Part shown: piece after piece, positions 1 through 64,000 of the stretch
How positions within the stretch are numbered: the stretch's first letter is position 1
How the letters are laid out: each line of letters starts with the position of its first letter
From: Chara braunii
Taxonomy: Eukaryota > Plantae > Charophyceae
Reading direction: 5' to 3'
DNA length: 64,000 bases
Assembly (NCBI GenBank): GCA_003427395.1
Contig: BFEA01000020.1
Coordinates: forward strand, 5,553,154 to 5,617,153
Position numbers and translations under genes: made by a program
Notes under the pieces: model-generated
What the model saw: only the letters and a program-made list of their open reading frames with translations
Databases searched by the model: none
Told to the model about the DNA's origin: nothing

Positions 1-953
1 ATCGGCATCCCAAAGGAACACAACGACAAGCACATAAGGCCAGCTGCCCAGACTCTCCAAATCAGCAAAAGGTCCTATACGCATCGCTGGACATTTTATC
101 AGTCGGAGGTGGATGAAACGACAAGTGGATGGAACAACAAATGGACTACAGGGTTTAAAGAGGGATTAAATAGGAAGATCCGGGTGGCGTAATCATCAGT
201 GTAAGAGTTCAGGGAAGGGTTTAGGGTTTAAAAGGATTTAAAAGGGTTTAATGGCTGTTTGCGGGTTACAAAGACTCTAAAAAGGGCGTACAGTTGGAGA
301 GGCATAAATAAGACACGCCGCTAAGATCTACACAAAACCAGTCACTCCCCACAGTCGGACAGTTGGATGGGCAAACACAAGTTTCACAGTCGAATGACTA
401 GGAGCTAGGGTGCCGCTTCACACTGTCTCCTCACACAGTTCGTTAGATCCTTCGGCCTACAAACTTCGACAACACCCTATGCTTGATTGGAAAAGTCGGT
501 GTGACATAAACGCGACTGTAACGGTTAAGGGGAGGATTTAAGGCTTAAAAGGGAAGTTAAGGGTTTACACGGGTTGGGAAGGGAGAGAGTACAGAGCAAC
601 AGGCCTGCGGAACCACACTGTATCGCAATGCTGTTTACCGCTGGCCAACCTTCCCTGCACAACTTCTTATCGGTCAAACCTCCANGGATAGTCAATAGGC
701 TAAAGAAGTTCGGGTTAGAGAGAAGAGGNTACGNGGGGGCCACAGGGTAACCGAGGGAATGGAGGGTTTGAATGGGTTCAAGAGGTTGACAAATGAACAG
801 GCATTAGGGGAGCTGCCAGACAGGGCTGAGTTGTTAGATTAAGGGTGCTCCAAGATGGGATGGGTGCCACCAGCAGCTCCACGGGTCAATGGAGCCCCAC
901 ACCAGTAAGACAAACAACCACAGCCCCACCTCTGAGCTACATGATGTACTGAT

Positions 954-1115
954 GGGACGCTGGACCCGGTTTTCAGCAGGTGCCGCTCCCCACCAATAGA
1001 TGGAGCAGCCCGACAGACAAGCCCTCAATCCTGGCGGTTCTCGTACCACCACTGGGATAGAGGGATGCCACAAGGGCTTTGTGTCAAAAAAGAAAAAAAG
1101 AAAAAAAAAAGAAAA
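954..1115 (+). mobile_element. Structured poly(A)-tailed short retroposon (GGGACGCTGG-core family), long form
   Basis: Core GGGACGCTGGACCCGGTTTTCAGC, hairpin GCTCCCCACCAATAGATGGAGC, 3' hairpin with TCTCGTA loop, A-rich tail; near-matching copy at 40222-40368. Confidence 0.75.
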
Positions 1116-1523
1116 GATGCTAGCCCTGTTACTCATTCAGACCTCACCGGTCCTCTCATTTCTGATGGATCAAGCCTCTTCACCCACCTTGCGGGAGCCA
1201 GATTTTCCTGCTGTACTAGCTTGTGATCCGTTGTGATCAGATGAGTCCTCAATCATTCCCAAACCATGACCATGGAACTAAACAACCAGATTGTGGAGGA
1301 AATGGGTCTGGGAATTCTGATAGGTGCCAGGTTTCTTTATCAACAGTTCATTGGTGAACCATTCAGCCACATGGGCTGTGTATATTGTACTTTTGTCGGA
1401 GATCCTTTCCTTCAAAAAAAAAAAAAAAAGGTCCTCTCCCTCCAATCTGTGTGACGTGGATTGACCCCTGTAACTTAGTGTCAGAAAGGTGGAAATGAGT
1501 GAACAACCAGGAAAAAACAAAAC

Positions 1524-1971
1524 GGGAAACTATGAGGGAGTCACAAAAAGAGTTTGAAAATATACTTCACAAAAGAGTTTGAAAATACACTTCGGGCAAA
1601 ATACAGTTTCAAATCGCACTTCGGGCAATGTATACAAGCTAGGTTTCCAGTCAGGTAGGATTGCGTGGGGGTGTGCTTTGTCCGGGGGAATGCCTGAAGT
1701 GTAATTTCAAACTGCTTTCGTGACTGTACTGAAGTTACCCAACCGAAGATAAAACGAAGTAGCCCATTCTCTGAAAGGGGAACTACGCGGGAGTGACAAA
1801 AAATGAGTTATAATTGCACTATGGGCAAAGATACAGTTTGAAACTACGGTTCAGGCAATGTATACAACCCAGATTTCTGGCCAGGTAGGGTGCCCGAAGT
1901 GCAGTTGCAAACTGTATCTTGCCCGATAGTGGAATTATAACTCGCTTTTGTGACTCTACTGAAGTTACCCC
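1524..1971. mobile_element. Two adjacent Mutator-like/foldback MITEs (1524-1740, 1777-1971)
   Basis: Imperfect inverted ends GGGAAACTA...GTCACAAAA / GTGACT...GAAGTTACCC; same family as 7922-8106 and 52420-52971. Superfamily inferred from long G-starting TIRs only. Confidence 0.55.
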
Positions 1972-2162
1972 TTTTTTTGCCATTATTTCTCAGAGGCAGA
2001 TTGGCCCCAGTCACCCATTCCCAAATTGATGTGGCTGCTGTCCGCACTTCTTCCTTCTACCCTATCTTTCACCCCTATCCTTCTTGATCTTTACAGTTCC
2101 TGCCCAATATTTGCATCCGCTTTCCACCCGGACTTTTTTTTACATATATATATATATATATA

Positions 2163-2266
2163 TGCTGGGAACCGGGCGCAGCGTCCCATTCAAGATCATA
2201 TTGAGAAATTGAGAAATTTATGGAGAAGTCCTTAAGATACCGGGGCCATTACCCGGCTTCGGCTAA
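2163..2266 (-). mobile_element. GGGACGCTG-core retroposon fragment with upstream GCCGGGTAATGGCCCCGG hairpin
   Basis: Reverse complement of core at 2163-2187 and of the upstream hairpin at 2239-2266; same arrangement at 38878-38970 and 44836-44980. Confidence 0.65.
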
Positions 2267-2285
2267 GAAAGACAACTGTGTAATC

Positions 2286-2404
2286 TACAAAGAACACTAA
2301 AATTCTCTATCCCCAAAAGCTCGGATCAAAGGAGCATTCAGAATGAAAAAAAAACACCTGCCTTAAGGCCTTTCAGCAGCCCAACCCTACCTGCCTCACC
2401 CCCT
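2286..2404 (+). repeat. Unclassified ~120 bp interspersed repeat
   Basis: Near-identical copy at ~43368-43484 (GAACACTAAA...GCTCGGATCAAAGGAGCATTCAGAA...CCCTACCTGCCT). Confidence 0.7.
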
Positions 2405-2715
2405 ATATCCCGATGCTTTAAGTCTTTTTTTTAGCTGTGTTTTCGGTTTGGCGGTCGTTTTTCCCCATTACCCGTTTCACGGTCCCGGAGGTGCCCAACT
2501 GTATGACAACCTCACTTGACCTAGGATAGCCAGGGGGAGTTTGAGTGGAGACTGAGCATGTTCCCACATTCATCCACTATCTGAGGGTTGCCGAAGCGCG
2601 GCTGTCGCTACACCTCGTGCCACCTCAGTGGAGTTGTGGTCTGTTCGGGCCCCTTACTTCTCCACAACTGCAGTAGCGCCGCCCATCGGTGGTCTGTTTG
2701 CAAGTCCCATTCGGC

Positions 2716-3151
2716 CTGATTGGCCGCTGAGCCATTTCTTCTGTCTCTTGTTGGGGATGAAATCGACCAGCTGCTGATGGTGAATCACTGCAGTGGATGT
2801 AGGGGGACTTGTGAGTCAGAGTCCGGAGCTAGGCTGGTTATTTGGATCTGTGCTAAGGGGAAACAGGCCTGGGGATATCATTCCCTAGTAGTGTCCTTAT
2901 GATTAAAAAAAAAAATAATAATAATAATAATAATAAAAAGATGATAAATTTGACAAATAGTGCATCAATTTCGTCTCCTGATTGGCCGCTGAGCCATTTC
3001 TTCTGTCTCTTGTTGGGGATGAAGCTGCTGATGGTGAATCACTGCAGTGGATGTAGGCGGACTTGTGAGTCAGAGTCCGGAGCTAGGCTGGTTATTTGGA
3101 TCTGTGCTAAGGGGAACCAGGCCTGGGGATATCATTCCCTAGTAGTGTCCT
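2716..3151 (+). repeat. Local ~175 bp direct duplication separated by an A/TAA-rich spacer
   Basis: CCTGATTGGCCGCTGAGCC...GTAGTGTCCT occurs twice (~2716-2897, ~2977-3151). Confidence 0.8.
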
Positions 3152-3239
3152 AGACCACCCCTGGCTCTATGTTGCGCTACCTGTCGCCAAGCAACCCTAT
3201 GGATGCAAAGTGTACCATCATTGGTACTTTCCCGTAGGT

Positions 3240-3800
3240 ACGTGGCTGCAGCCCTTCACAAGATAGCGAGCTGCTTGGGTTTTGCCGCCATGATGGAGTT
3301 GTTGATGGCCAAGGCTCTACCCACTGGAGAGGTGTGGAGGCCCTTCCATTTGGAGATTTGACTGAGGGCCGACTGCACCAGGGCATCACCATGGTCCTTT
3401 GGGGGACGCACTGCGGTGAGTCTTACTCCCAGTATCGTGATTGCGTCCTCCTTGGCTCTCCATGTGACAGTGGGCCGTTGTGGTGGTGGCAGAGCCTGTG
3501 AATGCAGCCACCAGCCCTCTGTCTTAGGCCCCCAATTCACTTTCATATCAGCCGCTATTGAGAAGAGGTCGATTGCCTTCTCTACTTCCCTCATACTTAG
3601 ATCATTTGCCTGGATGAGGAACGTCAAGTTGTCAGCAGATAGGAAGGTGACTGGGACTAGGTGGGGAGGGAACTTGATCTTTTGGATGCCAGGGCTGGCT
3701 CTAGTGAGGGATGCCAGGGCCTCCATCACGATTACAATAAGAAGGGGGGCAAGTGGGTCAGAGGTGAGCAACAGGTATCCAGACCCGGGCCCGCACCCAC
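3240..3800 (-). pseudogene. L1-clade LINE ORF2 RT fragment
   Basis: DPLAPLLIVIVMEAL, SADNLT (degenerate FADD), VNWGPKTEGWW, GRALAINNSI; homologous to the LINE ORF2 at 30500-31270. Confidence 0.85.
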
Positions 3801-4138
3801 AAGGCGATGCATCGGTGTGGGTGTCGATAAGCTGGGCAGGGTGGGTGGAGGGTGGGTCCAAGCTAGCTGGTCTAGATGTGTGACACACTTGTAAATGTTG
3901 ACCCGGGTCACCCGAATGGGTGGGTGGCAGGTGGGTGAATGTCTGGCCTGGGTCACCCGACCTGCTGACCCAGGATGACCCACAAGAACCCNTCCCCCTG
4001 CCCCCCCCCCCCAACACCACCCGTGAGCGTAGGGAAAAAAACACTAAAATTGGAGGCAAAACAAAAAAGGTCTGGCTCTCCCAAAACAAAACAATTGCGG
4101 TCCAGCCGCCAGTGGCATATTGGGACCCACCCGAAGAC

Positions 4139-4176
4139 CTGTCTCTTATACACATCTAGATGTGTATAAGAGACAG
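4139..4176. other. Nextera mate-pair junction adapter (assembly artefact)
   Basis: CTGTCTCTTATACACATCT-AGATGTGTATAAGAGACAG, flanked by a duplicated ~65 bp segment. Confidence 0.97.
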
Positions 4177-4769
4177 GGTCTGGCTCTCCCAAAACAAAAC
4201 AATTGCGGTCCAGCCGCCAGTGGCATATTGGGACCCACCCGAACAAATGCCACAGTGTGCCACTTCCGGCTGGAGTGTTGGGAGATTTTGCTCCTGTAAA
4301 AAGAACGTGGAGCGAACCTACCCACATGAGGCGGTAAGGTTCGCTCCTCCATTTGAATTTGGGGACTTGAGGTTGTATTTTCGCGCAGTCACCTGATCTT
4401 GTTTCTTTGCACCGTCACCTCATCGAATCATTGTTTGTTTGTTTTTTTTGTTTTTTTTGAAAAGCTACGTTCTTCTCTCAATTTCACCTCACACTACCTA
4501 CCTACCACTACTTCTAATTGTAGGCATACGGGGAACCCCGTAACGGTGTTCACAAGAGAACATGCGGGGGCTGCTCCCGACCTGCGGTTGGGCGATACCG
4601 GCTAGGGGACAGCCGTTAGCATCAGGGATCATGCCAACAGGACCAATCCCTGTGCCTCCCCTCAGGTCCCCTCCCCTACAAACATCAGCAGACTCTGCTC
4701 AATGCCGATCGGGGGATCCAGTGGTCTATCTCTAAGTGGCGGGTGCCAAGCATGCCCAGGAAGGTACAT

Positions 4770-4841
4770 GAGGCCAAATGGGGATTGAACCCACGACCTC
4801 CTGAATGCCACTTGCGTGCCTTACCATCTGAGTTAGGCCGC
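4770..4841 (-). mobile_element. tRNA-derived SINE head or tRNA pseudogene
   Basis: Minus strand has A-box TAACTCAGATGG and B-box GGTTCAATCC at tRNA spacing; anticodon arm pairs poorly. Confidence 0.65.
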
Positions 4842-5712
4842 TTGTGAGGTCAGTGCGCAATGTCATATTATGTGTAAATGTTAGGTTGGGCATGAGCAGG
4901 TGCAGGTGGAGAAATGATTTTCCTGTGGGTGCGGGTGGGTCCGGGTGAAGTTTTTTTAGGCAGGGCAGGTGTGGGGGCGATTTTTTTTTCGGAAAAAAAC
5001 TTGGGTTGGCGAGATCACCTTAAGACTCTGTTTTCTTTTTTTAATCAGGGCGGGCGATACTAGGAATACTTTGGGCGGCGATAGTGGTGAGGCTCGAGCT
5101 TTCGAGATCACGCTGAGGTAGGATAGTGGGATAGGGGGTGCGCGTGAGTGCGCGGGGAACATACCGGCCGACGGGTCTGGCGGTCGTGGGACCCAAGTCC
5201 TCGGTGGTGCCGAGGGGGACGGAGTGTGTTGTCGCCATCACCAGCAAGAAGGAGAGTTGACCTAGACATAGACGTGGAGTTTTTTTTTGGTGGCGAAACG
5301 GGCCGGGTAGGAGCACCCTGTGGTCGGCATACAGAAGGCGTCCTTGCGCAAACAGCTGGTGAAGACACTGCGGAATAACGACTAGATCAAATAAGGTAAT
5401 TCGGCATCGCTCGAAATTGCAGCAGCTCTTCAGGGCAAGATATACGTATCGGTTCTGGTGGCGATGGCCTCAGCAGAGGAGTTCCAACACCGGGCGAATG
5501 CGTGGCTGGCCGAACTGGAAGATACTTAGAGGCGCATGCAACGGATTGTCGGAGTCTTGTCCTCTGTTGCTCAGGCCTGGCCGGTGGCAGATTGGGGGGG
5601 ATCTGCCCTGGTTGTATGGCTGGAGGACAAGTGTCAGCAACTTTCAACGCCCCTCTGGCAGATCGAGGAGGATCCGGAACTGGAGGCTTTCGTTGATTGG
5701 TGGCAGGCGGAG

Positions 5713-5755
<43 letters not shown>

Positions 5756-6257
5756 GTTCTGATATTCGGTTGCAACATGATTTTCGAACAGGGGGTAGAT
5801 TATAGTGACGCGCTGAAGGAGAGGTTGGAGACTGAGGCTCAATTGGACTTCAATCCTCTCATCTCGTCTTCTGGGGAGTCTGCGACATCGATAACGGCCG
5901 CTGCACTAGTGGCGACCTCACTTGACACATCATCAACCACAACAACTGTGACAATAAAGATGGGTGGAGCGTTTGCCATCACAGTTTTATTGAACATGCC
6001 ACCCGTGACAACAACTACAGTGTCCATCATGACAACAGACTCATCAGCAACAATGAAAAGTTTGACAGCGGGGCAAGCAGCAGAGGAGGTCGAACCGGCT
6101 CGCACTACACATGCTGCTAATCGGCAGCTGGAGGGCAAGGAACCAGAAGTGGTTTTTGTTCTTCCTCCCAACATCCCCTCCTTCTCCTCCCACCCTCCTC
6201 TAATTCCCCCCTTGTATTTCATACATCTCTGCATTGCTAACGTCACCTTTACATTAG

Positions 6258-6714
6258 GGGGCTCGTTCGACACTCCTCGGGCGCCTAAAGTCCCCGAGGA
6301 ATTGTTCGTTCCATTTATCCTCGGGGGTGCAGCCGGAAAAAAAGAAAGTGAAAACAATCCGAAGGAAATTCCTCGGGCTCCGAGGATTCCCCAGCCATTT
6401 CTCCCTTTTGCCCAAGGGACCTCACGAGGTCCCTTGGGCAAAAGGAATCCGCTTTTCACGGAGAGGAGTGGGCACACGCGTAGAGAGACGTTACAACCAA
6501 GAATCTGGATCGTGGCGGCACCCTATTGGCTGAAGGCCTTAAGCACATTTGTTTGTTTTTTTTTTCCTTTTTTCTTTTCTGACATCGCTCCAAGGAAACG
6601 TCCTCGGGCGACGTCCCCGAGGACAGGTGGAACGAAGGGCCCAAATTTCCTTTTGACTAAAAGGAATTTTTCCTCGGGCTCCGAGGACGCCCCAAGGAGT
6701 GTCGAACGAGCCCC
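6258..6714. mobile_element. PIF/Harbinger (Tourist-like) MITE
   Basis: TIRs GGGGCTCGTTCGACACTCCT / AGGAGTGTCGAACGAGCCCC, 3-bp TSD TAG; TIRs shared with 53050-55203. Confidence 0.9.
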
Positions 6715-7017
6715 TAGGTAACAACACGCACCACGATCCGTGCTCCGCTCAAGCGGCGGCACACTTGCCTTATCTCTTCTCGGTTTACGTGTCTGCACAG
6801 CGTGGAGGGTGGGAGGAGGGGTTCGGTTGGTAGCTGGGAATGAGGGATCGTAATCTTCGGGGGAGCAAGCACAGGCAATGGATGCAAGATGGAGTGGGTT
6901 AGAGGCCGAGATTAAGGGCGATCAGATCGACCCTTCTCATGTGACCACCTTGCATGGAGCTTAACCGCAGTGGAGGTCGATCTGTCAAGTACTGATTGCC
7001 CCCCCCTCTTTGCTTAC

Positions 7018-7190
7018 CCTGATGGGTTGCAGTTTGAACTGTTTGGATTGGATTGGAGCAGTCTGGATCTGTATTGATTTCATGTGTATGAGACTCGTCC
7101 TGANGATGGGTTGCAGTTTGAACTGTTTGGATTGGATTGGAGCGGTCTGGATCTGTATTGATTTCATGTGTATGAGACTCGTCCTGATCT
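7018..7190 (+). repeat. ~85 bp tandem repeat (2 copies, decayed related sequence to ~7340)
   Basis: ATGGGTTGCAGTTTGAACTG...GAGACTCGTCCTGA repeated; an N at the junction suggests possible assembly duplication. Confidence 0.7.
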
Positions 7191-7921
7191 GATCTGCTTC
7201 TCTATTTCGTTTTTTTACACCTGTACAATTTGAATTGCCAGGATTGGATTGGGTCGGTCTCAACTTTCATTGACTTCATGTATACGGGACCCCTCCTGAT
7301 CTGTTCTTCAATTTCATTTGTTTGTTTACACCTGTGTGCTTCGATTTGATAGTTAACTCTTGGTTGATGGGAATCTGACTTCGTCGTCTCTGCTTTCATC
7401 AGAAATTATTTGCTTCCTCCCTAGCTGTGTTTCAATAATCTGAAGGGAAAGCAATCCTTTGGTTTGGAAGTCGATCTCTCCTCCCTGTTCGATTTCGCCA
7501 CGTTGGATAAGGGATTGTAATAATTAGGGTTACACTAGGGAGACTCGTTCTTTGTCAACTTCAGATCCTAATTAAACAACGAATTATCAAGGGTTTGATG
7601 GGATCTTCGATTCAGTTAGACTCTTATACCCTGCTACCCCTCCCCCCCCAGTGTGTATGGTGCAGGACGCCCCAAGTAGATTTAGTCAAGTTGAGCAGGG
7701 CAGAGCTTGATTGCGCATGGTGCGGGGTTAATCCTTCCTTATTTGGGAAGCAATCAATGCCCCTTGCCCGCGCTACATCCATATAGAATAGGGAAACTGT
7801 CTCCATGGGACCAGTGGCTGAGGCTCTTCCAGCCGTAATGGGAAGAGGCGTGGGTTCGCTTTGTATTCAATTGCCTAATTGAGCCTTGGGCACTGGGCCC
7901 CTTGTTTTGGGGGAAAAAAAA

Positions 7922-8106
7922 GGGGGTAACTTCGGCGCAGTCACAAAAACAGTTCGTAATTGCACTTCGGGCAATCCCACGAATACAACACACCCCCACG
8001 CGACCCCACCGAACCCGAAACTTAGGTCATATACATTCAGCATTACCGGCCCTTTTGCCTCAAGTGCAATTACAAACTCAAACCCTGACTGCGCCGTAGT
8101 TTTCTC
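7922..8106. mobile_element. Mutator-like/foldback MITE in a poly(A) context
   Basis: GGTAACTTCGGCGCAGTCA...TAATTGCACTT inverted against AAGTGCAATTA...TGACTGCGCCGTAGTT. Confidence 0.6.
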
Positions 8107-8461
8107 AAAAAAAAAAAAAAAAAAAGGAATACTTTGGGCGGCTGGATGAAGTGGCAATTTCAAAAAAAATGATCATCTTTGAATTGGGTTCCATTGCCTC
8201 ACCTACCTCTAAAGGGGGAAAGGTGGGGGGAGATGGCCACTTAACATGATATTTGTGGCAACTGTTCTCTCTCACCACCGCCGGGATAGTGGGCTTACGC
8301 AGGGGCTATTCAAAAAAAAAAAAAAAAAAAAAAAAGGATGTTTACCCATTCACCGAAGGTGTCTCCAAAGTTCATTTTCATGAGGCACACATCTAGAAAA
8401 TCCCAATCCACAAGGATCGTACGGTTTTTCAAAGTTGATACATAATATGGCTGCATCCACC

Positions 8462-8623
8462 TTTCTTTTCTTTTCTTTTCTTTTTTTATTTCTTTTTTTT
8501 ATCATCAGAACAGCCCGAGGTGGTGGTAGGGGTGCTGATAAGAGCAGACACCGCTTTCACTCTCGGGGAGGCTCCATCTATTGGTGGGGAGCTGCACCTG
8601 CTGGAAACCGGGTCCAGCGTCCC
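8462..8623 (-). mobile_element. GGGACGCTGG-core retroposon, long form
   Basis: Core, middle hairpin, TGCTCTTATCA motif, poly(T) on the plus strand. Confidence 0.75.
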
Positions 8624-9180
8624 AGAACAACATGTTGACTCGTTTACGCAGACATCTGAGTATGGTAACTGGTATCTGTACGGTCCATCCTCAAAGGAGG
8701 CGATTTCTGACTAGGGTTACACACCTACTCAGTATCCTAAGTTGGTTGCCTACATGACTGCTGTAATTTGATTATGCGGTAGTAAACCCGAGTCCCATGG
8801 CTGCTATCTCTCTTCACTCGTGGAGCCAGGCTCTATCACCAATGAATGGGCACCAGTACATCTAGGCAAACTAACCTCCCGTTCCCCAACCCCCACCCTT
8901 CGGAACATGAGTTATTTGAACAATGTTAAACAATATTAAACTGTATTATATATCTTTTGAGACTGCTACGAGCTGTGGGAATTTGGTCCGTATCCAAGAT
9001 TGCAGTTGAGGTTCCTGTACCTCTTCACTCATCCTCTGAGCGCCTGACTTGTCGTGCTCTGTTCTGGTACTTCTGCATGCGGGGTTTTTGGGGAGTATAG
9101 TCTAATCCCCTAACCCCCAACCCCTAGACCCTCAGCACATTACAGTCTCTTTCATTGCAAGTCATGGTAAGCTAGTGAAG

Positions 9181-9377
9181 TGAAAACCAGTGGGAATTCC
9201 AGTGTCCCTACACAGCCTTATAACTGGAACGAAGTTACAGGTTCGCAGGTTCTGCCCGTATCCACATTCGCATCAGGTGAAAACCAGTGGAAATTCCAGC
9301 TTCCGTACACAGCCTTATAACTGGAACGAAGTTGCAGGTTTGCAGGTTCTGCCCGTATCCACATTCGCATCAGGTGA
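9181..9377 (+). repeat. ~97 bp tandem duplication
   Basis: TGAAAACCAGTGG...CCACATTCGCATCAGG twice. Confidence 0.8.
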
Positions 9378-9599
9378 GCCCCTTAATGACGAAAGTTCCC
9401 AGCTCTCATATATCTCCAGTGGTCTACCGCGTCTGTTGATGCTGTTGTTCGCCACAGTGTCTTGAAGACTTCCAGTTGTTCACATCGTTTGCAGCAGGTG
9501 TAGAGGCGGCGGGATGGTTGAGGCTCAGAGGTGGGAGGGGGTCGAGAGGGGGTGGTGGCGAAAGACGGCGGGATGATTGAGGCTCAGGAGACGGGGGGG

Positions 9600-10221
9600 G
9601 GTTCGGGGAGGAGGTGGTGGCGGGGGTAGTGAGTGGGGAGTGGGATGGGTTACTGCGGAGTTGGGGCAGGGGCGATTGTGTGGTGGGGATTCTGAGGGAT
9701 CAACAGAAAGTTGGTCGGTAGGTATGGGACTGCAAAATCATCTAGGGATCTTCTTTGCCAGAATGGTTCATCCGCCCTCCAGTTTTTCCATTGTAAATGG
9801 AGGTCGTCTAGGAGGTCAGAGAAGGCGTGGTGCGGGTCCTGCCAGATCTGGCAGTAGGTGTTGGCATCTCTTTCATTGTGATAGTTCTGTTTCATGGTTT
9901 TCCAGGCATATTGTGTGCGGGATCTGATCTCTTCCTCTATCGCCTGCTGTACTTGCTGCAGACCGTATTGGTGGTCTTTTCTCTCAAAGGAGCATCTAGC
10001 TCTCCAAGCTTGCATGAGAACGTGTAGTCTCATGTATGAGAAGTGGTTAGTGGCAAATGGAGTCCAGTGCCGTAGAAGATGTTGGTTTTTGCCTAGCAAG
10101 ATAAGGCCCAGGTCCCACGGGATATGTATGTTCGTGAGCGAATGGAACGCCGCGTCCCACCACCTCCATATTTGGGCAACCATCGGGCACGCCAACAGGC
10201 AGTGTTCGAGTGTTGCCCTGG
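9600..10221 (-). pseudogene. 3' end of L1-clade LINE ORF2 (second half of zinc-knuckle region)
   Basis: ATLEHCLLACP...IWRWW...WRARC; joins in frame to CTFCGRTTLPAR at 29195 once the insertion is removed. Confidence 0.85.
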
Positions 10222-10478
10222 AAGCTATGTGTCCCCCTAGGCCGTGGCTGCCTCCGACTCGGCCGCGGGCCCGCGGCCGAGTTCCTGCGCGGCCGTGCCA
10301 CGGCCCAGTGGGGGCGCACGCGCGCGGGCGGCGCACGTCGTCCCCTATGTGACTGCGGCAAAAAAAATTAAAATTTTCTTTTTTTTGGGGGGGGGTGTTT
10401 TTTTTTTTGATTGATTCATTGGTTTTTTTGATTGATTGATTGATTGGTAGGGGAGGGGTCCTCCCTCCCCTCCCCCCG

Positions 10479-10479
<1 letters not shown>

Positions 10480-10535
<56 letters not shown>

Positions 10536-12135
10536 AAAAAATAATAATAAAAGTTATAATCTTAGTTAATAATAAATATTTTTTTAATAGTAGTATAAGT
10601 AATAATAAAATAATAAAATAATTGAATAATAAATAATAAAATAATTAAAAATTAAATAACTATATAAGTAATATCAATTAAGTAATAATAGTATAATAAT
10701 AATGATAATAAGTAATCATAATAATAATAATAAAATAAATTAAGTAAAATAATTAAAAATTACTATTAAAAAATAATAATAAAACTTACCACCAACCCGG
10801 ATCCAGCTTTGTGTATCCTGGATATCTTATAAATTAAAGAATACTGTTACATTAAACTTTTAAATAGGGCCTTCACATACCCAGTACTCCCCCAATAAAC
10901 TACTGAATATGATTTCACGATATGGCACTCACCACGCCTCCCACAAAATGGAAACTATATCTTTTTATGCCAAACATACATTGACTGTAACACAGTTATG
11001 GGTCTCCATTGCAATGTATACAATGGCACTGATAATATAACTATACAACCCTCCCACGCAATTAAAAAAACGTTTCACACACGGTACCGCACTCCCAAGC
11101 AAATACACCCGCAACCCACAACACCACCACCCTGAAACGACACAACCGAGTACGCAATGAAAAGACACAGCACACGCGTGCTCGACAGTAAAAGAACAGA
11201 CAAAACACTGCTCCCGCCATAGCAAAAACTCCCCCTTATGAAAACGACAGCCGATAAGACAATACCCCACGGGCCGATACACATACAGACAAAAGAACAA
11301 CTGTACAACACTGACTCCTCGACGGCCATATCCATGCACACACTTACCGGATGCAATTATACCACGACTCACCCAAAATTTCAGCGCAACCCACACCCTG
11401 ATGCTCCGTACCTATCAAACATCACCAAGTGATTACCCCCCCCACCACCACCACTAGGCCCCTCACTTCTTGTTAAAATAACACACGCCACCCTCACCCT
11501 CGCATAACTTTGAATGGCGCAAAACAAGAAGTCGCAACACGACGCTTACAACCCACAAAAACTCGGATACACCACATACACCCCTCATAACTGGGCTTCA
11601 AACTCCGCCAAAATGGATCTCCTGCCCCTACCCCCAACCTACCTTACCTTTGGTATACCCTCCTTATACACCTNAGTTNCCTATCATATACTAATCCCCC
11701 GTAGGTTGCACACCCTCTTTATTATGCATCNTATATTCAAGAGATATNGCTTTTTCCATAANCGCTGGCGTCCCCGTGCACTAGCACACGAGTTCTCGCC
11801 TGCATGACATGCTCCTCTACCNCCTTCACGGCACAGNTGTTCCTCCGGTTCGGAGAGCTGTTCGCCTAGCAGTTCCTNCTCCTGGCGTCGGTGAGAAGTA
11901 CGTCCGTTCACNGGACGCTCAGCTTACGNTGAATAGCGATCTGACGTTTCGCTACGCAAGCGCACACAGTGNTATGGCGGCGACTGATCCTCAAGCTGCA
12001 CCGATCTTGACCTCTCAGGTAAGGATTNATAACCATGGTCTACCTCCTGCACACTCTCCCCCTTCTATCCCGTGCTTCCCTGCTCTCCCGAAGCGACCTT
12101 TTTTCTTTCTTCCCCAATACTGCTAACCGGAGCTN
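10480..12135 (+). repeat. Left pseudo-LTR (shared part)
   Basis: Matches 26431-28029, starting at (CA)n then an AT-rich tract; first ~500 bp differ by SNPs and a ~30 bp indel. Confidence 0.9.
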
Positions 12136-12143
12136 ACACTAAT

Positions 12144-12194
12144 CCCTCTGATGAGCTGCTATAGGTGTTAGGCAGTGAAAAGCGCGCTTAAGGG
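12144..12194 (+). ncRNA. Type I hammerhead ribozyme with palindromic stem III
   Basis: CCCT-CTGATGA-GCTGC(tataggtgttag)GCAGT-GAA-AAGCGCGCTT-A-AGGG: stem I CCCT/AGGG, cores CUGAUGA and GAAA, predicted cleavage after UUA (12190). Confidence 0.85.
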
Positions 12195-12803
12195 CGTGCA
12201 CACCCCCTACGATTGGGATTTGTCCCTCTCCTAACATCTAACCTACTAACACTAATTACTAATTCCACCATGCTCCTTAAAATAACTCCCCCAACTCCTT
12301 TTTTTTTTTTTTTTTCCCTTCACTCCCCGTTTATCTAATGATTTTGGATGTCATTCGAGTCTCCCTGCATAATGTACATGCAGACTAACTACTAATGAGA
12401 TCTTCGTGAGCTCCACCGCCGGTTTCCCACGCCACGTGGGATGACCGTGTTTCGTGCACAAACCCCCCCACACACACACCCGGATCGATTGATCCAGTTG
12501 CTAGGCATGGGGTAGACTCCCCTGCTGACCTGTTGGACATAGCTCAAGCTTACCTTCCCATCCTTACATAATGATACATCCATTTAATTTCTCCCACCCC
12601 TTCCCTGATCCCACATATAATATACATCGCTCCTTTTCACTACGATACATAATGCATACACAACAATTACATGCGCAACCCTGACATACGTAAACTTGTG
12701 CCCATACCATATACAGAAACACTATCATACCTTAAACCCACACCCATAGACCCGCTGCTACCTTGCCCTCTTCTGCCCGCACTCCCCCTTCCCCCCTCCC
12801 CCC

Positions 12804-12913
12804 CACATCTAGATGTGTATAAGAGACAGGGGGGTGGTGGCAAAAGACGGCGGGATGATTGAGGCTCAGGAGACGGGGGGGGGTTCGGGGAGGAGGTGGT
12901 GGCGGGGGTAGTG
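12804..12913. other. Partial Nextera junction adapter plus chimeric copy of ~9548-9631 (artefact)
   Basis: CACATCTAGATGTGTATAAGAGACAG followed by sequence duplicated from 3.3 kb upstream, then Ns. Confidence 0.93.
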
Positions 12914-13149
12914 NNNNNNNNNNNNNNNNNNNNNNNNNTCCTCTCCCCAACCGTTACCCCATATATCGCATGTATTGCACAACCGGTATGCACCATAACC
13001 ATACAAATGCTACACCTATACGTTCGTTATATCGCAATTTCCTTGCATAACCCCCAAACCATTCATCACTAACTATTAACTCGCAGCTAACTCCTAAGCA
13101 CATTCAGTATTCGATGTTAAAGCTTTAAGATTAATCTATGATTTCAACC

Positions 13150-16100
13150 CACAGATCAATTGGGGTTGCCAGAATAATTCTCTGGCGAAAGTATTGCTCA
13201 TGAATTCTCTTTTGTGTCTCGTTTCTCTTAGTTAGAATAGTTGAGATCTTGCGTGTACTCACTACCCTCTGCCAACAAATGGTTGTCTCTTTGGAATTGC
13301 TTCACAAGGATCCATTACACGCGATTGCGCAAAAAGATGATAACAAAAATGCGATCAATACTAGCAACGCCTCTCAATTATTTTGGGTCCTTGAAAGCTA
13401 ATCACACATCAAACTTAACTCATTCCCCTGACTCATAGTAAGAGATGCCCCTGGTGCCTATTGGATTTATACTTTCGCGACTTATATACAACTCTCGCTG
13501 CTTCAGATGGACAGGTAATACTAAAACAAGTAGTACTAATACGCATGCACTTATAAACGGATGAGTTGTTTTATCGGTATTACCAGGATATGTGTGCCAG
13601 CGCTAAACGCAGTTTTTTGTTTTCGACAATACTGCGGGGCGTCGACTTCTGCAGGATAAAATTTAATCGCTTTCCCTTTTTGTTGTTTGATTAGTAGTCT
13701 TGGACATTGCGCACGATATCAATAAAACACGTAATTCCACGATTTATAGTGTGGTTCCTTGATTTTCCTCCCCCCGCCACCACTCCTTCATATATACACA
13801 GCATCGCCTATTATTCATACGATATTAGATCGGAAGCATTAATACATCACTTATTAGAAACATAGTAAACACCCGTTTGTCCTACATACACGATAATTAA
13901 GTCCCTTTAGCATATGCAGCCACACTATAATACCTTAAACCCATGATCTGCAGATGCGTACTCCTTCTCCTTTCCGCCCCCTCCCCCTCACCTCCCCCAC
14001 TACATTCTACATCGAGCCCCTAATGAAATATACTACATACCGATCTGGAAAGGTACGATGAGGTTTTATACTTTGGGCTTGTGATTATCCAGGCTATTCA
14101 CGATTAGCATATACGACCCATGACAATTAGTACCCCGATCTGGCTCATCTTTAGCAAATTACATACAGCGAATTCCTCTACACTCTCTTAACAAGTATAA
14201 ACCATTCTTATTAATCCTAACTGGCTTTCGGCGTTTTTAATTTCCCTTTACACGTGTCTTTGCGATTAAACAATCTCCTTACAATTACCCCCCACTGCAA
14301 AAAAATGCTCATGTCCGAAATTTCACCTACCACGTCATTCAAGCACCATGTGGAACTGCCCTCGCACTTATCCCGTGTGTGAAGGGTCCAAATAATGAAA
14401 CCATTACCCCCGACCTACATTGTTCAAACAGATAGATGTAATATGCTTTCCTCTAAATATCTAATCATCGAAAATTAATCTGTGTTTGCTTGATTGTCAC
14501 CATGCAGGATATATTTCTTGACGAATAATGTTGAGTGACAAATACTTACTGCCTGCAATCTAAACTGTTCTCCGCTCATAAATAGACGTTGCTTGCTGCT
14601 CAAACTCTCCCGCCCCGTCTTCCATGAACATCTACCTAATATGCTTCTGATCTCACGGATGAACTCTATCACGCTGCCTTTCCCCAACTCCCTAAGCAAA
14701 CTCGCTTCCCCATTATACGCGTCTCTGTCTTAGACAATCCTTGAAAGTAAAAGTCACATGTTCTCGCTAATTGATGATTTCCGCAGGATTTGGTCTACGT
14801 ATCAAGATAAATAGGTGAGTATTTTTTGGAGCTTAACCAGTGATTGCCTTGACGATGGCTCGCTACCCATAAAGATTGTCAACTATTTTTGTAGCTTGTG
14901 TTGCGGTACGATGAAAAATGTTGTCCGAGGCATCTCTCTTAAAATCCGTGGACTCTCCCGCCCCGCTCTCCTGGACATTTGTCTTATATAAAGATGACCG
15001 GGATAATGCTTACTGCTCTTTTTAGACTATTGCCTCTCTTATAGAAAAACACTACTTCACCGTACCTTCATATACGGCATGGCGTTTGACAACTGCTGAA
15101 TGAAAAATTCATAATTCTCTCCTTTTGAATATGGTTATACCAAGACTCTACTAAGTTTAAAAGCAGATGACGATAAGAGTAGCTTTGCACATCAATTTCT
15201 CTGGGCCTCCTCTTCCGACCCACTATTTATGTAAATCTTTTTTGTACGACTCCGATGCACATACGACTTTCGCAACTCAGCCATTACAGGTTATTCTTGG
15301 AGGGAATCGTCACCCCTTAAAACTAACCATTCAAATACATATTGCCGGTACTTAGCAGGATAAGTTATGTCGTATCATGCTTGCTTCTTATGAATAACCT
15401 AAATCTCGGCCCCCATCCCTACTCACTGGTAGAGCTGGTTTGCTTAATAAGCTTAGCCCCTTTCCATAACTCACGAAAACTTCCATAATACAAGCACTGC
15501 TTCGAAAACTTTCGATAATGTGAATACTGGCGTAGAACGCATAATAGATCAAGATGCATATAATGACGTCTTGCACCACTTTCAAAACATAGCTACTTCA
15601 CCAATTCCTAGATCGGCACGTGTACTTATAAATATCATGGTGGTTTACGCGACAACGTCATGCCCTCGTGCGATAATACGTTTCGATTGCCTCCGGAAAA
15701 TATTCCATACTTACACTCCATAACTCAAGCCTAGCTAAAACTTTATAAGACCCCTGTTGGTTACGCAATAGACATAATACATGTAAACAAACTACACCCT
15801 CGTCTTGCACACAAATCCCGACGTTAGATGGAAACGGATCTGGTCTACTAACACCACCTTACTCAGACGATTTACGACTAAAAGTCTACTTAAAAGCATG
15901 GCCATGACATCTCGACCATAGGAACACACGAGTGGTAATAGTCAGATATTAGGATACATGAGCATTGTTGGCAGTGCAGTATTACTATCTGATCATCGTG
16001 TCTGGTTAAAGTTGACCTCTGTGTGTGGCATTACGGTAACTCCTGATTGCCCTCGGACGATGATAAGCTCAAGTCCCGAGAACCAAAAAATTGTGGACTA

Positions 16101-18400
16101 ACTACTTGCTAGTTATTAAAACATCATGACACATAGAAAACCCCTGGCTAAAAATACTAGGGATATGGATAGGCTAATCTATAGATTAGGTAGGATGTAC
16201 GAAGGAGAATATTAGGTCGACACCTATTTTTTCATAATTAATCCCTGTATATATAGTACAAAATTGTATGTACCAGTAATTCTGCTTGGTTCTAGACAAG
16301 ATACCGGACATACTAATTTAATAATACCCATTGTAGTATATTACGACACAGCCTCAAAACAAAGGAATATTCATAATGACCAGTTTATTAGACACAGAGG
16401 AGAATTTTTTTTATCAGAAAAAGATAAATCATACTTAATACGAAAGTAAACTATACCTAGTGCGCATATCGATCATCCAATCCCAAGACAAGACGACGAT
16501 GGTCTGATACTCGCCCCCTCCTGAATTGCTTATGATTAATATTGGTGATAGACACCTGCCTGTATGACCTGCCAAAACCATGCACCTATTATTTAAACAT
16601 CACTGTGATGGACATTACACGTTTGGAACCTCACTTTACACATAACACGACTACCCTGACTAGGACATAGTCGCTTAACGTAGACTGTGTATCAGCCATT
16701 CAGTTTTTTGAAATATATGCTAGTTTAGCAAAACATGTTCTGTATCCGTGCCTACAGCTTCCCTGATGATGAGAATAAGTCAATATCCTCTACTGATACA
16801 ATCTTGATACTTCCCGTTTCAAGGTAGGGAAAAACCTTGACGGGTTTACCCGAAGTTAGAACGTCATCAACACATTAAGTTATACAACTTTTTCCAGAAC
16901 ACGTTTGTAAATTCCCTTTTATGATATAAGTTATGGCTACTTTAAAACTTTCCATATTGCTCGCTCCGCATAAAAATGAAGGCGCATATCATGCCCTACA
17001 TACACAAACCTCCCCGAAAAAATTCTTTCCTGTTGCCAACTCTCACTGTTGCGTACAGGCAACGAACACATTAGATAAACACTCACACATATCCTGACGC
17101 CATTGTGTACGATTGGTAGGCTAACAGGGTACAATGACCTCCCTATATGGCCATAAGACCTTTTTTCATACTTATCAGAAAAACCAATCTTACGCTTGTA
17201 GCCATACAAATTTTTAGAAAATGCGCACCATAGACAAAAACAGTTATGTATTTAAAACCAAAATTCACCCGACTCTACAACTAAAATAGTTGACACTCTA
17301 CCATACACACCATGACAAGATCCACAATAAATGTCGATCACACATTCGAATCTTTTATCCAGATGTCCTTATTCGATAGCACACACAACTCAATCAGCGT
17401 CCCTAACCGTGTTACTAGCACGAACTGGTTAAATCACACGTGCGGCCGGCCTGAATCTTTCGTACCAATCAACCACGCTATGCACTTAGTCCCCTGGTTC
17501 CCTTAAAGATCCACCGGAAAACTCGGGACTATCTATAAACGGCTACCTGGCGAAACTTTGCCATACTCAAATGGTTACCACGGATAGTTATCCCCAATGC
17601 GCAATACACCTCGCATACCCCTACGTTCTTGTAAGGGGGGTTCCATTATTGCCTCCCACTCCACGAAATCCACCTGACGACCATCATGCTCCTGTAACAG
17701 ATCGCTTGTCACGAGATCAACCATTTCTGCCACCACATCTACTCCACCACCCGGAACTGAATCTGGTATATCTTTGTGCACCTTTCTTACAAATACGGTA
17801 CCCTCACACAAATTTTCCGCATCATATCCCAACCCCACGCTCAACTCTAAAGCCAGTGCCTCATTCGTCATTACACGATAATGACGCACCGCGGATTCAG
17901 TAACCCGGAGACTGAATCGATAATCCAAACCCTTTTTGTCTCCCCGACGATGGCGTAGCTCATGCACCATTATTGCTCTACCACGAACATCCCCCACACA
18001 CGTGGTTACGATATCCATACTGCCGTGACAGACTCTCCTTCCCCTTCCTCTCGCCCTTGTTCCTGCCTTCTTCGTTGTTCTTCCCCCAACTGCTTTCTGG
18101 TATTCCCTTCTTCCTCCCCCTCTCCCTCTCGCTCTCGCCTCCCCGACCACTCTTATCTCGCCGTCTTTCAAATACCCAAGATAATCCTCCGTTAATTCTT
18201 CCTAAGTGGCCAAAAAACCATCGTTACCATGAGTGGTTACTGTTACCACCTCCATACCTGACCCATGAGCCCACAACTGATGGCGCAGATCCACCCCGCT
18301 GCTCACGACTAAACTACAGTCTTCCCTCCTTATATACTGATCAGCCACCTGGATCGATAAAACAATAACGCACATGGATCGATAAAACAACACATACCAT
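13150..18400 (-). pseudogene. Possible decayed multi-exon gene of unknown function inside the PLE
   Basis: 198-aa ORF (17575-18171), 90-aa and 74-aa ORFs and protein-like frames broken by stops, some ending at GT donor-like sites; no family recognised. Confidence 0.3.
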
Positions 18401-18721
18401 CCCCCTTGCAAATACTGAGATGAGCGAGTTACCGCCCTTCGCGAATTTTTTGTCTTCAAACACCCTAGGGCATGACAAACCTTACAAACCCCTTATTACC
18501 CCCATATGACGCACACATATGGGATCTATAAACGATTAATATATGGAACCCCTGTCGTCAACTACGTACAAACCCTATTCATTATCTGATCCAAAATACC
18601 TCCACCCCACCCGACCTACTTTGTTAATTAAAATAAAAAACAATAAATTAATAAAAAATAATTGATAAATATCAAATCAACTAAGAAATAAATTTGTATA
18701 AAATACTAAAATGTTTGAATT

Positions 18722-18752
<31 letters not shown>

Positions 18753-19618
18753 AAAAAAATAAAAATAAAAAATAAAAAATAAAAAATAGAATAAAAAAAA
18801 TTAATACAATTTATTTTATAAAAATATATAAATAAATTTATAAAAATAATAAAAACTTTTAAATACAAACTAGACAAAAAAAAAAAAAAAAATTTATAAA
18901 AAGGGTTTTCCTCTTCACTACTGACTGATTCCCCATGCATCCACCTTCAGTCTATACAGCCCCCACGAGTCTAGCCAATTTTTTGAAAAAACTATAACTG
19001 TTAAACAGTAGAAACATGAATGCTACGATCTCTTACATACATGATCTGCACCCTGACCTGCAATGATAACCCGGACGTGACGATCCAAGACATACCGCAC
19101 CCCTAATGCCCTCTACGTCGTCCCTGTCTATGACTTACTGGGCAAACCAGATCGACACACAGAGTACAAACCTTAAAAGTATAATAAAAATTTAAAAAAT
19201 AAAAAATAAAATTAAGAATAAAGAAAAAATAATAAATAGTACTATAGGAAGCCCACTTTCACAGAGACGCACATCTGCCAGATTAAATAAGCTACCCAAT
19301 GACACATTCGCAACATTATACTATGCCCACTGCGAATCACAACCATATTGCTATGCCACCTAAAAATAACTCTACAGGCTAAAACAATAACCAATTAATC
19401 GTTGTTGATACCTTGCATCCCTCCTACGTTTCAGACCACTTACTCCTAAGTCATACAAATAATGCATTCCTACCCTGTATAGACAACAAAAAAACATACG
19501 CATACAATGCCCAACCTACAGTTGCCTCTACCATCGCACACAGAGATTCCTAAAACCCCCCTGCTATCTTTCCCTCAAAAGAACACCCGCTATATCCCTG
19601 CACTAACTCTCGTCGCGC

Positions 19619-22430
19619 GTGTGTAACGTTGTGCAGGACCAGGACAGTATTCAGATGGGATGGCACCCGGAGCTGGTCACGGCCATTAGACCGTTCTCCG
19701 CCCTTAAGCCACCCAACGTACACTGTCAGATAGCCATGCTGGCTATCCCTGCTGATGTCCTGCTACGTGTACACGTAGCCTCGAACGGACATGCTCCCTT
19801 CCTAATAGAGAATCTATCCTTCAGTGATTGGGCGGCCATGGTCGCGGTAATGCAAACTAGGCCCCATGAACTTGAGGATAAGATCAAGGAGCTTGCCTCC
19901 AACATTGCAGAAGTCTGTAGAAGGTCTGCCATTGAGAACAGAGAGCTAAGCCTCATCATCGCTAAGGCTGAGAAGATCATACTCGAGCTCCACGGATACG
20001 ACACCGCGCATCTGGACTGCGCAGGTCAGATTTCCATAAACGAGAGCTCTGAGACCTTCACAGACATCTACATCAATAGTATTGCACGCACTCCTGCAGA
20101 GTTAGATTACTTCAAGAAGAAGAAAGCCTTGAGAAGGGACAATGCCCACATGAAGATCTCCAGCACGTCTGGCGAGGCCAACCACAAGCTCGGCAAGAAC
20201 AGCTCCTTCTTACCTCTCGCATCGAGCACATGGACAGAAAAAGCGGTACAATGGGTCCACAACAGGCTATGGAAGTTGAACTCCTTCAATTATACAGCAC
20301 CGATTAGTGTGGATGCCTACATGGCGCTAGCTGGGCTGAATGATGCAGACATAGACAACTGTCGAACTGCTGCCAAGAACGCGACCATCCACTTTCCTGC
20401 TGGACGAGCCGGCTATGATGCGGACTTCCTGCCAATTGCCAAACTGGAGGAAGGCAAGTGTCCTAAAAAGTCGCTGCTTCACCAGAAGGGTATTCCCAGG
20501 TTTCCCACAGACCTACTTGAACTCAAGAAGCTGTGGAATGCTGGGAGACCGTTTCTCAAGTGCCCATGCATTAGCTGTGAGTTGAACTTCACATGGCTGG
20601 ATCATATGATCTGGTACATCATCGGTAACCTCGACAAGTTGGACCCGAATGCACCATCAGACAAGATCCGCATGCTCGAATTCCAAGCACTGCTGCGCAC
20701 TACATGGAGAAGACCAATTCTGGCCCAGATCACGTTCCTGTTCATGCGTGAATACATGATGAAGATCGTTCATCTCATCACGCAGAACAAGAACATCTCC
20801 GCTGAAGAAATCCTCGCTTTTGAAGATTTCCATAACGTACCATTTGTACGGAAGTTCACTGCAGCACTCCTCCCTAACGCTGAAGGACTTCTCACGCCAA
20901 GCACAACCAGAAGAAATGGTGCCATAGACTTCGAGGACAACTCCTTGCGCAGATGCCGCCAGATCAGACTTGGTACTCCTGCCTCTGGCTTACCTGCAAT
21001 GCACTCATCTGCTACACATACACCACCCGCCTCTACCAATGCGCACGCACAGTCACCACTACTAGGCACTGCTACTGCGAATGCACATGTTCTCCAAACC
21101 ACTCCACCGGCCTCAGATCCTATAATCCACAATGCTGCTTCCATTTCAGCACCTTAGCCACTGAGACAACCTGGCCCGATCACGCAACCACCTCAAGCTG
21201 CAAACTCCCGCCCCTCTCACGACACGCCCGGTATGCACACTCACAATAGTGGTCACACACTACGCAACACCCAAAATGCACAGCAGAGCCACATAAACCC
21301 ACCACACATCAGCCACCCTTCAATACGCCCCAACACACAGGCCGGCCCACTGCCCATTCCCACCATCGTTCCCACTACTCCGTGGCACGCTATTGCCCCC
21401 CCTGTTCCTCATGTGCAAGTAAACACCTTCACCTTCGCAGCGGCTCAGCAAGCCGCCAGGAACAGTATCTCCCCCAACCCGAACACGTCACGTACAAGCC
21501 CTTTCCTCTCAATGCAAAGTACTGCCACTGCAAACATCTTTACTGCACCTGACCTAATCCCCACCACCACAGCCCCCACACCTCTCGGCAACACCAACAC
21601 CACTGCGCAACCGGCTCCGCACCTCACCACAGAAGCAGAAAAGCTTGCACAGAGAACGGAGCAGCTACTGTGAATTGCAATGAGCCCGCTGCCTGCTGAG
21701 AAAAGAAGGAATACCCGCAGAGGAAACAAGACCACCAGAATACAAACAGGGTTGGGTAATGGTCAGAAGCAAAAGCGGCCAAGGCGTAGCAATCTGCAAT
21801 ATGACAACCGACAACCATATATGGATGATATCTTCCATGTACAAGCACAAAGACAGAGCACCTCTGCTTCGCACACGCTTTCCCTGTTGGCTGCTCAGCA
21901 AGCCATCACTGCCAACCCTCATGCTATCGCTGGTACGGTCCCAGCTATAGCGGACCAAATGCCTCAGTCTGCACGCGCATGGATCCCAACCACTGAGGAA
22001 CTACTACAACAATGGCCACAACGACTCGGTAATGAGAACATGCCACGATAGCCGCCTGCACAGACGAACCCGGAGGTCATCCCAGTAAGCAGCAACGAGA
22101 TTATTGATGGTGGAAGACAACAACTCCCAATCAGCATCAGCTCACCATCTCCAGAAACGCCGCTACGACCTACGAATGTTGTCGAGGCTCTGAGACACAA
22201 CTATGGAGCCAGCAGTGCGGATTCATCGCTCCTCCGAACATCCAGCAACCAAACAGCACTCGACACCGAAGCTACCTCTTCAGAAGAATCATGGAAAAGA
22301 GTCTGGCGCAGACTCAGCCCGGACTACATGAATGGCACTACGAGCATCGCTAGAAGCTGAGATGCACCAGACTGACATAGACGGACTGTCTCAGATGATA
22401 ACCAAACTCTTAGACCTACTAACTGCATCC
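19619..22430 (+). pseudogene. PLE accessory ORF (~900 codons): globular N-terminal part with predicted coiled coil and CxCxxC, then P/T/Q/A-rich tail
   Basis: ORFs 19619-21157, 21233-21673 and 21680-22051 share one frame, separated by single stops (TAG, TGA, TAG); probable acceptor TTGTGCAG near 19637. Confidence 0.65.
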
Positions 22431-24135
22431 CCTTACCCCGTTTCACCCCTGACTGTCTGGATCCCTTGCTCTATTTTGCCCTACCCCCCCGCACCTGCTA
22501 GTGCTCCCCCTCCCCCATCCTTCCATCTCTGTTTCCAGCGCCTTTTTCCCCCCCTCCCTTCCTCTATCACCCCCCTCCTCTACCCAAGACCTCCCCCCTC
22601 CAATCTCTGTCCCCTCCTCCAATGCACACAGTCGCCACGTCTCGCTCTCCCCCTCCCTTCATACACCTCTCCCAATTTCCTATGCTCCCAACCCCGCTTT
22701 CTCCCTTCTTCACCACCACCCTCTACTCAACCCAAAGACTCCCCCTAATGCTCGCCCTCACCTGCCCTCAGTTCCCCTATCTCGAACCCTCTCGCTTTCC
22801 CTCTCTCCCGCTCCCCCGCTACCATCGGCCACCCCTCTCCCTCTCACACCGTCAACCCCTCCTATTGCTCCCATTATTCGTTGTATGCTCACCACTGGAT
22901 TTAGTACCGCATTAGCTGTAGCATCACGTAGCTGATGTGAAATCTGAGCCATAGGATACACCCTCACCTTGGCATTCCTATTTCAGCACTACGAGTAGCC
23001 CGGCAGGCAGATTATAAATAAAGATGCTATCTACCCTAATAACAGGTTGAGCAGCTTTCACTGAAAAGGCGGTGGCCATCACTTGGTGATCTGTAACATC
23101 GCAAAAATAAATCTGAAATGATAAGCAGTACTCTGCTTTCAAAAGATACTGGTACCTACTCCCAGTTGCTACAAGCAGATACTCGGCGCGGTTTTCATAG
23201 CTTTGTATTTAACGTTGTAGCTCATGACAGTGGCAAATGCCTGATGACTTCTACTAAGTCTTGAGTTGGAATGATACAGGCAATCTCGCCTGGTACCTTG
23301 GAAGTTGCATGAAATTTTGTTATCGTTCTTACGTATGCTAATATAAGACTGTTTCGCAGTTTTCAGAAAGTTAAATTTTGTTCCTTCTTTTCTTGATTTT
23401 AAATTTTCTATTTCTTTCTTTTTCTTTATTAATTTATTATTATTTTTTATTTTTTATTTTTTTATTTTTTTATATATTTATTAAATATTTTTTATTTTTT
23501 ATTTTTATTATTTTTTTGATTTATTATTTTCTTTTCTCATGAAAGTACCCCATACTTCCAGGCGTGCCAGTATAATATATGCTGACCTTGCATCAACACG
23601 TGTCCCCCATGCGGTTTTGTTGTATCTAGGGATACCATAAAATAAACTTCTACCCTCCCTTTCGTACCCGCTAAAAGATCAGGGACAACTAAAAACTATA
23701 TATTTTTTTAAAAAAACCTATACGCGCGTTCCCTACCTGAGAATGGTGGGTAACCATTGACTCAGCAATATTAAACACTTACCCTGGGAGAACAAGATCT
23801 TGAGTCCTGTTGCCAAAAACCACCATGACACCGCACACTGATGTTCTCTGCCAAATACTGTAAAACGCCACAAAATTTTTTGTCAACATAACCACCGCCT
23901 ACCCTTTACTTACCTATTGCCCAACCCAGAAACAACGAAGCAGGTTCGTCCCTATCTAGCAACCAGGACATACAACACACTCCACCTATGACCCGCCAAC
24001 ACATACCTGGCATACCGTAACATACAAGGCCAAAAAGCAGCACACCCACCGAACCCCCAACAAGTATAATATACACTACAAATATACGCACAACCAGCAA
24101 CGACTTACTCCCTCAAGTTGAACAACAAATAGCCA

Positions 24136-26302
24136 ATGGCTATCAGTATGACTTTAACCACATTTGGCACGCTGTGTGTGCAGGTACATCGGCTACAGAC
24201 CATGGAAGATGGAAGATTTGGCTGGAAAGCCCCCAAAGAAGATGACAAGATTATTATCGCATGCCACTACACCAACCGTTTAATGGACAGAATCAAATTC
24301 AAAAAAATATTCGATAAAATTCTGAAAAAATACAATTTGAACGCACTCCCGCTCCTGAACAAATGCACGTTCTCCTGGACCTATAATGATCAGATTGCTA
24401 AAGCCCTATATAAACCCGTTGCGGTCTTCCGCGACTTCACGATCACAGAATGGATGAACCAAACACAAGAGATTTGTTTTTGCCAGCATCAAAGGTATGC
24501 TGCATTCACTACCCCCCTACCGCCTGAACTAATCCAACCAGAGAACAATGCACACGTCCTCACGTTAAATCTTAACATTATTTCCAACAAGGAATTGCAG
24601 AGACTAACCCGGTGCGGACTAAACCATATCCCCGCGCAGACCCCCAACCAAAATGAGACCTTGGAGGCTGCACACCAGGTTTGGGAAAACCTCTTAAGCA
24701 TGCTGGAACGGAATGGTGCACCTATGCCAAACGAGCACTTACCACTGGCTTGCAAGGAGTTCCTTAGCATCATACTACGAATGACTTCCAACATGCGGCA
24801 CCACAGAGAAACTAACCTTAACGACCATGCAATCAAGCACGAAATAGACTTCCTCACTAGGCACTTCTACATTTCCGGTGCTGATAAAGCACCTAATACT
24901 CCTGTTGTTATCTGCATTAACTTGGTTAGACAGTTAGCCTTGCGAAGACTCACCAGCCCCGACTTTGAACCCTGCCTATGCACTACCAATGAGTTGATCA
25001 CTCATCTTGAACTAGAACTGACTTCTAGGTTCCCGGACATCCCAATTGGCAAGAAAACATTACCCTACCTCTTTGCCACCTACAAGAAACACAAAAACTC
25101 GTTCCGATGGTTAACTAACGCCTCAGACATCATATCATCCCCTCTCGCTGACCTCACCGCTGAGATCCTGAAAACACTCATCAAAGTAGTGAAAACACAT
25201 TGCGGAGGATTAACACTGCAAACCTTCGCAAAAACCGGACTAAGGGTCCCATACTGGTGGCCCATAGATTCTACAGCAGACTATGTCTATAACCTACCAT
25301 CACAAGCAATGTCAGTCTTCTCTGCAGACATAACTAGATGTTATGAGACCATTCCTACTGACAGTAGCCCAGACGGCCTCCCCAACGCACTCCAGTTTTT
25401 TACAAAAATAGCATTCCAACAGGCCAAGGCATCCTTTGGCAATGGCATACAACTTGCCTTCAAATTCTATTACAAAGCAGACCTGCTTACCCCCACCTGC
25501 GACTGGTTTCACCACCCCCCCCTCCGGATACCTAACGCTTACTGGTGAAATGGTCAATACCATCAGCAACTGGCTCATCACTAACGCATATACCTCGCTA
25601 GGTAACGTAGTCTGGAAACAGACGCTAGGCATCCCTATGGGTGTCAATTGCTCGCCTATGTGGTGTAATATCTACTTCTTCAAATACGAATATAAATTCA
25701 TGAAGAAGATGACTCATAAAGCCAATAAACACCTGCTTCCCCTATTTCAGCATGTGTTCCGATACTTCGATGACCTCCATGTCATCAACAACCCAATAAT
25801 ACAAGAATTCCTCAACCCCGAAATAACAAGCACAAGAAGCAAGTTCTTCCTATACCCCCTGCACCTCATCACCATTAACGAACAGACCTCAGAAAAAACG
25901 CAAGACCACAACAGGAATATCGGAATCAAAACTAACTTCCTTAACGCAACAATCGAAATCACTGACATAATCACCGGACAATACAAAACCTACAAATATG
26001 ACAAAAGACGGGATTTGGACTTCACAATCACCCGATTCATACAAGCACACTCCAACAGACCAACACAGCAATCACTTAATCTGGTCATTCCTCAAATCAT
26101 CACGATAATGCTTATCGAAACCAACGCACAACATGCGGCCTCCGAAATCAAACACATTATTAACTGCCTGGTGCATAACGGCTTCCCAAAGCACATACTT
26201 TTTGGCATCATTAGAAGGATACTACAACACCCAGAAGAGTACCAACCCTTCCGATGTTGCCCACAAACTGTCCTGCACCAGCTTCAAGACTATCCTATAT
26301 AA
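24136..26302 (+). CDS. Penelope-like reverse transcriptase (CxC linker plus RT), one +1 frameshift
   Basis: CFC...HVLTLNLNIISN..L..L...G linker; ADKAPN; LPYLFATYKKHK..FRWL; SADITRCYETIP; QTLGIPMGVNCSP; RYFDDL..NNP; YDKRRDLDFTI..F...SNRP; frames overlap at C8 run 25515-25522. Confidence 0.88.
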
Positions 26303-26430
26303 ATAACACCAGAACAAAAATATAAACATGTGTGTGTGAAGGAGGACCTACCCCGGGTGGGGTAGATCCTTAATCCAATGCAAAAAAGACCTACCCCACC
26401 CGCTCCTCCATCACGAGGGAACGGGGAGGG

Positions 26431-28029
26431 ACACACACACACACACACACATAAAAAAATAATAATAAAAGTTATAATCTTAGTTAATAATAAATCTTTT
26501 TTTAATAATAATATAAGTAATAATAAAATAATAAAATAATTCAATAATAAATAATAAAATAATTAAAAATTAAATAACTATGTAAGTAATATCAATAAAA
26601 TAATAATAGTATAATAAAAATGATAATAAGTAATAATAATAATAATAATAATAAAATAAATTAAGTAAAATAATTAAAAATTACTATTAAAAAATAATAA
26701 TAGAACTTACCACCAACATCTTATAAATTAAAGAATACTGTTACACTAAATTTTTAAATAGGGCCTTCGCATACCCAGTACTCCCCCAATAAACTACTCA
26801 ATACGATTTCACGATATGGCACTCACCACGCCTCCCACAAAATGGAAACTATATCTTTTTATGCCAAACATACATTGACTGTAACACAGTTATGGGTCTC
26901 CATTGCAATGTATACAATGGGACTGATAATATAACTATACAACCCTCCCATGCAATTAAAAAAAACGTTTCACACACGGTACCGCACTCCCAAGCAAATA
27001 CACCCGCAACCCACAACACCACCACCCTGAAACGACACAACCGAGTACGCAATGAAAAGACACAGCACACGCGTGCTCGACAGTAAAAGAACAGACAAAA
27101 CACTGCTCCCGCCATAGCAAAAACTCCCCCTTATGAAAACGACAGCCGATAAGACAATACCCCACGGGCCGATACACATACAGACAAAAGAACAACTGTA
27201 CAACACTGACTCCTCGACGGCCATATCCATGCACACACTTACCGGATGCAATTATACCACGACTCACCCAAAATTTCAGCGCAACCCACACCCTGATGCT
27301 CCGTACCTATCAAACATCACCAAGTGATTACCCCCCCCACCACCACCACTAGGCCCCTCACTTCTTGTTAAAATAACACACGCCACCCTCACCCTCGCAT
27401 AACTTTGAATGGCGCAAAACAAGAAGTCGCAACACGACGCTTACAACCCACAAAAACTCGGATACACCACATACACCCCTCATAACTGGGCTTCAAACTC
27501 CGCCAAAATGGATCTCCTGCCCCTACCCCCAACCTACCTTACCTTTGGTATACCCTCCTTATACACCTNAGTTNCCTATCATATACTAATCCCCCGTAGG
27601 TTGCACACCCTCTTTATTATGCATCNTATATTCAAGAGATATNGCTTTTTCCATAANCGCTGGCGTCCCCGTGCACTAGCACACGAGTTCTCGCCTGCAT
27701 GACATGCTCCTCTACCNCCTTCACGGCACAGNTGTTCCTCCGGTTCGGAGAGCTGTTCGCCTAGCAGTTCCTNCTCCTGGCGTCGGTGAGAAGTACGTCC
27801 GTTCACNGGACGCTCAGCTTACGNTGAATAGCGATCTGACGTTTCGCTACGCAAGCGCACACAGTGNTATGGCGGCGACTGATCCTCAAGCTGCACCGAT
27901 CTTGACCTCTCAGGTAAGGATTNATAACCATGGTCTACCTCCTGCACACTCTCCCCCTTCTATCCCGTGCTTCCCTGCTCTCCCGAAGCGACCTTTTTTC
28001 TTTCTTCCCCAATACTGCTAACCGGAGCT
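26431..28029 (+). repeat. Right pseudo-LTR (truncated by N gap just before the hammerhead position)
   Basis: Matches 10480-12135. Confidence 0.9.
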
Positions 28030-28473
28030 NNNNNNNNNNNNNNNNNNNNNNNNNNNNNNNNNNNNNNNNNNNNNNNNNNNNNNNNNNNNNNNNNNNNNNN
28101 NNNNNNNNNNNNNNNNNNNNNNNNNNNNNNNNNNNNNNNNNNNNNNNNNNNNNNNNNNNNNNNNNNNNNNNNNNNNNNNNNNNNNNNNNNNNNNNNNNNN
28201 NNNNNNNNNNNNNNNNNNNNNNNNNNNNNNNNNNNNNNNNNNNNNNNNNNNNNNNNNNNNNNNNNNNNNNNNNNNNNNNNNNNNNNNNNNNNNNNNNNNN
28301 NNNNNNNNNNNNNNNNNNNNNNNNNNNNNNNNNNNNNNNNNNNNNNNNNNNNNNNNNNNNNNNNNNNNNNNNNNNNNNNNNNNNNNNNNNNNNNNNNNNN
28401 NNNNNNNNNNNNNNNNNNNNNNNNNNNNNNNNNNNNNNNNNNNNNNNNNNNNNNNNNNNNNNNNNNNNNNNNN

Positions 28474-28770
<297 letters not shown>

Positions 28771-29413
28771 CACCAACCCCAGCCTGGCCCGTTTTTTTTG
28801 TTGATTTGTTTTAAATTTTTGCATCTTTATTTTTTTTAAACACCTAGTTTCCGAACAAAAAAACGAAAATCATTTCCAAAAAAAATACAGCACAACTCAG
28901 GGACCATATCCCTCATGATAAAAAATGCCAAAAAAAAATTGCTGCTTTTAAAAAAAAAAAAAATATTTTGTTTAAATCGAATTTTGTTTCTCATTTTTTA
29001 AAAATCTTAAACGAAGTCGGATTCCAAAATAGAAAACATAGGATTGTAGGGTTTTCCAAGCCCTACACCCCTATATTTTTTATTTTGTTTTTTTACATAT
29101 GTTTAGGGGTAAAAACAAATATTAAAAAACCAGGTTGCGGAGTGGGCCTCATCGGCCGAAATGCCCGCGGCCTAGGCCACGGGTGTCACATAGCCTGGCG
29201 GGCAATGTCGTCCTACCACAAAAGGTGCAGATGGGGGACAGTAAGCCTTTCTGCTCAAGATCTGTTCTCGAAACAAGCCAATCGGGGTTGGGGAGACAGC
29301 GGTGTAAGATTTGCCATTGTAGGGACCTGAGGCTTTTAGGCATTAGTTTAGCATACTTGGTCCAAAGGAGGTTGTGCAGCAACTGTGGGTTCAGAGGTGA
29401 ATCCCGCTCCCAT

Positions 29414-29518
29414 CTTTTTTTTTTTTTTTTTTTTCCAAAGACAAGGCTCCATCTATTGGTGGGGAGCAACACCTGCTGGAAACCGGGTCCAGCGTCCCAT
29501 AGATACAACCATATCCTG
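29414..29518 (-). mobile_element. GGGACGCTGG-core retroposon, short form, inserted in LINE ORF2
   Basis: Core, middle hairpin and poly(A) interrupt the ORF2 frame; 5' leader GGATATGGTTGTAT shared with the copy at ~44996. Confidence 0.75.
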
Positions 29519-31311
29519 TAAGTTTGTTTGCCCAATCTGCTGCTGTGGACAAGTTGCTCTGTACCCCCCTTTGACAATATAGTCCCAGATGTGCATGGTT
29601 TGTTGGCCCGTCCATTCCCAGTCGTCCAGTTCAAAGGGGAGTCGGACAATGGGAGTGGCAGGCTCATATGCCTGGTATCCGTTGTCCTGGTCGCCGACCA
29701 CTCTCACGTTTATAAGGCCCGCCCATGCTTCTGTGGTATCCAAATCTTCATTTCGGGTGAGATGGGAGAGCCGCACTCCTGGGTCGTGCAGGACAAAGGT
29801 TTCCAATGTGCACCTCCCATTATGCATATTCCGTACCCTGTATAGAGTCTCCAAAGTGGGCAGGTCGGCGTATCTAACCACCCAATCCTGCGATTGAATT
29901 GTCGAACCTGTTTTAAGGGTTTGCTGCCAAGCTAGAGGGAGGGTGTATATCAGTTGGCGGACCTTTTCTTCCTCGTTTCTTACATGCTTCAACTTGGCCC
30001 ACAGTTTCTCCGGCGAGGCCCAATTCTGCTCGACAGGGTCCCAGAGATCACCGACTGTGTAGATTCTTTTTTTGGCCCAGGAGAGCCACAGTGAGTTAGC
30101 TGTGAGTAGAAATGGGTTGCCAGTTTCATCCAAGATGAAAGGGTTGCCGAACAGTGGTTGTCTCCATATGGAGTGCCACCTATTGGGTGGAGGCTTTTAC
30201 TTGGGGCCTCGTTTCCTCCATAATTTTAATATGTTTGGCCAGAGGGGGTCGTTGAGGATGTCCTCCCTGGTGGCCAGCGCCGTGCCTGTGGCATGCCTGT
30301 GTTGGCGGGGGTCCGGGATCGTCCAGTGGTTGTTGGTCAACCATTGAAAGGGATGCACACAGTTGGGGGGCACAGATTCAGGTGTCAGACCAGCAATCTG
30401 CAGACAGGCCAAAGGTGCCCATGGTATGTTATTTCCCACAAGCAGTCTGATTACCACCTTGAAAATCAAGTCCTCACTCTCCCCTTCAGGGTCGAGTATC
30501 CCCAACCCTCTTTTGGCTCTTGGTTGTGTGAGGATGTCCCAACTCACCCTGTTCATGCAGCCCCCCGCTTTGGTGTTGTTTTTTCAAAAATACATGGTAA
30601 GCGCCTTTCTCAGCCTGGTATATTGTCGTGGTTTCAGTGGCCACATTGCCAATTTGTACCATATGGCCGCAAGGATGGCATTGTTGATTGCCAGCGCCCG
30701 TCCCACCAGCGATGTATGCAGCCCCTCCCATCTTGCCAGGCGGTCGATGGTCATGTTCACAAGATTATCCCCGTGGTCCTGCGGAGGTCTCATTGCCGTT
30801 AGCCTTACTCCCAAAATCTTGATAGCATCTTCTTTCTCGCCCATGATACACATGGGTCCGGTGGGGGGGCCAAGTCTTGGGGGTGAAGCCACCAGCCCTC
30901 TGTCTTAGAGCCCCAATTTACTGTCATGTTTGTCGCCAGTGAAAAGAGATGTGTGGGTTGGGCTACGGCCTGCAGGCTGTCGACATCTGCACGTATGAGG
31001 ACCGTGAGGTCATCTACGAACAGTGACGTCAACGGGATAAGGTGGTCTGGGATATCTGGGATGGGCACTTTACTAATTCTCGGGTGCGTTCTGATCTCCA
31101 CTGCAAGGGCCTCCATAACTATTATGAAAAGGAGGGGCGCAATGGGGTCTCCTTGTCGCACCGACCTCGGCAACTTTATTGGCGGCGAGAGGTGGCCGTT
31201 GAGCATTATGTTAGTAGTGGCCGATCTATGAAAGAGTTGCACCCAATGGCAGAACTCGGGGCCGAAGTTCATTCTGATCAGGCACGTATCCAGGAAATCC
31301 CAGTCAACGTG

Positions 31312-31643
31312 ATGAAGATAATGATGATGATGATGCTAATGATGATGATACTGATGATGATGATGATTATTATGATGATGATGATGAAGCTGATGATGAA
31401 GATGATGATGACTCACCAATAGATGATGGTGATGTCAGAAATGTTGTTACTGTTGTTGATAATGCTGATACTGATGCTGCTGCTCCTCTCTGTCCTTCTG
31501 TTGCCCAGCACTCCCGCTGCCACGTTCTTTCCACCTTGATGTTGAACATGAAGATGATGGTGATGATGATGCTGTTGATGATGGCGACGATGATGACTAA
31601 TCTCGTTACTGATGATGATGATCATGGTGATAATGATAATGCT
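31312..31643. repeat. (GAT)n-rich insertion flanked by an 18-bp target-site duplication
   Basis: GAAATCCCAGTCAACGTG (31294-31311) and GAAATCTCAGTCAACGTG (31644-31661), within the RT domain. Confidence 0.8.
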
Positions 31644-33599
31644 GAAATCTCAGTCAACGTGGTCATACGCTTTTTCGAAGTCTATAAACAGTACAGCCGC
31701 TCGGGCCTTGCACTGGCATGCATATTTGATGGTTTCAGGATGTTGTCTTGAATATTGCGGTTGGGCATAAAGCCCGTCCGATCCGGAGGAATCAGCATAT
31801 TCATATGTGGCAGCAGTCGGATGGTGAGTGCCTTGACCACCAGTTTGTAGGGGACTAGGAGGAGAGTGATGGGTCTATAATTTCTGATGTCCTCCTTGTC
31901 ACCCTTTTTATAGATGAGCGTCCTCACTCGTTGACCAATCATGCTCCCAAAGGAACCCTCTTTCGGGACGCTCGCTATATACTCCATCAGATCGTCGTTG
32001 AGAAGGTCCCAGAAGCACACCCATAATTCTTTTGGGAAGGAGTCACTCCCGGGTGTTTTCTCGTCCTCCAGATCCTGCAGGGCAGTCCAAATCTCGTCCA
32101 ATGAGAGTGGCTTGTCCAAAGTGTTTTTTTGTGTTGGTGTAAGGCGTGATTGCACAGCTAGGAGTAACTCTTCCCTTACTCCGCAGACGTCCCCCAGGTT
32201 CTTGTTGGAAGTTCATAATGTGAACAAATCTATGTAGTATTTGGCTGCGTAGTCTGCAATTGTATAGACATTTGTTGCGACCTGACCAGTGTTGTCCAGG
32301 GGGTGTCTAAGCCTGGGAACAGTAGAGGCCTGCGCTCGGGCTTTCACTGAGTTCACTCTGTTAAAGAAGGATCTCGCCATTGTTCCATCCGTATGTTCTC
32401 GTCTGATTTTGGCTTGTATCCTCCATACATGGGTTTGTCTTTGTAGATAGTCTTGGAGGTGATCCCTTGCCTCTTGCAATTTTTTGAAGGAAGGGATGTG
32501 TTGGGAATTGTTCATGAGTTCGTCATCCCAATCTTCAAGTTCTTGCATGACCTGATCCAGGATCACCTTGCGGTCTCTTGCACACTGGATGGAGAATTTC
32601 TTGGTCCTGTCCCTCAGTTGAGCAACGCCGTCATTAAACCAGACCACAATTTGTCGTGCTTCCGATTGCAGTTTTGTGGACCGCCAGTACCGTCAGAATT
32701 CGTGAACCATGTGTTTGAATTTAGAGAGGGGCAACACTGCAACAGTGAAGTATTGAACTTATAGAATCCAGACCCCCTCTTGATATGAGTGTGGAAAGAG
32801 AGCCCCAACGTTATCATTCTGTGGTCAAAGGATTTGCATGGGTTGATTGCAGCTATTTCCGCCCATCAAATCCCTGGATACCAGTGCGAGATCTATGCGC
32901 GAGTTAGCCAAGCCCCAGTCCCCTCTAGAAGACAAACATGTGTAAGCTTTTTGGGCAGGGTGCAGTATTCTGTAGGCATCTTCCAACTCTTTGTCTGCCA
33001 TCAGTTGTCTGAGCATCAACGTGTCCGGGCCCAGATCCGGGGGCGAGGGTATCGCTGGATTCGATCGTTGGGAGGTGGACCTTCTGTCCATCGCCGGATC
33101 CAAGGTGGTGTTGAAGTCTCCGATCATTATGGTTGGGGCGTCGTTTGGAATGTGTTGGTGCAGGCCCTGCAGGGTAAGCCAGAAGTCCGCCCTGTCAGTG
33201 GGATCATTGGGTCCATGACATTGACAAGATAGAACTCATCCTCCTCATATGCAACTTTGAGGCACACCCACCGTCTTTTTTTATGGTTGTGTTGTACTGA
33301 CACCGATCCGAGTCTTGAGGATGGCGGTAGCCATAGTGCCACTCCAGCCGATGCTCTGTCTGTTGCTGGTGTTGACTAGCATGTGTAGGGTCAAATGAAT
33401 CTGGCTTTTGCAGCATGTTCAGGGGTGTCTTGGAGGTGCGTTTCTTGGACGCATACTACATCAGGCCACCCACCAGTAACCGAGGGTTTGATCATATCCC
33501 ATATGGCATTTTTCTTATTTGTTGATGCTTGGATAAGGCCATTAATATTTATCGAGCGAATGTCAATATCAGCACGGGCCAACTTAGCCGCCCATTGGG

Positions 33600-36500
33600 G
33601 GGGGGTTCAAATTCGGGGAAAGATGGGGGGGGATGGGGGCAGGTGGGAGTGGGCAGTGGTGGTGAGTAGACAGGGGTGCGGCCATCCTTGTGACCTATGC
33701 GTTCAAGAGGGCGAGCGTGGGCGGGTTGGCAGTGTGTGATATGGGTGTGCTGGCCTGGGTATCCATGGGGCGTTGATGTCGATGGAAGTCTGTCATATGG
33801 TTCATTCTGATGATCTGATTCGCTGTCTAGCAGACGCCTTGAATCGTCAGTCCTTCATTTTGATAGGGAGAACGAAAGGGGGGTCGTCCCACTGGTTGTG
33901 TTCTTCCAGCACATCATCCTCCAGAAACGTTTGGATGAAAGTCAAGATCTTTGACTGTGGCCAGGCAATGTTGGTTTTGAATCGTGCAGTGTTGAGTCCC
34001 ATGAGCTGCTGGCAAGTAAACCAGGTGAAGGGCGCGTTTTTCTGCAGCCGCATCTTTGGATCCATGAGTAGTATGACGGGGATGATGCCCCTTGGAAATG
34101 AGAGAGAGGTCGGCAGCACTGCACCCAACACACCTTCCGTGCTCGTCTCACAGACCCAATATTTGAGTCTTTTGAGGATAACTGCCTTGGAGGGGTTGCC
34201 CCCCCAGCCTTCCAACATCAGGCCATCCGGGAGTGTGGTTTGCGGAGAGGCAGTATCCTGCTGTGGTAACCTGAGGCCCAACACCCAATGCCCCCTTTTT
34301 TTTATTCAGGTGCGGGGGAGGATGACAACCCCTGGTGGCATCACAACTGGGGCGTTGTCATCCTCCTCCAGTCTCACCAGTTGCCTCAACCTTTAGGGGG
34401 AAGTTTCAGAGGTATGGTCTTCGTCTGTCTCAACCAAGCATTCATCCTCGTCATCATGGATAATCTCAACCACCGTGGGATTTTGTTGAGGAGGGTTGGA
34501 ACGGATTATCGCATATCTGTTGCCCTTGTNNNNNNNNNNNNNNNNNNNNNNNNNNNNNNNNNNNNNNNNNNNNNNNNNNNNNNNNNNNNNNNNNNNNNNN
34601 NNNNNNNNNNNNNNNNNNNNNNNNNNNNNNNNNNNNNNNNNNNNNNNNNNNNNNNNNNNNNNNNNNNNNNNNNNNNNNNNNNNNNNNNNNNNNNNNNNNN
34701 NNNNNNNNNNNNNNNNNNNNNNNNNNNNNNNNNNNNNNNNNNNNNNNNNNNNNNNNNNNNNNNNNNNNNNNNNNNNNNNNNNNNNNNNNNNNNNNNNNNN
34801 NNNNNNNNNNNNNNNNNNNNNNNNNNNNNNNNNNNNNNNNNNNNNNNNNNNNNNNNNNNNNNNNNNNNNNNNNNNNNNNNNNNNNNNNNNNNNNNNNNNN
34901 NNNNNNNNNNNNNNNNNNNNNNNNNNNNNNNNNNNNNNNNNNNNNNNNNNNNNNNNNNNNNNNNNNNNNNNNNNNNNNNNNNNNNNNNNNNNNNNNNNNN
35001 NNNNNNNNNNNNNNNNNNNNNNNNNNNNNNNNNNNNNNNNNNNNNNNNNNNNNNNNNNNNNNNNNNNNNNNNNNNNNNNNNNNNNNNNNNNNNNNNNNNN
35101 NNNNNNNNNNNNNNNNNNNNNNNNNNNNNNNNNNNNNNNCAAGCATTCATCCTCGTCATCATGGATAATCTCAACCACCGTGGGATTTTGTTGAGGAGGG
35201 TTGGAACGGATTATCGCATATCTGTTGCCCTTGTTCTGCTGCTCGTCGTCCACNTGGACAGATACATTCACAGGGGGGGATGGGGGTCGTGGGAGTGGGC
35301 AGTGGTGGTGAGTAGACAGGGGTGCGGCCATCCTTGTGGCCTATGCGTTCAAGAGGGCGGGCGTGGGCGGGTTGGCGGTGTGTGATATGGGTGTGCTGGC
35401 CTGGGTATCCATGGGGCGTTGATGTCTATGGAAGTCTGTCATATGGNNNNNNNNNNNNNNNNNNNNNNNNNNNNNNNNNNNNNNNNNNNNNNNNNNNNNN
35501 NNNNNNNNNNNNNNNNNNNNNNNNNNNNNNNNNNNNNNNNNNNNNNNNNNNNNNNNNNNNNNNNNNNNNNNNNNNNNNNNNNNNNNNNNNNNNNNNNNNN
35601 NNNNNNNNNNNNNNNNNNNNNNNNNNNNNNNNNNNNNNNNNNNNNNNNNNNNNNNNNNNNNNNNNNNNNNNNNNNNNNNNNNNNNNNNNNNNNNNNNNNN
35701 NNNNNNNNNNNNNNNNNNNNNNNNNNNNNNNNNNNNNNNNNNNNNNNNNNNNNNNNNNNNNNNNNNNNNNNNNNNNNNNNNNNNNNNNNNNNNNNNNNNN
35801 NNNNNNNNNNNNNNNNNNNNNNNNNNNNNNNNNNNNNNNNNNNNNNNNNNNNNNNNNNNNNNNNNNNNNNNNNNNNNNNNNNNNNNNNNNNNNNNNNNNN
35901 NNNNNNNNNNNNNNNNNNNNNNNNNNNNNNNNNNNNNNNNNNNNNNNNNNNNNNNNNNNNNNNNNNNNNNNNNNNNAGAGGGCGGGCGTGGGCGGGTTGG
36001 CGGTGTGTGATATGGGTGTGCTGGCCTGGGTATCCATGGGGCGTTGATGTCTATGGAAGTCTGTCATATGGCTCATTCTGATTATCTGATTCGCTGTCTA
36101 GCAGGCACCTTGAATCGTCAGTCTTTCATTTTGATAGGGAGAACGAAGGGGGGGTCGTCCTAGTGGTTATGTTCTTCCAGCACATCATCCTCCAGAAACG
36201 TTTGGATGAAAGTCAAGACCTTTGACTGTGTCCAGGCAATGTTGGTTTTGAATCGTGCAGTGTTGAGTCTCATGAGCTGCTGGCGAGTAAACCAGGTGAA
36301 GGGTGCGTTTTTCTGCAGCCGCATCTTTGGATCCATGAGTAGTATGACGGGGATGATGCCCTTTGGAAATGAGAGAGAGGTCGGCAGTACTGCACCCAAC
36401 ACACCTTCCGTGCTCGTCTCACAGACCCAATATTTGAGACTTTTGAGGATAACTGCCTTGGAGGGTTTGCCCCTCCAGCCTTCCAACATCAGGCCATCCA

Positions 36501-39041
36501 GGAATGTGGTTTGCGGAGAGGCAGTATCCTTCTGTGGTGGCCTGAGGCCCAACACCCAATGCCCCCCTTCTTTTATTCTGGTGAGGGGGAGGATGACAAC
36601 CCCTAGTGGCATCACAACCGGGGCGTTGTCATCCTCCTCCAGTCTCACCAGTTGCCTCAACCTTTTGGGGGAAGTTTCAGAGGTATGGTCTTCGTCTGTC
36701 TCAACCAAGCATTCATCCTCGTCATCATGGATAATCTCAACCACCGTGGACCGATACATTCATGAGCTGGGGTGGTGGGCCCACAGCCTATCGAATCAGT
36801 AATTGGCCCTGCTGCGGGCCACATCCAAGGTTTGGTGGGCCCACAACCTGTCGAATCAGTAATTGGCCCTGTTGTGGGTTACATCCAGGGTCTCGTGTGG
36901 GGGGTGGGCTGTTCTGGTGGCCTACGCCACCGTGATAGTTACCGCTTCCCGACCCTGTAGAGGTCAGATCTGGGAGGGTATACAGCGTGTTACACAGCTC
37001 ATGAATCAGCACTTTGGGCCAAGCTAGGCCTTCATGGAAGAAAGCCTCAGCTTGCGTTTGTGTTGGCCCGTGGGGTTTTTGGTCCTCCTCGACCCCAAAT
37101 GTGTGGTTCTTGTATGCTTCAATTTTGTCAAGAAACTCATTTACGACGAGGACGATCGCTGCCCCCACATCCATCTTCAAGTTGTCAATGACAATCACAT
37201 TCTCGTATTTCTCCACCATTGCCAACACTCGCGAACTGTACATGAGGACAGTTTTTGGTTCGCCCCAATGTTCAGTTTTTAGTCTGTCAGCTGGTCTGTC
37301 ATCCGACAGTGAGAATATCTTCACTAAAGTCCATTCCGTGAGAAATTCTAGCTTTTGTTTGACCTCGTTGTTGGCCACCATAGGGAGGGGCAGAGAGCAG
37401 TCTTCCTTGCTCTTTGGTAGTACAGAGGTTGGCAGTTGAACTTCCACGTCCGTAGGCGAGTATTGCTGGTGCTGTTAAGGCTCCGGGAGGTCTATCGGGG
37501 CCGAGGTATCCACATCTTGGGTCCGGCGGTCTTCTATTTGGGGAATCGGCCCGTCAGCGATTGCCTTCAGCTGATGTTTGTGGTTCTCAGGCATGTCAGT
37601 TTGATTTTCAGCTTGCTGTTGCCAGAACCTCTGTAGTTGTTCCTGTTGCTGCTGGAGCACCTGTTGGTGTTGCCAGCATAGCTGCTATTGCCATTGTAGG
37701 TGCATGTGCTGGAGGGGTTGTTGCTTTTGTATCATTCTCTGTTGGTGTTGCTGTTGGTGATACTGTGCCAGCTGGGCTTGCAGTAGGAGGTGGTATTGTT
37801 CGTCGTGTTGCCTGTGCTGCATGGCCTGTTGCTGTTGAAGTTGCTGGGTTTGTTGCCTCGTTTGGAGCATCATGTGGAGTTGTGTTTGGTGCATGCCCTG
37901 TACTTCCCGATGCTGGGTTTGTACATGTTGTGCCTGCTGCAGTTGTGCGTGGTGGAGTGAGTGGAGTTGCACTTGGTGATGGTGTTGCAGGCGTAGGTGT
38001 TGTTGCTGGGCATTCTGCTGTTCCATTTGCCCCCACTTGTGCTGTGTCTGGTGGGTCAGTTCTTCCGGTGGCACTTGGCAGGGCAGCGGCTGTTGTTGTT
38101 GCTGTTGCCGGGCGCCCTCCTGCTCTTGGCGTTGTGTGTGCATATCTGGGCAGAGAGGGATTTGATGCTGCAGCAGGGTTTGTGGTTGCTGCTGCTCGGC
38201 AAGCCCAATCATGTGTTGTTGTTGTTCCAGGCACAGCTGCTCAGTGTGTATGATTATGTGTTGTTGCTGTTCCAGGCAGAGCTGCTCAGTGAGTATCTGT
38301 GGCAGTTCCGTCTGTTGGGTCTGCATCTGGGTAGGGGACAGCGGCTGGTCCTGGTGTATGGTATCCTGCTCCCCGTACGGTTGGGAGATATCCGGGTTGT
38401 GGTGGAGCTGGGGAGGCCGCTCCGGTTGGTGTAGCAGTCGGGGCTGGTGCTGTACCTGCCGTTCTTGTTGTTCCTCTATCACCCATTTGAGTGACTTCCG
38501 GGAGGCAGCTCTTGGAAATTCAATGTCGCTGGTCAGCAGCTTGGCGGGAAGGAATTTCCTTTTTCCTGTGATATGAGAGACAAGAGGATTGACGGGGGGG
38601 GGGTTGAGTCGTTTTCTGATTTTTTCCTATTTCTTAAAAAAAAAAAGCCTAGTAATAGGTTAGCAGATAGGCAAGGCAATGATGGTTTGATGACTTTGAG
38701 ATGGGATGCTGGACCCGGTTTCCAGCACAGGGCGGCACCTGTTCCATTTCTCTTACCACCACCAGGATGGAGGTCTTGCACATGGGGCCTTAAAAAAATG
38801 AAAAATAAAAAATAAAAAAAGTTATCCATGTATTCCTTAAATTTCCAGAACCTTTTTCATAAGTTCTCAGACTGTTCTTAGCCGAAGCCAGGTAATGGCC
38901 CTGGTATCTCAAATCATTTCTCGAATCATTTGTATAATTCCGTATGGGACGCTGGGCCCGGTTCCCAGCACGTGTTGCTTCCCACGAATAGTGGTGTTTG
39001 CTCTTATCAGCACCACTAGCATTTACTTGGGTTGTTTTCGT

Positions 39042-39076
<35 letters not shown>

Positions 39077-39800
39077 ACAACCTCTCTCGCTTGGGAAGTT
39101 GTCCCCACGGTGAGCGATTTCGTGAGTTGTACAGTCCCTTCCAGGCCCTGCCTGTATTCCGCCAATTGTTGTTGGGGCTGCTCCCCATCATATTTGTGTC
39201 TGTGGTTATTGTCGTCCCCTCCCCCCTGAGGGTCATCCTGGGGGGGTACGTCCTTAGTGTTGTGTGCCCAATTGCCCCGGATGTCAGTGTTCTTGTCCAA
39301 AGTGTCCCCTACCTCCAGCCGAAGAGGCTGTCTGTCAGAGTTGGCGTCTCGATGAAGAGGAAAGGCAGCGCCTTTTATCTTATTGAGGAGCGAGTTCGCT
39401 TTAAGCCACATATGCTGCATCGAGGGGAGTTTTGCGTTTCCCTTCTTAGGCCTCTCATCCTTGGGATCGTGTGCTTGGGCCGGTGCCTGTCCCCCCTCTG
39501 TGGGCTTCAAGGAGGCGACTTTACCGACAGACAAGGGGCTTGGTAGTTGTAGGCGGCCAGAGCTTATCGATCGGGGGGGGCGCTGCTCCGTCTCTTGCTG
39601 TCGGGAGTGGATTTGTGTTTCTACATGGGTCACCTCTAGCTCCCCTTGTGCTGGAACAGCAGGCGGAGGCGCGGGAGGAGGCACGCTTTGGGTCACCTGT
39701 AGCTCCCCTTGTGCTGGAACAGCAGACGCAGGCGCAGGAGGAGGCACGGTCTGTGGCTGCCGCCCATCTTCTTTGTTGGTGGCCTGGACAGTTCCCGGTG
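33600..39800 (-). pseudogene. Long Gln/Pro-rich ORF1-like region upstream of the LINE ORF2, partly duplicated across gaps
   Basis: Co-oriented ORFs 33847-34284, 36160-36759, 36788-37447, 37685-38482, 39016-39804; ~33770-34480 resembles ~36040-36750. Confidence 0.55.
38703..39072 (+). mobile_element. Two consecutive GGGAC-core retroposons
   Basis: Cores at 38703 and 38946, each ending in an A tail; second has the upstream GCCAGGTAATGGCCCTGG hairpin. Confidence 0.7.
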
Positions 39801-39839
39801 TCATGTCCTTCTTAGTTTGGTGAGGGGGCAGCTGAGGGG

Positions 39840-40012
39840 GCGGCTGGGGGCTGCATCCACCTTTCTCTGTCTAGCATACCGGATAGTTTCGCTCACAAGC
39901 AGGATGTTATCTTGGTTGTTCCTGTTCGGCATGAAACCGGACTTATCCGGCTGGATAAGAATGTGCATGAGGAAGACCAGCTTGTTCGTCAGGGATTTTG
40001 CAACCATTTTAA
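39840..40012 (-). pseudogene. L1-clade RT fragment
   Basis: KMVAKSLTNKL...SGFMPNRNNQDNILLVSE. Confidence 0.75.
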
Positions 40013-40014
40013 AC

Positions 40015-40700
40015 CACCACTCCCCCCGCCGACCTAAATTTCGGAGGACCGGTAGCACAGGTTCAAGAGGGCTACCGGTAGCACAGTGGGGAGAACCAGG
40101 GGAGTGGCAAAAATGGAAAATGCATAGAATTGCCGCTGCAATTTATTTCGTGGCCTAAATGATTATTTCTATTTTTAAAAATATTTTTCCTGAAAAGAAC
40201 ACGACCAAAAGATGTATTTAAGGGACGTTGGACCCGGTTTCCAGCAGGTGTTGCTCCCCACCAATAGATGGAGCGGCCCGCTAAGCAAAGCCTCAATCCT
40301 GGTGGTTCTCTTACCACCACCAGGATAGAGGTCTTGCACAAGGGCCTTTAAAAAAAAAAAAAAAAAAAAGACCAAATCTACCGACCTTTCAATTTTCAGA
40401 TTTCTTGACACATTCTTTTGATCGTGAAATATCGCTGAAGTTGAGGTGCTTTTCCCTTTGGCCCACACGTGGTGGAGCAACAAAAATGGAAAATGAGATA
40501 AATTGGCACGGCATTTATTTCGTGGTCTATTTTTTTTTTTTTAATTAAAATTTTTCATCACCCATGCGAAAAATTGCGAAAGTTGGTGCTTGAAAATTGC
40601 GGGACTGGGCCCACCTGCACCTGCTGGTCGCCGCCCCCCCTAAGAACCCGGTCCGTAAGGCCAGGAAGGCCGAATTTAGGCCGGGAGGGGGAGCACTGTG
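40015..40700. mobile_element. Possible non-autonomous DNA transposon with CAC...GTG ends (contains retroposon 40222-40368)
   Basis: CTCCCCCCGCCGACCTAAATT (~40020) inverted against AATTTAGGCCGGGAGGGGGAG, followed by CACTGTG (40694-40700); no clear TSD. Confidence 0.35.
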
Positions 40701-40764
40701 CTTGGACAGTAGTTTCTAATCTGTCTTGTCCCTTTGTAGTGACCACGTGACACATTCACCCCCC

Positions 40765-40857
<93 letters not shown>

Positions 40858-41249
40858 CACTCTTTGGTGTGACGGGTCTCTTCCTTCTCTCGCCCTGGTA
40901 ACCATTGAGGACTTATACTTAAGGTCATCGTCGCCACTCCCCTTGCTTCTCTTCTTCCTCCTCCTCTTCTTCTTCTTCCTCCTTCCTCCTTTCCCCATTC
41001 GATTGCTCCTCTTGTTGATGATCTCGCCACTGCGGTCTACCCTTCTGTTGTCTCCTGTCTTTCCCCTCACTATGTCGTGGTTGTCTTGTGGTGTTTGGAT
41101 GTTCTTATTTTTTGGCTCAGAGTCCTTCGCGTTTTTGCTGAGGTCTCCTTCGGTACGCTTAGGTATGCAGTAGCTATGTGTAAGCGTGAAGATACTATTC
41201 GGCGGGGCAGGCGCAATCGATCTAGGTTCTAGTTTCCCCATTTCTCTTG

Positions 41250-42750
41250 GGCAGAACAACATCTATGCCATGGCTCACCCACATTGTTGTTGGACAGCCC
41301 ACACGAGGAGGTGATTCCTCGAGTAGCCTGACTTTCTCTAATCCAACGCAAATCAAGAGGAAGGGTGGTTGGGGTCTTCAGAGGGGTTCATCTGGACAAC
41401 CGAGTGGCCGAGTACTGTGGGTGACTGCCATCCGTCTAGTATCCCACCTCTACAACAACCTGGGCTTTAAGAAAAGGAAAAAAAAAAGAGGAGGGCTAAA
41501 GATACTTGGCCCAAGTTTACAATGTCAAGCCTTGTTCCTTCAATTGGTAAAAGAAGTGATCTTAGCCATAGACAGCCATGATAGGCCTTGGCTTTGGAGC
41601 AAATCCGCAGGCTTGTTCCACCAACCAATGAAGACATTCGCCTTCTCATCTCGGTGGAGGACCTCTTTTTGTGTATCCCACGTGCTAAGGCACAGTCAAA
41701 GGTAGGGGGAGTGAGAAGGGCAGCTTGAAGTGGTCTCCTGCTGGATAATTTGTGGGTCTCGCCGTTAAAAACGTGGCACCGTCTGCCTTTTCCCAATTGA
41801 CCTTTTCCCTCTTGGTATGAGGAGATCTTACGACAGCCAGCCTCTTTTCGGGAATAGATGGATCACAGATCTTAATGGCTGGATTTTCAACAGCTCAGAC
41901 CTGCCATAGTTCCTGTGGGTAGGGAAGTCTTGCATATTAAGGACCTTTCAAGTTGGGATTGTGAAACTAAAGACTGGAAAATGGTAGATCAACTGAAAGT
42001 AACACTTTGCTGCGCCCATCAGTTTTCCTTCACCTGGACCAGATGTTTTTTTTCCATTTCTTTGGCCTGGGTGAAAACACTTAAGAAAGGGTTAAGATTC
42101 CGTGAAGCTGACTAAGTGGTTGTGACTCATGATCCGGGGCAGTGGATGGTTGGGCATGTGATTCAGCTCCATCCAGATGGTGCTTTGGTCAGCCTACACG
42201 AATTGACCAGAGACTTGTTCTCCTCCCGTCTGCTGAACATCAGGTTGGATTCTTCCACTTCAACGAGTTATGTAGGATCCGTGCATTGTACACGCCCTCA
42301 ATTAAGGGTTGGCGAGCATATAACCCCCAGAGTCTCATTCCAGAACAGACTCTAAACCTGGCAAAATAGGTATGGTTAAGCAATGAATGTGGAAAACCAA
42401 GGCTGGTGCAAAGCCTCTCAGTTAAGGCAGCGTATCGTTTGTTTTTCAGACTAGGGGTGGATGTGGCAGCGATTGTGTAAGAAAGATGGGCCAGACATCT
42501 GCATATCAATATTCATTTGCTGCAACATATTAAGATGTTCAACATCCTCCTCAAACAAAGGCCAGTCAAATTTGCCCCCTTGCAATGACAGATTATTAAT
42601 AAAAAAAAATAAAAATAAAAAAAAGATTGTTCACAGGAGTCTGCCAACTAATGACTGGCTCATAGATCACTCAATGTTTGAACAGCCGGGTTTGGCGACC
42701 CCAAGGTGTAAAACTTGTTATCCTCTTTACCTAATAGAAAAGGCTTAGGG
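41250..42750 (+). pseudogene. Decayed L1-clade ORF2 C-terminal region
   Basis: RGGLKILGP, DLSSWDCETKDWK, VHRSLPTNDWL, RCKTC; homologous to other LINEs in the window. Confidence 0.7.
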
Positions 42751-43114
42751 AAACTATTGAACACTTTTTTTTTTTGGGGGGGGGAACATGCTCCAATCTA
42801 TTTGTGAGGAGCAGCACGTGCTGGGAACCGGGCCCAGCGTTCCATTCAAGATCATATTCCCCGCACCCAAGGCCCTACCCCCTCTGTCTCTGCTACATTG
42901 ACCTCCCTTCTCGACCGCCGGCCAGGGATGTTCGAGAGCAGGCTGAATAAGTAGAGCGGAACGAGAAACAGGCACAGCCAGCATATGACTTCTCAAATTC
43001 AGGATCCCAGCCCTAGTACCTAGGAAGGGAAACGCTCGGGCAGAATCTGCATACTCAATTTCGATTTCAAACTCATGTACATTATCATCATCATCACTTA
43101 CACAGCATTGTAAC

Positions 43115-43293
43115 CTGTCTCTTATACACATCTAGATGTGTATAAGAGACAGCCCTAGTACCTAGGAAGGGAAACGCTCGGGCAGAATCTGCATACTCAA
43201 TTTCGATTTCAAACTCATGTACATTATCATCATCATCACTTACACAGCATTGTAACTGTCTCTTATACACATCTAGATGTGTATAAGAGACAG
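43115..43293. other. Two Nextera junction adapters (43115-43152, 43256-43293) with an artefactual ~100 bp duplication
   Basis: Exact 38-bp junction adapter twice. Confidence 0.97.
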
Positions 43294-43554
43294 AGAGTGG
43301 AGCGATAGCGCAGATAGGGGCGGCGGAAGAAAAGCGGAGCGGAGAGCTACGGGGCGGGCCGTGATGTTACAAGAACACTAAAGTTCTCTATCCCCCAAAG
43401 CTCGGATCAAAGGAGCATTCAGAACGAAAAAAAACCACCTGCCTTAGGGACTTTCAGCAGCCCAGCCCTACCTGCCTAACCCCTGCACAATGCTCAGGAG
43501 CAGTTCAACTTCGGAGACGTTGGGACTGCATCTGGCAAGGGCTAACCAGGTACA

Positions 43555-43847
43555 GGGACGCTGGACCCGATTTCCAGCAGGTGATGCTCCCCACCAATAG
43601 ATGGAGCCTTCAATACTGGGGCCTGCTTAAGGATAAGTTCTTAGAATGATCTTACAACCTATTTATGAACCCCACTTTTCCACGTATTCACATGGCTTCA
43701 GACTGGGACGTAGTGCTCACACGGCCCTTAATGTTATAATGGGTACCTTTCATGGTGCGCAATGGTATATTGAAGGATCCCTGGAGGCCGCTTATCGCCT
43801 TGTTAAGCAGGACTCCCGGGGTGTGAAGTCCAAAAAAAAAAAAAAAG
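43555..43847 (+). mobile_element. GGGACGCTGG-core retroposon interrupted by a group II intron RT fragment
   Basis: Core at 43555; 3' stem arms CCTGCTTAA / TTAAGCAGG lie on either side of the insert; poly(A) tail. Confidence 0.65.
43635..43778 (+). pseudogene. Group II intron reverse transcriptase/maturase fragment (probably organelle-derived)
   Basis: LRMILQPIYEPHFSTYSHGFRLGRSAHTAL...WYIEG matches the EP.F...SHGFRP.RS.H.AL...WFIEGDI pattern. Confidence 0.85.
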
Positions 43848-44545
43848 AATGGCCGTGGGAATGGAGGGCTATTCTGTTTGGCCATTGGGAACTACCGGAC
43901 ATCCAACTCTCAGATTTTCAAAGGAATTTCTTTGGAATTGGACGAAAAGCGAACAGCGTTGCTATGGACTCTTTGGTATAAAAGGTGTGTCCACAAGAGG
44001 GAGGATGTAAATCTGGAAGGCGTTGCAATTGCTGATTTTTACTAGCTCAGTTTGTCCACACTGAAATTCAAGCACAACGGTCAGTTACATGGACTAAACT
44101 GCTAAAAAAACAAAACAAAAAAATGCTGCTCAGGTTTCATCAGAAAAAAAAGACATAGTAGTCCTTCGGAACATCCGTTAACATTGGAAAGATACAGAGA
44201 ATGAAGATTAGCATGGCCCCTGCATAAGGATGACACCCATAAATCAAGAATTGGTCCCAAAAAAAAAAAAAAAAAAAAAAGTTCAAACAATTCCAAAATT
44301 TAATGTGAACTGGCTGGGTGGGGACTAGAGGGGGAGGACTGGGGGAGCTGGTCTGGCCAGGGAGGAAGGGACGAAGGAACCTCTTAAGAGGAACCTCCAT
44401 ATCAGCTTCCGGGAGTGGTTTTCTCTTCATCCAAGAAAAAAAAAAAAAAAAAAGAGAGTCTCTCTCTTAGATCCTCAGATTTCTTTCCTGATCCCTTCCC
44501 TCCTTCGGAGCTTCACTGGTGGAACCGCAGTGGTACGGTCTGGGT
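43848..44545 (+). pseudogene. Decayed L1-clade ORF2 3' end
   Basis: WPWEWRAILFGHW...FQRNFFGIGRK and terminal QWYG, as in 49595-50242. Confidence 0.7.
44161..44280 (+). pseudogene. U6: U6 snRNA retropseudogene with poly(A)
   Basis: GTCCTTCGGAACATCCG...GATACAGAGA(ATGA)AGATTAGCATGGCCCCTGCATAAGGATGACAC...GGTCC then A22; 4-nt insertion after the ACAGAGA box. Confidence 0.92.
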
Positions 44546-44803
44546 GATGATCGAATCAATTTGAAAAATATTCTTTTGCAAAGGGGAAGGCGTCCTTTTA
44601 TGACTACCGGCAGTCTAGATCTGGCGGTCCATCAAGGACTGAAAAGGCGTCACATTCCCCAATCGAACTTTATGAATACTCTCACTCAGTCAGTTCGATA
44701 TTAGGGGTTTCCTTTTCCTGTCTTCTTGTTTTTTAGGTTCTTCGAAGCAAAAACCTTGTACTAGGTCGGTAGGTTAGTTGCTATCCAAGATTTTCTTAAC
44801 TTC

Positions 44804-44834
<31 letters not shown>

Positions 44835-44835
44835 G

Positions 44836-45550
44836 ATAGCCGGGTAATGGCCCCGGTGTCTTAACTTTCAACAAGCAGTAGCCCTAAATTCTTAGTAGCT
44901 TTCTAGCTTTACTTTCATGGAATTTTCTGATGATTTTTCTGAACGTGTCTGTTATGGGACGCTGGGCCCGGTTCCCAGTTGGTGCCTACTTGTGAGGATA
45001 TGGTTGTATTTGTGGGACGCTGGACCCGGTTTCCAGCAGGTGCTGCTCCATAAAAAATTAAAAAAAAAAAAAGGGGTAAGGTTCTTGAGGGACACTGGGT
45101 GCGGTTCCCAGCACGTGCTGTTTTATCAACTCAATGATGTATCTTAGGCGATGCTGGACCCCCCTTCCAACAGGTGTAGCTACTACCGTCCTCCCCCGAA
45201 CATAACGCACCCTGAAATTGAACGTATGCAAGCTATGTTTCCTGTCCGGTACAGCCAAGATGAGGGTGCATTGTGTTTGGGGGGAGACCGTAGCTCCCCC
45301 ACCAATAGACTGGAGCCCCCTGCAGGACAGATAGGAGTGCATGCTCTTATCATCACTCTTATGATCCTATCTGTTGACGCGGGTGAATTTTTTTGGGGGA
45401 AAAAAAACATTTGTGCCAATTTGTGACGCTGGGACCCGGTTTCCAGTAGATTATCCATGGGACGCTGGAACCGGTTTCCAGCAGGTGTTGCTCCCCACCA
45501 ATAGATGGAGCTGTTTTGTTTGGGAAAAAAAAAAAAAAAAAAAAAAAAAA
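44836..45550 (+). repeat. Head-to-tail cluster of about six GGGAC-core copies and fragments
   Basis: Cores near 44956, 45014, 45089, 45148, 45423, 45459 plus a 3' module at ~45290-45410. Confidence 0.8.
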
Positions 45551-45609
45551 GAAGAAGAACAGATGGTGTTGTTGGTCTGCAATCTCTTTTCTTTTTTTTC
45601 TTTTTTTTT

Positions 45610-45673
<64 letters not shown>

Positions 45674-46163
45674 GGCAAGTACGTTGTAGTCACACCCAAC
45701 GTCATTCAGAATAGGCAACCTTTTTTAGCAGTTCCCAAAAATTTAATGGAGCAAAAAAGGGGACCCCCCTAAATCTGCCAAGCCCCACTGCGGGTAATGA
45801 ATGACTGGTGCAGTCTTAGACACCCCCCTGCTAAACTTGCACATTTTGAAACTCACATCATGACACCGACGCCACTTTGTCTTTTGTTGCCTATTATGAA
45901 CTAAAAGTGTGCCATAGCCACAAGTTCCCCAAAAAGGAAAGTTGACTTTTGGAGGAGAACTATAGTAGCAAGGAAGACCATGTGTTTAGGAACATTGGCT
46001 GGCTCTGGGTTTATTTGGATAAAAAGAGAGTCAGGTTCATTCACGTTTGCTTGCTATTATGAAGACTGGGTACTCGTGTGGAACCTCCGCGTTTGAGTGA
46101 ATACACTGGCAGTGGCCAATTTTTTTTATTGGGGTATTTTCGGTGGGCGAACAGGAGGCGCCG

Positions 46164-46381
46164 ATCTATTCCTGGGGAGCAGCACGTGCTGGGAACCAGG
46201 CCCAGCGTCCCATCTGAGACCTAAATAAAACGAGTACTTCAGAGTCTTAACCTTTTTTTTTTTTTTTTTTAAAGCCCAAGTTAATGCTAGAGGTGCTGCA
46301 GGCAGGCACCACTAGCACTCTCGGGGGGGCTCCATCTATTGGTGGGGAGCAGCACCTGCTGGAAAACGGGTCCAGCGTCCC
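46164..46381 (-). mobile_element. Two GGGAC-core retroposon copies
   Basis: Reverse-complement cores ending at 46211 and 46381. Confidence 0.7.
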
Positions 46382-47224
46382 TCACATTGATTGAGTATTG
46401 GAAGAAACAGAGAATGAGATGAACCTCGAAAACTGGGTTAACCTACTGTAACCTCCAGAATGTAATTCCTGTATCTCCATTCTGCTATCAGCTGCCTCTT
46501 CACTCAATTACTGAGCACCAGATCTCACAGTCTTTTTCTAGCAGCCCCATAGCAACCTATTAGGATTTTGCAAGTTATTGCAGAATCTGACTTCTTTACT
46601 TTACAAATTGCCATACCAACTGTTGGGAACTAAACTCAATACCGCTGGAGGGAATGGGTCTGGGAAGTCAGCCAGAGGGTGAAGAGGGATAATGCTATCT
46701 ATTTTTGTCCACTCCTGAAAAACAATGCGATAATCCCGTGGAATTTCGTCTTGGTGACTTGATTGTTGTTCTTTTCTGACCTTTCCCCATATGATCTTGC
46801 CAATTCTTCCCCCTTGTGGGCCCCCTAGCCAGTCGCCACTGAAGTTTTGAAAGTGTTGAATAATTTCTTTCCTTGATGACAGATTTTTAACTTTTTCTTT
46901 TACCTTTCCCCATTGAGCTGTGATCTCTATTTGAATCTGTTGTTTGATGGAATCAGTGAATTATGGACCATCCAGTCTTGCTCCCTCCATTTCATACGTA
47001 CACCTCCTCCGCCAAATGGCCCACATGAGTGCTCTTCTTCCTGTGATAAAAAGGTTATGAGTAAAATTATCTGCTTGTTCTTTTTCCCAAGTCTCACATA
47101 GCAAAGCCTTCCATTCCCACGGCCATCTGTGGGAAGTTTCTAAGGTCCTCCATATCCTGTCCCACCAGCGCCATAGCCATATCGACCCTGGGCATTGTAG
47201 AAAGTCTTAACCTACTCTGTCCTA

Positions 47225-47559
47225 CCGTGACATCCTGCCAGCATCTAATGAGGGGATTGACTGCACAGGTGGTGAGAGTAACTTAGTATCAAATCCGCTT
47301 GCCTTTTGCTACTACTGTTAACTACTGTTTAACTAAACAGTAGTTAAACAGTAGTTAACAGTAGTAGCAAAAAGCAAGCGGATTTGATGCTAAATTTAAA
47401 CAGTAGTAGCAAAAAGCAAGCGGATTTGATGCTAAATTTAACCAGTAGTTAACAGTAGTAGCGAAAAGAAAGCAGATTTGATGATGCTAAATTACTCTCA
47501 CCACCTGTGCAGTCAATCCCCTCACGAGAAGGGTTATCAATGCTGGCAGGATGTCACAG
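47225..47559. mobile_element. Foldback MITE, Tc1/mariner/pogo-like
   Basis: CCGTGACATCCTGCCAGCAT / ATGCTGGCAGGATGTCACAG flanked by TA; nearly wholly palindromic with internal AACAGTAGT repeats. Confidence 0.75.
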
Positions 47560-48150
47560 TAGGCTCAGACTTTGAAGTACTTGCTTTGTTTTGGTCCCGT
47601 CGGGCTGCTTCATCTATTGGTGGGGAGTGGCACCTGCTGGAAACCGGGTCCAGCGTCCCATTGATACAGCTTTCAACACAGAGATTGCTGTTTGTTGTCT
47701 ACTTCTTTTCTTTTTTTTTGGAAAAACAACCCGAGTGGATGCTTCCTGGGGCTGTGGCCATTTCACTTCTCAGTCCGGGGCTCCACAGTCCCATGGAGCT
47801 GCCAGTAATCACACATCCCGTCTTGGAGCGCCCCTTATCTTTTTAGCTCAGCCTTATTCAGCAGCCCCCCTATTCTTTGTTACTAAAACTCTGTGCCTTT
47901 AAACCCTTTAAACCTTATACCCTCTCAATGTCCATGCATACCACATCCTTGATCCTTGGAGCCCGAGGTTCTGCAAATGAAATGGAGTACGGTGCAATGC
48001 GATGCAATGCAACAGAGAGCAGCACAATAAGAGACGCCTATGCCAGTACATCTGAATCTGTCTTGTACTTCACTGGGTGTGTCACCGTGGACCAGTTGGT
48101 CGCATTGTCCCTTCTCTGGGCTGCATTCGTGGTCCCTGGACCCAGCTTGC

Positions 48151-48289
48151 TTTTTATTTTTTTTTATTTTTTAAACGGGGCCTTAGTTGCTAGTGATGGT
48201 GATACGAGCACCCACCACTAGCAGCTCAGCCACTGGCTCCATTCTATTGGTGGGGAGCTGCACCTGCTGGAAACTGGGTCCAGTGTCCC
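48151..48289 (-). mobile_element. GGGAC-core retroposon, long form (a shorter copy lies at 47605-47659)
   Basis: Core, middle hairpin, TGCTAGTGGTGG / CCATCACTAGCA stem with TGCTCGTATCA cap; sister copy at 55470-55609. Confidence 0.75.
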
Positions 48290-48811
48290 TTTTACATTAT
48301 ATAACTTGAAACGGAGAACTTACAATGATCAGAAGGACAACCACCTCTTCAGCCCCCTAGGGCCGCCAGGAAAAAAAAAAAATAACTGCAATAATCAGAA
48401 GGTGAGCTACCTCTTCAGCCCCATAGAGCCGCCAGGAAAAAACCATCTCTACTAGTAACTCATCCCCCTCTATCATATTCACTAAGCAACTCATCGCTCT
48501 ATCATATCCTTTTTTTNNNNNNNNNNNNNNNNNNNNNNNNNNNNNNNNNNNNNNNNNNNNNNNNNNNNNNNNNNNNNNNNNNNNNNNNNNNNNNNNNNNN
48601 NNNNNNNNNNNNNNNNNNNNNNNNNNNNNNNNNNNNNNNNNNNNNNNNNNNNNNNNNNNNNNNNNNNNNNNNNNNNNNNNNNNNNNNNNNNNNNNNNNNN
48701 NNNNNNNNNNNNNNNNNNNNNNNNNNNNNNNNNNNNNNNNNNNNNNNNNNNNNNNNNNNNNNNNNNNNNNNNNNNNNNNNNCTGGCATGTTTCTCCTTTC
48801 TACAGATGTCA

Positions 48812-49050
48812 GATACTGAGGCTGGACAGGGCCAAGCGCGAAGCCTTGAGCCCCAGCCAGCCCCAGTCATGTGTGTACGTGCTATCTGTGTGTTATCCAT
48901 GGTTCTCGATACCGAGGCCAGGCAAGGACAAGCGTGAAGCCTTGAAAACCCCAGCCTACCCCCAGTCATGTATGTGTATATGCCATGGTTCTAGATACTG
49001 AGGCTGGCCAGGGACAAGCACGAAGCCTTGATCCCAGCCAACCCCAGCAG
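48812..49050 (+). repeat. ~90-95 bp minisatellite, about 2.5 copies
   Basis: GATAC(T/C)GAGGC...GAAGCCTTGA...CCCAGC recurring next to an N gap. Confidence 0.75.
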
Positions 49051-49449
49051 TAGTGCGGACCCCCACCAAGCCCCAATTGAGTTCTGTATATATATATGTG
49101 TAGGGTTGTATTGTCATATGAATGGTGGGCCGCTCTGTGCAAGAAACCGCCCCAAAGTCTCTAGCCAGACTCGAACCCACACCCTGTGTTGTGTAACTAC
49201 AATGCCCTATCTTATGTGCTGTGTTCTGAATTGATGCCAATGTATGGAATGCCAGAACAGGCGAGAATTTCAGAACAATCAATAGCTACGTCAAGTAACC
49301 CACGCATAGTCAAGACCCAGAATACAACGACCAGGACTACCCCTTGGGTGGTGCGCAGGCAGTGTCTGTGATAGTACCATGTGTCAGCCCAAGGGGATGT
49401 ATGTCCAGCCGTGCGTCACTCTAACGCCCTGCCGGTGTCCATGCGCAAG

Positions 49450-49528
49450 GCTGCGGAGTTTTGAACCCGCAACCTTATACCACAGTGCGCATTTCCAACC
49501 GGTGCTCTAACCACTGAGCTACATCAAC
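49450..49528 (-). mobile_element. tRNA-derived SINE head or tRNA pseudogene
   Basis: Minus strand GTAGCTCAGTGGTTAGAGCACCGG...GCGGGTTCAAA (A and B boxes); acceptor stem not intact. Confidence 0.65.
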
Positions 49529-49544
49529 TGGACATATCCTAAAA

Positions 49545-50770
49545 CACAACTCCACACCCCTTCCATACCACTGCATATCCACCAATGGCCACCATTACTC
49601 CCCCCCCTCTCCATACCACTGCAGATCCACCAATGTCAGGTTCGAAGGGGGAAAAGGGTCCGGAAATGATTCTGGAGGTCTTAATATTGCACCTGGCTGG
49701 ACATCAAACCAGTCATGGAATATAATCTTAAAATCCTTATTGATGCTTTCCCCATCCTCCTCCCCTCCTGGACATTCCACCTTTCCCAGTTTCCCCCTTG
49801 GAGAATCACCCAGCCAGTCCTTAGTGAAATTCATTATTTTCTTCTTTATATCCTGTTTTTGTTGCAACCTCTTGATTTCTTCTTTAGTTCTTTCCCATTG
49901 GTATCTCACCTCNGTTTCCANCANTTGCTGCACTAGTTCNGACATTTCTCTGCCATCAATCTTAACCTTTTCCATTGTGAAAACACNTCTTCTATACCAT
50001 AACACCCATAGCATTGATTTCCTACCTATGCTATACAGGTTCTGCTGAAAATTCGATAATGGAGTGAGAACCGGGTACCAATGTCCCAAGAGAATCGCCC
50101 TCCAGTCCCATGGCCAATCTATACCCGTTAGTCTATTCCAGACATAGTCCCATCGTCTCCACAACAGTTTTGCCCCTTGACATTGCAAAAAAATGTGCTC
50201 AATTGTTTCCCTTATCTTTCTGCTGGGAACGCCTCCACACACATGTCACACCATGGCAGAGCCACCCCCCTCTGTTCCAAAGTGGAATGATCAATCAACC
50301 AGTCGTTTGTTGGCAGACATCTATGTACAATCTGCCACTGTAGTGAGACAAGCTTAGCCGGTCTTTCCTTGAAACCCTGACACCACTTGCGTCTGTCTTC
50401 ATAGTTCCAGCTGATGTTCTCTTTGACGGGTGCTGCTGCTGCTGTCTGTTCCTACCTGTTTGCTTGGGCCTTGCGATTCCTCTCCTCTGTTTTTGTTGTG
50501 GGTCTCGTTTCTCAAGGAAGATCAGTCTCCAGAATCCAATACTCCGTTTCCAGTTGTCTTTGCACATATCTCTTGTAGCTTGATACTCATGTATATTGAG
50601 GTCGATAGAGTCTGGAGACATCGGAGGGGGCAGTATCGCGTTCATTATTTGGCAATAAATAACGTCGCTCATTGGCTGAAGGGATGTGTTGTGGGATTGT
50701 GGAGCCAATTGTGAGAGCGGATACCTGGCTAGAGGTTCCCACGGGATGTCATCTTTAAAGTTTAAAACAT
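49545..50770 (-). pseudogene. L1-clade ORF2 3' portion
   Basis: CGG...ETIEHIFLQC...WPWDWRAILLGHW...LQWYG; IPWEPLARY upstream. Confidence 0.85.
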
Positions 50771-50821
50771 AATTGCATGACCCATTTGATCTTTTTTTTT
50801 TTTTTTTTTTTTTTTTTTCCT

Positions 50822-52186
50822 TGCAATGAACCTCACAGTTCAACACCAAGGAGTGCACATATTCATACCACAAACATGTATGAGATCACACGAAGTTCAC
50901 ACTGGAGACCAGAGGGATTAAGACCAGATAGCTCAGCTAATGAATTCCAACAAGTTATACAAGAGTAATTAAGAGTTCCAAGTCACCAGCGCTCATCAGC
51001 GCATGTCTAAGGTAATCAATATCGAGCACAAACTCTCAGGTAAGATTCTCCTCTCCCACTGCTCTTCTCCCACTGTTCTTCTCCCACTGCTCTTCTCCCT
51101 CTTGAGTCTCCCCTTCTCACTGGTCTTCTCTCCAGCTATGTCCTCGCTGTGTCTTCTCTCACTACATGCTTGCACTCACACTAACTTCTACTCAAGAGTC
51201 TACTCTGAATACACCCACTGACAAGCCTACTATCTAAGTCTGCTACTAACACTATTCGCTGGCGCAGCTATGGCTGCCTTCTCCCTGCCAGCACTATCTT
51301 CTTCTCTCTCATAGCGCAGCACTCTGGCTTCAGCGCTCTGCCCCTCATTTCAGCGCACAAGTGCACCAGCACTTCCACACTGCTTGCGAATGGGCAGTCT
51401 GCCCGAATGTGAGGCTGGCCAGTCCTTTTGTAGTCTTGGTTTGCACTCCAACTCGTGCCAGCCTCTGTTTCTTGGGTCCTGACTGGTTCCGGTACCACAT
51501 CCCCTCGGCCTGTCTGCTTCTGAATGCCAAGGCCTGGAACCTTCCCGAATTTCCATAGGACTGCTGCTGCTTGGCCCTTTGAGTCATGACTTTTCACTTG
51601 TGAACATGACTTTTGACTGTGGATAGTGACTCTTGCCTGTGGGTCATGACTTTTGCCTGTGATACTGCCTTTACTCGAGGGATGTGACTCTTCAATATGA
51701 CTTTTCATTAGGAAACGTGAGTCCTGCCTTTGAGACATGACTCCTACTTATATCTGGCGGCCTGGTTTGGCTGAAGAGGCAGTCTTTATCTCCACATATT
51801 TTTATAAAGAAACAAAGGCTATGTAAAAGGGACGCTGGACCCGGTTTCCAGCAGGTGATGCTCCCCACTAATAGATGGAGTCTCTACCCAGGTGTTAGTG
51901 GTGTCTGCTCTTATCAGCAGCACTAACATTGGTAGGGTTTGTTAAAAAAAAAAAAAAAGACTACTTGTGAATCTGCCTTTTCACTCGTGGGGTGTGACTC
52001 TTTTGAATGGCTTTTATTATGAGACGTGACTCTTGTCCCTGAGATGTGACTGTTTGCTGGGTGCCTGTTGGACCAGACTACTGAGGTACCCGGTTTCTGA
52101 GTTTGACGAACATGGCCTTTTCTTGACCTGGGCATCTGACTCTGAGATCCGAATTTGGGGTCTGAATCGTGGAAGGCCTTCATTAT
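50822..52186. mobile_element. Possible solo LTR (contains retroposon 51829-51958)
   Basis: Starts TGCAATGAA, ends TTCATTA; many internal (G/A)TGACT motifs; no TSD verifiable. Confidence 0.35.
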
Positions 52187-52190
52187 TTAC

Positions 52191-52371
52191 AAAAATCCAC
52201 CCGCAACTACAGATAGGAGTGATGATACGAGCACACACTCCTACCTGTCGTGCAGGGGCCTCCAGTCTATTGGTGGGGAGCTACACCTGCTGGAAACCGG
52301 GTCCAGCGTCCCCTGAGATCCAATGTTCGGATGATACATCAACACATGCTGGGAACCGGGCCCAGCGTCCC
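52191..52371 (-). mobile_element. GGGAC-core retroposon, long form, plus a second core
   Basis: Cores ending near 52312 and 52371; CAGGTAGGAGTG / CACTCCTATCTG stem with TGCTCGTATCA cap. Confidence 0.75.
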
Positions 52372-52419
52372 TCATGATACTACTGATGGAGATACAGACA
52401 CTACTACATTTTTTTTTTT

Positions 52420-52561
52420 GAGGTAACTACGGCGCAGTCACGAAAGCAGTTTGTAATTGCATTTCAAACTGCGTTTTAGCAGTTTAGTCAGGGCCCGAGT
52501 TTCAAATGCAGTTGAAACTCAGGCTGGCCTTTTTAGCTGTTCAGTCAGGCACGTGGCCCGT

Positions 52562-52643
<82 letters not shown>

Positions 52644-52971
52644 TCCCCCCCCCCCCTTCAGGCATGGCCGAGACATCTTGGCCGTGGTCCCACCACACAA
52701 CCAGATGCTTTTTTTTTTTTTTCCCTCGGGTGTGGGCGAGACATCTTGCCCGTGGCCCCGCCATGCGACGGGGAGGGGGGGGGGGGGGGGGGGGGGGGGA
52801 ACGGAAAAAAAAGTTTGAAAAACGGAAAAAAAAGGGGCCACATGCCTGACTGAACTGGTAAAAAAGGTCAGCCCGAGTTTTAACTGAATTTGAAACTCGG
52901 GCCCTAACTAAACTGCTAAAACGCAGTTTGAAATGCAATTACAAACAGTAACCCTGCGCTATAGTTTTCTC
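52420..52971. mobile_element. Mutator-like foldback MITE with ~140 bp TIRs
   Basis: GTTTGTAATTGCATTTCAAACTGCGTTTTAGCAGTTTAG...CAGTCAGGCACGTGGCCC mirrored at 52835-52950; sits in poly(T). Confidence 0.8.
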
Positions 52972-53049
52972 TTTTTTTTTTTTGCCTCTTCAGGCCTATC
53001 TAGGCCGCCAATGCTAGCGGCACTACCTCATATGACATAATTTGATATA

Positions 53050-55203
53050 GGGGCTCGTTAGACACTCCTTGGGGTGTCCTCGGGGCCGAAGAAAGTTTCC
53101 TTGGGGTTTTTGAAGGAAATTCTCGCCGTCGTTCCACCTATCCTTGGGGTGGTCTCCCAAGGATGATTCCTTTCGGCCACCGGCGGCCATTTTCATAATA
53201 TTATAGTCAGCCGCGGGGGGGCAATCCCTTGGTCCATTGGGTGATGTCCGTCTTGCTACGGTGTGGTCCAGCTGCCGAAGGCGGGGAATTTTGAAAGGTG
53301 CTGGCGACCGAAAAACAAAACCTTTAAAAAGCAACGGACCTCCCTGTTCGAAAATCAAATTTCAAATTGGATGTTGGACGTCATGACGACGACACGGGGC
53401 AGGCGGCATCCATATCTGCGACGGTGGAAACGGGCATTTGCAGCCGCATAGTGGAGTCCTCGTACGTCGTCACGAATTTGTGAGCGCCCCGTGAAGGTCC
53501 ATCGCCATTGCCTTTGCATGCCGCCGCGCCCATGTGTTGAGTCGAGCCCACACGGGGAACGTCGTCTGGGACTTGGCGCTGACGTTACTGTGGTCAGGGC
53601 AAGTTGGTAGGCTGTTGTATTCTCGTGGTTCATGAGCATTGCAACACATGTGCCGATGGAGGGCGGCAGCGATGACGGACGTGCTAAGTTGACGACGATC
53701 GAGAAGACGGCCGTGGTGGCGGCCGTGACAGCTGTGCTCTTTCGTTGTCAGCAGGAGAGGGCATTGGGAAGAATGAGAGCGCGGATCCGCGCGGAGAGGA
53801 GGAAGACACTTCATCAAGTCCTAGTCGAAGGGCTGGATACCGTGGCCATCACCGGGGCTGCAGTTCAGGTTTGCTACACCATGGGTTGCAGTGTTCTTCC
53901 ACGAGCGACGCCGAGGTGGTGGATGAAAAGGAGGATGGGAGGGGCGTGGGAGGATCTCAGGCAATGCGATGATGCGACGGAGGAGTACATCTGGGAGAAG
54001 TTGCGTATGTCGCCCCATGTCTTTTGGGTGATGGCGATTGCATCCAGTGTGGACGAACACCCCCAGGATACGCTGCCGATGTCGATGTCGACTGCAGTCA
54101 GTGTCGATCCCTCGGCTTCTCTGCTGGAGGCCTTCGATAGAAGTCGACCATTAACAATAGAGGAAGCACACGTGGAATAGGAGAACCACAACGAGCAACA
54201 TTGTGACTAGGAGCAGCAGTGGCAACCTTCAATAGAGGTCAGCCATAAACAACACATACGACAGGGCCATAATTCTACAACGACGACGAAGGTCCACCGA
54301 ACGGTGACGATGAAGGGAGCAGACGGTAGAGGACAGCATACGACACACGCACTCTAATGGGTCGTACGCTCGTGCACTGTGAGCTGGGTCGTGGCCTGTG
54401 TGGTGGCTTCTGGAGTGGTCCACTGAAGACCTTCTCTTCGCCAGTCGCCCGTCCATGCTGACGTCCTTCCTCGCATACCGCCTCTTACGTGTACGTCCAG
54501 GCACTCTGCCGAGGATGCAGACGTGGAAGAAGACGACAAGGACAAGCAAAAGGATAACCAGGAACAGCAACGGCGGCCTTCAAAAGACGTCGGTCATGAA
54601 AGGCAAGACTTAGTGGGGAAGGGAAGTAGATAGACGACGACGGTACACCTCCAACAAACGGCAACGAAGAGGGTTGCAAACGACAGACCGCAGCATGGGA
54701 CAAACGCCTTGTAACGTTTTTCGTCGTGGAATACAATGGGCAATCGGAGCAAGGGGGGTCGGCTGAAGTATTCAAATTTATCGACCGTTCGACCCCTTTT
54801 CGTTTGGCGGCACGCTCTGAAAGGGAGAACACTGGCCGACGACGTCCGGGGGGGGCCGGCCGGCCACCAACGGTTACTGTTGGCGTAAGGTTCCTGGAAG
54901 ACGAACGATGAAGACCCAAGATGTTTGTGCGCTGCCCGGTAGGAACTCCACTGGACCAGCCGATGAAAATTTCTTATCGACGAGGGGTGCCCTCACCACT
55001 CTGATCATCGTGGATCCTTGACCTCCAAGGCACGTCAGGAGGTCCCTTGGGGAATGCCACCAAATGGCTGTAGCCCGAGGACGCCCCGAGGATTCCCCGA
55101 GGAAATGTTTTCATTTTATTTTTATTTTTTTCATCCCCAAGGATGGGTGGAACAAAATTTTCCTCGGGGGATTTACGCACCCGAGGAGTGTCTAATGAGC
55201 CCC
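53050..55203 (+). mobile_element. Internally deleted PIF/Harbinger DNA transposon
   Basis: TIRs GGGGCTCGTTAGACACTCCT / AGGAGTGTCTAATGAGCCCC, TSD ATA; ORF 53632-54180 with RWWMKRR...W...EKLRMSP..F resembling a Harbinger transposase N-terminus. Confidence 0.85.
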
Positions 55204-55469
55204 ATAGACCCCAAAAAAAACTTTATCGAAGAAAACCCTTGCACTCATCAACTCAACTTGCACTTCCTATAGCACCTAGTAATTTCTCCAGCCACTCATG
55301 CTACCCTCTCTCCTATGAAACCCCCCTTTTCATGAACGTTACAACCATTTCCCAAAACAAACCCTTGAATATCATATTCTAGGTCCAATATTCCTAATCC
55401 CCCTAAGCTCTTGGGTTTTGTCATTTGGCTTCATGCCACCCTCTTTCTGCAATCAATCTCTTCATTGAT

Positions 55470-55647
55470 TTTTTTTATTTTTTTTTTTAATAAAACCCAG
55501 CCCTGGTTGCTAGTGATAATGATAAAAGCATCCACCACTAACAGCCTGGCCACCGGCTCCATTCTATTGGTGGGGAGTTGCACTTGCTGGAAACCGGGTC
55601 CAACGTCCCTCATACATATGTTGCTGGAAACCGGGTCCAACGTCCCT
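55470..55647 (-). mobile_element. GGGAC-core retroposon with tandem duplicated core
   Basis: TTGCTGGAAACCGGGTCCAACGTCCCTCATACA twice. Confidence 0.75.
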
Positions 55648-55829
55648 CATACAAATGTTACTGAACCATGGTTCAAGGAGAGGTGTGACGGAAGGAGAGC
55701 TGCCTCTTCAACCAAAATCTAGCCGCCAAATGACTATGCTAATGCTAACAGCGCAACCTCCTGTCCATCCCCGGATACCCATTCATCCCATCATGCTTAT
55801 TCTGACATCAAGTGTTTGCTGACAATTTG

Positions 55830-58800
55830 ACCCCCCGGACTTACAGATTGTAACAAACAAACTAAAGATAAAAAACAACTTGTTACCCCTCCCCCCCCCC
55901 TACCAATGAAAATCTAACAAAGCAAGCTCGGAAANNNNNNNNNNNNNNNNNNNNNNNNNNNNNNNCCCCCCGGACTTACAGATTGTAACAAACAAACTAA
56001 AGATAAAAAACAACTTGTTACCCCCCCCCCCCCCCCCATACCAATGAAGATAAACCAAAGCAAGCTCAAAAGGAGGAAAGGGATCCAGAAAGGATTTTGA
56101 AGATCTCAAGGTAGCTCCTGGCTGGACATCAAACCAGTTCTGGAAGGTGATCTGATAATCCCTCTTAAAGTTCATCTCTTCTTCTTCCCCACCTGGCCAA
56201 TCCACATTCCCCATTTTTCTTCTTGAAGAATCGCTCAGTCAGTCCTTTGTGAAAATTTATATTTGTTTCTTAATATCATGTTTTTGTTGTAGCTTTTGAA
56301 GCCCAGATTTAGTCTTATCTCATTGAGACCTTATTTCTGTTTCTATGAATTGTTGTACCAGCTCAGACATTTCTCTGCCCGCAATCCTTGTCTTTTCCAT
56401 CGTAAACACACACCTTCTATACCATAAAACCCATAAAATGATTTTTCTACCAATGTTAAATAGATTCTGTTGAAAAGTTGATAAGGAGACGAGGGCAGGG
56501 CACCAGTGACCCAGGAGGATCGCCCTCCAGTACCAAGGTCAATCTATGCCTATCAATTTACTCCATACATAATCCCAGCGCCTTCACAACAATTTTGCCC
56601 CCGGACATTGCAAAAATATGTGTTCAATTGTTTCCCTTATCTTCCTCCTCGGGAAGGCCTCCACACAAGCACAACACCACGGTAGGGCTATACCCTTTTG
56701 TTTCAACGTGGAATGGTCAATCAGCCAGTCATTGGATAATCTGTCACTGTAGTGATGCAAACTTAGCAGGCCTCTCCTTGAATCATTGGCACCACTTAGT
56801 CGGTCTGAGCAAATTCGTATAAATATTTAAATGTTGAGCCCATCATTCCTGTACAACAGCAAGAACATCTACTCGTGGGCGTAACAGGTGATCCGAAGCT
56901 TTATCTGATAAAGACTGTAATTTATTAGCTTTGCATCTCCTGTTGGTACGCCGGATCCACTTTGCAGGGTCAAGAGGGAGATCCGTTATAGGGATATTTG
57001 GAGCGTACACAGTCCATCCTTTGGAAACTGGACAATACAATGTCCTCACTCTATAGAGTGACTCAAAATGAAATAACACCACCTTATCGTAGTTGCTTTG
57101 TGAAAGGGAAAAGTACTTGTGGAGTGCAAAGAGATTTACTAGGGCACTATCCGTATGAATATCTAGTATTTGCCCAACTACCCTGGAACCCTCCGTCAGA
57201 TGAGAGCACACCCAATCTGCAACCAAAAAAGTAGGACCCCTTTTCAAGGCAGAGCCACCCAGGCCAACGGAATGGACGAAGTGATTAGATCAAGATTCTC
57301 TACTAAATTACGTATGTGCTTAACTTCCTTTCTTAACTGATTTACAAATTTTCGACTTTTGTTTTCCGTGTTCCAAAAATCCTTCATCCTTACCACGCCG
57401 TATTTAACCAAAGTGGACCACGGGGGGGTGAAACTTATGAACACCCTTCCTTGCGCATCAATGATCCACCTGTTGCCAAAAATTGGTTGTCGTAGAACTT
57501 CCTCATACTTGGAAAGGGGCGATTTGTTAGGCAAAGGAAGTTTACACCAAGTTTTCAATAGGGTAGCCCATAAACTGTCCAATACCATATCCTTTCTTAC
57601 TTCCCCCCCTTCCCCATTCTTTTGAGAGTGTGCTTGAGGTCGAGGAATAGTCCAATACATGTTATCTACCCAAGTGAGTGGGTTTACGTCTTTTGTGGTT
57701 TATGGAGTCATTCTACGTATTTGTTTCAGTGCCAATGTCATGGAAGATCCGTGACCAATATTAGTCGTTTTAACCATTGAAGTGCTAGTGCTTGACACTG
57801 GATCGTAGGATCTCAAATGCCGAGTCCTCTTTTGGACTTTGACTGTATAAGAAACCTGTCATGCCATTCTGGGATTACATGAGGTGTTTCGTGATCTCCT
57901 CAACAAAGAAAGGTCGTGAGCTGTCCTTGGAGTTCCTTGGCCGGGCCTTCGTTTAGTGACCACAAAGCAGACTTGTACCAAATTGAAGCCAATATTACAT
58001 TGTTAATGACCAATGTCCTACCAAACAGGGAAGTATGTTGGTTTTTTCATTGCTTCATTTTTTGTACTGCTGGGGAAGCGATCCATACATCATTAGAAAT
58101 TGGCTTCCCCCTTGCTGTGCGCACAACTTTCAAAACTCTAATTGGCGTCTCTAGTGGCATCCATTTGACCCTTGGATTCTCAGGAGGCCTATCCCCTTGA
58201 GAGTGAATCCACCAACCCTGTGTCTTACTCCCCCAATTGACCATCATACCTGAAAGAAGGGAGAATCTATCCATTAGTGTTTTTATCTTTTTCATATTAT
58301 CATTGGACGCCTCCATCATTATGGTTAGATCATCAGCAAACATAGAGCAATTGGTATAACTTCTTCCAAAATACCAGTAATCTGAAATCTTTTAAGGTTA
58401 TGATTAGATCGTAGGTTAACTCCTAATGCCTCCATAATAATAAAAAAAAGAAAATGGAGCTAAGGGATCCCCTTGCCTGACCGATCTTTGGAGGCAAATT
58501 TATGGGGAAAGTAGGCCATTAATTTGAACTCGGGTAGTGGCGTTAGAGTGAAGGATAGTAACCCACCTACGAATTGTTGGACCTAAATTCAACTTAGCTA
58601 AACATGCATCCAAAAACTTACAATCCACATGATCATAAAGTTTTTCAGAATCTATAAAACAAATGCAACATTCTGGTGATTCTGGCGAGACAACTTAATC
58701 ATCTCATTGATGAGCAATACGTTATCTTGTAGGTTCTTTTCATTAATGAACCCTGTTTGAGAGGGGTGAATGATGTCTGATATTATTGGAACGAGACGAT

Positions 58801-60500
58801 TCGCGATGACCTTGACCAACATTTTGTAAACGACGGTGAAGAGGGTGATAGGTCTATAATTCTTTACATTCGTTTTATCTCCCTTTTTGTATAACAAGGT
58901 TATAATCTTTTGCCCAACTATTTCCTCTATACTACCAATTTCCTGGACTTGTTTGTAGAATTTCATCGGATTCTTTACAAAATACGGTCACATTGCCTCT
59001 CAAAACTATTTAGGGAAGTCATCAAACCCCGGAGTTCTATCCTCATCCATTTGTAACAACACAGTCCAGATTTTCTCCTTCCTGATAGGTTCTTTCAATC
59101 TTTCCTTTTGTCGTTGCGATTGCTCTTGAGTCATGGGGGCCAAAAAATTCTGTAAGACCGGATCGATAGCCGATGCATCTACTTTTGAGATGAAAATATT
59201 TTTGAAAAAATACACCACTTTCAGACTGTTGGACGAAGTGATAGAATCCTGTTGTGGCGTCTGTTGAGGATCTATTAAGGCTTCAATCGTCGTTTTTTTA
59301 GTTATGGTACGTGCGAGAAGGAAAAAAAAATCTATTCATTTGTCCTTCTGTCGAATGCTTAAAGAGTTGTCTTTGATTAGGTCACCTTGCCAACGATGTT
59401 GAGCAAGGGTTAGTAGTTGGTTCTTGAGTGCTAGGATATCGACTGGTTGGGGTAATTGTTCAGGAAAATCTTGTTGCTCATATTTGAGAATTTGTTCTTG
59501 AATATTCATTTCCTGCTGATAAATTTTTTTGGCAATTAGCTTTAGAGTATTCGTTGCACTTTTTTGCCAAATAAACTAGCCCATTGTTAAACCATGTTAT
59601 ATATGACTCGTATCTATCCTTGGTAGAGTGTCAGAAACTCCATACATCCTGAAGGTAACTTCTAAAGTCCCTTCGGTTGAAGAGGGAGGAGTTGAGCTTG
59701 TAGAAACCTCTAACCTGATCCGATCTTACGGAAGGAAAGTAAGACATCACACATTTTGTAATCTACCCCTGGTCACGGATTTTGGGGGAAAATGTTACCC
59801 CCCATTAAGGCACAGTCTAGATCTTCAGACATAAGAATCAAATTTATCCTCGATCTTGACTGGTGGGGGGAACCAACATTTCTAAAACATTTATATGATC
59901 TCTCATGTGGGTAAAGACGCCTATATGTGTCAAATATATTTCCAGATTCGAATAATTGTTGGATAATTTGTTCGTCCTCCTCTATATAGGAGGGACATGG
60001 AGAAGGGATTCTTCACCTATCCAACCATCTATCAGACACCACATTAAAGTCCCCTGCTATGATGATTGGAACACCACTCGAAACATGACTTCTAATATTT
60101 TGGAAAAATTCTCTACGCTCTTGTACTACATTAGGACCATAAATATTGAGAACACAAATTAGTTATAACTCTAGCATTACCAACGTAACCAGCCATCTGC
60201 TCTGTTCCTAATCGGCTTTACAGTACACAATTTCTATCTTGGAATCTGGTGGTACCCAGATGGCTACCCCTGCCGACATGTTGCTCGTGGAATAGGCGTG
60301 GTATTTCTGATAGTGTCAGGCTAGGTTGTGCGCCCTATTGTGCTTAGGAGAATCCATGAGATAGGTTTCTTGGATGCAGATCAAATCAGGTCAACACCTC
60401 TCACCCACTCCTTTTAATTGCTCCATAATGGCCTTACGTTTTACTGCGTCTGCTCTAGCAAGACCATTTACGTTGAGAGACCTTAAATCCAAGACCACTT
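55830..60500 (-). pseudogene. Near full-length decayed L1-clade ORF2
   Basis: APE start (SLNVNGL) near 60480; NYRPITLF, QTGFI, RQGDP, FADDLT, RQPIFGNRWI, terminal HWYG. Confidence 0.88.
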
Positions 60501-60599
60501 TCTGAGAAGCACGCAACCAAGCCGAATTTTTACCATAAAGAGCCTGTAGTGCATCCATCCCTACAATCCTCTATGTCCCTATTTCCTAAGCCGTATAGT

Positions 60600-62600
60600 C
60601 ACCTATAGTCGTACCCAGTTATCCCCCTCCAAACTAGAAGAGGATGTCAGTAACCCACAATGCAAGGTAGAGCAGAGAAAAGTTGAGATCTGCCCTATCG
60701 ACCATATCACATTAGCCTTTATTTTCAAAAGCAGGAGTTCCAACAGTGCTGCATGCGAGAAACATCTTAGACCCAATTCTTTATTATCCTCAAACCTCAC
60801 GAATGCATCACGTTTGGACATCTTAGCCTGGTCCTCGATTTTTGTGAGAGTGGCTTGAGGACCTGGATCAAAATGTTTGATCAAGAGATCATGCAGGTCC
60901 CTCTTAAAAGTTATGTCGTTAGAGTCTGATAATCCACGTATGTGGTCCAACCTTTTAATGTGACCCCCCCATACTGATCTTGGCCTATAGGGGAGAGGTC
61001 AATTTTTCATTTCCCGCCTTTTTTTTTCTGATCGGGATTACCAAATTTCCTCTAGAAGACTGCGGCCTAGCGGCTTGTCCTTTTCCAAAACATGTCTTAA
61101 CTTTTGCCGCTTACCTGGGTCTTGTGTCTTCTTTTCTTTCCTTTGTTGCTCCGGAGTAAGGGTCGTTAATGGAGTAACTGATGGATTATCTGCTCTAACC
61201 TCCTTGTTACCCTCGTTGACTTCTTCAGACTCCTTCGCCTTAATCCCCACCACTTGATCCTCATAGGAGGAGACCCTTGGTTCAAGCACCCCTACCTCTT
61301 CTACCTTTACCACCCCTCCCCCTTCGAGAGAAACTCCACATGACTCGAGGATAGTGATCTGATTGGGGCACCTTTCTCCTTCGGTGATTATGACCTCGTC
61401 AGTCCCTTTGTCATTGGGCAGCATGGAAGGACCCCCTACCTCCACCAGCGATGTGCATTCCTTGTCCCTAGTTTCCCCATCTCCTGGAGAGGAGGGAGGG
61501 TGAAACAAGGCCATCACAATGCTCATTATACGTATGCTTACCGTAGACCATAGAACACCCTCAAGAAGCCCCTGCCGTAAAACTTGTTTCAGACTGTGAC
61601 TGCTGGTTAATAGATTAACCAGTTGGACATATGAATTATCCAAAAATTCAACAGTGGCTTCCCCAAACCGCATTTTAAGATTTTTCAACACCCACTCAAC
61701 TAACTGTTTTATCCTTTGATCCTCAGAGATGTCTGGCTCAGGTTGGGAGGCTGCATCCTCCATTTCAAAATCTCCTGTGGAGGAGTTCACATCCATTGAA
61801 TCGGGACTGAAGGTCTTTTGGAGCGCATCAGAGGTTGTTGCTTTCGTTCCCTCCATTACTAAGTTTGGATCTTCCTCCTCAACTACTTTTGGTTCCCCCA
61901 TCAGGTCTCCTGTACTCTCATTCCCCCCAGTCATTCCTTGCGAAGACAGGAATGCATCAGATTGGACTTCTTCCATAAGGGAGTCCTTATCACCAGTGAG
62001 AACTAGTGAGAACAACCTCCTTGTGTGGACTGGTTAACTGTTTTATTATTTATTTTTTTTCTTTTTTTTCTAATTGAACCAGCCCCTCGACTGAACCCTC
62101 TTCTACCGTCCCCACCCATTCCTCATACTCTGAGTCAGAGTCTTCCCCTCTGGACTGTAGTGCGTTTACCCCCTTTTCTCCTAGCTGTAGGTAGTCTGTT
62201 GGTTGTGGACCCGGGAGTGTACCCACTTTTCTGTGGTTAACCAGTATCCACTGTTGATGACTCATTAACCCCTTGCCTTTATCCCTGGGTCCTAGAACTT
62301 CCTTATCTGGAGACAGAGAGGACTGTTCCTTCCCCTTTGCCTTAAAGTTATCTTGTGCTCCAGACGAGAAGGCCTATGTGCTATCATAGCGCGTGGGTTG
62401 TGCCGGGTGAGTTGATTGTGTTGACTGTGTTGACTGTGCAACCATCGTGGGTATTTTTACTGTTACTTCAAGGTGTACCCAAGAGTCGGGGGGGTTGATG
62501 TCCCAATTAGGATCCCCTTCACGCTCCCATGTCAAACCTTTAGGCCTTTCCCCCTTCTTGACACTCTCTACGTAGACCCATCCCTCATTCCCAACATCAA
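60600..62600 (-). pseudogene. ORF1-like region upstream of the 55830-60500 LINE
   Basis: Co-oriented 325-aa acidic ORF (61038-62015) and 115-aa ORF; assignment by position only. Confidence 0.5.
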
Positions 62601-62609
62601 ATGTACTCC

Positions 62610-64000
62610 ATACATGTTGGTTGGACGACCGCTATTGGAAAGTACCAAGAAGAGCACGGGGGGCAGAAACAATAGAGGGGACGAAGGATGATTTTTGGCC
62701 TCGAATAATAAAACTATGGAGAGCTTTACCCCTCCCGCAGCGCCCGACCCCCAAAAGATGGGAGGAAATAATGAGGCAACCTCTCTTTGGAAATTGTTGG
62801 ATTACCAACTCTCGAAGCCAAATTTTCTGCAGTTCGAACCCCCCGTGGAAAGGATGGGTAAAAAGGGGGGTAATGAGAGTAGGGGACCTCTGGGATGGGG
62901 AACGCAAGGATTGGAAAGACCCGGACCAAATGAAAGACAAATTGAGTTATTGTCGTAACATTGAGGAATCGCTGGGGGAGATTGTAGAGGCATTCCCTCT
63001 AGCCTGGCGACCCATCCTGCGTAGAGATCCAAAAATACAGGAAGGGGACTGGGTAACAAAGGATAGAGAACCTCACCGGGTGGGGCAAGTTCACCTTGAG
63101 CAGCCGACAGACGTGTGGGTGGAATGGTACAGGGTGGGGAGAAAGGGAGAACTAATGGGCAGTGGAGCGCCTTTCGAACGGATTGACAAAGCGACCCTTC
63201 ACAAGATCAGGACCCTGGGGGAAGGGGGCGAACGTAGAGCATACAGGCCGGACACTCCTATATCAAAACTCCCCCTGGACCCCGCGGAATGGCAATGGCA
63301 CCCCTCACAAAAGACAAATCAAATAAACAACAGACAGAAAACTGTTAATAACTTGTCAGTAAAAGCCACATATAAGATGCTACGTGTTAAAAGGAATGTG
63401 CGGGACGTAGTAATCGATAGGTGGTAGCGACACCTCAATGTGGACAGGCAGCTGCTATCCCCCATAAAATGGTTTCAGGACAGCAAGTGTAAACCGGCCA
63501 AAATCACGTCCCTTCAATGGCAAATTGCCCACCGCTGTCTTCCCACAAATAATTGGATAATCGACCATACTCAGTTGGAACAACAAGGACGGGCTCATCC
63601 ATGGTGTTCACGCTGCCTCCAAAGCTTCCCGTCCCAAAGGAGAATTGAAACAATAGAACATGTCTTCCTGCAATGCCCGACGGCAGTCTTAACATGGAGA
63701 TGGTGGGAGTGGGTGTGGAGGCAGATGGTTCCGGACCAACCATGGCCATGGGGCTGGAGAGCAATCCTCTTGGGCCATCATCCAGGCCTGCAGGACACAA
63801 ACTATGCAAGGAACATGTTTGCTCTGGCAAGGAGGACGGTGCTATGGGTTCTATGGTGGCAGCGCTGCGCAATGACAATGGAGGGAGTCAGANTNGAANG
63901 GGAGGAAAGGAAGGAACAGTTTAAAAACTGCTTCCAGCTTGAGATTATGCAGAGATGGCGGGAAACGAAACAGGTGCTGGACACACACCACAGGCCCAAA
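62610..64000 (+). pseudogene. 5'-truncated L1-clade ORF2 C-terminal region
   Basis: RQPLFGNCWI, VGDLWD, LPLDPAEWQW, LQWQIAHRCLP, ETIEHVFLQC. Confidence 0.85.

What the first reader, a model, noticed from the sequence alone, without database searches (positions are those of the whole stretch)
10480..28473. Giant (~16 kb unit) multi-ORF Penelope-like element: Naiad/Chlamys-type RT, hammerhead ribozyme, no visible endonuclease
Seen: 1.6-kb direct repeats ~15.9 kb apart, an RT ending ~130 bp before the right repeat, a ~900-codon co-oriented ORF, a possible antisense gene, and microsatellite flanks. Established (from memory): a CxC linker before a C-terminal RT, pseudo-LTRs and microsatellite bias characterise Naiad/Chlamys PLEs, which have an N-terminal GIY-YIG and were reported to lack canonical hammerheads. 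Giant multi-ORF hammerhead-bearing PLEs (Terminons) use Athena RTs and are telomere-associated in bdelloid rotifers. Inference: this may be an undescribed Terminon-like lineage built independently on a Chlamys-type RT, inserted interstitially in a green-lineage genome.
Basis: partly seen in the sequence, partly recalled or inferred. Interest (0 to 1): 0.9.

Follow-up and report, generated by a model that had tools for sequence, protein, structure and literature searches.

The report
Giant Penelope-like retrotransposon of Chara
This is a decayed copy of a multi-copy, unusually large (14-16 kb) retrotransposon family of the alga Chara braunii. It belongs to an already published endonuclease-less branch of Penelope-like elements, but carries features I did not find described: a long non-coding leader, a conserved antisense gene and two separate forward genes.

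Summary
Direct repeats lie at 10513-12134 and 26431-28029. There is a divergent RT (24202-26302), a 917-codon forward ORF (19607-22357), a conserved antisense ORF (17575-18171), a hammerhead-like motif (12144-12194) and (CA)n boundaries.

The genome is Chara braunii. Eight other loci keep the same order of parts. Unit length, where measurable, is 13.75-15.9 kb. All three ORFs show saturated synonymous sites but dN/dS of 0.07-0.4. So this is one real element family, not a chance juxtaposition.

The RT has the CxC motif, DKA, and a ~90-aa insertion between motifs A and B. Its closest non-Chara relatives are Selaginella RTs, one family of which sits beside 28S rDNA. The big forward ORF is homologous to the gene upstream of those Selaginella RTs.

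That places the element in the EN-less, hammerhead-bearing "PLE-X" group of Chlamys elements, reported from Chara and Selaginella by Craig et al. 2021. The lineage is therefore not undescribed, and it is not Terminon-related (no Athena-type features, no telomere).

What looks new: double the reported size, a 5-6 kb non-coding leader, the antisense gene, two separate ORFs each preceded by an identical acceptor-like motif, and a (C)n(CA)n 3' terminus.

This copy is broken, and the assembly here carries artefacts. No read evidence could be obtained.

The parts
10480..10533 (.). (CA)27 microsatellite at the left boundary. The repeat proper starts inside it at 10513.
   Evidence: Left boundaries of L001, L003, L005 and L007 also lie in (CA)n.
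10513..12479 (+). Left pseudo-LTR: the 3'-terminal ~2 kb of an upstream partial unit. It runs (CA)n, AT-rich low complexity (10534-10790), ~1.3 kb, hammerhead, ~270 nt, 3' terminus.
   Evidence: Repeat with 26431-28029. Homologous pLTR pairs in L001 (2.0 kb, 94.7%), L005 (2.4 kb, 91.8%) and L007.
12144..12194 (+). Type I hammerhead-like motif. Stem I is 12144-12147 with 12191-12194. Core CUGAUGA is 12148-12154. Stem II is 12155-12159 with 12172-12176. GAA is 12177-12179. The palindromic stem III is 12180-12189. The predicted cut is after A12190.
   Evidence: Alignment A1 of 10 copies: 91.7% of cells paired against 25-49% when slid; stem II position 3 is U-G, C-G or U-A. Not called by Rfam. MFE favours an alternative hairpin.
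12457..12479 (+). 3'-terminal motif of the unit: CACAAA, (C)7, (CA)5. The full-length body follows directly.
   Evidence: The same motif ends the unit at 8 junctions in W, L001, L002, L005 (three times), L007 and L008.
12480..12581 (+). Conserved 5' block of the body (CCGGATCG..GATCC..GGGGTAGACTCCCC).
   Evidence: Conserved in W, L001, L003, L004, L005 and L006; conservation stops after it.
12811..12938 (.). Assembly artefact: Nextera mosaic-end adapter (12811-12829), a copy of 9548-9631 (12830-12913), then a 25-N gap.
12939..17574 (+). Non-coding, fast-evolving leader. It may be a 5' intron.
   Evidence: No ORF of 80 aa or more except one of 90 aa. Not alignable between copies. Length is 5.8-7.9 kb from hammerhead to ORF-X in 6 loci. 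All 6 share C>G skew of -0.22 to -0.29, against about 0 in the flanks.
17575..18171 (-). Antisense ORF (198 aa; conserved part 17575-18024). Function unknown.
   Evidence: Conserved in L001, L003, L006 and L008. pN/pS is 0.19-0.39 with only the terminal stops, while the other five frames hold 7-24 stops. No Pfam, PDB or fold match.
19630..19657 (+). TGTGCAG, 18 nt, then the ATG of ORF-X (ATG at 19655). A CTAAC lies about 30 nt upstream. Putative branch point and 3' splice site.
19607..22360 (+). ORF-X, about 900 codons. It has a conserved N-domain with KCxCxxC..W.DH, a variable Pro/Thr-rich linker and a conserved C-end. This copy has 3 nonsense codons.
   Evidence: At least 18 paralogues in C. 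braunii, with an intact 808-aa copy in L001. dN/dS is 0.07-0.24. The stop-codon position is conserved. W's stops match CAG/AGA/CAA in L003. Homology to the Selaginella PLE-X upstream gene.
22361..24176 (+). Non-conserved spacer between ORF-X and the RT, with a T-rich tract at 23396-23530.
24177..24204 (+). A second TGTGCAG, 18 nt, then the ATG of the RT ORF in ACCATGG context (ATG at 24202).
24202..26302 (+). RT ORF, about 700 codons: CxC at 24475, GLNHIP, DKA at 24883, KKHK..FRWLTNA, ADITRCYETIP, a ~90-aa A-B insertion, GIPMG, YFDD. It is broken by one extra C in a C8 run near 25515-25522.
26326..26430 (+). Conserved block with an 11-bp hairpin (26344-26369) between the RT stop and the internal (CA)n.
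26431..28029 (+). Right pseudo-LTR, cut by the gap 28030-28474 before its hammerhead and 3' end.
28475..28556 (.). (TC)n(CA)n microsatellite right of the gap: the right boundary.

Best explanation
The stretch 10480 to about 28474 is one insertion, a partial unit followed by a full unit. It belongs to a multi-copy family of endonuclease-less Penelope-like retrotransposons of Chara braunii, within the Chlamys 'PLE-X' group.

Shown:
- The family unit is 13.75-15.9 kb.
- It always carries, in this order: a ~2-kb terminal segment with a hammerhead-like motif and a (C)n(CA)n 3' end; a 5-6 kb non-coding leader; an antisense ORF in 5 of the 9 loci; ORF-X with a CxCxxC zinc-ribbon-like core; a spacer; and a CxC/IFD-type RT.
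- All three ORFs evolved under purifying selection.
- Insertions begin and end in (CA)n.

Inferred mechanism:
- The element is transcribed from the upstream pseudo-LTR, and the hammerhead trims the RNA.
- ORF-X and RT are translated from their own AUGs. These probably lie on alternatively spliced mRNAs, because each AUG sits 18 nt after a conserved TGTGCAG with an upstream CTAAC.
- The genomic RNA stays unspliced, as in other PLEs.
- Having no nuclease of its own, the element starts reverse transcription where its (C)n(CA)n tract pairs with a free (TG)n/(G)n DNA 3' end in a microsatellite. This resembles the way Athena and Coprina use telomeric overhangs.
- cDNA synthesis runs past one unit length, on a read-through or circularised template. 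The 5' junction forms by microhomology at the element's second, internal (CA)n, which produces the pseudo-LTR.

This particular copy is dead: three nonsense codons in ORF-X and one frameshift in the RT.
For: - Genome identity: all protein hits are C. braunii.
- Family and synteny: L001-L008 keep the order and spacing. Unit lengths are 13751 (L001), 15769 (L005) and about 15900 (W).
- Selection: pS is 0.45-0.9 against pN 0.10-0.38 for ORF-X, RT and the antisense ORF.
- Leader: shared composition in 6 copies.
- RT diagnostics named by Craig et al.: nearly invariant CxC, DKA, K.HK..R.LTN, and A-B spacing of ~90 aa here and 84-99 aa in relatives.
- Relatives: 279 hits, with other Chara families at 31-37% identity. 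Next come Selaginella P0038 and the P0049 cluster. The P0049-type units are 5.2-kb tandems beside 28S rRNA, as published for PLE-X.
- ORF-X homology to the Selaginella upstream gene: tblastn E 1.5e-14 and 1.5e-7; hhalign E 5.7e-5. ORF-X-like domains also precede the RT in many Chara gene models and in L012.
- Termini.
- Acceptor-like motif: 15 instances in 9 loci, against 0.045 expected per window.
- Literature: PMC8557442.
Against: - Transcription, splicing, hammerhead cleavage and antisense expression are all untested.
- No RT phylogeny against named Naiad, Chlamys, Athena, Penelope or TERT references could be built, because none was available by reference.
- The hammerhead is not recognised by Rfam models, and the monomer's MFE fold is a competing hairpin.
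- Absence of an endonuclease rests on negative searches. Pfam also finds no GIY-YIG in any of the 20 relatives scanned, and I had no EN+ Chlamys reference to show that the model can detect that EN at all. ORF-X or the antisense ORF could hide a nuclease.
- No intact RT was seen in any of the 9 copies. I could not see the paper's supplementary consensus sequences, so this family may already be catalogued.
Confidence: 0.85

Rival explanations
1. ORF-X and RT form one spliced gene, as proposed for PLE-X1_sTam. The element would then be a single-ORF PLE-X with a long intron, not a multi-ORF element.
For: - The published PLE-X model joins the N-terminal extension to the RT through an intron.
- Many Chara gene models fuse an ORF-X-like domain to an RT.
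- In L012 the two lie in the same frame, about 280 nt apart.
Against: - In this family ORF-X ends at a stop codon whose position is conserved in 7 copies while its identity varies (TGA, TAA, TAG). Conservation ends there.
- The RT has its own conserved ATG in ACCATGG context.
- That ATG follows the same TGTGCAG-plus-18-nt motif that precedes the ORF-X ATG.
- The P0025 fusion spans 38 kb and joins different elements.
Confidence: 0.2
2. The family is non-autonomous for integration. A GIY-YIG endonuclease from the EN+ Chlamys families of the same genome nicks (CA)n/(C)n targets in trans. The terminal (C)n(CA)n then simply reflects that shared target.
For: - EN+ Chlamys families are abundant in C. 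braunii and target (CA)n and (C)n.
- No intact RT was seen in 9 copies.
Against: - The (C)n(CA)n tract is part of the element at internal unit junctions, not only at flanks.
- Selaginella PLE-X relatives integrate at a precise rDNA site without a known EN.
- The RT and ORF-X are under purifying selection.
Confidence: 0.3
3. The 16-kb unit is an artefact. Either two short PLE copies were juxtaposed with unrelated DNA between them, or the locus is a scaffolding error.
For: - Adapter chimera at 12811-12913 and two gaps.
- Repeat copies are identical including their Ns over 1.07 kb.
- The only DNA runs holding the stretch come from one study.
Against: - The same order and similar spacing recur on eight other scaffolds at 57-79% protein identity.
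- Leader composition is element-like in all copies.
- The adapter junction itself links 9548 to about 12810 on one ~3.3-kb DNA fragment.
Confidence: 0.04

Closest known systems
PLE-X families (EN-less Chlamys subgroup) of Selaginella and Chara braunii, Craig et al. 2021 (PMC8557442)
   Same: - CxC motif, IFD-length insertion and DK motif in the RT.
- No GIY-YIG.
- Hammerhead motif and pseudo-LTR tandems.
- An upstream domain with CxCX1-8C, homologous to ORF-X.
- The Selaginella RTs are the closest non-Chara relatives found, and one family sits beside 28S rDNA.
   Different: - The body is 11.7-13.9 kb, against the reported 3.3-8.2 kb.
- ORF-X is 800-900 aa with its own conserved stop, 1.2-2.7 kb upstream of an RT that has its own ATG.
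- A 5-6 kb non-coding leader.
- A conserved antisense ORF.
- (CA)n targets rather than rDNA.
- Identity to the 7.1-kb Chara family in L012 is only 27% (ORF-X) and 30-50% (RT).
Chlamys-2_cBra (Chara; 3' hammerhead plus an upstream gag-like zf-CCHC ORF)
   Same: Same genome, two forward ORFs, a 3' hammerhead.
   Different: That family is described among the EN+ Chlamys types, and its upstream ORF has a CCHC knuckle. Here no EN and no zf-CCHC hit were found. The upstream ORF has a CxCxxC..H core with only a weak GRF-like zinc-ribbon score.
Terminons / Athena (bdelloid rotifers)
   Same: EN-less RT, hammerhead near the 3' end, a large multi-ORF unit, and a 3' simple-repeat tract that could pair with a DNA 3' end.
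   Different: - The RT is Chlamys-type, not Athena-type.
- There are no telomeric repeats and the locations are interstitial (contig positions).
- It has three ORFs and 14-16 kb, rather than the many ORFs and much larger size I recall for Terminons (from memory; the paper read here says only 'giant').
Retrozymes / non-LTR retrozymes (hammerhead-bounded circular-RNA retroelements)
   Same: A hammerhead in a repeated terminal segment. Greater-than-unit-length tandem insertions are compatible with rolling-circle copying (abstract of 10.64898/2026.07.22.740005).
   Different: This element is large and, as a family, coding (RT under selection). No circular RNA has been shown.

Membership tests
Penelope-like elements (PLE) | RT with PLE N-terminal motifs (GxKF/Y-type motif, DKG/DKA) and K.HK..RP/RW motif | tested here: met
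   GLNHIP, DKA and YKKHKNSFRWLTNA are aligned and nearly invariant in 20 relatives. The Pfam RVT_1 hit is only weak.
Penelope-like elements (PLE) | Partial-tandem insertion giving pseudo-LTRs | tested here: met
   W; L001, L005, L007; a triple arrangement in L005.
Penelope-like elements (PLE) | Hammerhead ribozyme in the pseudo-LTR | tested here: inconclusive
   The core and three stems are conserved in 10 copies. There is no Rfam hit, no compensatory double change, and the MFE prefers another fold. Cleavage is untested.
Penelope-like elements (PLE) | RT groups with PLEs (sister to TERT) in a phylogeny | not tested
   No named Penelope, Athena, Naiad or TERT sequences were available by reference. 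The PDB sequence search gave no TERT hit.
Naiad/Chlamys clade | CxC motif upstream of the RT core | tested here: met
   C92 and C94 of the RT ORF (nt 24475) are nearly invariant.
Naiad/Chlamys clade | Insertion-in-fingers domain between RT3(A) and RT4(B) | tested here: met
   About 90 aa lie between ETIP and GIPMG here, and 84-99 aa in 11 relatives. That ordinary RTs have roughly 30-45 aa is from general knowledge.
Naiad/Chlamys clade | N-terminal GIY-YIG endonuclease | tested here: not met
   Only ~91 aa precede the CxC. There is no Pfam GIY-YIG in any ORF tested and no GIY..YIG pattern in 150 relatives. These are negative evidence only.
Naiad/Chlamys clade | Insertion bias for (CA)n / (C)n | tested here: met
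PLE-X (EN-less Chlamys subgroup) | CxC present, EN absent, hammerhead present | tested here: met
   See the rows above. The hammerhead is supported at motif level only.
PLE-X (EN-less Chlamys subgroup) | Upstream/N-terminal extension with a conserved CxCX1-8C motif | tested here: met
   ORF-X has an invariant KCxCxxCE.N..W.DH. It is homologous to the Selaginella extension or upstream gene.
PLE-X (EN-less Chlamys subgroup) | Extension joined to the RT by an intron into one protein | tested here: inconclusive
   A conserved stop ends ORF-X and the RT has its own conserved ATG. There are no RNA data.
PLE-X (EN-less Chlamys subgroup) | Size within the reported Chlamys range (3.3-8.2 kb without pLTR) | tested here: not met
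   11.7 kb (L001), 13.3 kb (L005) and 13.9 kb (W).
Terminons | Athena-type RT and telomere association with reverse-complement telomeric repeats | tested here: not met
   The RT carries the CxC and IFD markers that the paper gives for Naiad/Chlamys, and its closest relatives are Chara and Selaginella PLEs. No (TTTAGGG)3 in the window. Copies lie inside 0.7-4.5 Mb scaffolds.

The most novel reading that the evidence does not exclude
A Chlamys/PLE-X lineage has independently become a complex retroelement with three features.
(1) A giant 5' intron houses an antisense gene.
(2) Two forward genes are expressed through alternative 3' splice sites with an identical TGTGCAG-plus-18-nt-AUG design.
(3) Integration needs no nuclease: the terminal (C)n(CA)n pairs with free (TG)n ends in interstitial microsatellites. 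This would extend the telomere-attachment trick of Athena and Coprina to the whole genome, and would explain how PLE-X spreads without an endonuclease.
Probability: 0.3. Interest if true: 0.7.

Novelty: new variant of a known kind. Interest (0 to 1): 0.5.

Why it matters
Craig et al. left open how EN-less PLE-X elements integrate genome-wide. This family offers a concrete, testable answer. Every unit ends in (C)n(CA)n, every insertion starts in (CA)n, and a second internal (CA)n marks the pseudo-LTR start. It also shows that Penelope-like elements outside rotifers can grow into large multi-gene units, with an antisense gene under selection and what looks like retrovirus-style alternative splicing. 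Practically, at least 18 'hypothetical protein' genes of the C. braunii annotation are ORF-X copies, and several long gene models are chimeras built across such elements.

Tried and rejected
- Rfam at gathering and at E<=10 on 19 kb and on 161 nt: no hammerhead family.
- Alternative genetic code for the in-frame stops: rejected. The stops are a mix of TAG and TGA, and are sense codons in L003.
- Metalloprotease reading of the antisense ORF (HELRH, weak DUF6782): rejected, because the motif is not conserved.
- Antisense ORF as first exon of a DUF659 gene (L008 gene model): rejected. The DUF659 part lies in GC-rich foreign DNA.
- P0025 as a natural ORF-X-RT fusion: rejected. The model spans 38 kb and three elements.
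- AlphaFold models of the ORF-X N-domain (pLDDT 41) and the antisense protein (pLDDT 50) are too poor. Foldseek against PDB gave nothing at E<=0.001.
- ESM Atlas searches were uninformative.
- PDB profile searches for RT, ORF-X and the antisense ORF found nothing useful.
- The word-index protein search with the RT C-half found nothing.
- Continuity across gap 12914-12938 by comparison with L003: no alignable sequence.
- A common 5' splice donor in the conserved 5' block: none convincing.
- Selaginella locus L009 is not in rDNA; L010 is.
- RT tree against named clades: not attempted, for lack of reference sequences.

Full report
**What is there**

The window comes from Chara braunii. Every close protein hit is a CBR_g protein of assembly GCA_003427395.1.

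Self-comparison confirms direct repeats at 10513-12134 and 26431-28029, 96.9% identical. The right copy is cut by the gap at 28030. Between them lie:
- a 917-codon forward frame, 19607-22357, with three in-frame stops;
- two overlapping forward ORFs, 24136-25548 and 25436-26302, with RT motifs;
- an antisense ORF, 17575-18171.

The whole 10.5-28 kb stretch has a strong C>G skew that the flanks lack.

**Assembly**

Positions 12811-12829 are the Nextera mosaic-end adapter. They are followed by an 84-nt copy of 9548-9631 and then the 25-N gap. This is a mate-pair junction built into the contig end.
- It means real sequence stops near 12810.
- Incidentally, it shows that 9548 and about 12810 lay on one ~3.3-kb fragment.
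- Continuity across the gap cannot be shown by sequence. The gap lies in non-coding leader.

The right gap removes the last ~350 nt expected for the right repeat.

From 11064 to 12134 the two repeat copies are identical, even in the positions of 12 single Ns. That part is probably one consensus placed twice, so repeat identity should not be used to date the insertion.

I kept those letters out of all later searches. The only indexed holders are four DNA runs of one study, probably the source sample.

**One element, not a juxtaposition**

ORF-X has at least 18 paralogues in C. braunii at 59-83% identity. I fetched eight such loci (L001-L008).
- All eight keep ORF-X followed, 1.2-2.7 kb later, by the RT.
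- All five with enough upstream sequence have the hammerhead block 5.8-7.9 kb upstream of ORF-X.
- Four also have the antisense ORF about 1.6-2 kb upstream of ORF-X.
- Unit lengths are 13,751 (L001), 15,769 (L005) and about 15,900 (window).

Between copies, synonymous sites are saturated (pS 0.45-0.9) while pN is 0.10-0.38. That gives dN/dS of 0.07-0.24 for ORF-X and RT, and 0.11-0.12 for the antisense ORF.

A six-frame control shows the minus frame is the coding one. It has the lowest pN/pS and only the terminal stops, against 7-24 stops in the other frames.

Saturation explains why the leader and spacers do not align. Their length and C>G skew are nevertheless shared by six copies, so they are part of the element.

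**The copy in the window is dead**
- The three ORF-X stops correspond to CAG, AGA and CAA in L003.
- The RT is split by one extra C in a C8 run near 25515-25522. The two halves are in one frame in L001, L002 and L003.
- The other copies carry their own defects. One ORF-X (L001, 808 aa) is intact. No intact RT was seen.

**Termini**

The unit's 3' end is a conserved motif ending in ACACAA(C)7-16(CA)n, about 230-320 nt after the hammerhead. It is seen at eight junctions, and in the window at 12457-12479.
- At internal junctions the body (CCGGATCG...) follows it directly.
- At outer junctions microsatellite flank follows.

The upstream partial unit starts, in the window and in L001, L005 (twice) and L007, inside a (CA)n. 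That (CA)n corresponds to a second, internal (CA)n located ~130 nt after the RT stop. Just before the internal (CA)n lies a conserved ~100-nt block with an 11-bp hairpin.

**Hammerhead**

Ten copies conserve CUGAUGA, a 5-bp stem II, GAAA, a palindromic AAGCGCGCUU stem III, UA, and a 4-bp stem I (type I topology).
- 91.7% of cells pair, against 25-49% when the partner columns are slid.
- One stem II pair is U-G, C-G or U-A.

Against it:
- no Rfam model reports it, even on 161 nt at E<=10;
- there are no double compensatory changes;
- the monomer's MFE fold uses a competing GCGCGCU/GGCGUGC hairpin.

I treat it as a probable, minimal PLE-type hammerhead that may act as a dimer. That PLE hammerheads dimerise through a palindromic stem III is from my own knowledge. 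Catalysis is untested.

**What family**

An exhaustive phmmer search with the RT N-half found 279 relatives.
- The best are other Chara families at only 31-37% identity.
- Next come Selaginella moellendorffii proteins and unnamed metagenome proteins of 650-780 aa.

The alignment shows the markers that Craig et al. 2021 give for Naiad/Chlamys: a nearly invariant CxC, DKA, and a long A-B insertion (~90 aa). No GIY-YIG was found, and only ~91 aa precede the CxC.

The Selaginella 662-aa RT family forms 5.2-kb tandem units next to 28S rRNA. This matches the published rDNA-specific PLE-X.

The gene upstream of those RTs, the N-terminal extension of P0038, and the N-terminal parts of many Chara RT gene models are all homologous to the ORF-X core around KCxCxxC..W.DH. 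That core is the published 'CxCX1-8C N-terminal extension'.

A 7.1-kb Chara family (L012) has the ORF-X-like domain and the RT in one frame, plus a different hammerhead. It fits the published size range.

The paper states that PLE-X families with canonical hammerheads, CxC and no EN occur genome-wide in C. braunii. The lineage is therefore known.

**What I did not find described**
- A body of 11.7-13.9 kb, against 3.3-8.2 kb.
- The long leader.
- The antisense ORF.
- The split into two ORFs. ORF-X ends at a positionally conserved stop.
- Both ORF-X and RT start at a conserved ATG exactly 18 nt after TGTGCAG, with CTAAC/CTAAT about 30 nt further upstream. There are 15 instances in 9 loci, against 0.045 expected per window. 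This looks like two alternative 3' splice sites.

I could not read the paper's supplementary consensus files. Earlier notes of this scan on other pieces of this genome also report hammerhead retroelements in (TA)n/(CA)n and link them to the published Chara PLEs. I did not test those.

**Mechanism**

- Shown: the architecture, selection on the three ORFs, the termini and the microsatellite junctions.
- Inferred: transcription from the upstream pseudo-LTR; hammerhead trimming; alternative splicing to express ORF-X and RT while unspliced RNA is the template; priming by pairing of (C)n(CA)n with a (TG)n/(G)n DNA end; more-than-unit-length cDNA; and 5' joining at the internal (CA)n.
- Rivals: an endonuclease supplied in trans by EN+ Chlamys families; and a spliced ORF-X-RT fusion.
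- The functions of ORF-X and the antisense protein remain unknown. ORF-X scores only weakly and sub-threshold against a GRF-like zinc ribbon.

**Verdict**

This is a real, well-defined element and a member of the published PLE-X group. It is an unusually large three-ORF variant. Interest is moderate.

Noticed in passing
window 4158-4176, 43134-43152, 43275-43293 (and 12811-12829): The Nextera transposase mosaic-end adapter (19 nt) is built into the assembly at four places in this window. The pair near 43.1-43.3 kb sits in a 99% tandem duplicate (43008-43152 and 43150-43293). These are probably mate-pair junction artefacts.
   Followed up: partly
window 44158-44265 (+): U6 spliceosomal snRNA gene (Rfam RF00026, 67 bits, E 8e-15).
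   Followed up: no
window 28552-28688; L003 102-310: A long (AATC)n/(GATT)n palindromic microsatellite hairpin lies right of the element. (GATT)n also lies left of the (CA)n boundary, both here (10397-10448) and at the related copy L003. This may be a preferred compound target or a 'tail'.
   Followed up: no
window 11674-12135 and 27569-27923: Twelve single Ns fall at exactly matching positions in the two repeat copies, which are otherwise 100% identical there. This suggests one consensus placed twice, with Ns at sites that vary among family copies.
   Followed up: partly
window 26326-26430; L001 15765-15878; L002 9712-9826; L005 16462-16572; L007 17752-17860: A conserved ~100-nt block with an 11-bp GGACCTACCCC/GGGGTAGGTCC hairpin lies between the RT stop and the internal (CA)n. 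It is single-copy per unit and its role is unknown.
   Followed up: partly
L006 11130-34168: A ~23-kb insertion with 3-4.6 kb terminal repeats (probably an LTR retrotransposon) splits ORF-X of that copy. The annotated gene P0017 spans it.
   Followed up: no
L008 (BFEA01000443.1) 1-58233: Two annotated gene models are chimeras. P0025 joins ORF-X of one element to the RT of another 38 kb away. A 1262-aa DUF659 model starts with the antisense ORF exon.
   Followed up: partly
L012 7242-15632: A different Chara PLE family with a 7.1-kb tandem unit. Its ORF-X-like domain and RT lie in one frame, and a distinct hammerhead-like motif occurs at 7549-7599 and 14647-14697.
   Followed up: partly
window 33626-36749: Near-identical segments (33706-34478 with 35977-36749, and smaller pieces) surround two large gaps. 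This is probably a collapsed or duplicated repeat in the scaffold.
   Followed up: no

What the first reader, a model, noticed from the sequence alone, without database searches (positions are those of the whole stretch)
12144..12194. Hammerhead ribozyme with palindromic stem III at the pseudo-LTR edge
Seen: all core nucleotides of a type I hammerhead. Stem III AAGCGCGCTT is a perfect palindrome with no room for a stable loop, the form known from PLE-associated hammerheads thought to cleave as dimers. The first stem II pair is G-U instead of G-C, possibly from CpG decay. The right repeat reaches the N gap about 10 nt before this motif. Prediction: a second copy lies in the gap near 28040-28090, so one transcript could be cut into a unit-length RNA.
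Basis: partly seen in the sequence, partly recalled or inferred. Interest (0 to 1): 0.8.

Follow-up and report, generated by a model that had tools for sequence, protein, structure and literature searches.

The report
Hammerhead ribozyme motif in algal retroelement
A complete-looking self-cutting RNA motif (type I hammerhead) sits on the sense strand next to the long direct repeat of a decayed 16-kb Penelope-like jumping element, most likely of the alga Chara braunii. This is a known pairing, so the find is real but ordinary, and this copy is probably weakened.

Summary
The motif is there as described, at 12144-12194 (+). It has CUGAUGA, GAA, the A15.1-U16.1 pair, H17 = A and a 4-bp stem I. 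Stem II is 5-6 bp and starts with a G.U pair. Stem III is the 10-nt perfect palindrome AAGCGCGCUU. A descriptor of this shape hits once in the window and in 3 of 300 simulated windows.

It lies on the sense strand of a ~15.9-kb element with 1.6-kb direct repeats. The element's reverse transcriptase has the CxC and DKA motifs and no visible GIY-YIG endonuclease. Its closest named relatives are Chara braunii and Selaginella proteins. This matches the endonuclease-less Chlamys/PLE-X type, for which Craig et al. 2021 already report hammerheads in C. braunii. Palindromic helix III and dimer action are described by Cervera & De la Pena 2014.

Caveats:
- No Rfam hammerhead model matches.
- Predicted folding favours a competing hairpin.
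- The copy is dead (three in-frame stops, one frame shift).
- No other family copy could be fetched, so conservation is untested.
- The "repeat edge" is set by an assembly gap, and the last 1.08 kb of both repeats is a collapsed consensus. The predicted second copy cannot be tested; I put it at about 45%.

The scan noted similar ribozymes on other DNA of this genome.

The parts
12144..12194 (+). Type I hammerhead ribozyme motif. Stem I 12144-47/12191-94; core CUGAUGA 12148-54; stem II 12155-59/12172-76 with a G.U first pair; loop II 12160-71; GAA 12177-79; palindromic stem III 12180-89; H17 = A12190. Predicted cut between 12190 and 12191.
   Evidence: no Rfam match
12182..12199 (+). Competing hairpin (GCGCGCU / GGCGUGC) that takes up stem III and the 3' strand of stem I. 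It is -11.3 kcal/mol, and its pairs are 84-98% populated in the predicted ensemble.
10513..12134 (+). Left long direct repeat (pseudo-LTR). It begins at a (CA)27 microsatellite (10480-10533).
   Evidence: 96.9% identity to 26431-28029
26431..28029 (+). Right long direct repeat. It begins at an internal (CA)11, 130 nt after the RT stop codon, and runs into the N gap.
28030..28474 (.). 445-N assembly gap. A second ribozyme copy would fall at 28039-28089 if the repeat continues. Beyond the gap lie (TC)n, (CA)23 and (CAAT)n.
24136..25548 (+). First part of the reverse transcriptase ORF (470 aa) with the CxC motif (EICFCQ), the DKA motif and RT motif A (SADITRCYETIP). No GIY-YIG seen.
25436..26302 (+). 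Second part of the reverse transcriptase ORF (palm and thumb, FDD motif), in another reading frame. There is a frame shift within the 25436-25548 overlap.
   Evidence: RVT_1, E = 7.7e-4
19607..22357 (+). Upstream reading frame of about 917 codons with no family match, broken by three in-frame stops (TAG at 21155, TGA at 21671, TAG at 22049).
12468..12484 (+). (C)7(AC)5CCGG stretch about 280 nt after the predicted cut. Candidate 3' end of the unit or tandem junction (inference only).
   Evidence: compare the target repeats
12811..12938 (.). Assembly artefact: half a Nextera mate-pair junction adapter, then an 84-nt copy of 9548-9631, then a 25-N gap.

Best explanation
The motif is a genuine hammerhead ribozyme, or its slightly decayed relic. 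It belongs to an endonuclease-less Penelope-like retroelement of the Naiad/Chlamys 'PLE-X' type, most likely in Chara braunii.

It is transcribed as part of the element's sense RNA. In the family's working copies it would cut between H17 and N1.1, here 12190/12191. The upstream fragment would end in a 2',3'-cyclic phosphate and the downstream RNA would start with a 5'-OH.

Helix III is a 10-nt palindrome that cannot close on itself. The active form would therefore be a pair of ribozymes sharing one 10-bp helix III, either from two RNAs or from the two repeat copies of one long transcript, probably with help from proteins.

Its likely role is trimming read-through or tandem transcripts of the element. 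This role is inferred, not shown.

This copy is probably impaired. It has U instead of C at 11.1 and a strong competing hairpin, and the element has broken reading frames.
For: - All invariant core bases and three helices are in the right order. The motif is unique in the window and expected in about 1% of simulated windows. For the 2-3 kb sense-strand zone around the repeat this amounts to about 2e-4.
- It is on the same strand as the RT ORFs.
- The element has 1.6-kb direct repeats and (CA)n at its borders.
- The RT carries the CxC and DKA motifs. Its best named relatives are eight Chara braunii proteins and one Selaginella moellendorffii protein. No GIY-YIG pattern or Pfam hit was found.
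- Craig et al. 2021 (PMC8557442) describe this type in C. braunii and spike mosses: it lacks EN, has CxC, carries canonical hammerheads, and inserts at (CA)n or (C)n.
- Cervera & De la Pena 2014 (PMC4209133) describe PLE hammerheads with a short helix I (4-5 bp), a long helix II and a palindromic helix III, thought to act as dimers.
- The stem III duplex is -15.9 kcal/mol, against no stable hairpin.
Against: - No Rfam hammerhead model matches, even at E <= 10 on 91 nt.
- The G10.1-C11.1 pair, called highly conserved in PMC4209133, is G.U here.
- The predicted ensemble gives about 0 probability to stems I and III and 6% to stem II. A competing hairpin takes 84-98%. The fold energy is no better than shuffles, z = 0.11.
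Scans of genome and viral contigs found nothing. Two distant metagenome relatives carry no hammerhead core.
- In the Anolis PLE, hammerhead mutants still inserted in vitro, and no RNA-seq reads ended at the cut site (PMC11167929).
Confidence: 0.75

Rival explanations
1. The ribozyme belongs to a separate, short, non-coding hammerhead-bearing element of about 345 nt (12136-12484). This element sits between CA-type stretches at the junction of a truncated and a full-length copy. A variant has the motif at the very 5' end of the full-length unit. In either case the true repeat ends at 12134 and no second copy lies in the gap.
For: - The right copy's contig stops exactly at the position homologous to the left copy's N at 12135. 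The preceding 1.08 kb is a collapsed consensus placed twice. This is what an assembly-graph branch at the true end of the repeat would give.
- 'NACAC' follows 12134 and (C)7(AC)5 lies at 12468-12484. The contig after the gap starts in microsatellite sequence.
- Unchecked notes of this scan report abundant short hammerhead-bearing elements in microsatellites of this genome.
Against: - A type I hammerhead stays on the upstream cleavage product, so it is inherited only if it lies in the 3' part of the template.
- The literature places PLE hammerheads inside the repeats, and a 3'-HHR in one Chara type.
- A gap of 445 nt has room for about 350 nt more of the element.
- An unchecked scan note reports hammerheads in both long repeats of another giant copy.
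Confidence: 0.17
2. The motif is a chance match to the hammerhead consensus in decayed, non-coding repeat DNA, with no ribozyme ancestry.
For: - There is no Rfam match.
- There is no thermodynamic signal.
- There is no conservation evidence.
- At about 0.01 hits per 64 kb, a genome of gigabase size would hold hundreds of chance hits.
Against: - The site lies on the sense strand, a few nucleotides from the repeat of a PLE type published as hammerhead-bearing in this very species.
- The perfect 10-nt palindrome is in exactly the helix III position, a feature my descriptor did not require.
Confidence: 0.06

Closest known systems
Hammerheads of Chlamys-2_cBra and of the EN-less 'PLE-X' families of Chara braunii and Selaginella (Craig et al. 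2021, PMC8557442)
   Same: - Same host, by best protein hits.
- The RT has the CxC motif and no GIY-YIG.
- Pseudo-LTRs are present.
- (CA)n lies at the borders.
- The hammerhead is on the sense strand near the 3' repeat.
   Different: - The published sizes are 3.3-8.2 kb; this unit is about 15.9 kb, with a further reading frame of about 917 codons.
- The published ribozyme sequences are in a supplementary file that I could not read, so identity with a curated family is untested.
- The RT is only 33-37% identical to annotated Chara proteins.
Minimal and canonical type I hammerheads of Penelope-like elements (Cervera & De la Pena 2014, PMC4209133)
   Same: - It is type I.
- Helix I is 4 bp and helix II is longer than 4 bp.
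- Helix III is palindromic, which implies a dimeric active form.
- It is located in or at the flanking repeats.
   Different: - Helix III is a full 10-nt palindrome, rather than absent or 1-2 bp plus a 2-4-nt loop.
- There is no unpaired base between A9 and 10.1.
- The 10.1-11.1 pair is G.U, not G-C.
- The two copies would be about 16 kb apart rather than about 3 kb.
3'-terminal hammerhead plus reverse-complement telomeric repeats of Athena/Terminon EN-less PLEs (Arkhipova et al. 2017, as reviewed in PMC6431247)
   Same: - The element is giant, multi-ORF and endonuclease-less.
- The hammerhead is followed by short C/A-rich stretches (ACACCCCC at 12200-12207, (C)7(AC)5 at 12468-12484) that resemble the repeats it inserts into.
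   Different: - The site is not telomeric.
- The stretches are not telomere repeats, and the longer one lies about 280 nt away rather than immediately downstream.
- No evidence was gathered here that they pair with a target.
Dimeric hammerheads of newt satellite 2 and avocado sunblotch viroid (as summarised in PMC6155905)
   Same: Helix III is unstable in the monomer and extended in a double-hammerhead.
   Different: In those cases tandem copies lie a few hundred nucleotides apart in one RNA. Here they would be 15.9 kb apart or on separate RNAs.
Rfam Hammerhead_1 (RF00163) and the other Rfam hammerhead models
   Same: The core sequence and helix order are the same.
   Different: There is no match at E <= 10.

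Membership tests
Hammerhead ribozyme (type I) | Invariant core: C3 U4 G5 A6 N7 G8 A9, G12 A13 A14, the A15.1-U16.1 pair, and H17 not G | tested here: met
   12148-54 is CUGAUGA; 12177-79 is GAA; A12180-U12189 pair; A12190
Hammerhead ribozyme (type I) | Three helices around the core, with helix I open-ended | tested here: met
   Helix I has 4 bp and helix II has 5-6 bp. Helix III exists only as a palindrome (3 bp plus a CGCG loop, or a 10-bp duplex).
Hammerhead ribozyme (type I) | G10.1-C11.1 pair at the base of helix II | tested here: not met
   G12155.U12176 is a wobble pair. PMC4209133 calls the G-C pair highly conserved.
Hammerhead ribozyme (type I) | Match to a curated covariance model (Rfam hammerhead families) | tested here: not met
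   No hammerhead family appears at the gathering score or at E <= 10.
Hammerhead ribozyme (type I) | Helices kept by compensatory changes among relatives | not testable with these tools
   No other copy of the family could be fetched.
Hammerhead ribozyme (type I) | Self-cleavage at H17 | not testable with these tools
   This needs a bench assay. Fold predictions do not favour the active fold.
Penelope-like element, Naiad/Chlamys clade, EN-less 'PLE-X' type | RT with the CxC motif upstream and the DKA/DK motif | tested here: met
   EICFCQ and GADKAPNTP are in the 470-aa ORF. Both motifs are conserved in the alignment of relatives.
Penelope-like element, Naiad/Chlamys clade, EN-less 'PLE-X' type | Relatives in Chara braunii and spike mosses | tested here: met
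   There are 278 relatives. The eight named among the top hits looked up are Chara braunii proteins, and P0020 is from Selaginella moellendorffii (E = 1.9e-42).
Penelope-like element, Naiad/Chlamys clade, EN-less 'PLE-X' type | No GIY-YIG endonuclease | tested here: inconclusive
   No GIY...YIG pattern was found in any + frame of 12100-26450, and there is no Pfam hit. The Chlamys EN is divergent, and an N-terminal exon could lie behind an intron.
Penelope-like element, Naiad/Chlamys clade, EN-less 'PLE-X' type | Pseudo-LTRs from partial tandem insertion, with (CA)n or (C)n target repeats | tested here: met
   The direct repeats are 1.6 kb and 96.9% identical. The left one starts in (CA)27, and (CA)23 lies beyond the right gap.
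Penelope-like element, Naiad/Chlamys clade, EN-less 'PLE-X' type | Placement inside the clade on an RT tree with named reference elements | not tested
   No named reference PLE sequences were at hand. A PDB profile search gave nothing.

The most novel reading that the evidence does not exclude
The hammerhead, together with the C/A-rich stretches just downstream of it (ACACCCCC at 12200-12207, (C)7(AC)5 at 12468-12484), forms the 3'-terminal module of a giant endonuclease-less element. This module would let the element's RNA pair with exposed (TG)n or (G)n DNA ends inside microsatellites and prime reverse transcription without any nuclease. It would be an interstitial, microsatellite-directed counterpart of the way rotifer Terminons attach to telomeres.
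Probability: 0.1. Interest if true: 0.6.

Novelty: new member of a known kind. Interest (0 to 1): 0.25.

Why it matters
It adds one located example of a dimer-type hammerhead in a very large, endonuclease-less plant-lineage Penelope-like element. The role of hammerheads in these elements is still open. A family with a 10-bp palindromic helix III and copies 16 kb apart would be a hard test of the 'cut a tandem transcript to unit length' idea. As it stands, the finding confirms published knowledge rather than extending it.

Tried and rejected
- **Rfam.** I ran the whole window at gathering score, 601 nt at E <= 10 and 91 nt at E <= 10. No hammerhead model matched.
- **Other copies of the family.** The word-based protein search gave one Chara hit for the 470-aa ORF and none for the 288-aa ORF. 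The scan's own index by sequence was blank. A first alignment was too diverse for a locus search. The metagenome scan gave two distant loci (29% identity) without any hammerhead core. Genome and viral contig scans found nothing.
- **Loop II pseudoknot.** This lead came from a scan note. Complements of 5-6 bp exist in the flanks, but 66% of shuffled loops do as well, so I dropped it.
- **An ORF starting at the AUG of CUGAUGA, as in the Anolis PLE.** It stops after 6 codons (read).
- **Zinc knuckle (Chlamys-2 type gag).** No CCHC pattern was found.
- **Selenocysteine reading of the in-frame stops.** Two of the three stops are TAG, so I rejected it.
- **PDB profile search with the RT alignment.** It gave nothing.
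- **Pfam on the other ORFs of the element.** Nothing above threshold.
- **RT pieces.** The two RT pieces were searched apart and never joined.

Full report
**1. The observation**

The stretch 12144-12194 on the + strand reads as a type I hammerhead.
- Stem I is CCCU (12144-47) paired with AGGG (12191-94).
- The core is CUGAUGA (12148-54).
- Stem II is GCUGC (12155-59) paired with GCAGU (12172-76). Its first pair is G12155.U12176.
- Loop II is 12 nt, or 10 nt if U12160.G12171 also pairs.
- G12 A13 A14 lie at 12177-79.
- Stem III is AAGCGCGCUU (12180-89), which is its own reverse complement.
- H17 is A12190, so the predicted cut is between 12190 and 12191.

A descriptor written for this architecture finds this site only, on both strands of the 64-kb window. 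It finds at least one site in 3 of 300 simulated windows. A looser core-plus-stem-II scan also returns this site only. The motif is real and unlikely to be chance at the scale of a window. At the scale of a gigabase genome, chance hits would exist, so the context matters.

**2. The context**

The motif lies 10 nt past a 1.6-kb direct repeat. The repeat is 10513-12134 = 26431-28029, 96.9% identical, spaced about 15.9 kb apart. The whole 10-28 kb stretch is strongly C-over-G skewed on the + strand.

The + strand carries a reverse transcriptase in two pieces.
- 24136-25548 has a CxC motif (EICFCQ), a DKA motif and RT motif A.
- 25436-26302 has the palm and gives a weak RVT_1 hit.
- The two pieces are in different frames.

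Upstream is a frame of about 917 codons with no family match, broken by TAG, TGA and TAG. This copy is therefore dead.

A full HMMER search of the first RT piece found 278 relatives. The eight named among the top hits looked up are Chara braunii proteins (33-37% identity), and one strong hit is from Selaginella moellendorffii. The alignment of relatives keeps the CxC...RY, GLNHIP, TDKAxNTP, YKAHKxxFRW and ADITRC blocks. No GIY-YIG pattern or Pfam hit was seen in the element or in nine relatives. The left repeat starts in (CA)27, the right repeat starts at an internal (CA)11, and (CA)23 lies beyond the right gap.

**3. What is known**

Craig et al. 2021 (PMC8557442) describe three Chlamys types in C. 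braunii.
- One type (Chlamys-1_cBra) has long ORFs of about 1,800 aa and no hammerhead is reported for it.
- A second type has a canonical 3' hammerhead and a gag-like ORF.
- A third type lacks the endonuclease, keeps the CxC motif, has relatives in spike mosses and also carries canonical hammerheads.

They also report targeting of (CA)n and (C)n repeats. The element here fits the third type on every feature I could test. Its size (15.9 kb against the published 3.3-8.2 kb) and its extra ORF are not in that description.

Cervera & De la Pena 2014 (PMC4209133) describe PLE hammerheads with a short helix I (4-5 bp), a long helix II and a palindromic helix III. They propose action as dimers and a role in cutting precursor RNAs. 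They found low activity in vitro.

Frangieh et al. 2024 (PMC11167929) found that hammerhead mutants of an Anolis PLE still insert in vitro. They also found no RNA-seq reads ending at the cut site.

Notes of this scan on other DNA of the same genome mention type I hammerheads with a palindromic stem III. They also mention another giant endonuclease-less copy whose long repeats carry hammerheads. These notes are unchecked leads.

**4. Will this copy cut?**

Several things speak against easy cleavage.
- The 10.1-11.1 pair is G.U rather than the conserved G-C.
- The isolated stem III does not fold as a hairpin. As a duplex it is worth -15.9 kcal/mol.
- A competing hairpin (12182-12199, -11.3 kcal/mol) takes up stem III and the 3' strand of stem I. 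Its pairs are 84-98% populated in the predicted ensemble, and stems I and III have about zero probability.
- The 65-nt stretch folds no better than shuffles.
- No Rfam hammerhead model matches.

Nearest-neighbour models ignore tertiary contacts, and PLE hammerheads are known to escape standard descriptors. None of this therefore removes the ribozyme ancestry, but it lowers the odds that this copy is active. I put activity at about 0.3.

The U at 11.1 sits where a CpG would be (C11.1-G12). The two repeats differ by about 3%, so about one substitution in 51 nt is expected. The coding part is CpG-depleted (0.67) but the repeat is not (about 1.0). Decay is plausible but untested.

**5. The 'edge' and the predicted second copy**

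From 11058 to 12134 the two repeats are 100% identical. They carry 12 single Ns at identical offsets. The left copy's next N (12135) corresponds to the first base of the right gap. That part is therefore a collapsed consensus placed twice, and the right copy gives no independent evidence. There are two readings.

(A) The repeat continues through the ribozyme to a unit end somewhere within about 445 nt, for instance at the (C)7(AC)5CCGG at 12468-12484. A second ribozyme then lies at 28039-28089. The literature, the gap size, and the fact that a type I hammerhead stays on the upstream product all favour this.

(B) The repeat truly ends at 12134, an assembly-graph branch. The ribozyme then belongs to the 5' end of the full-length unit, or to a short separate element between CA-type stretches, and the gap is microsatellite.

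I put the second copy at about 45%. A leftover mate-pair junction at 12811-12913 shows that 9548 to about 12805 came from one 3.26-kb DNA fragment. The left repeat, the ribozyme and the 600 nt after it are therefore truly contiguous.

**6. Limits**

No other copy of the family could be fetched by any other route. Conservation and covariation, the decisive tests, were not possible. Two distant metagenome relatives of the RT (29% identity) have no hammerhead core. That agrees with the report that most Chlamys lack one and says nothing about this family. The two RT pieces were searched apart and not joined. Nothing in the window looked human.

**7. Verdict**

It is most likely a real but weakened hammerhead of a Penelope-like element type already published as hammerhead-bearing in Chara braunii, so it is a new member of a known kind and of low interest. 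The open points are the true unit end, the state of position 11.1 in the family, and whether a 10-bp palindromic helix III can work between copies 16 kb apart.

Noticed in passing
window 4139-4176, 43115-43152, 43256-43293, 12811-12829: Nextera mate-pair junction adapter sequence is left in the assembly. There are three full junctions and one half. The half at 12811 is followed by an 84-nt copy of 9548-9631 and a 25-N gap, so a chimeric mate-pair read was used in gap filling.
   Followed up: partly
window 11058-12134 and 26953-28029: The two stretches are 100% identical and carry 12 single Ns at the same offsets (15895 apart). The left N at 12135 matches the first base of the right gap. This is a collapsed repeat consensus placed twice.
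   Followed up: yes
window 44158-44265 (+): U6 spliceosomal RNA gene (Rfam RF00026, 67.3 bits), followed by a run of A instead of the usual T run.
   Followed up: no
window 10001-28000: Strong C-over-G skew on the + strand (GC skew -0.2 to -0.35) along the whole element. It ends at the element's borders.
   Followed up: no
window 28555-28673: Near-perfect 57-nt inverted repeat made of (CAAT)n / (ATTG)n, just right of the element. The same (TTGA)n motif lies left of it at 10407-10446.
   Followed up: no
window 8569-8624, 29443-29498, 40221-40274, 43554-43608, 45459-45511, 46328-46382, 47607-47660, 51828-51880, 52260-52312, 55556-55609: A dispersed repeat of about 54 nt (90-96% identity) at ten or more sites on both strands. 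It may be the shared 3' module of LINEs noted in a neighbouring window.
   Followed up: no
window 33706-34478 and 35977-36749: A 773-nt direct repeat (95.6% identity) around two large N gaps, with further 95-175-nt repeats between them. It may be another tandem or repeat-bounded element, or an assembly duplication.
   Followed up: no
window 17575-18171 (-): A 198-aa ORF on the strand opposite to the element's genes. It has only a sub-threshold Pfam hit (DUF6782, E = 0.007). A scan note on another giant copy mentions a conserved opposite-strand gene.
   Followed up: partly
L001 (6392 nt) and L002 (2368 nt), metagenome Ga0115006: Two environmental contigs encode RTs 29% identical to this one. 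They have no hammerhead core on either strand.
   Followed up: partly
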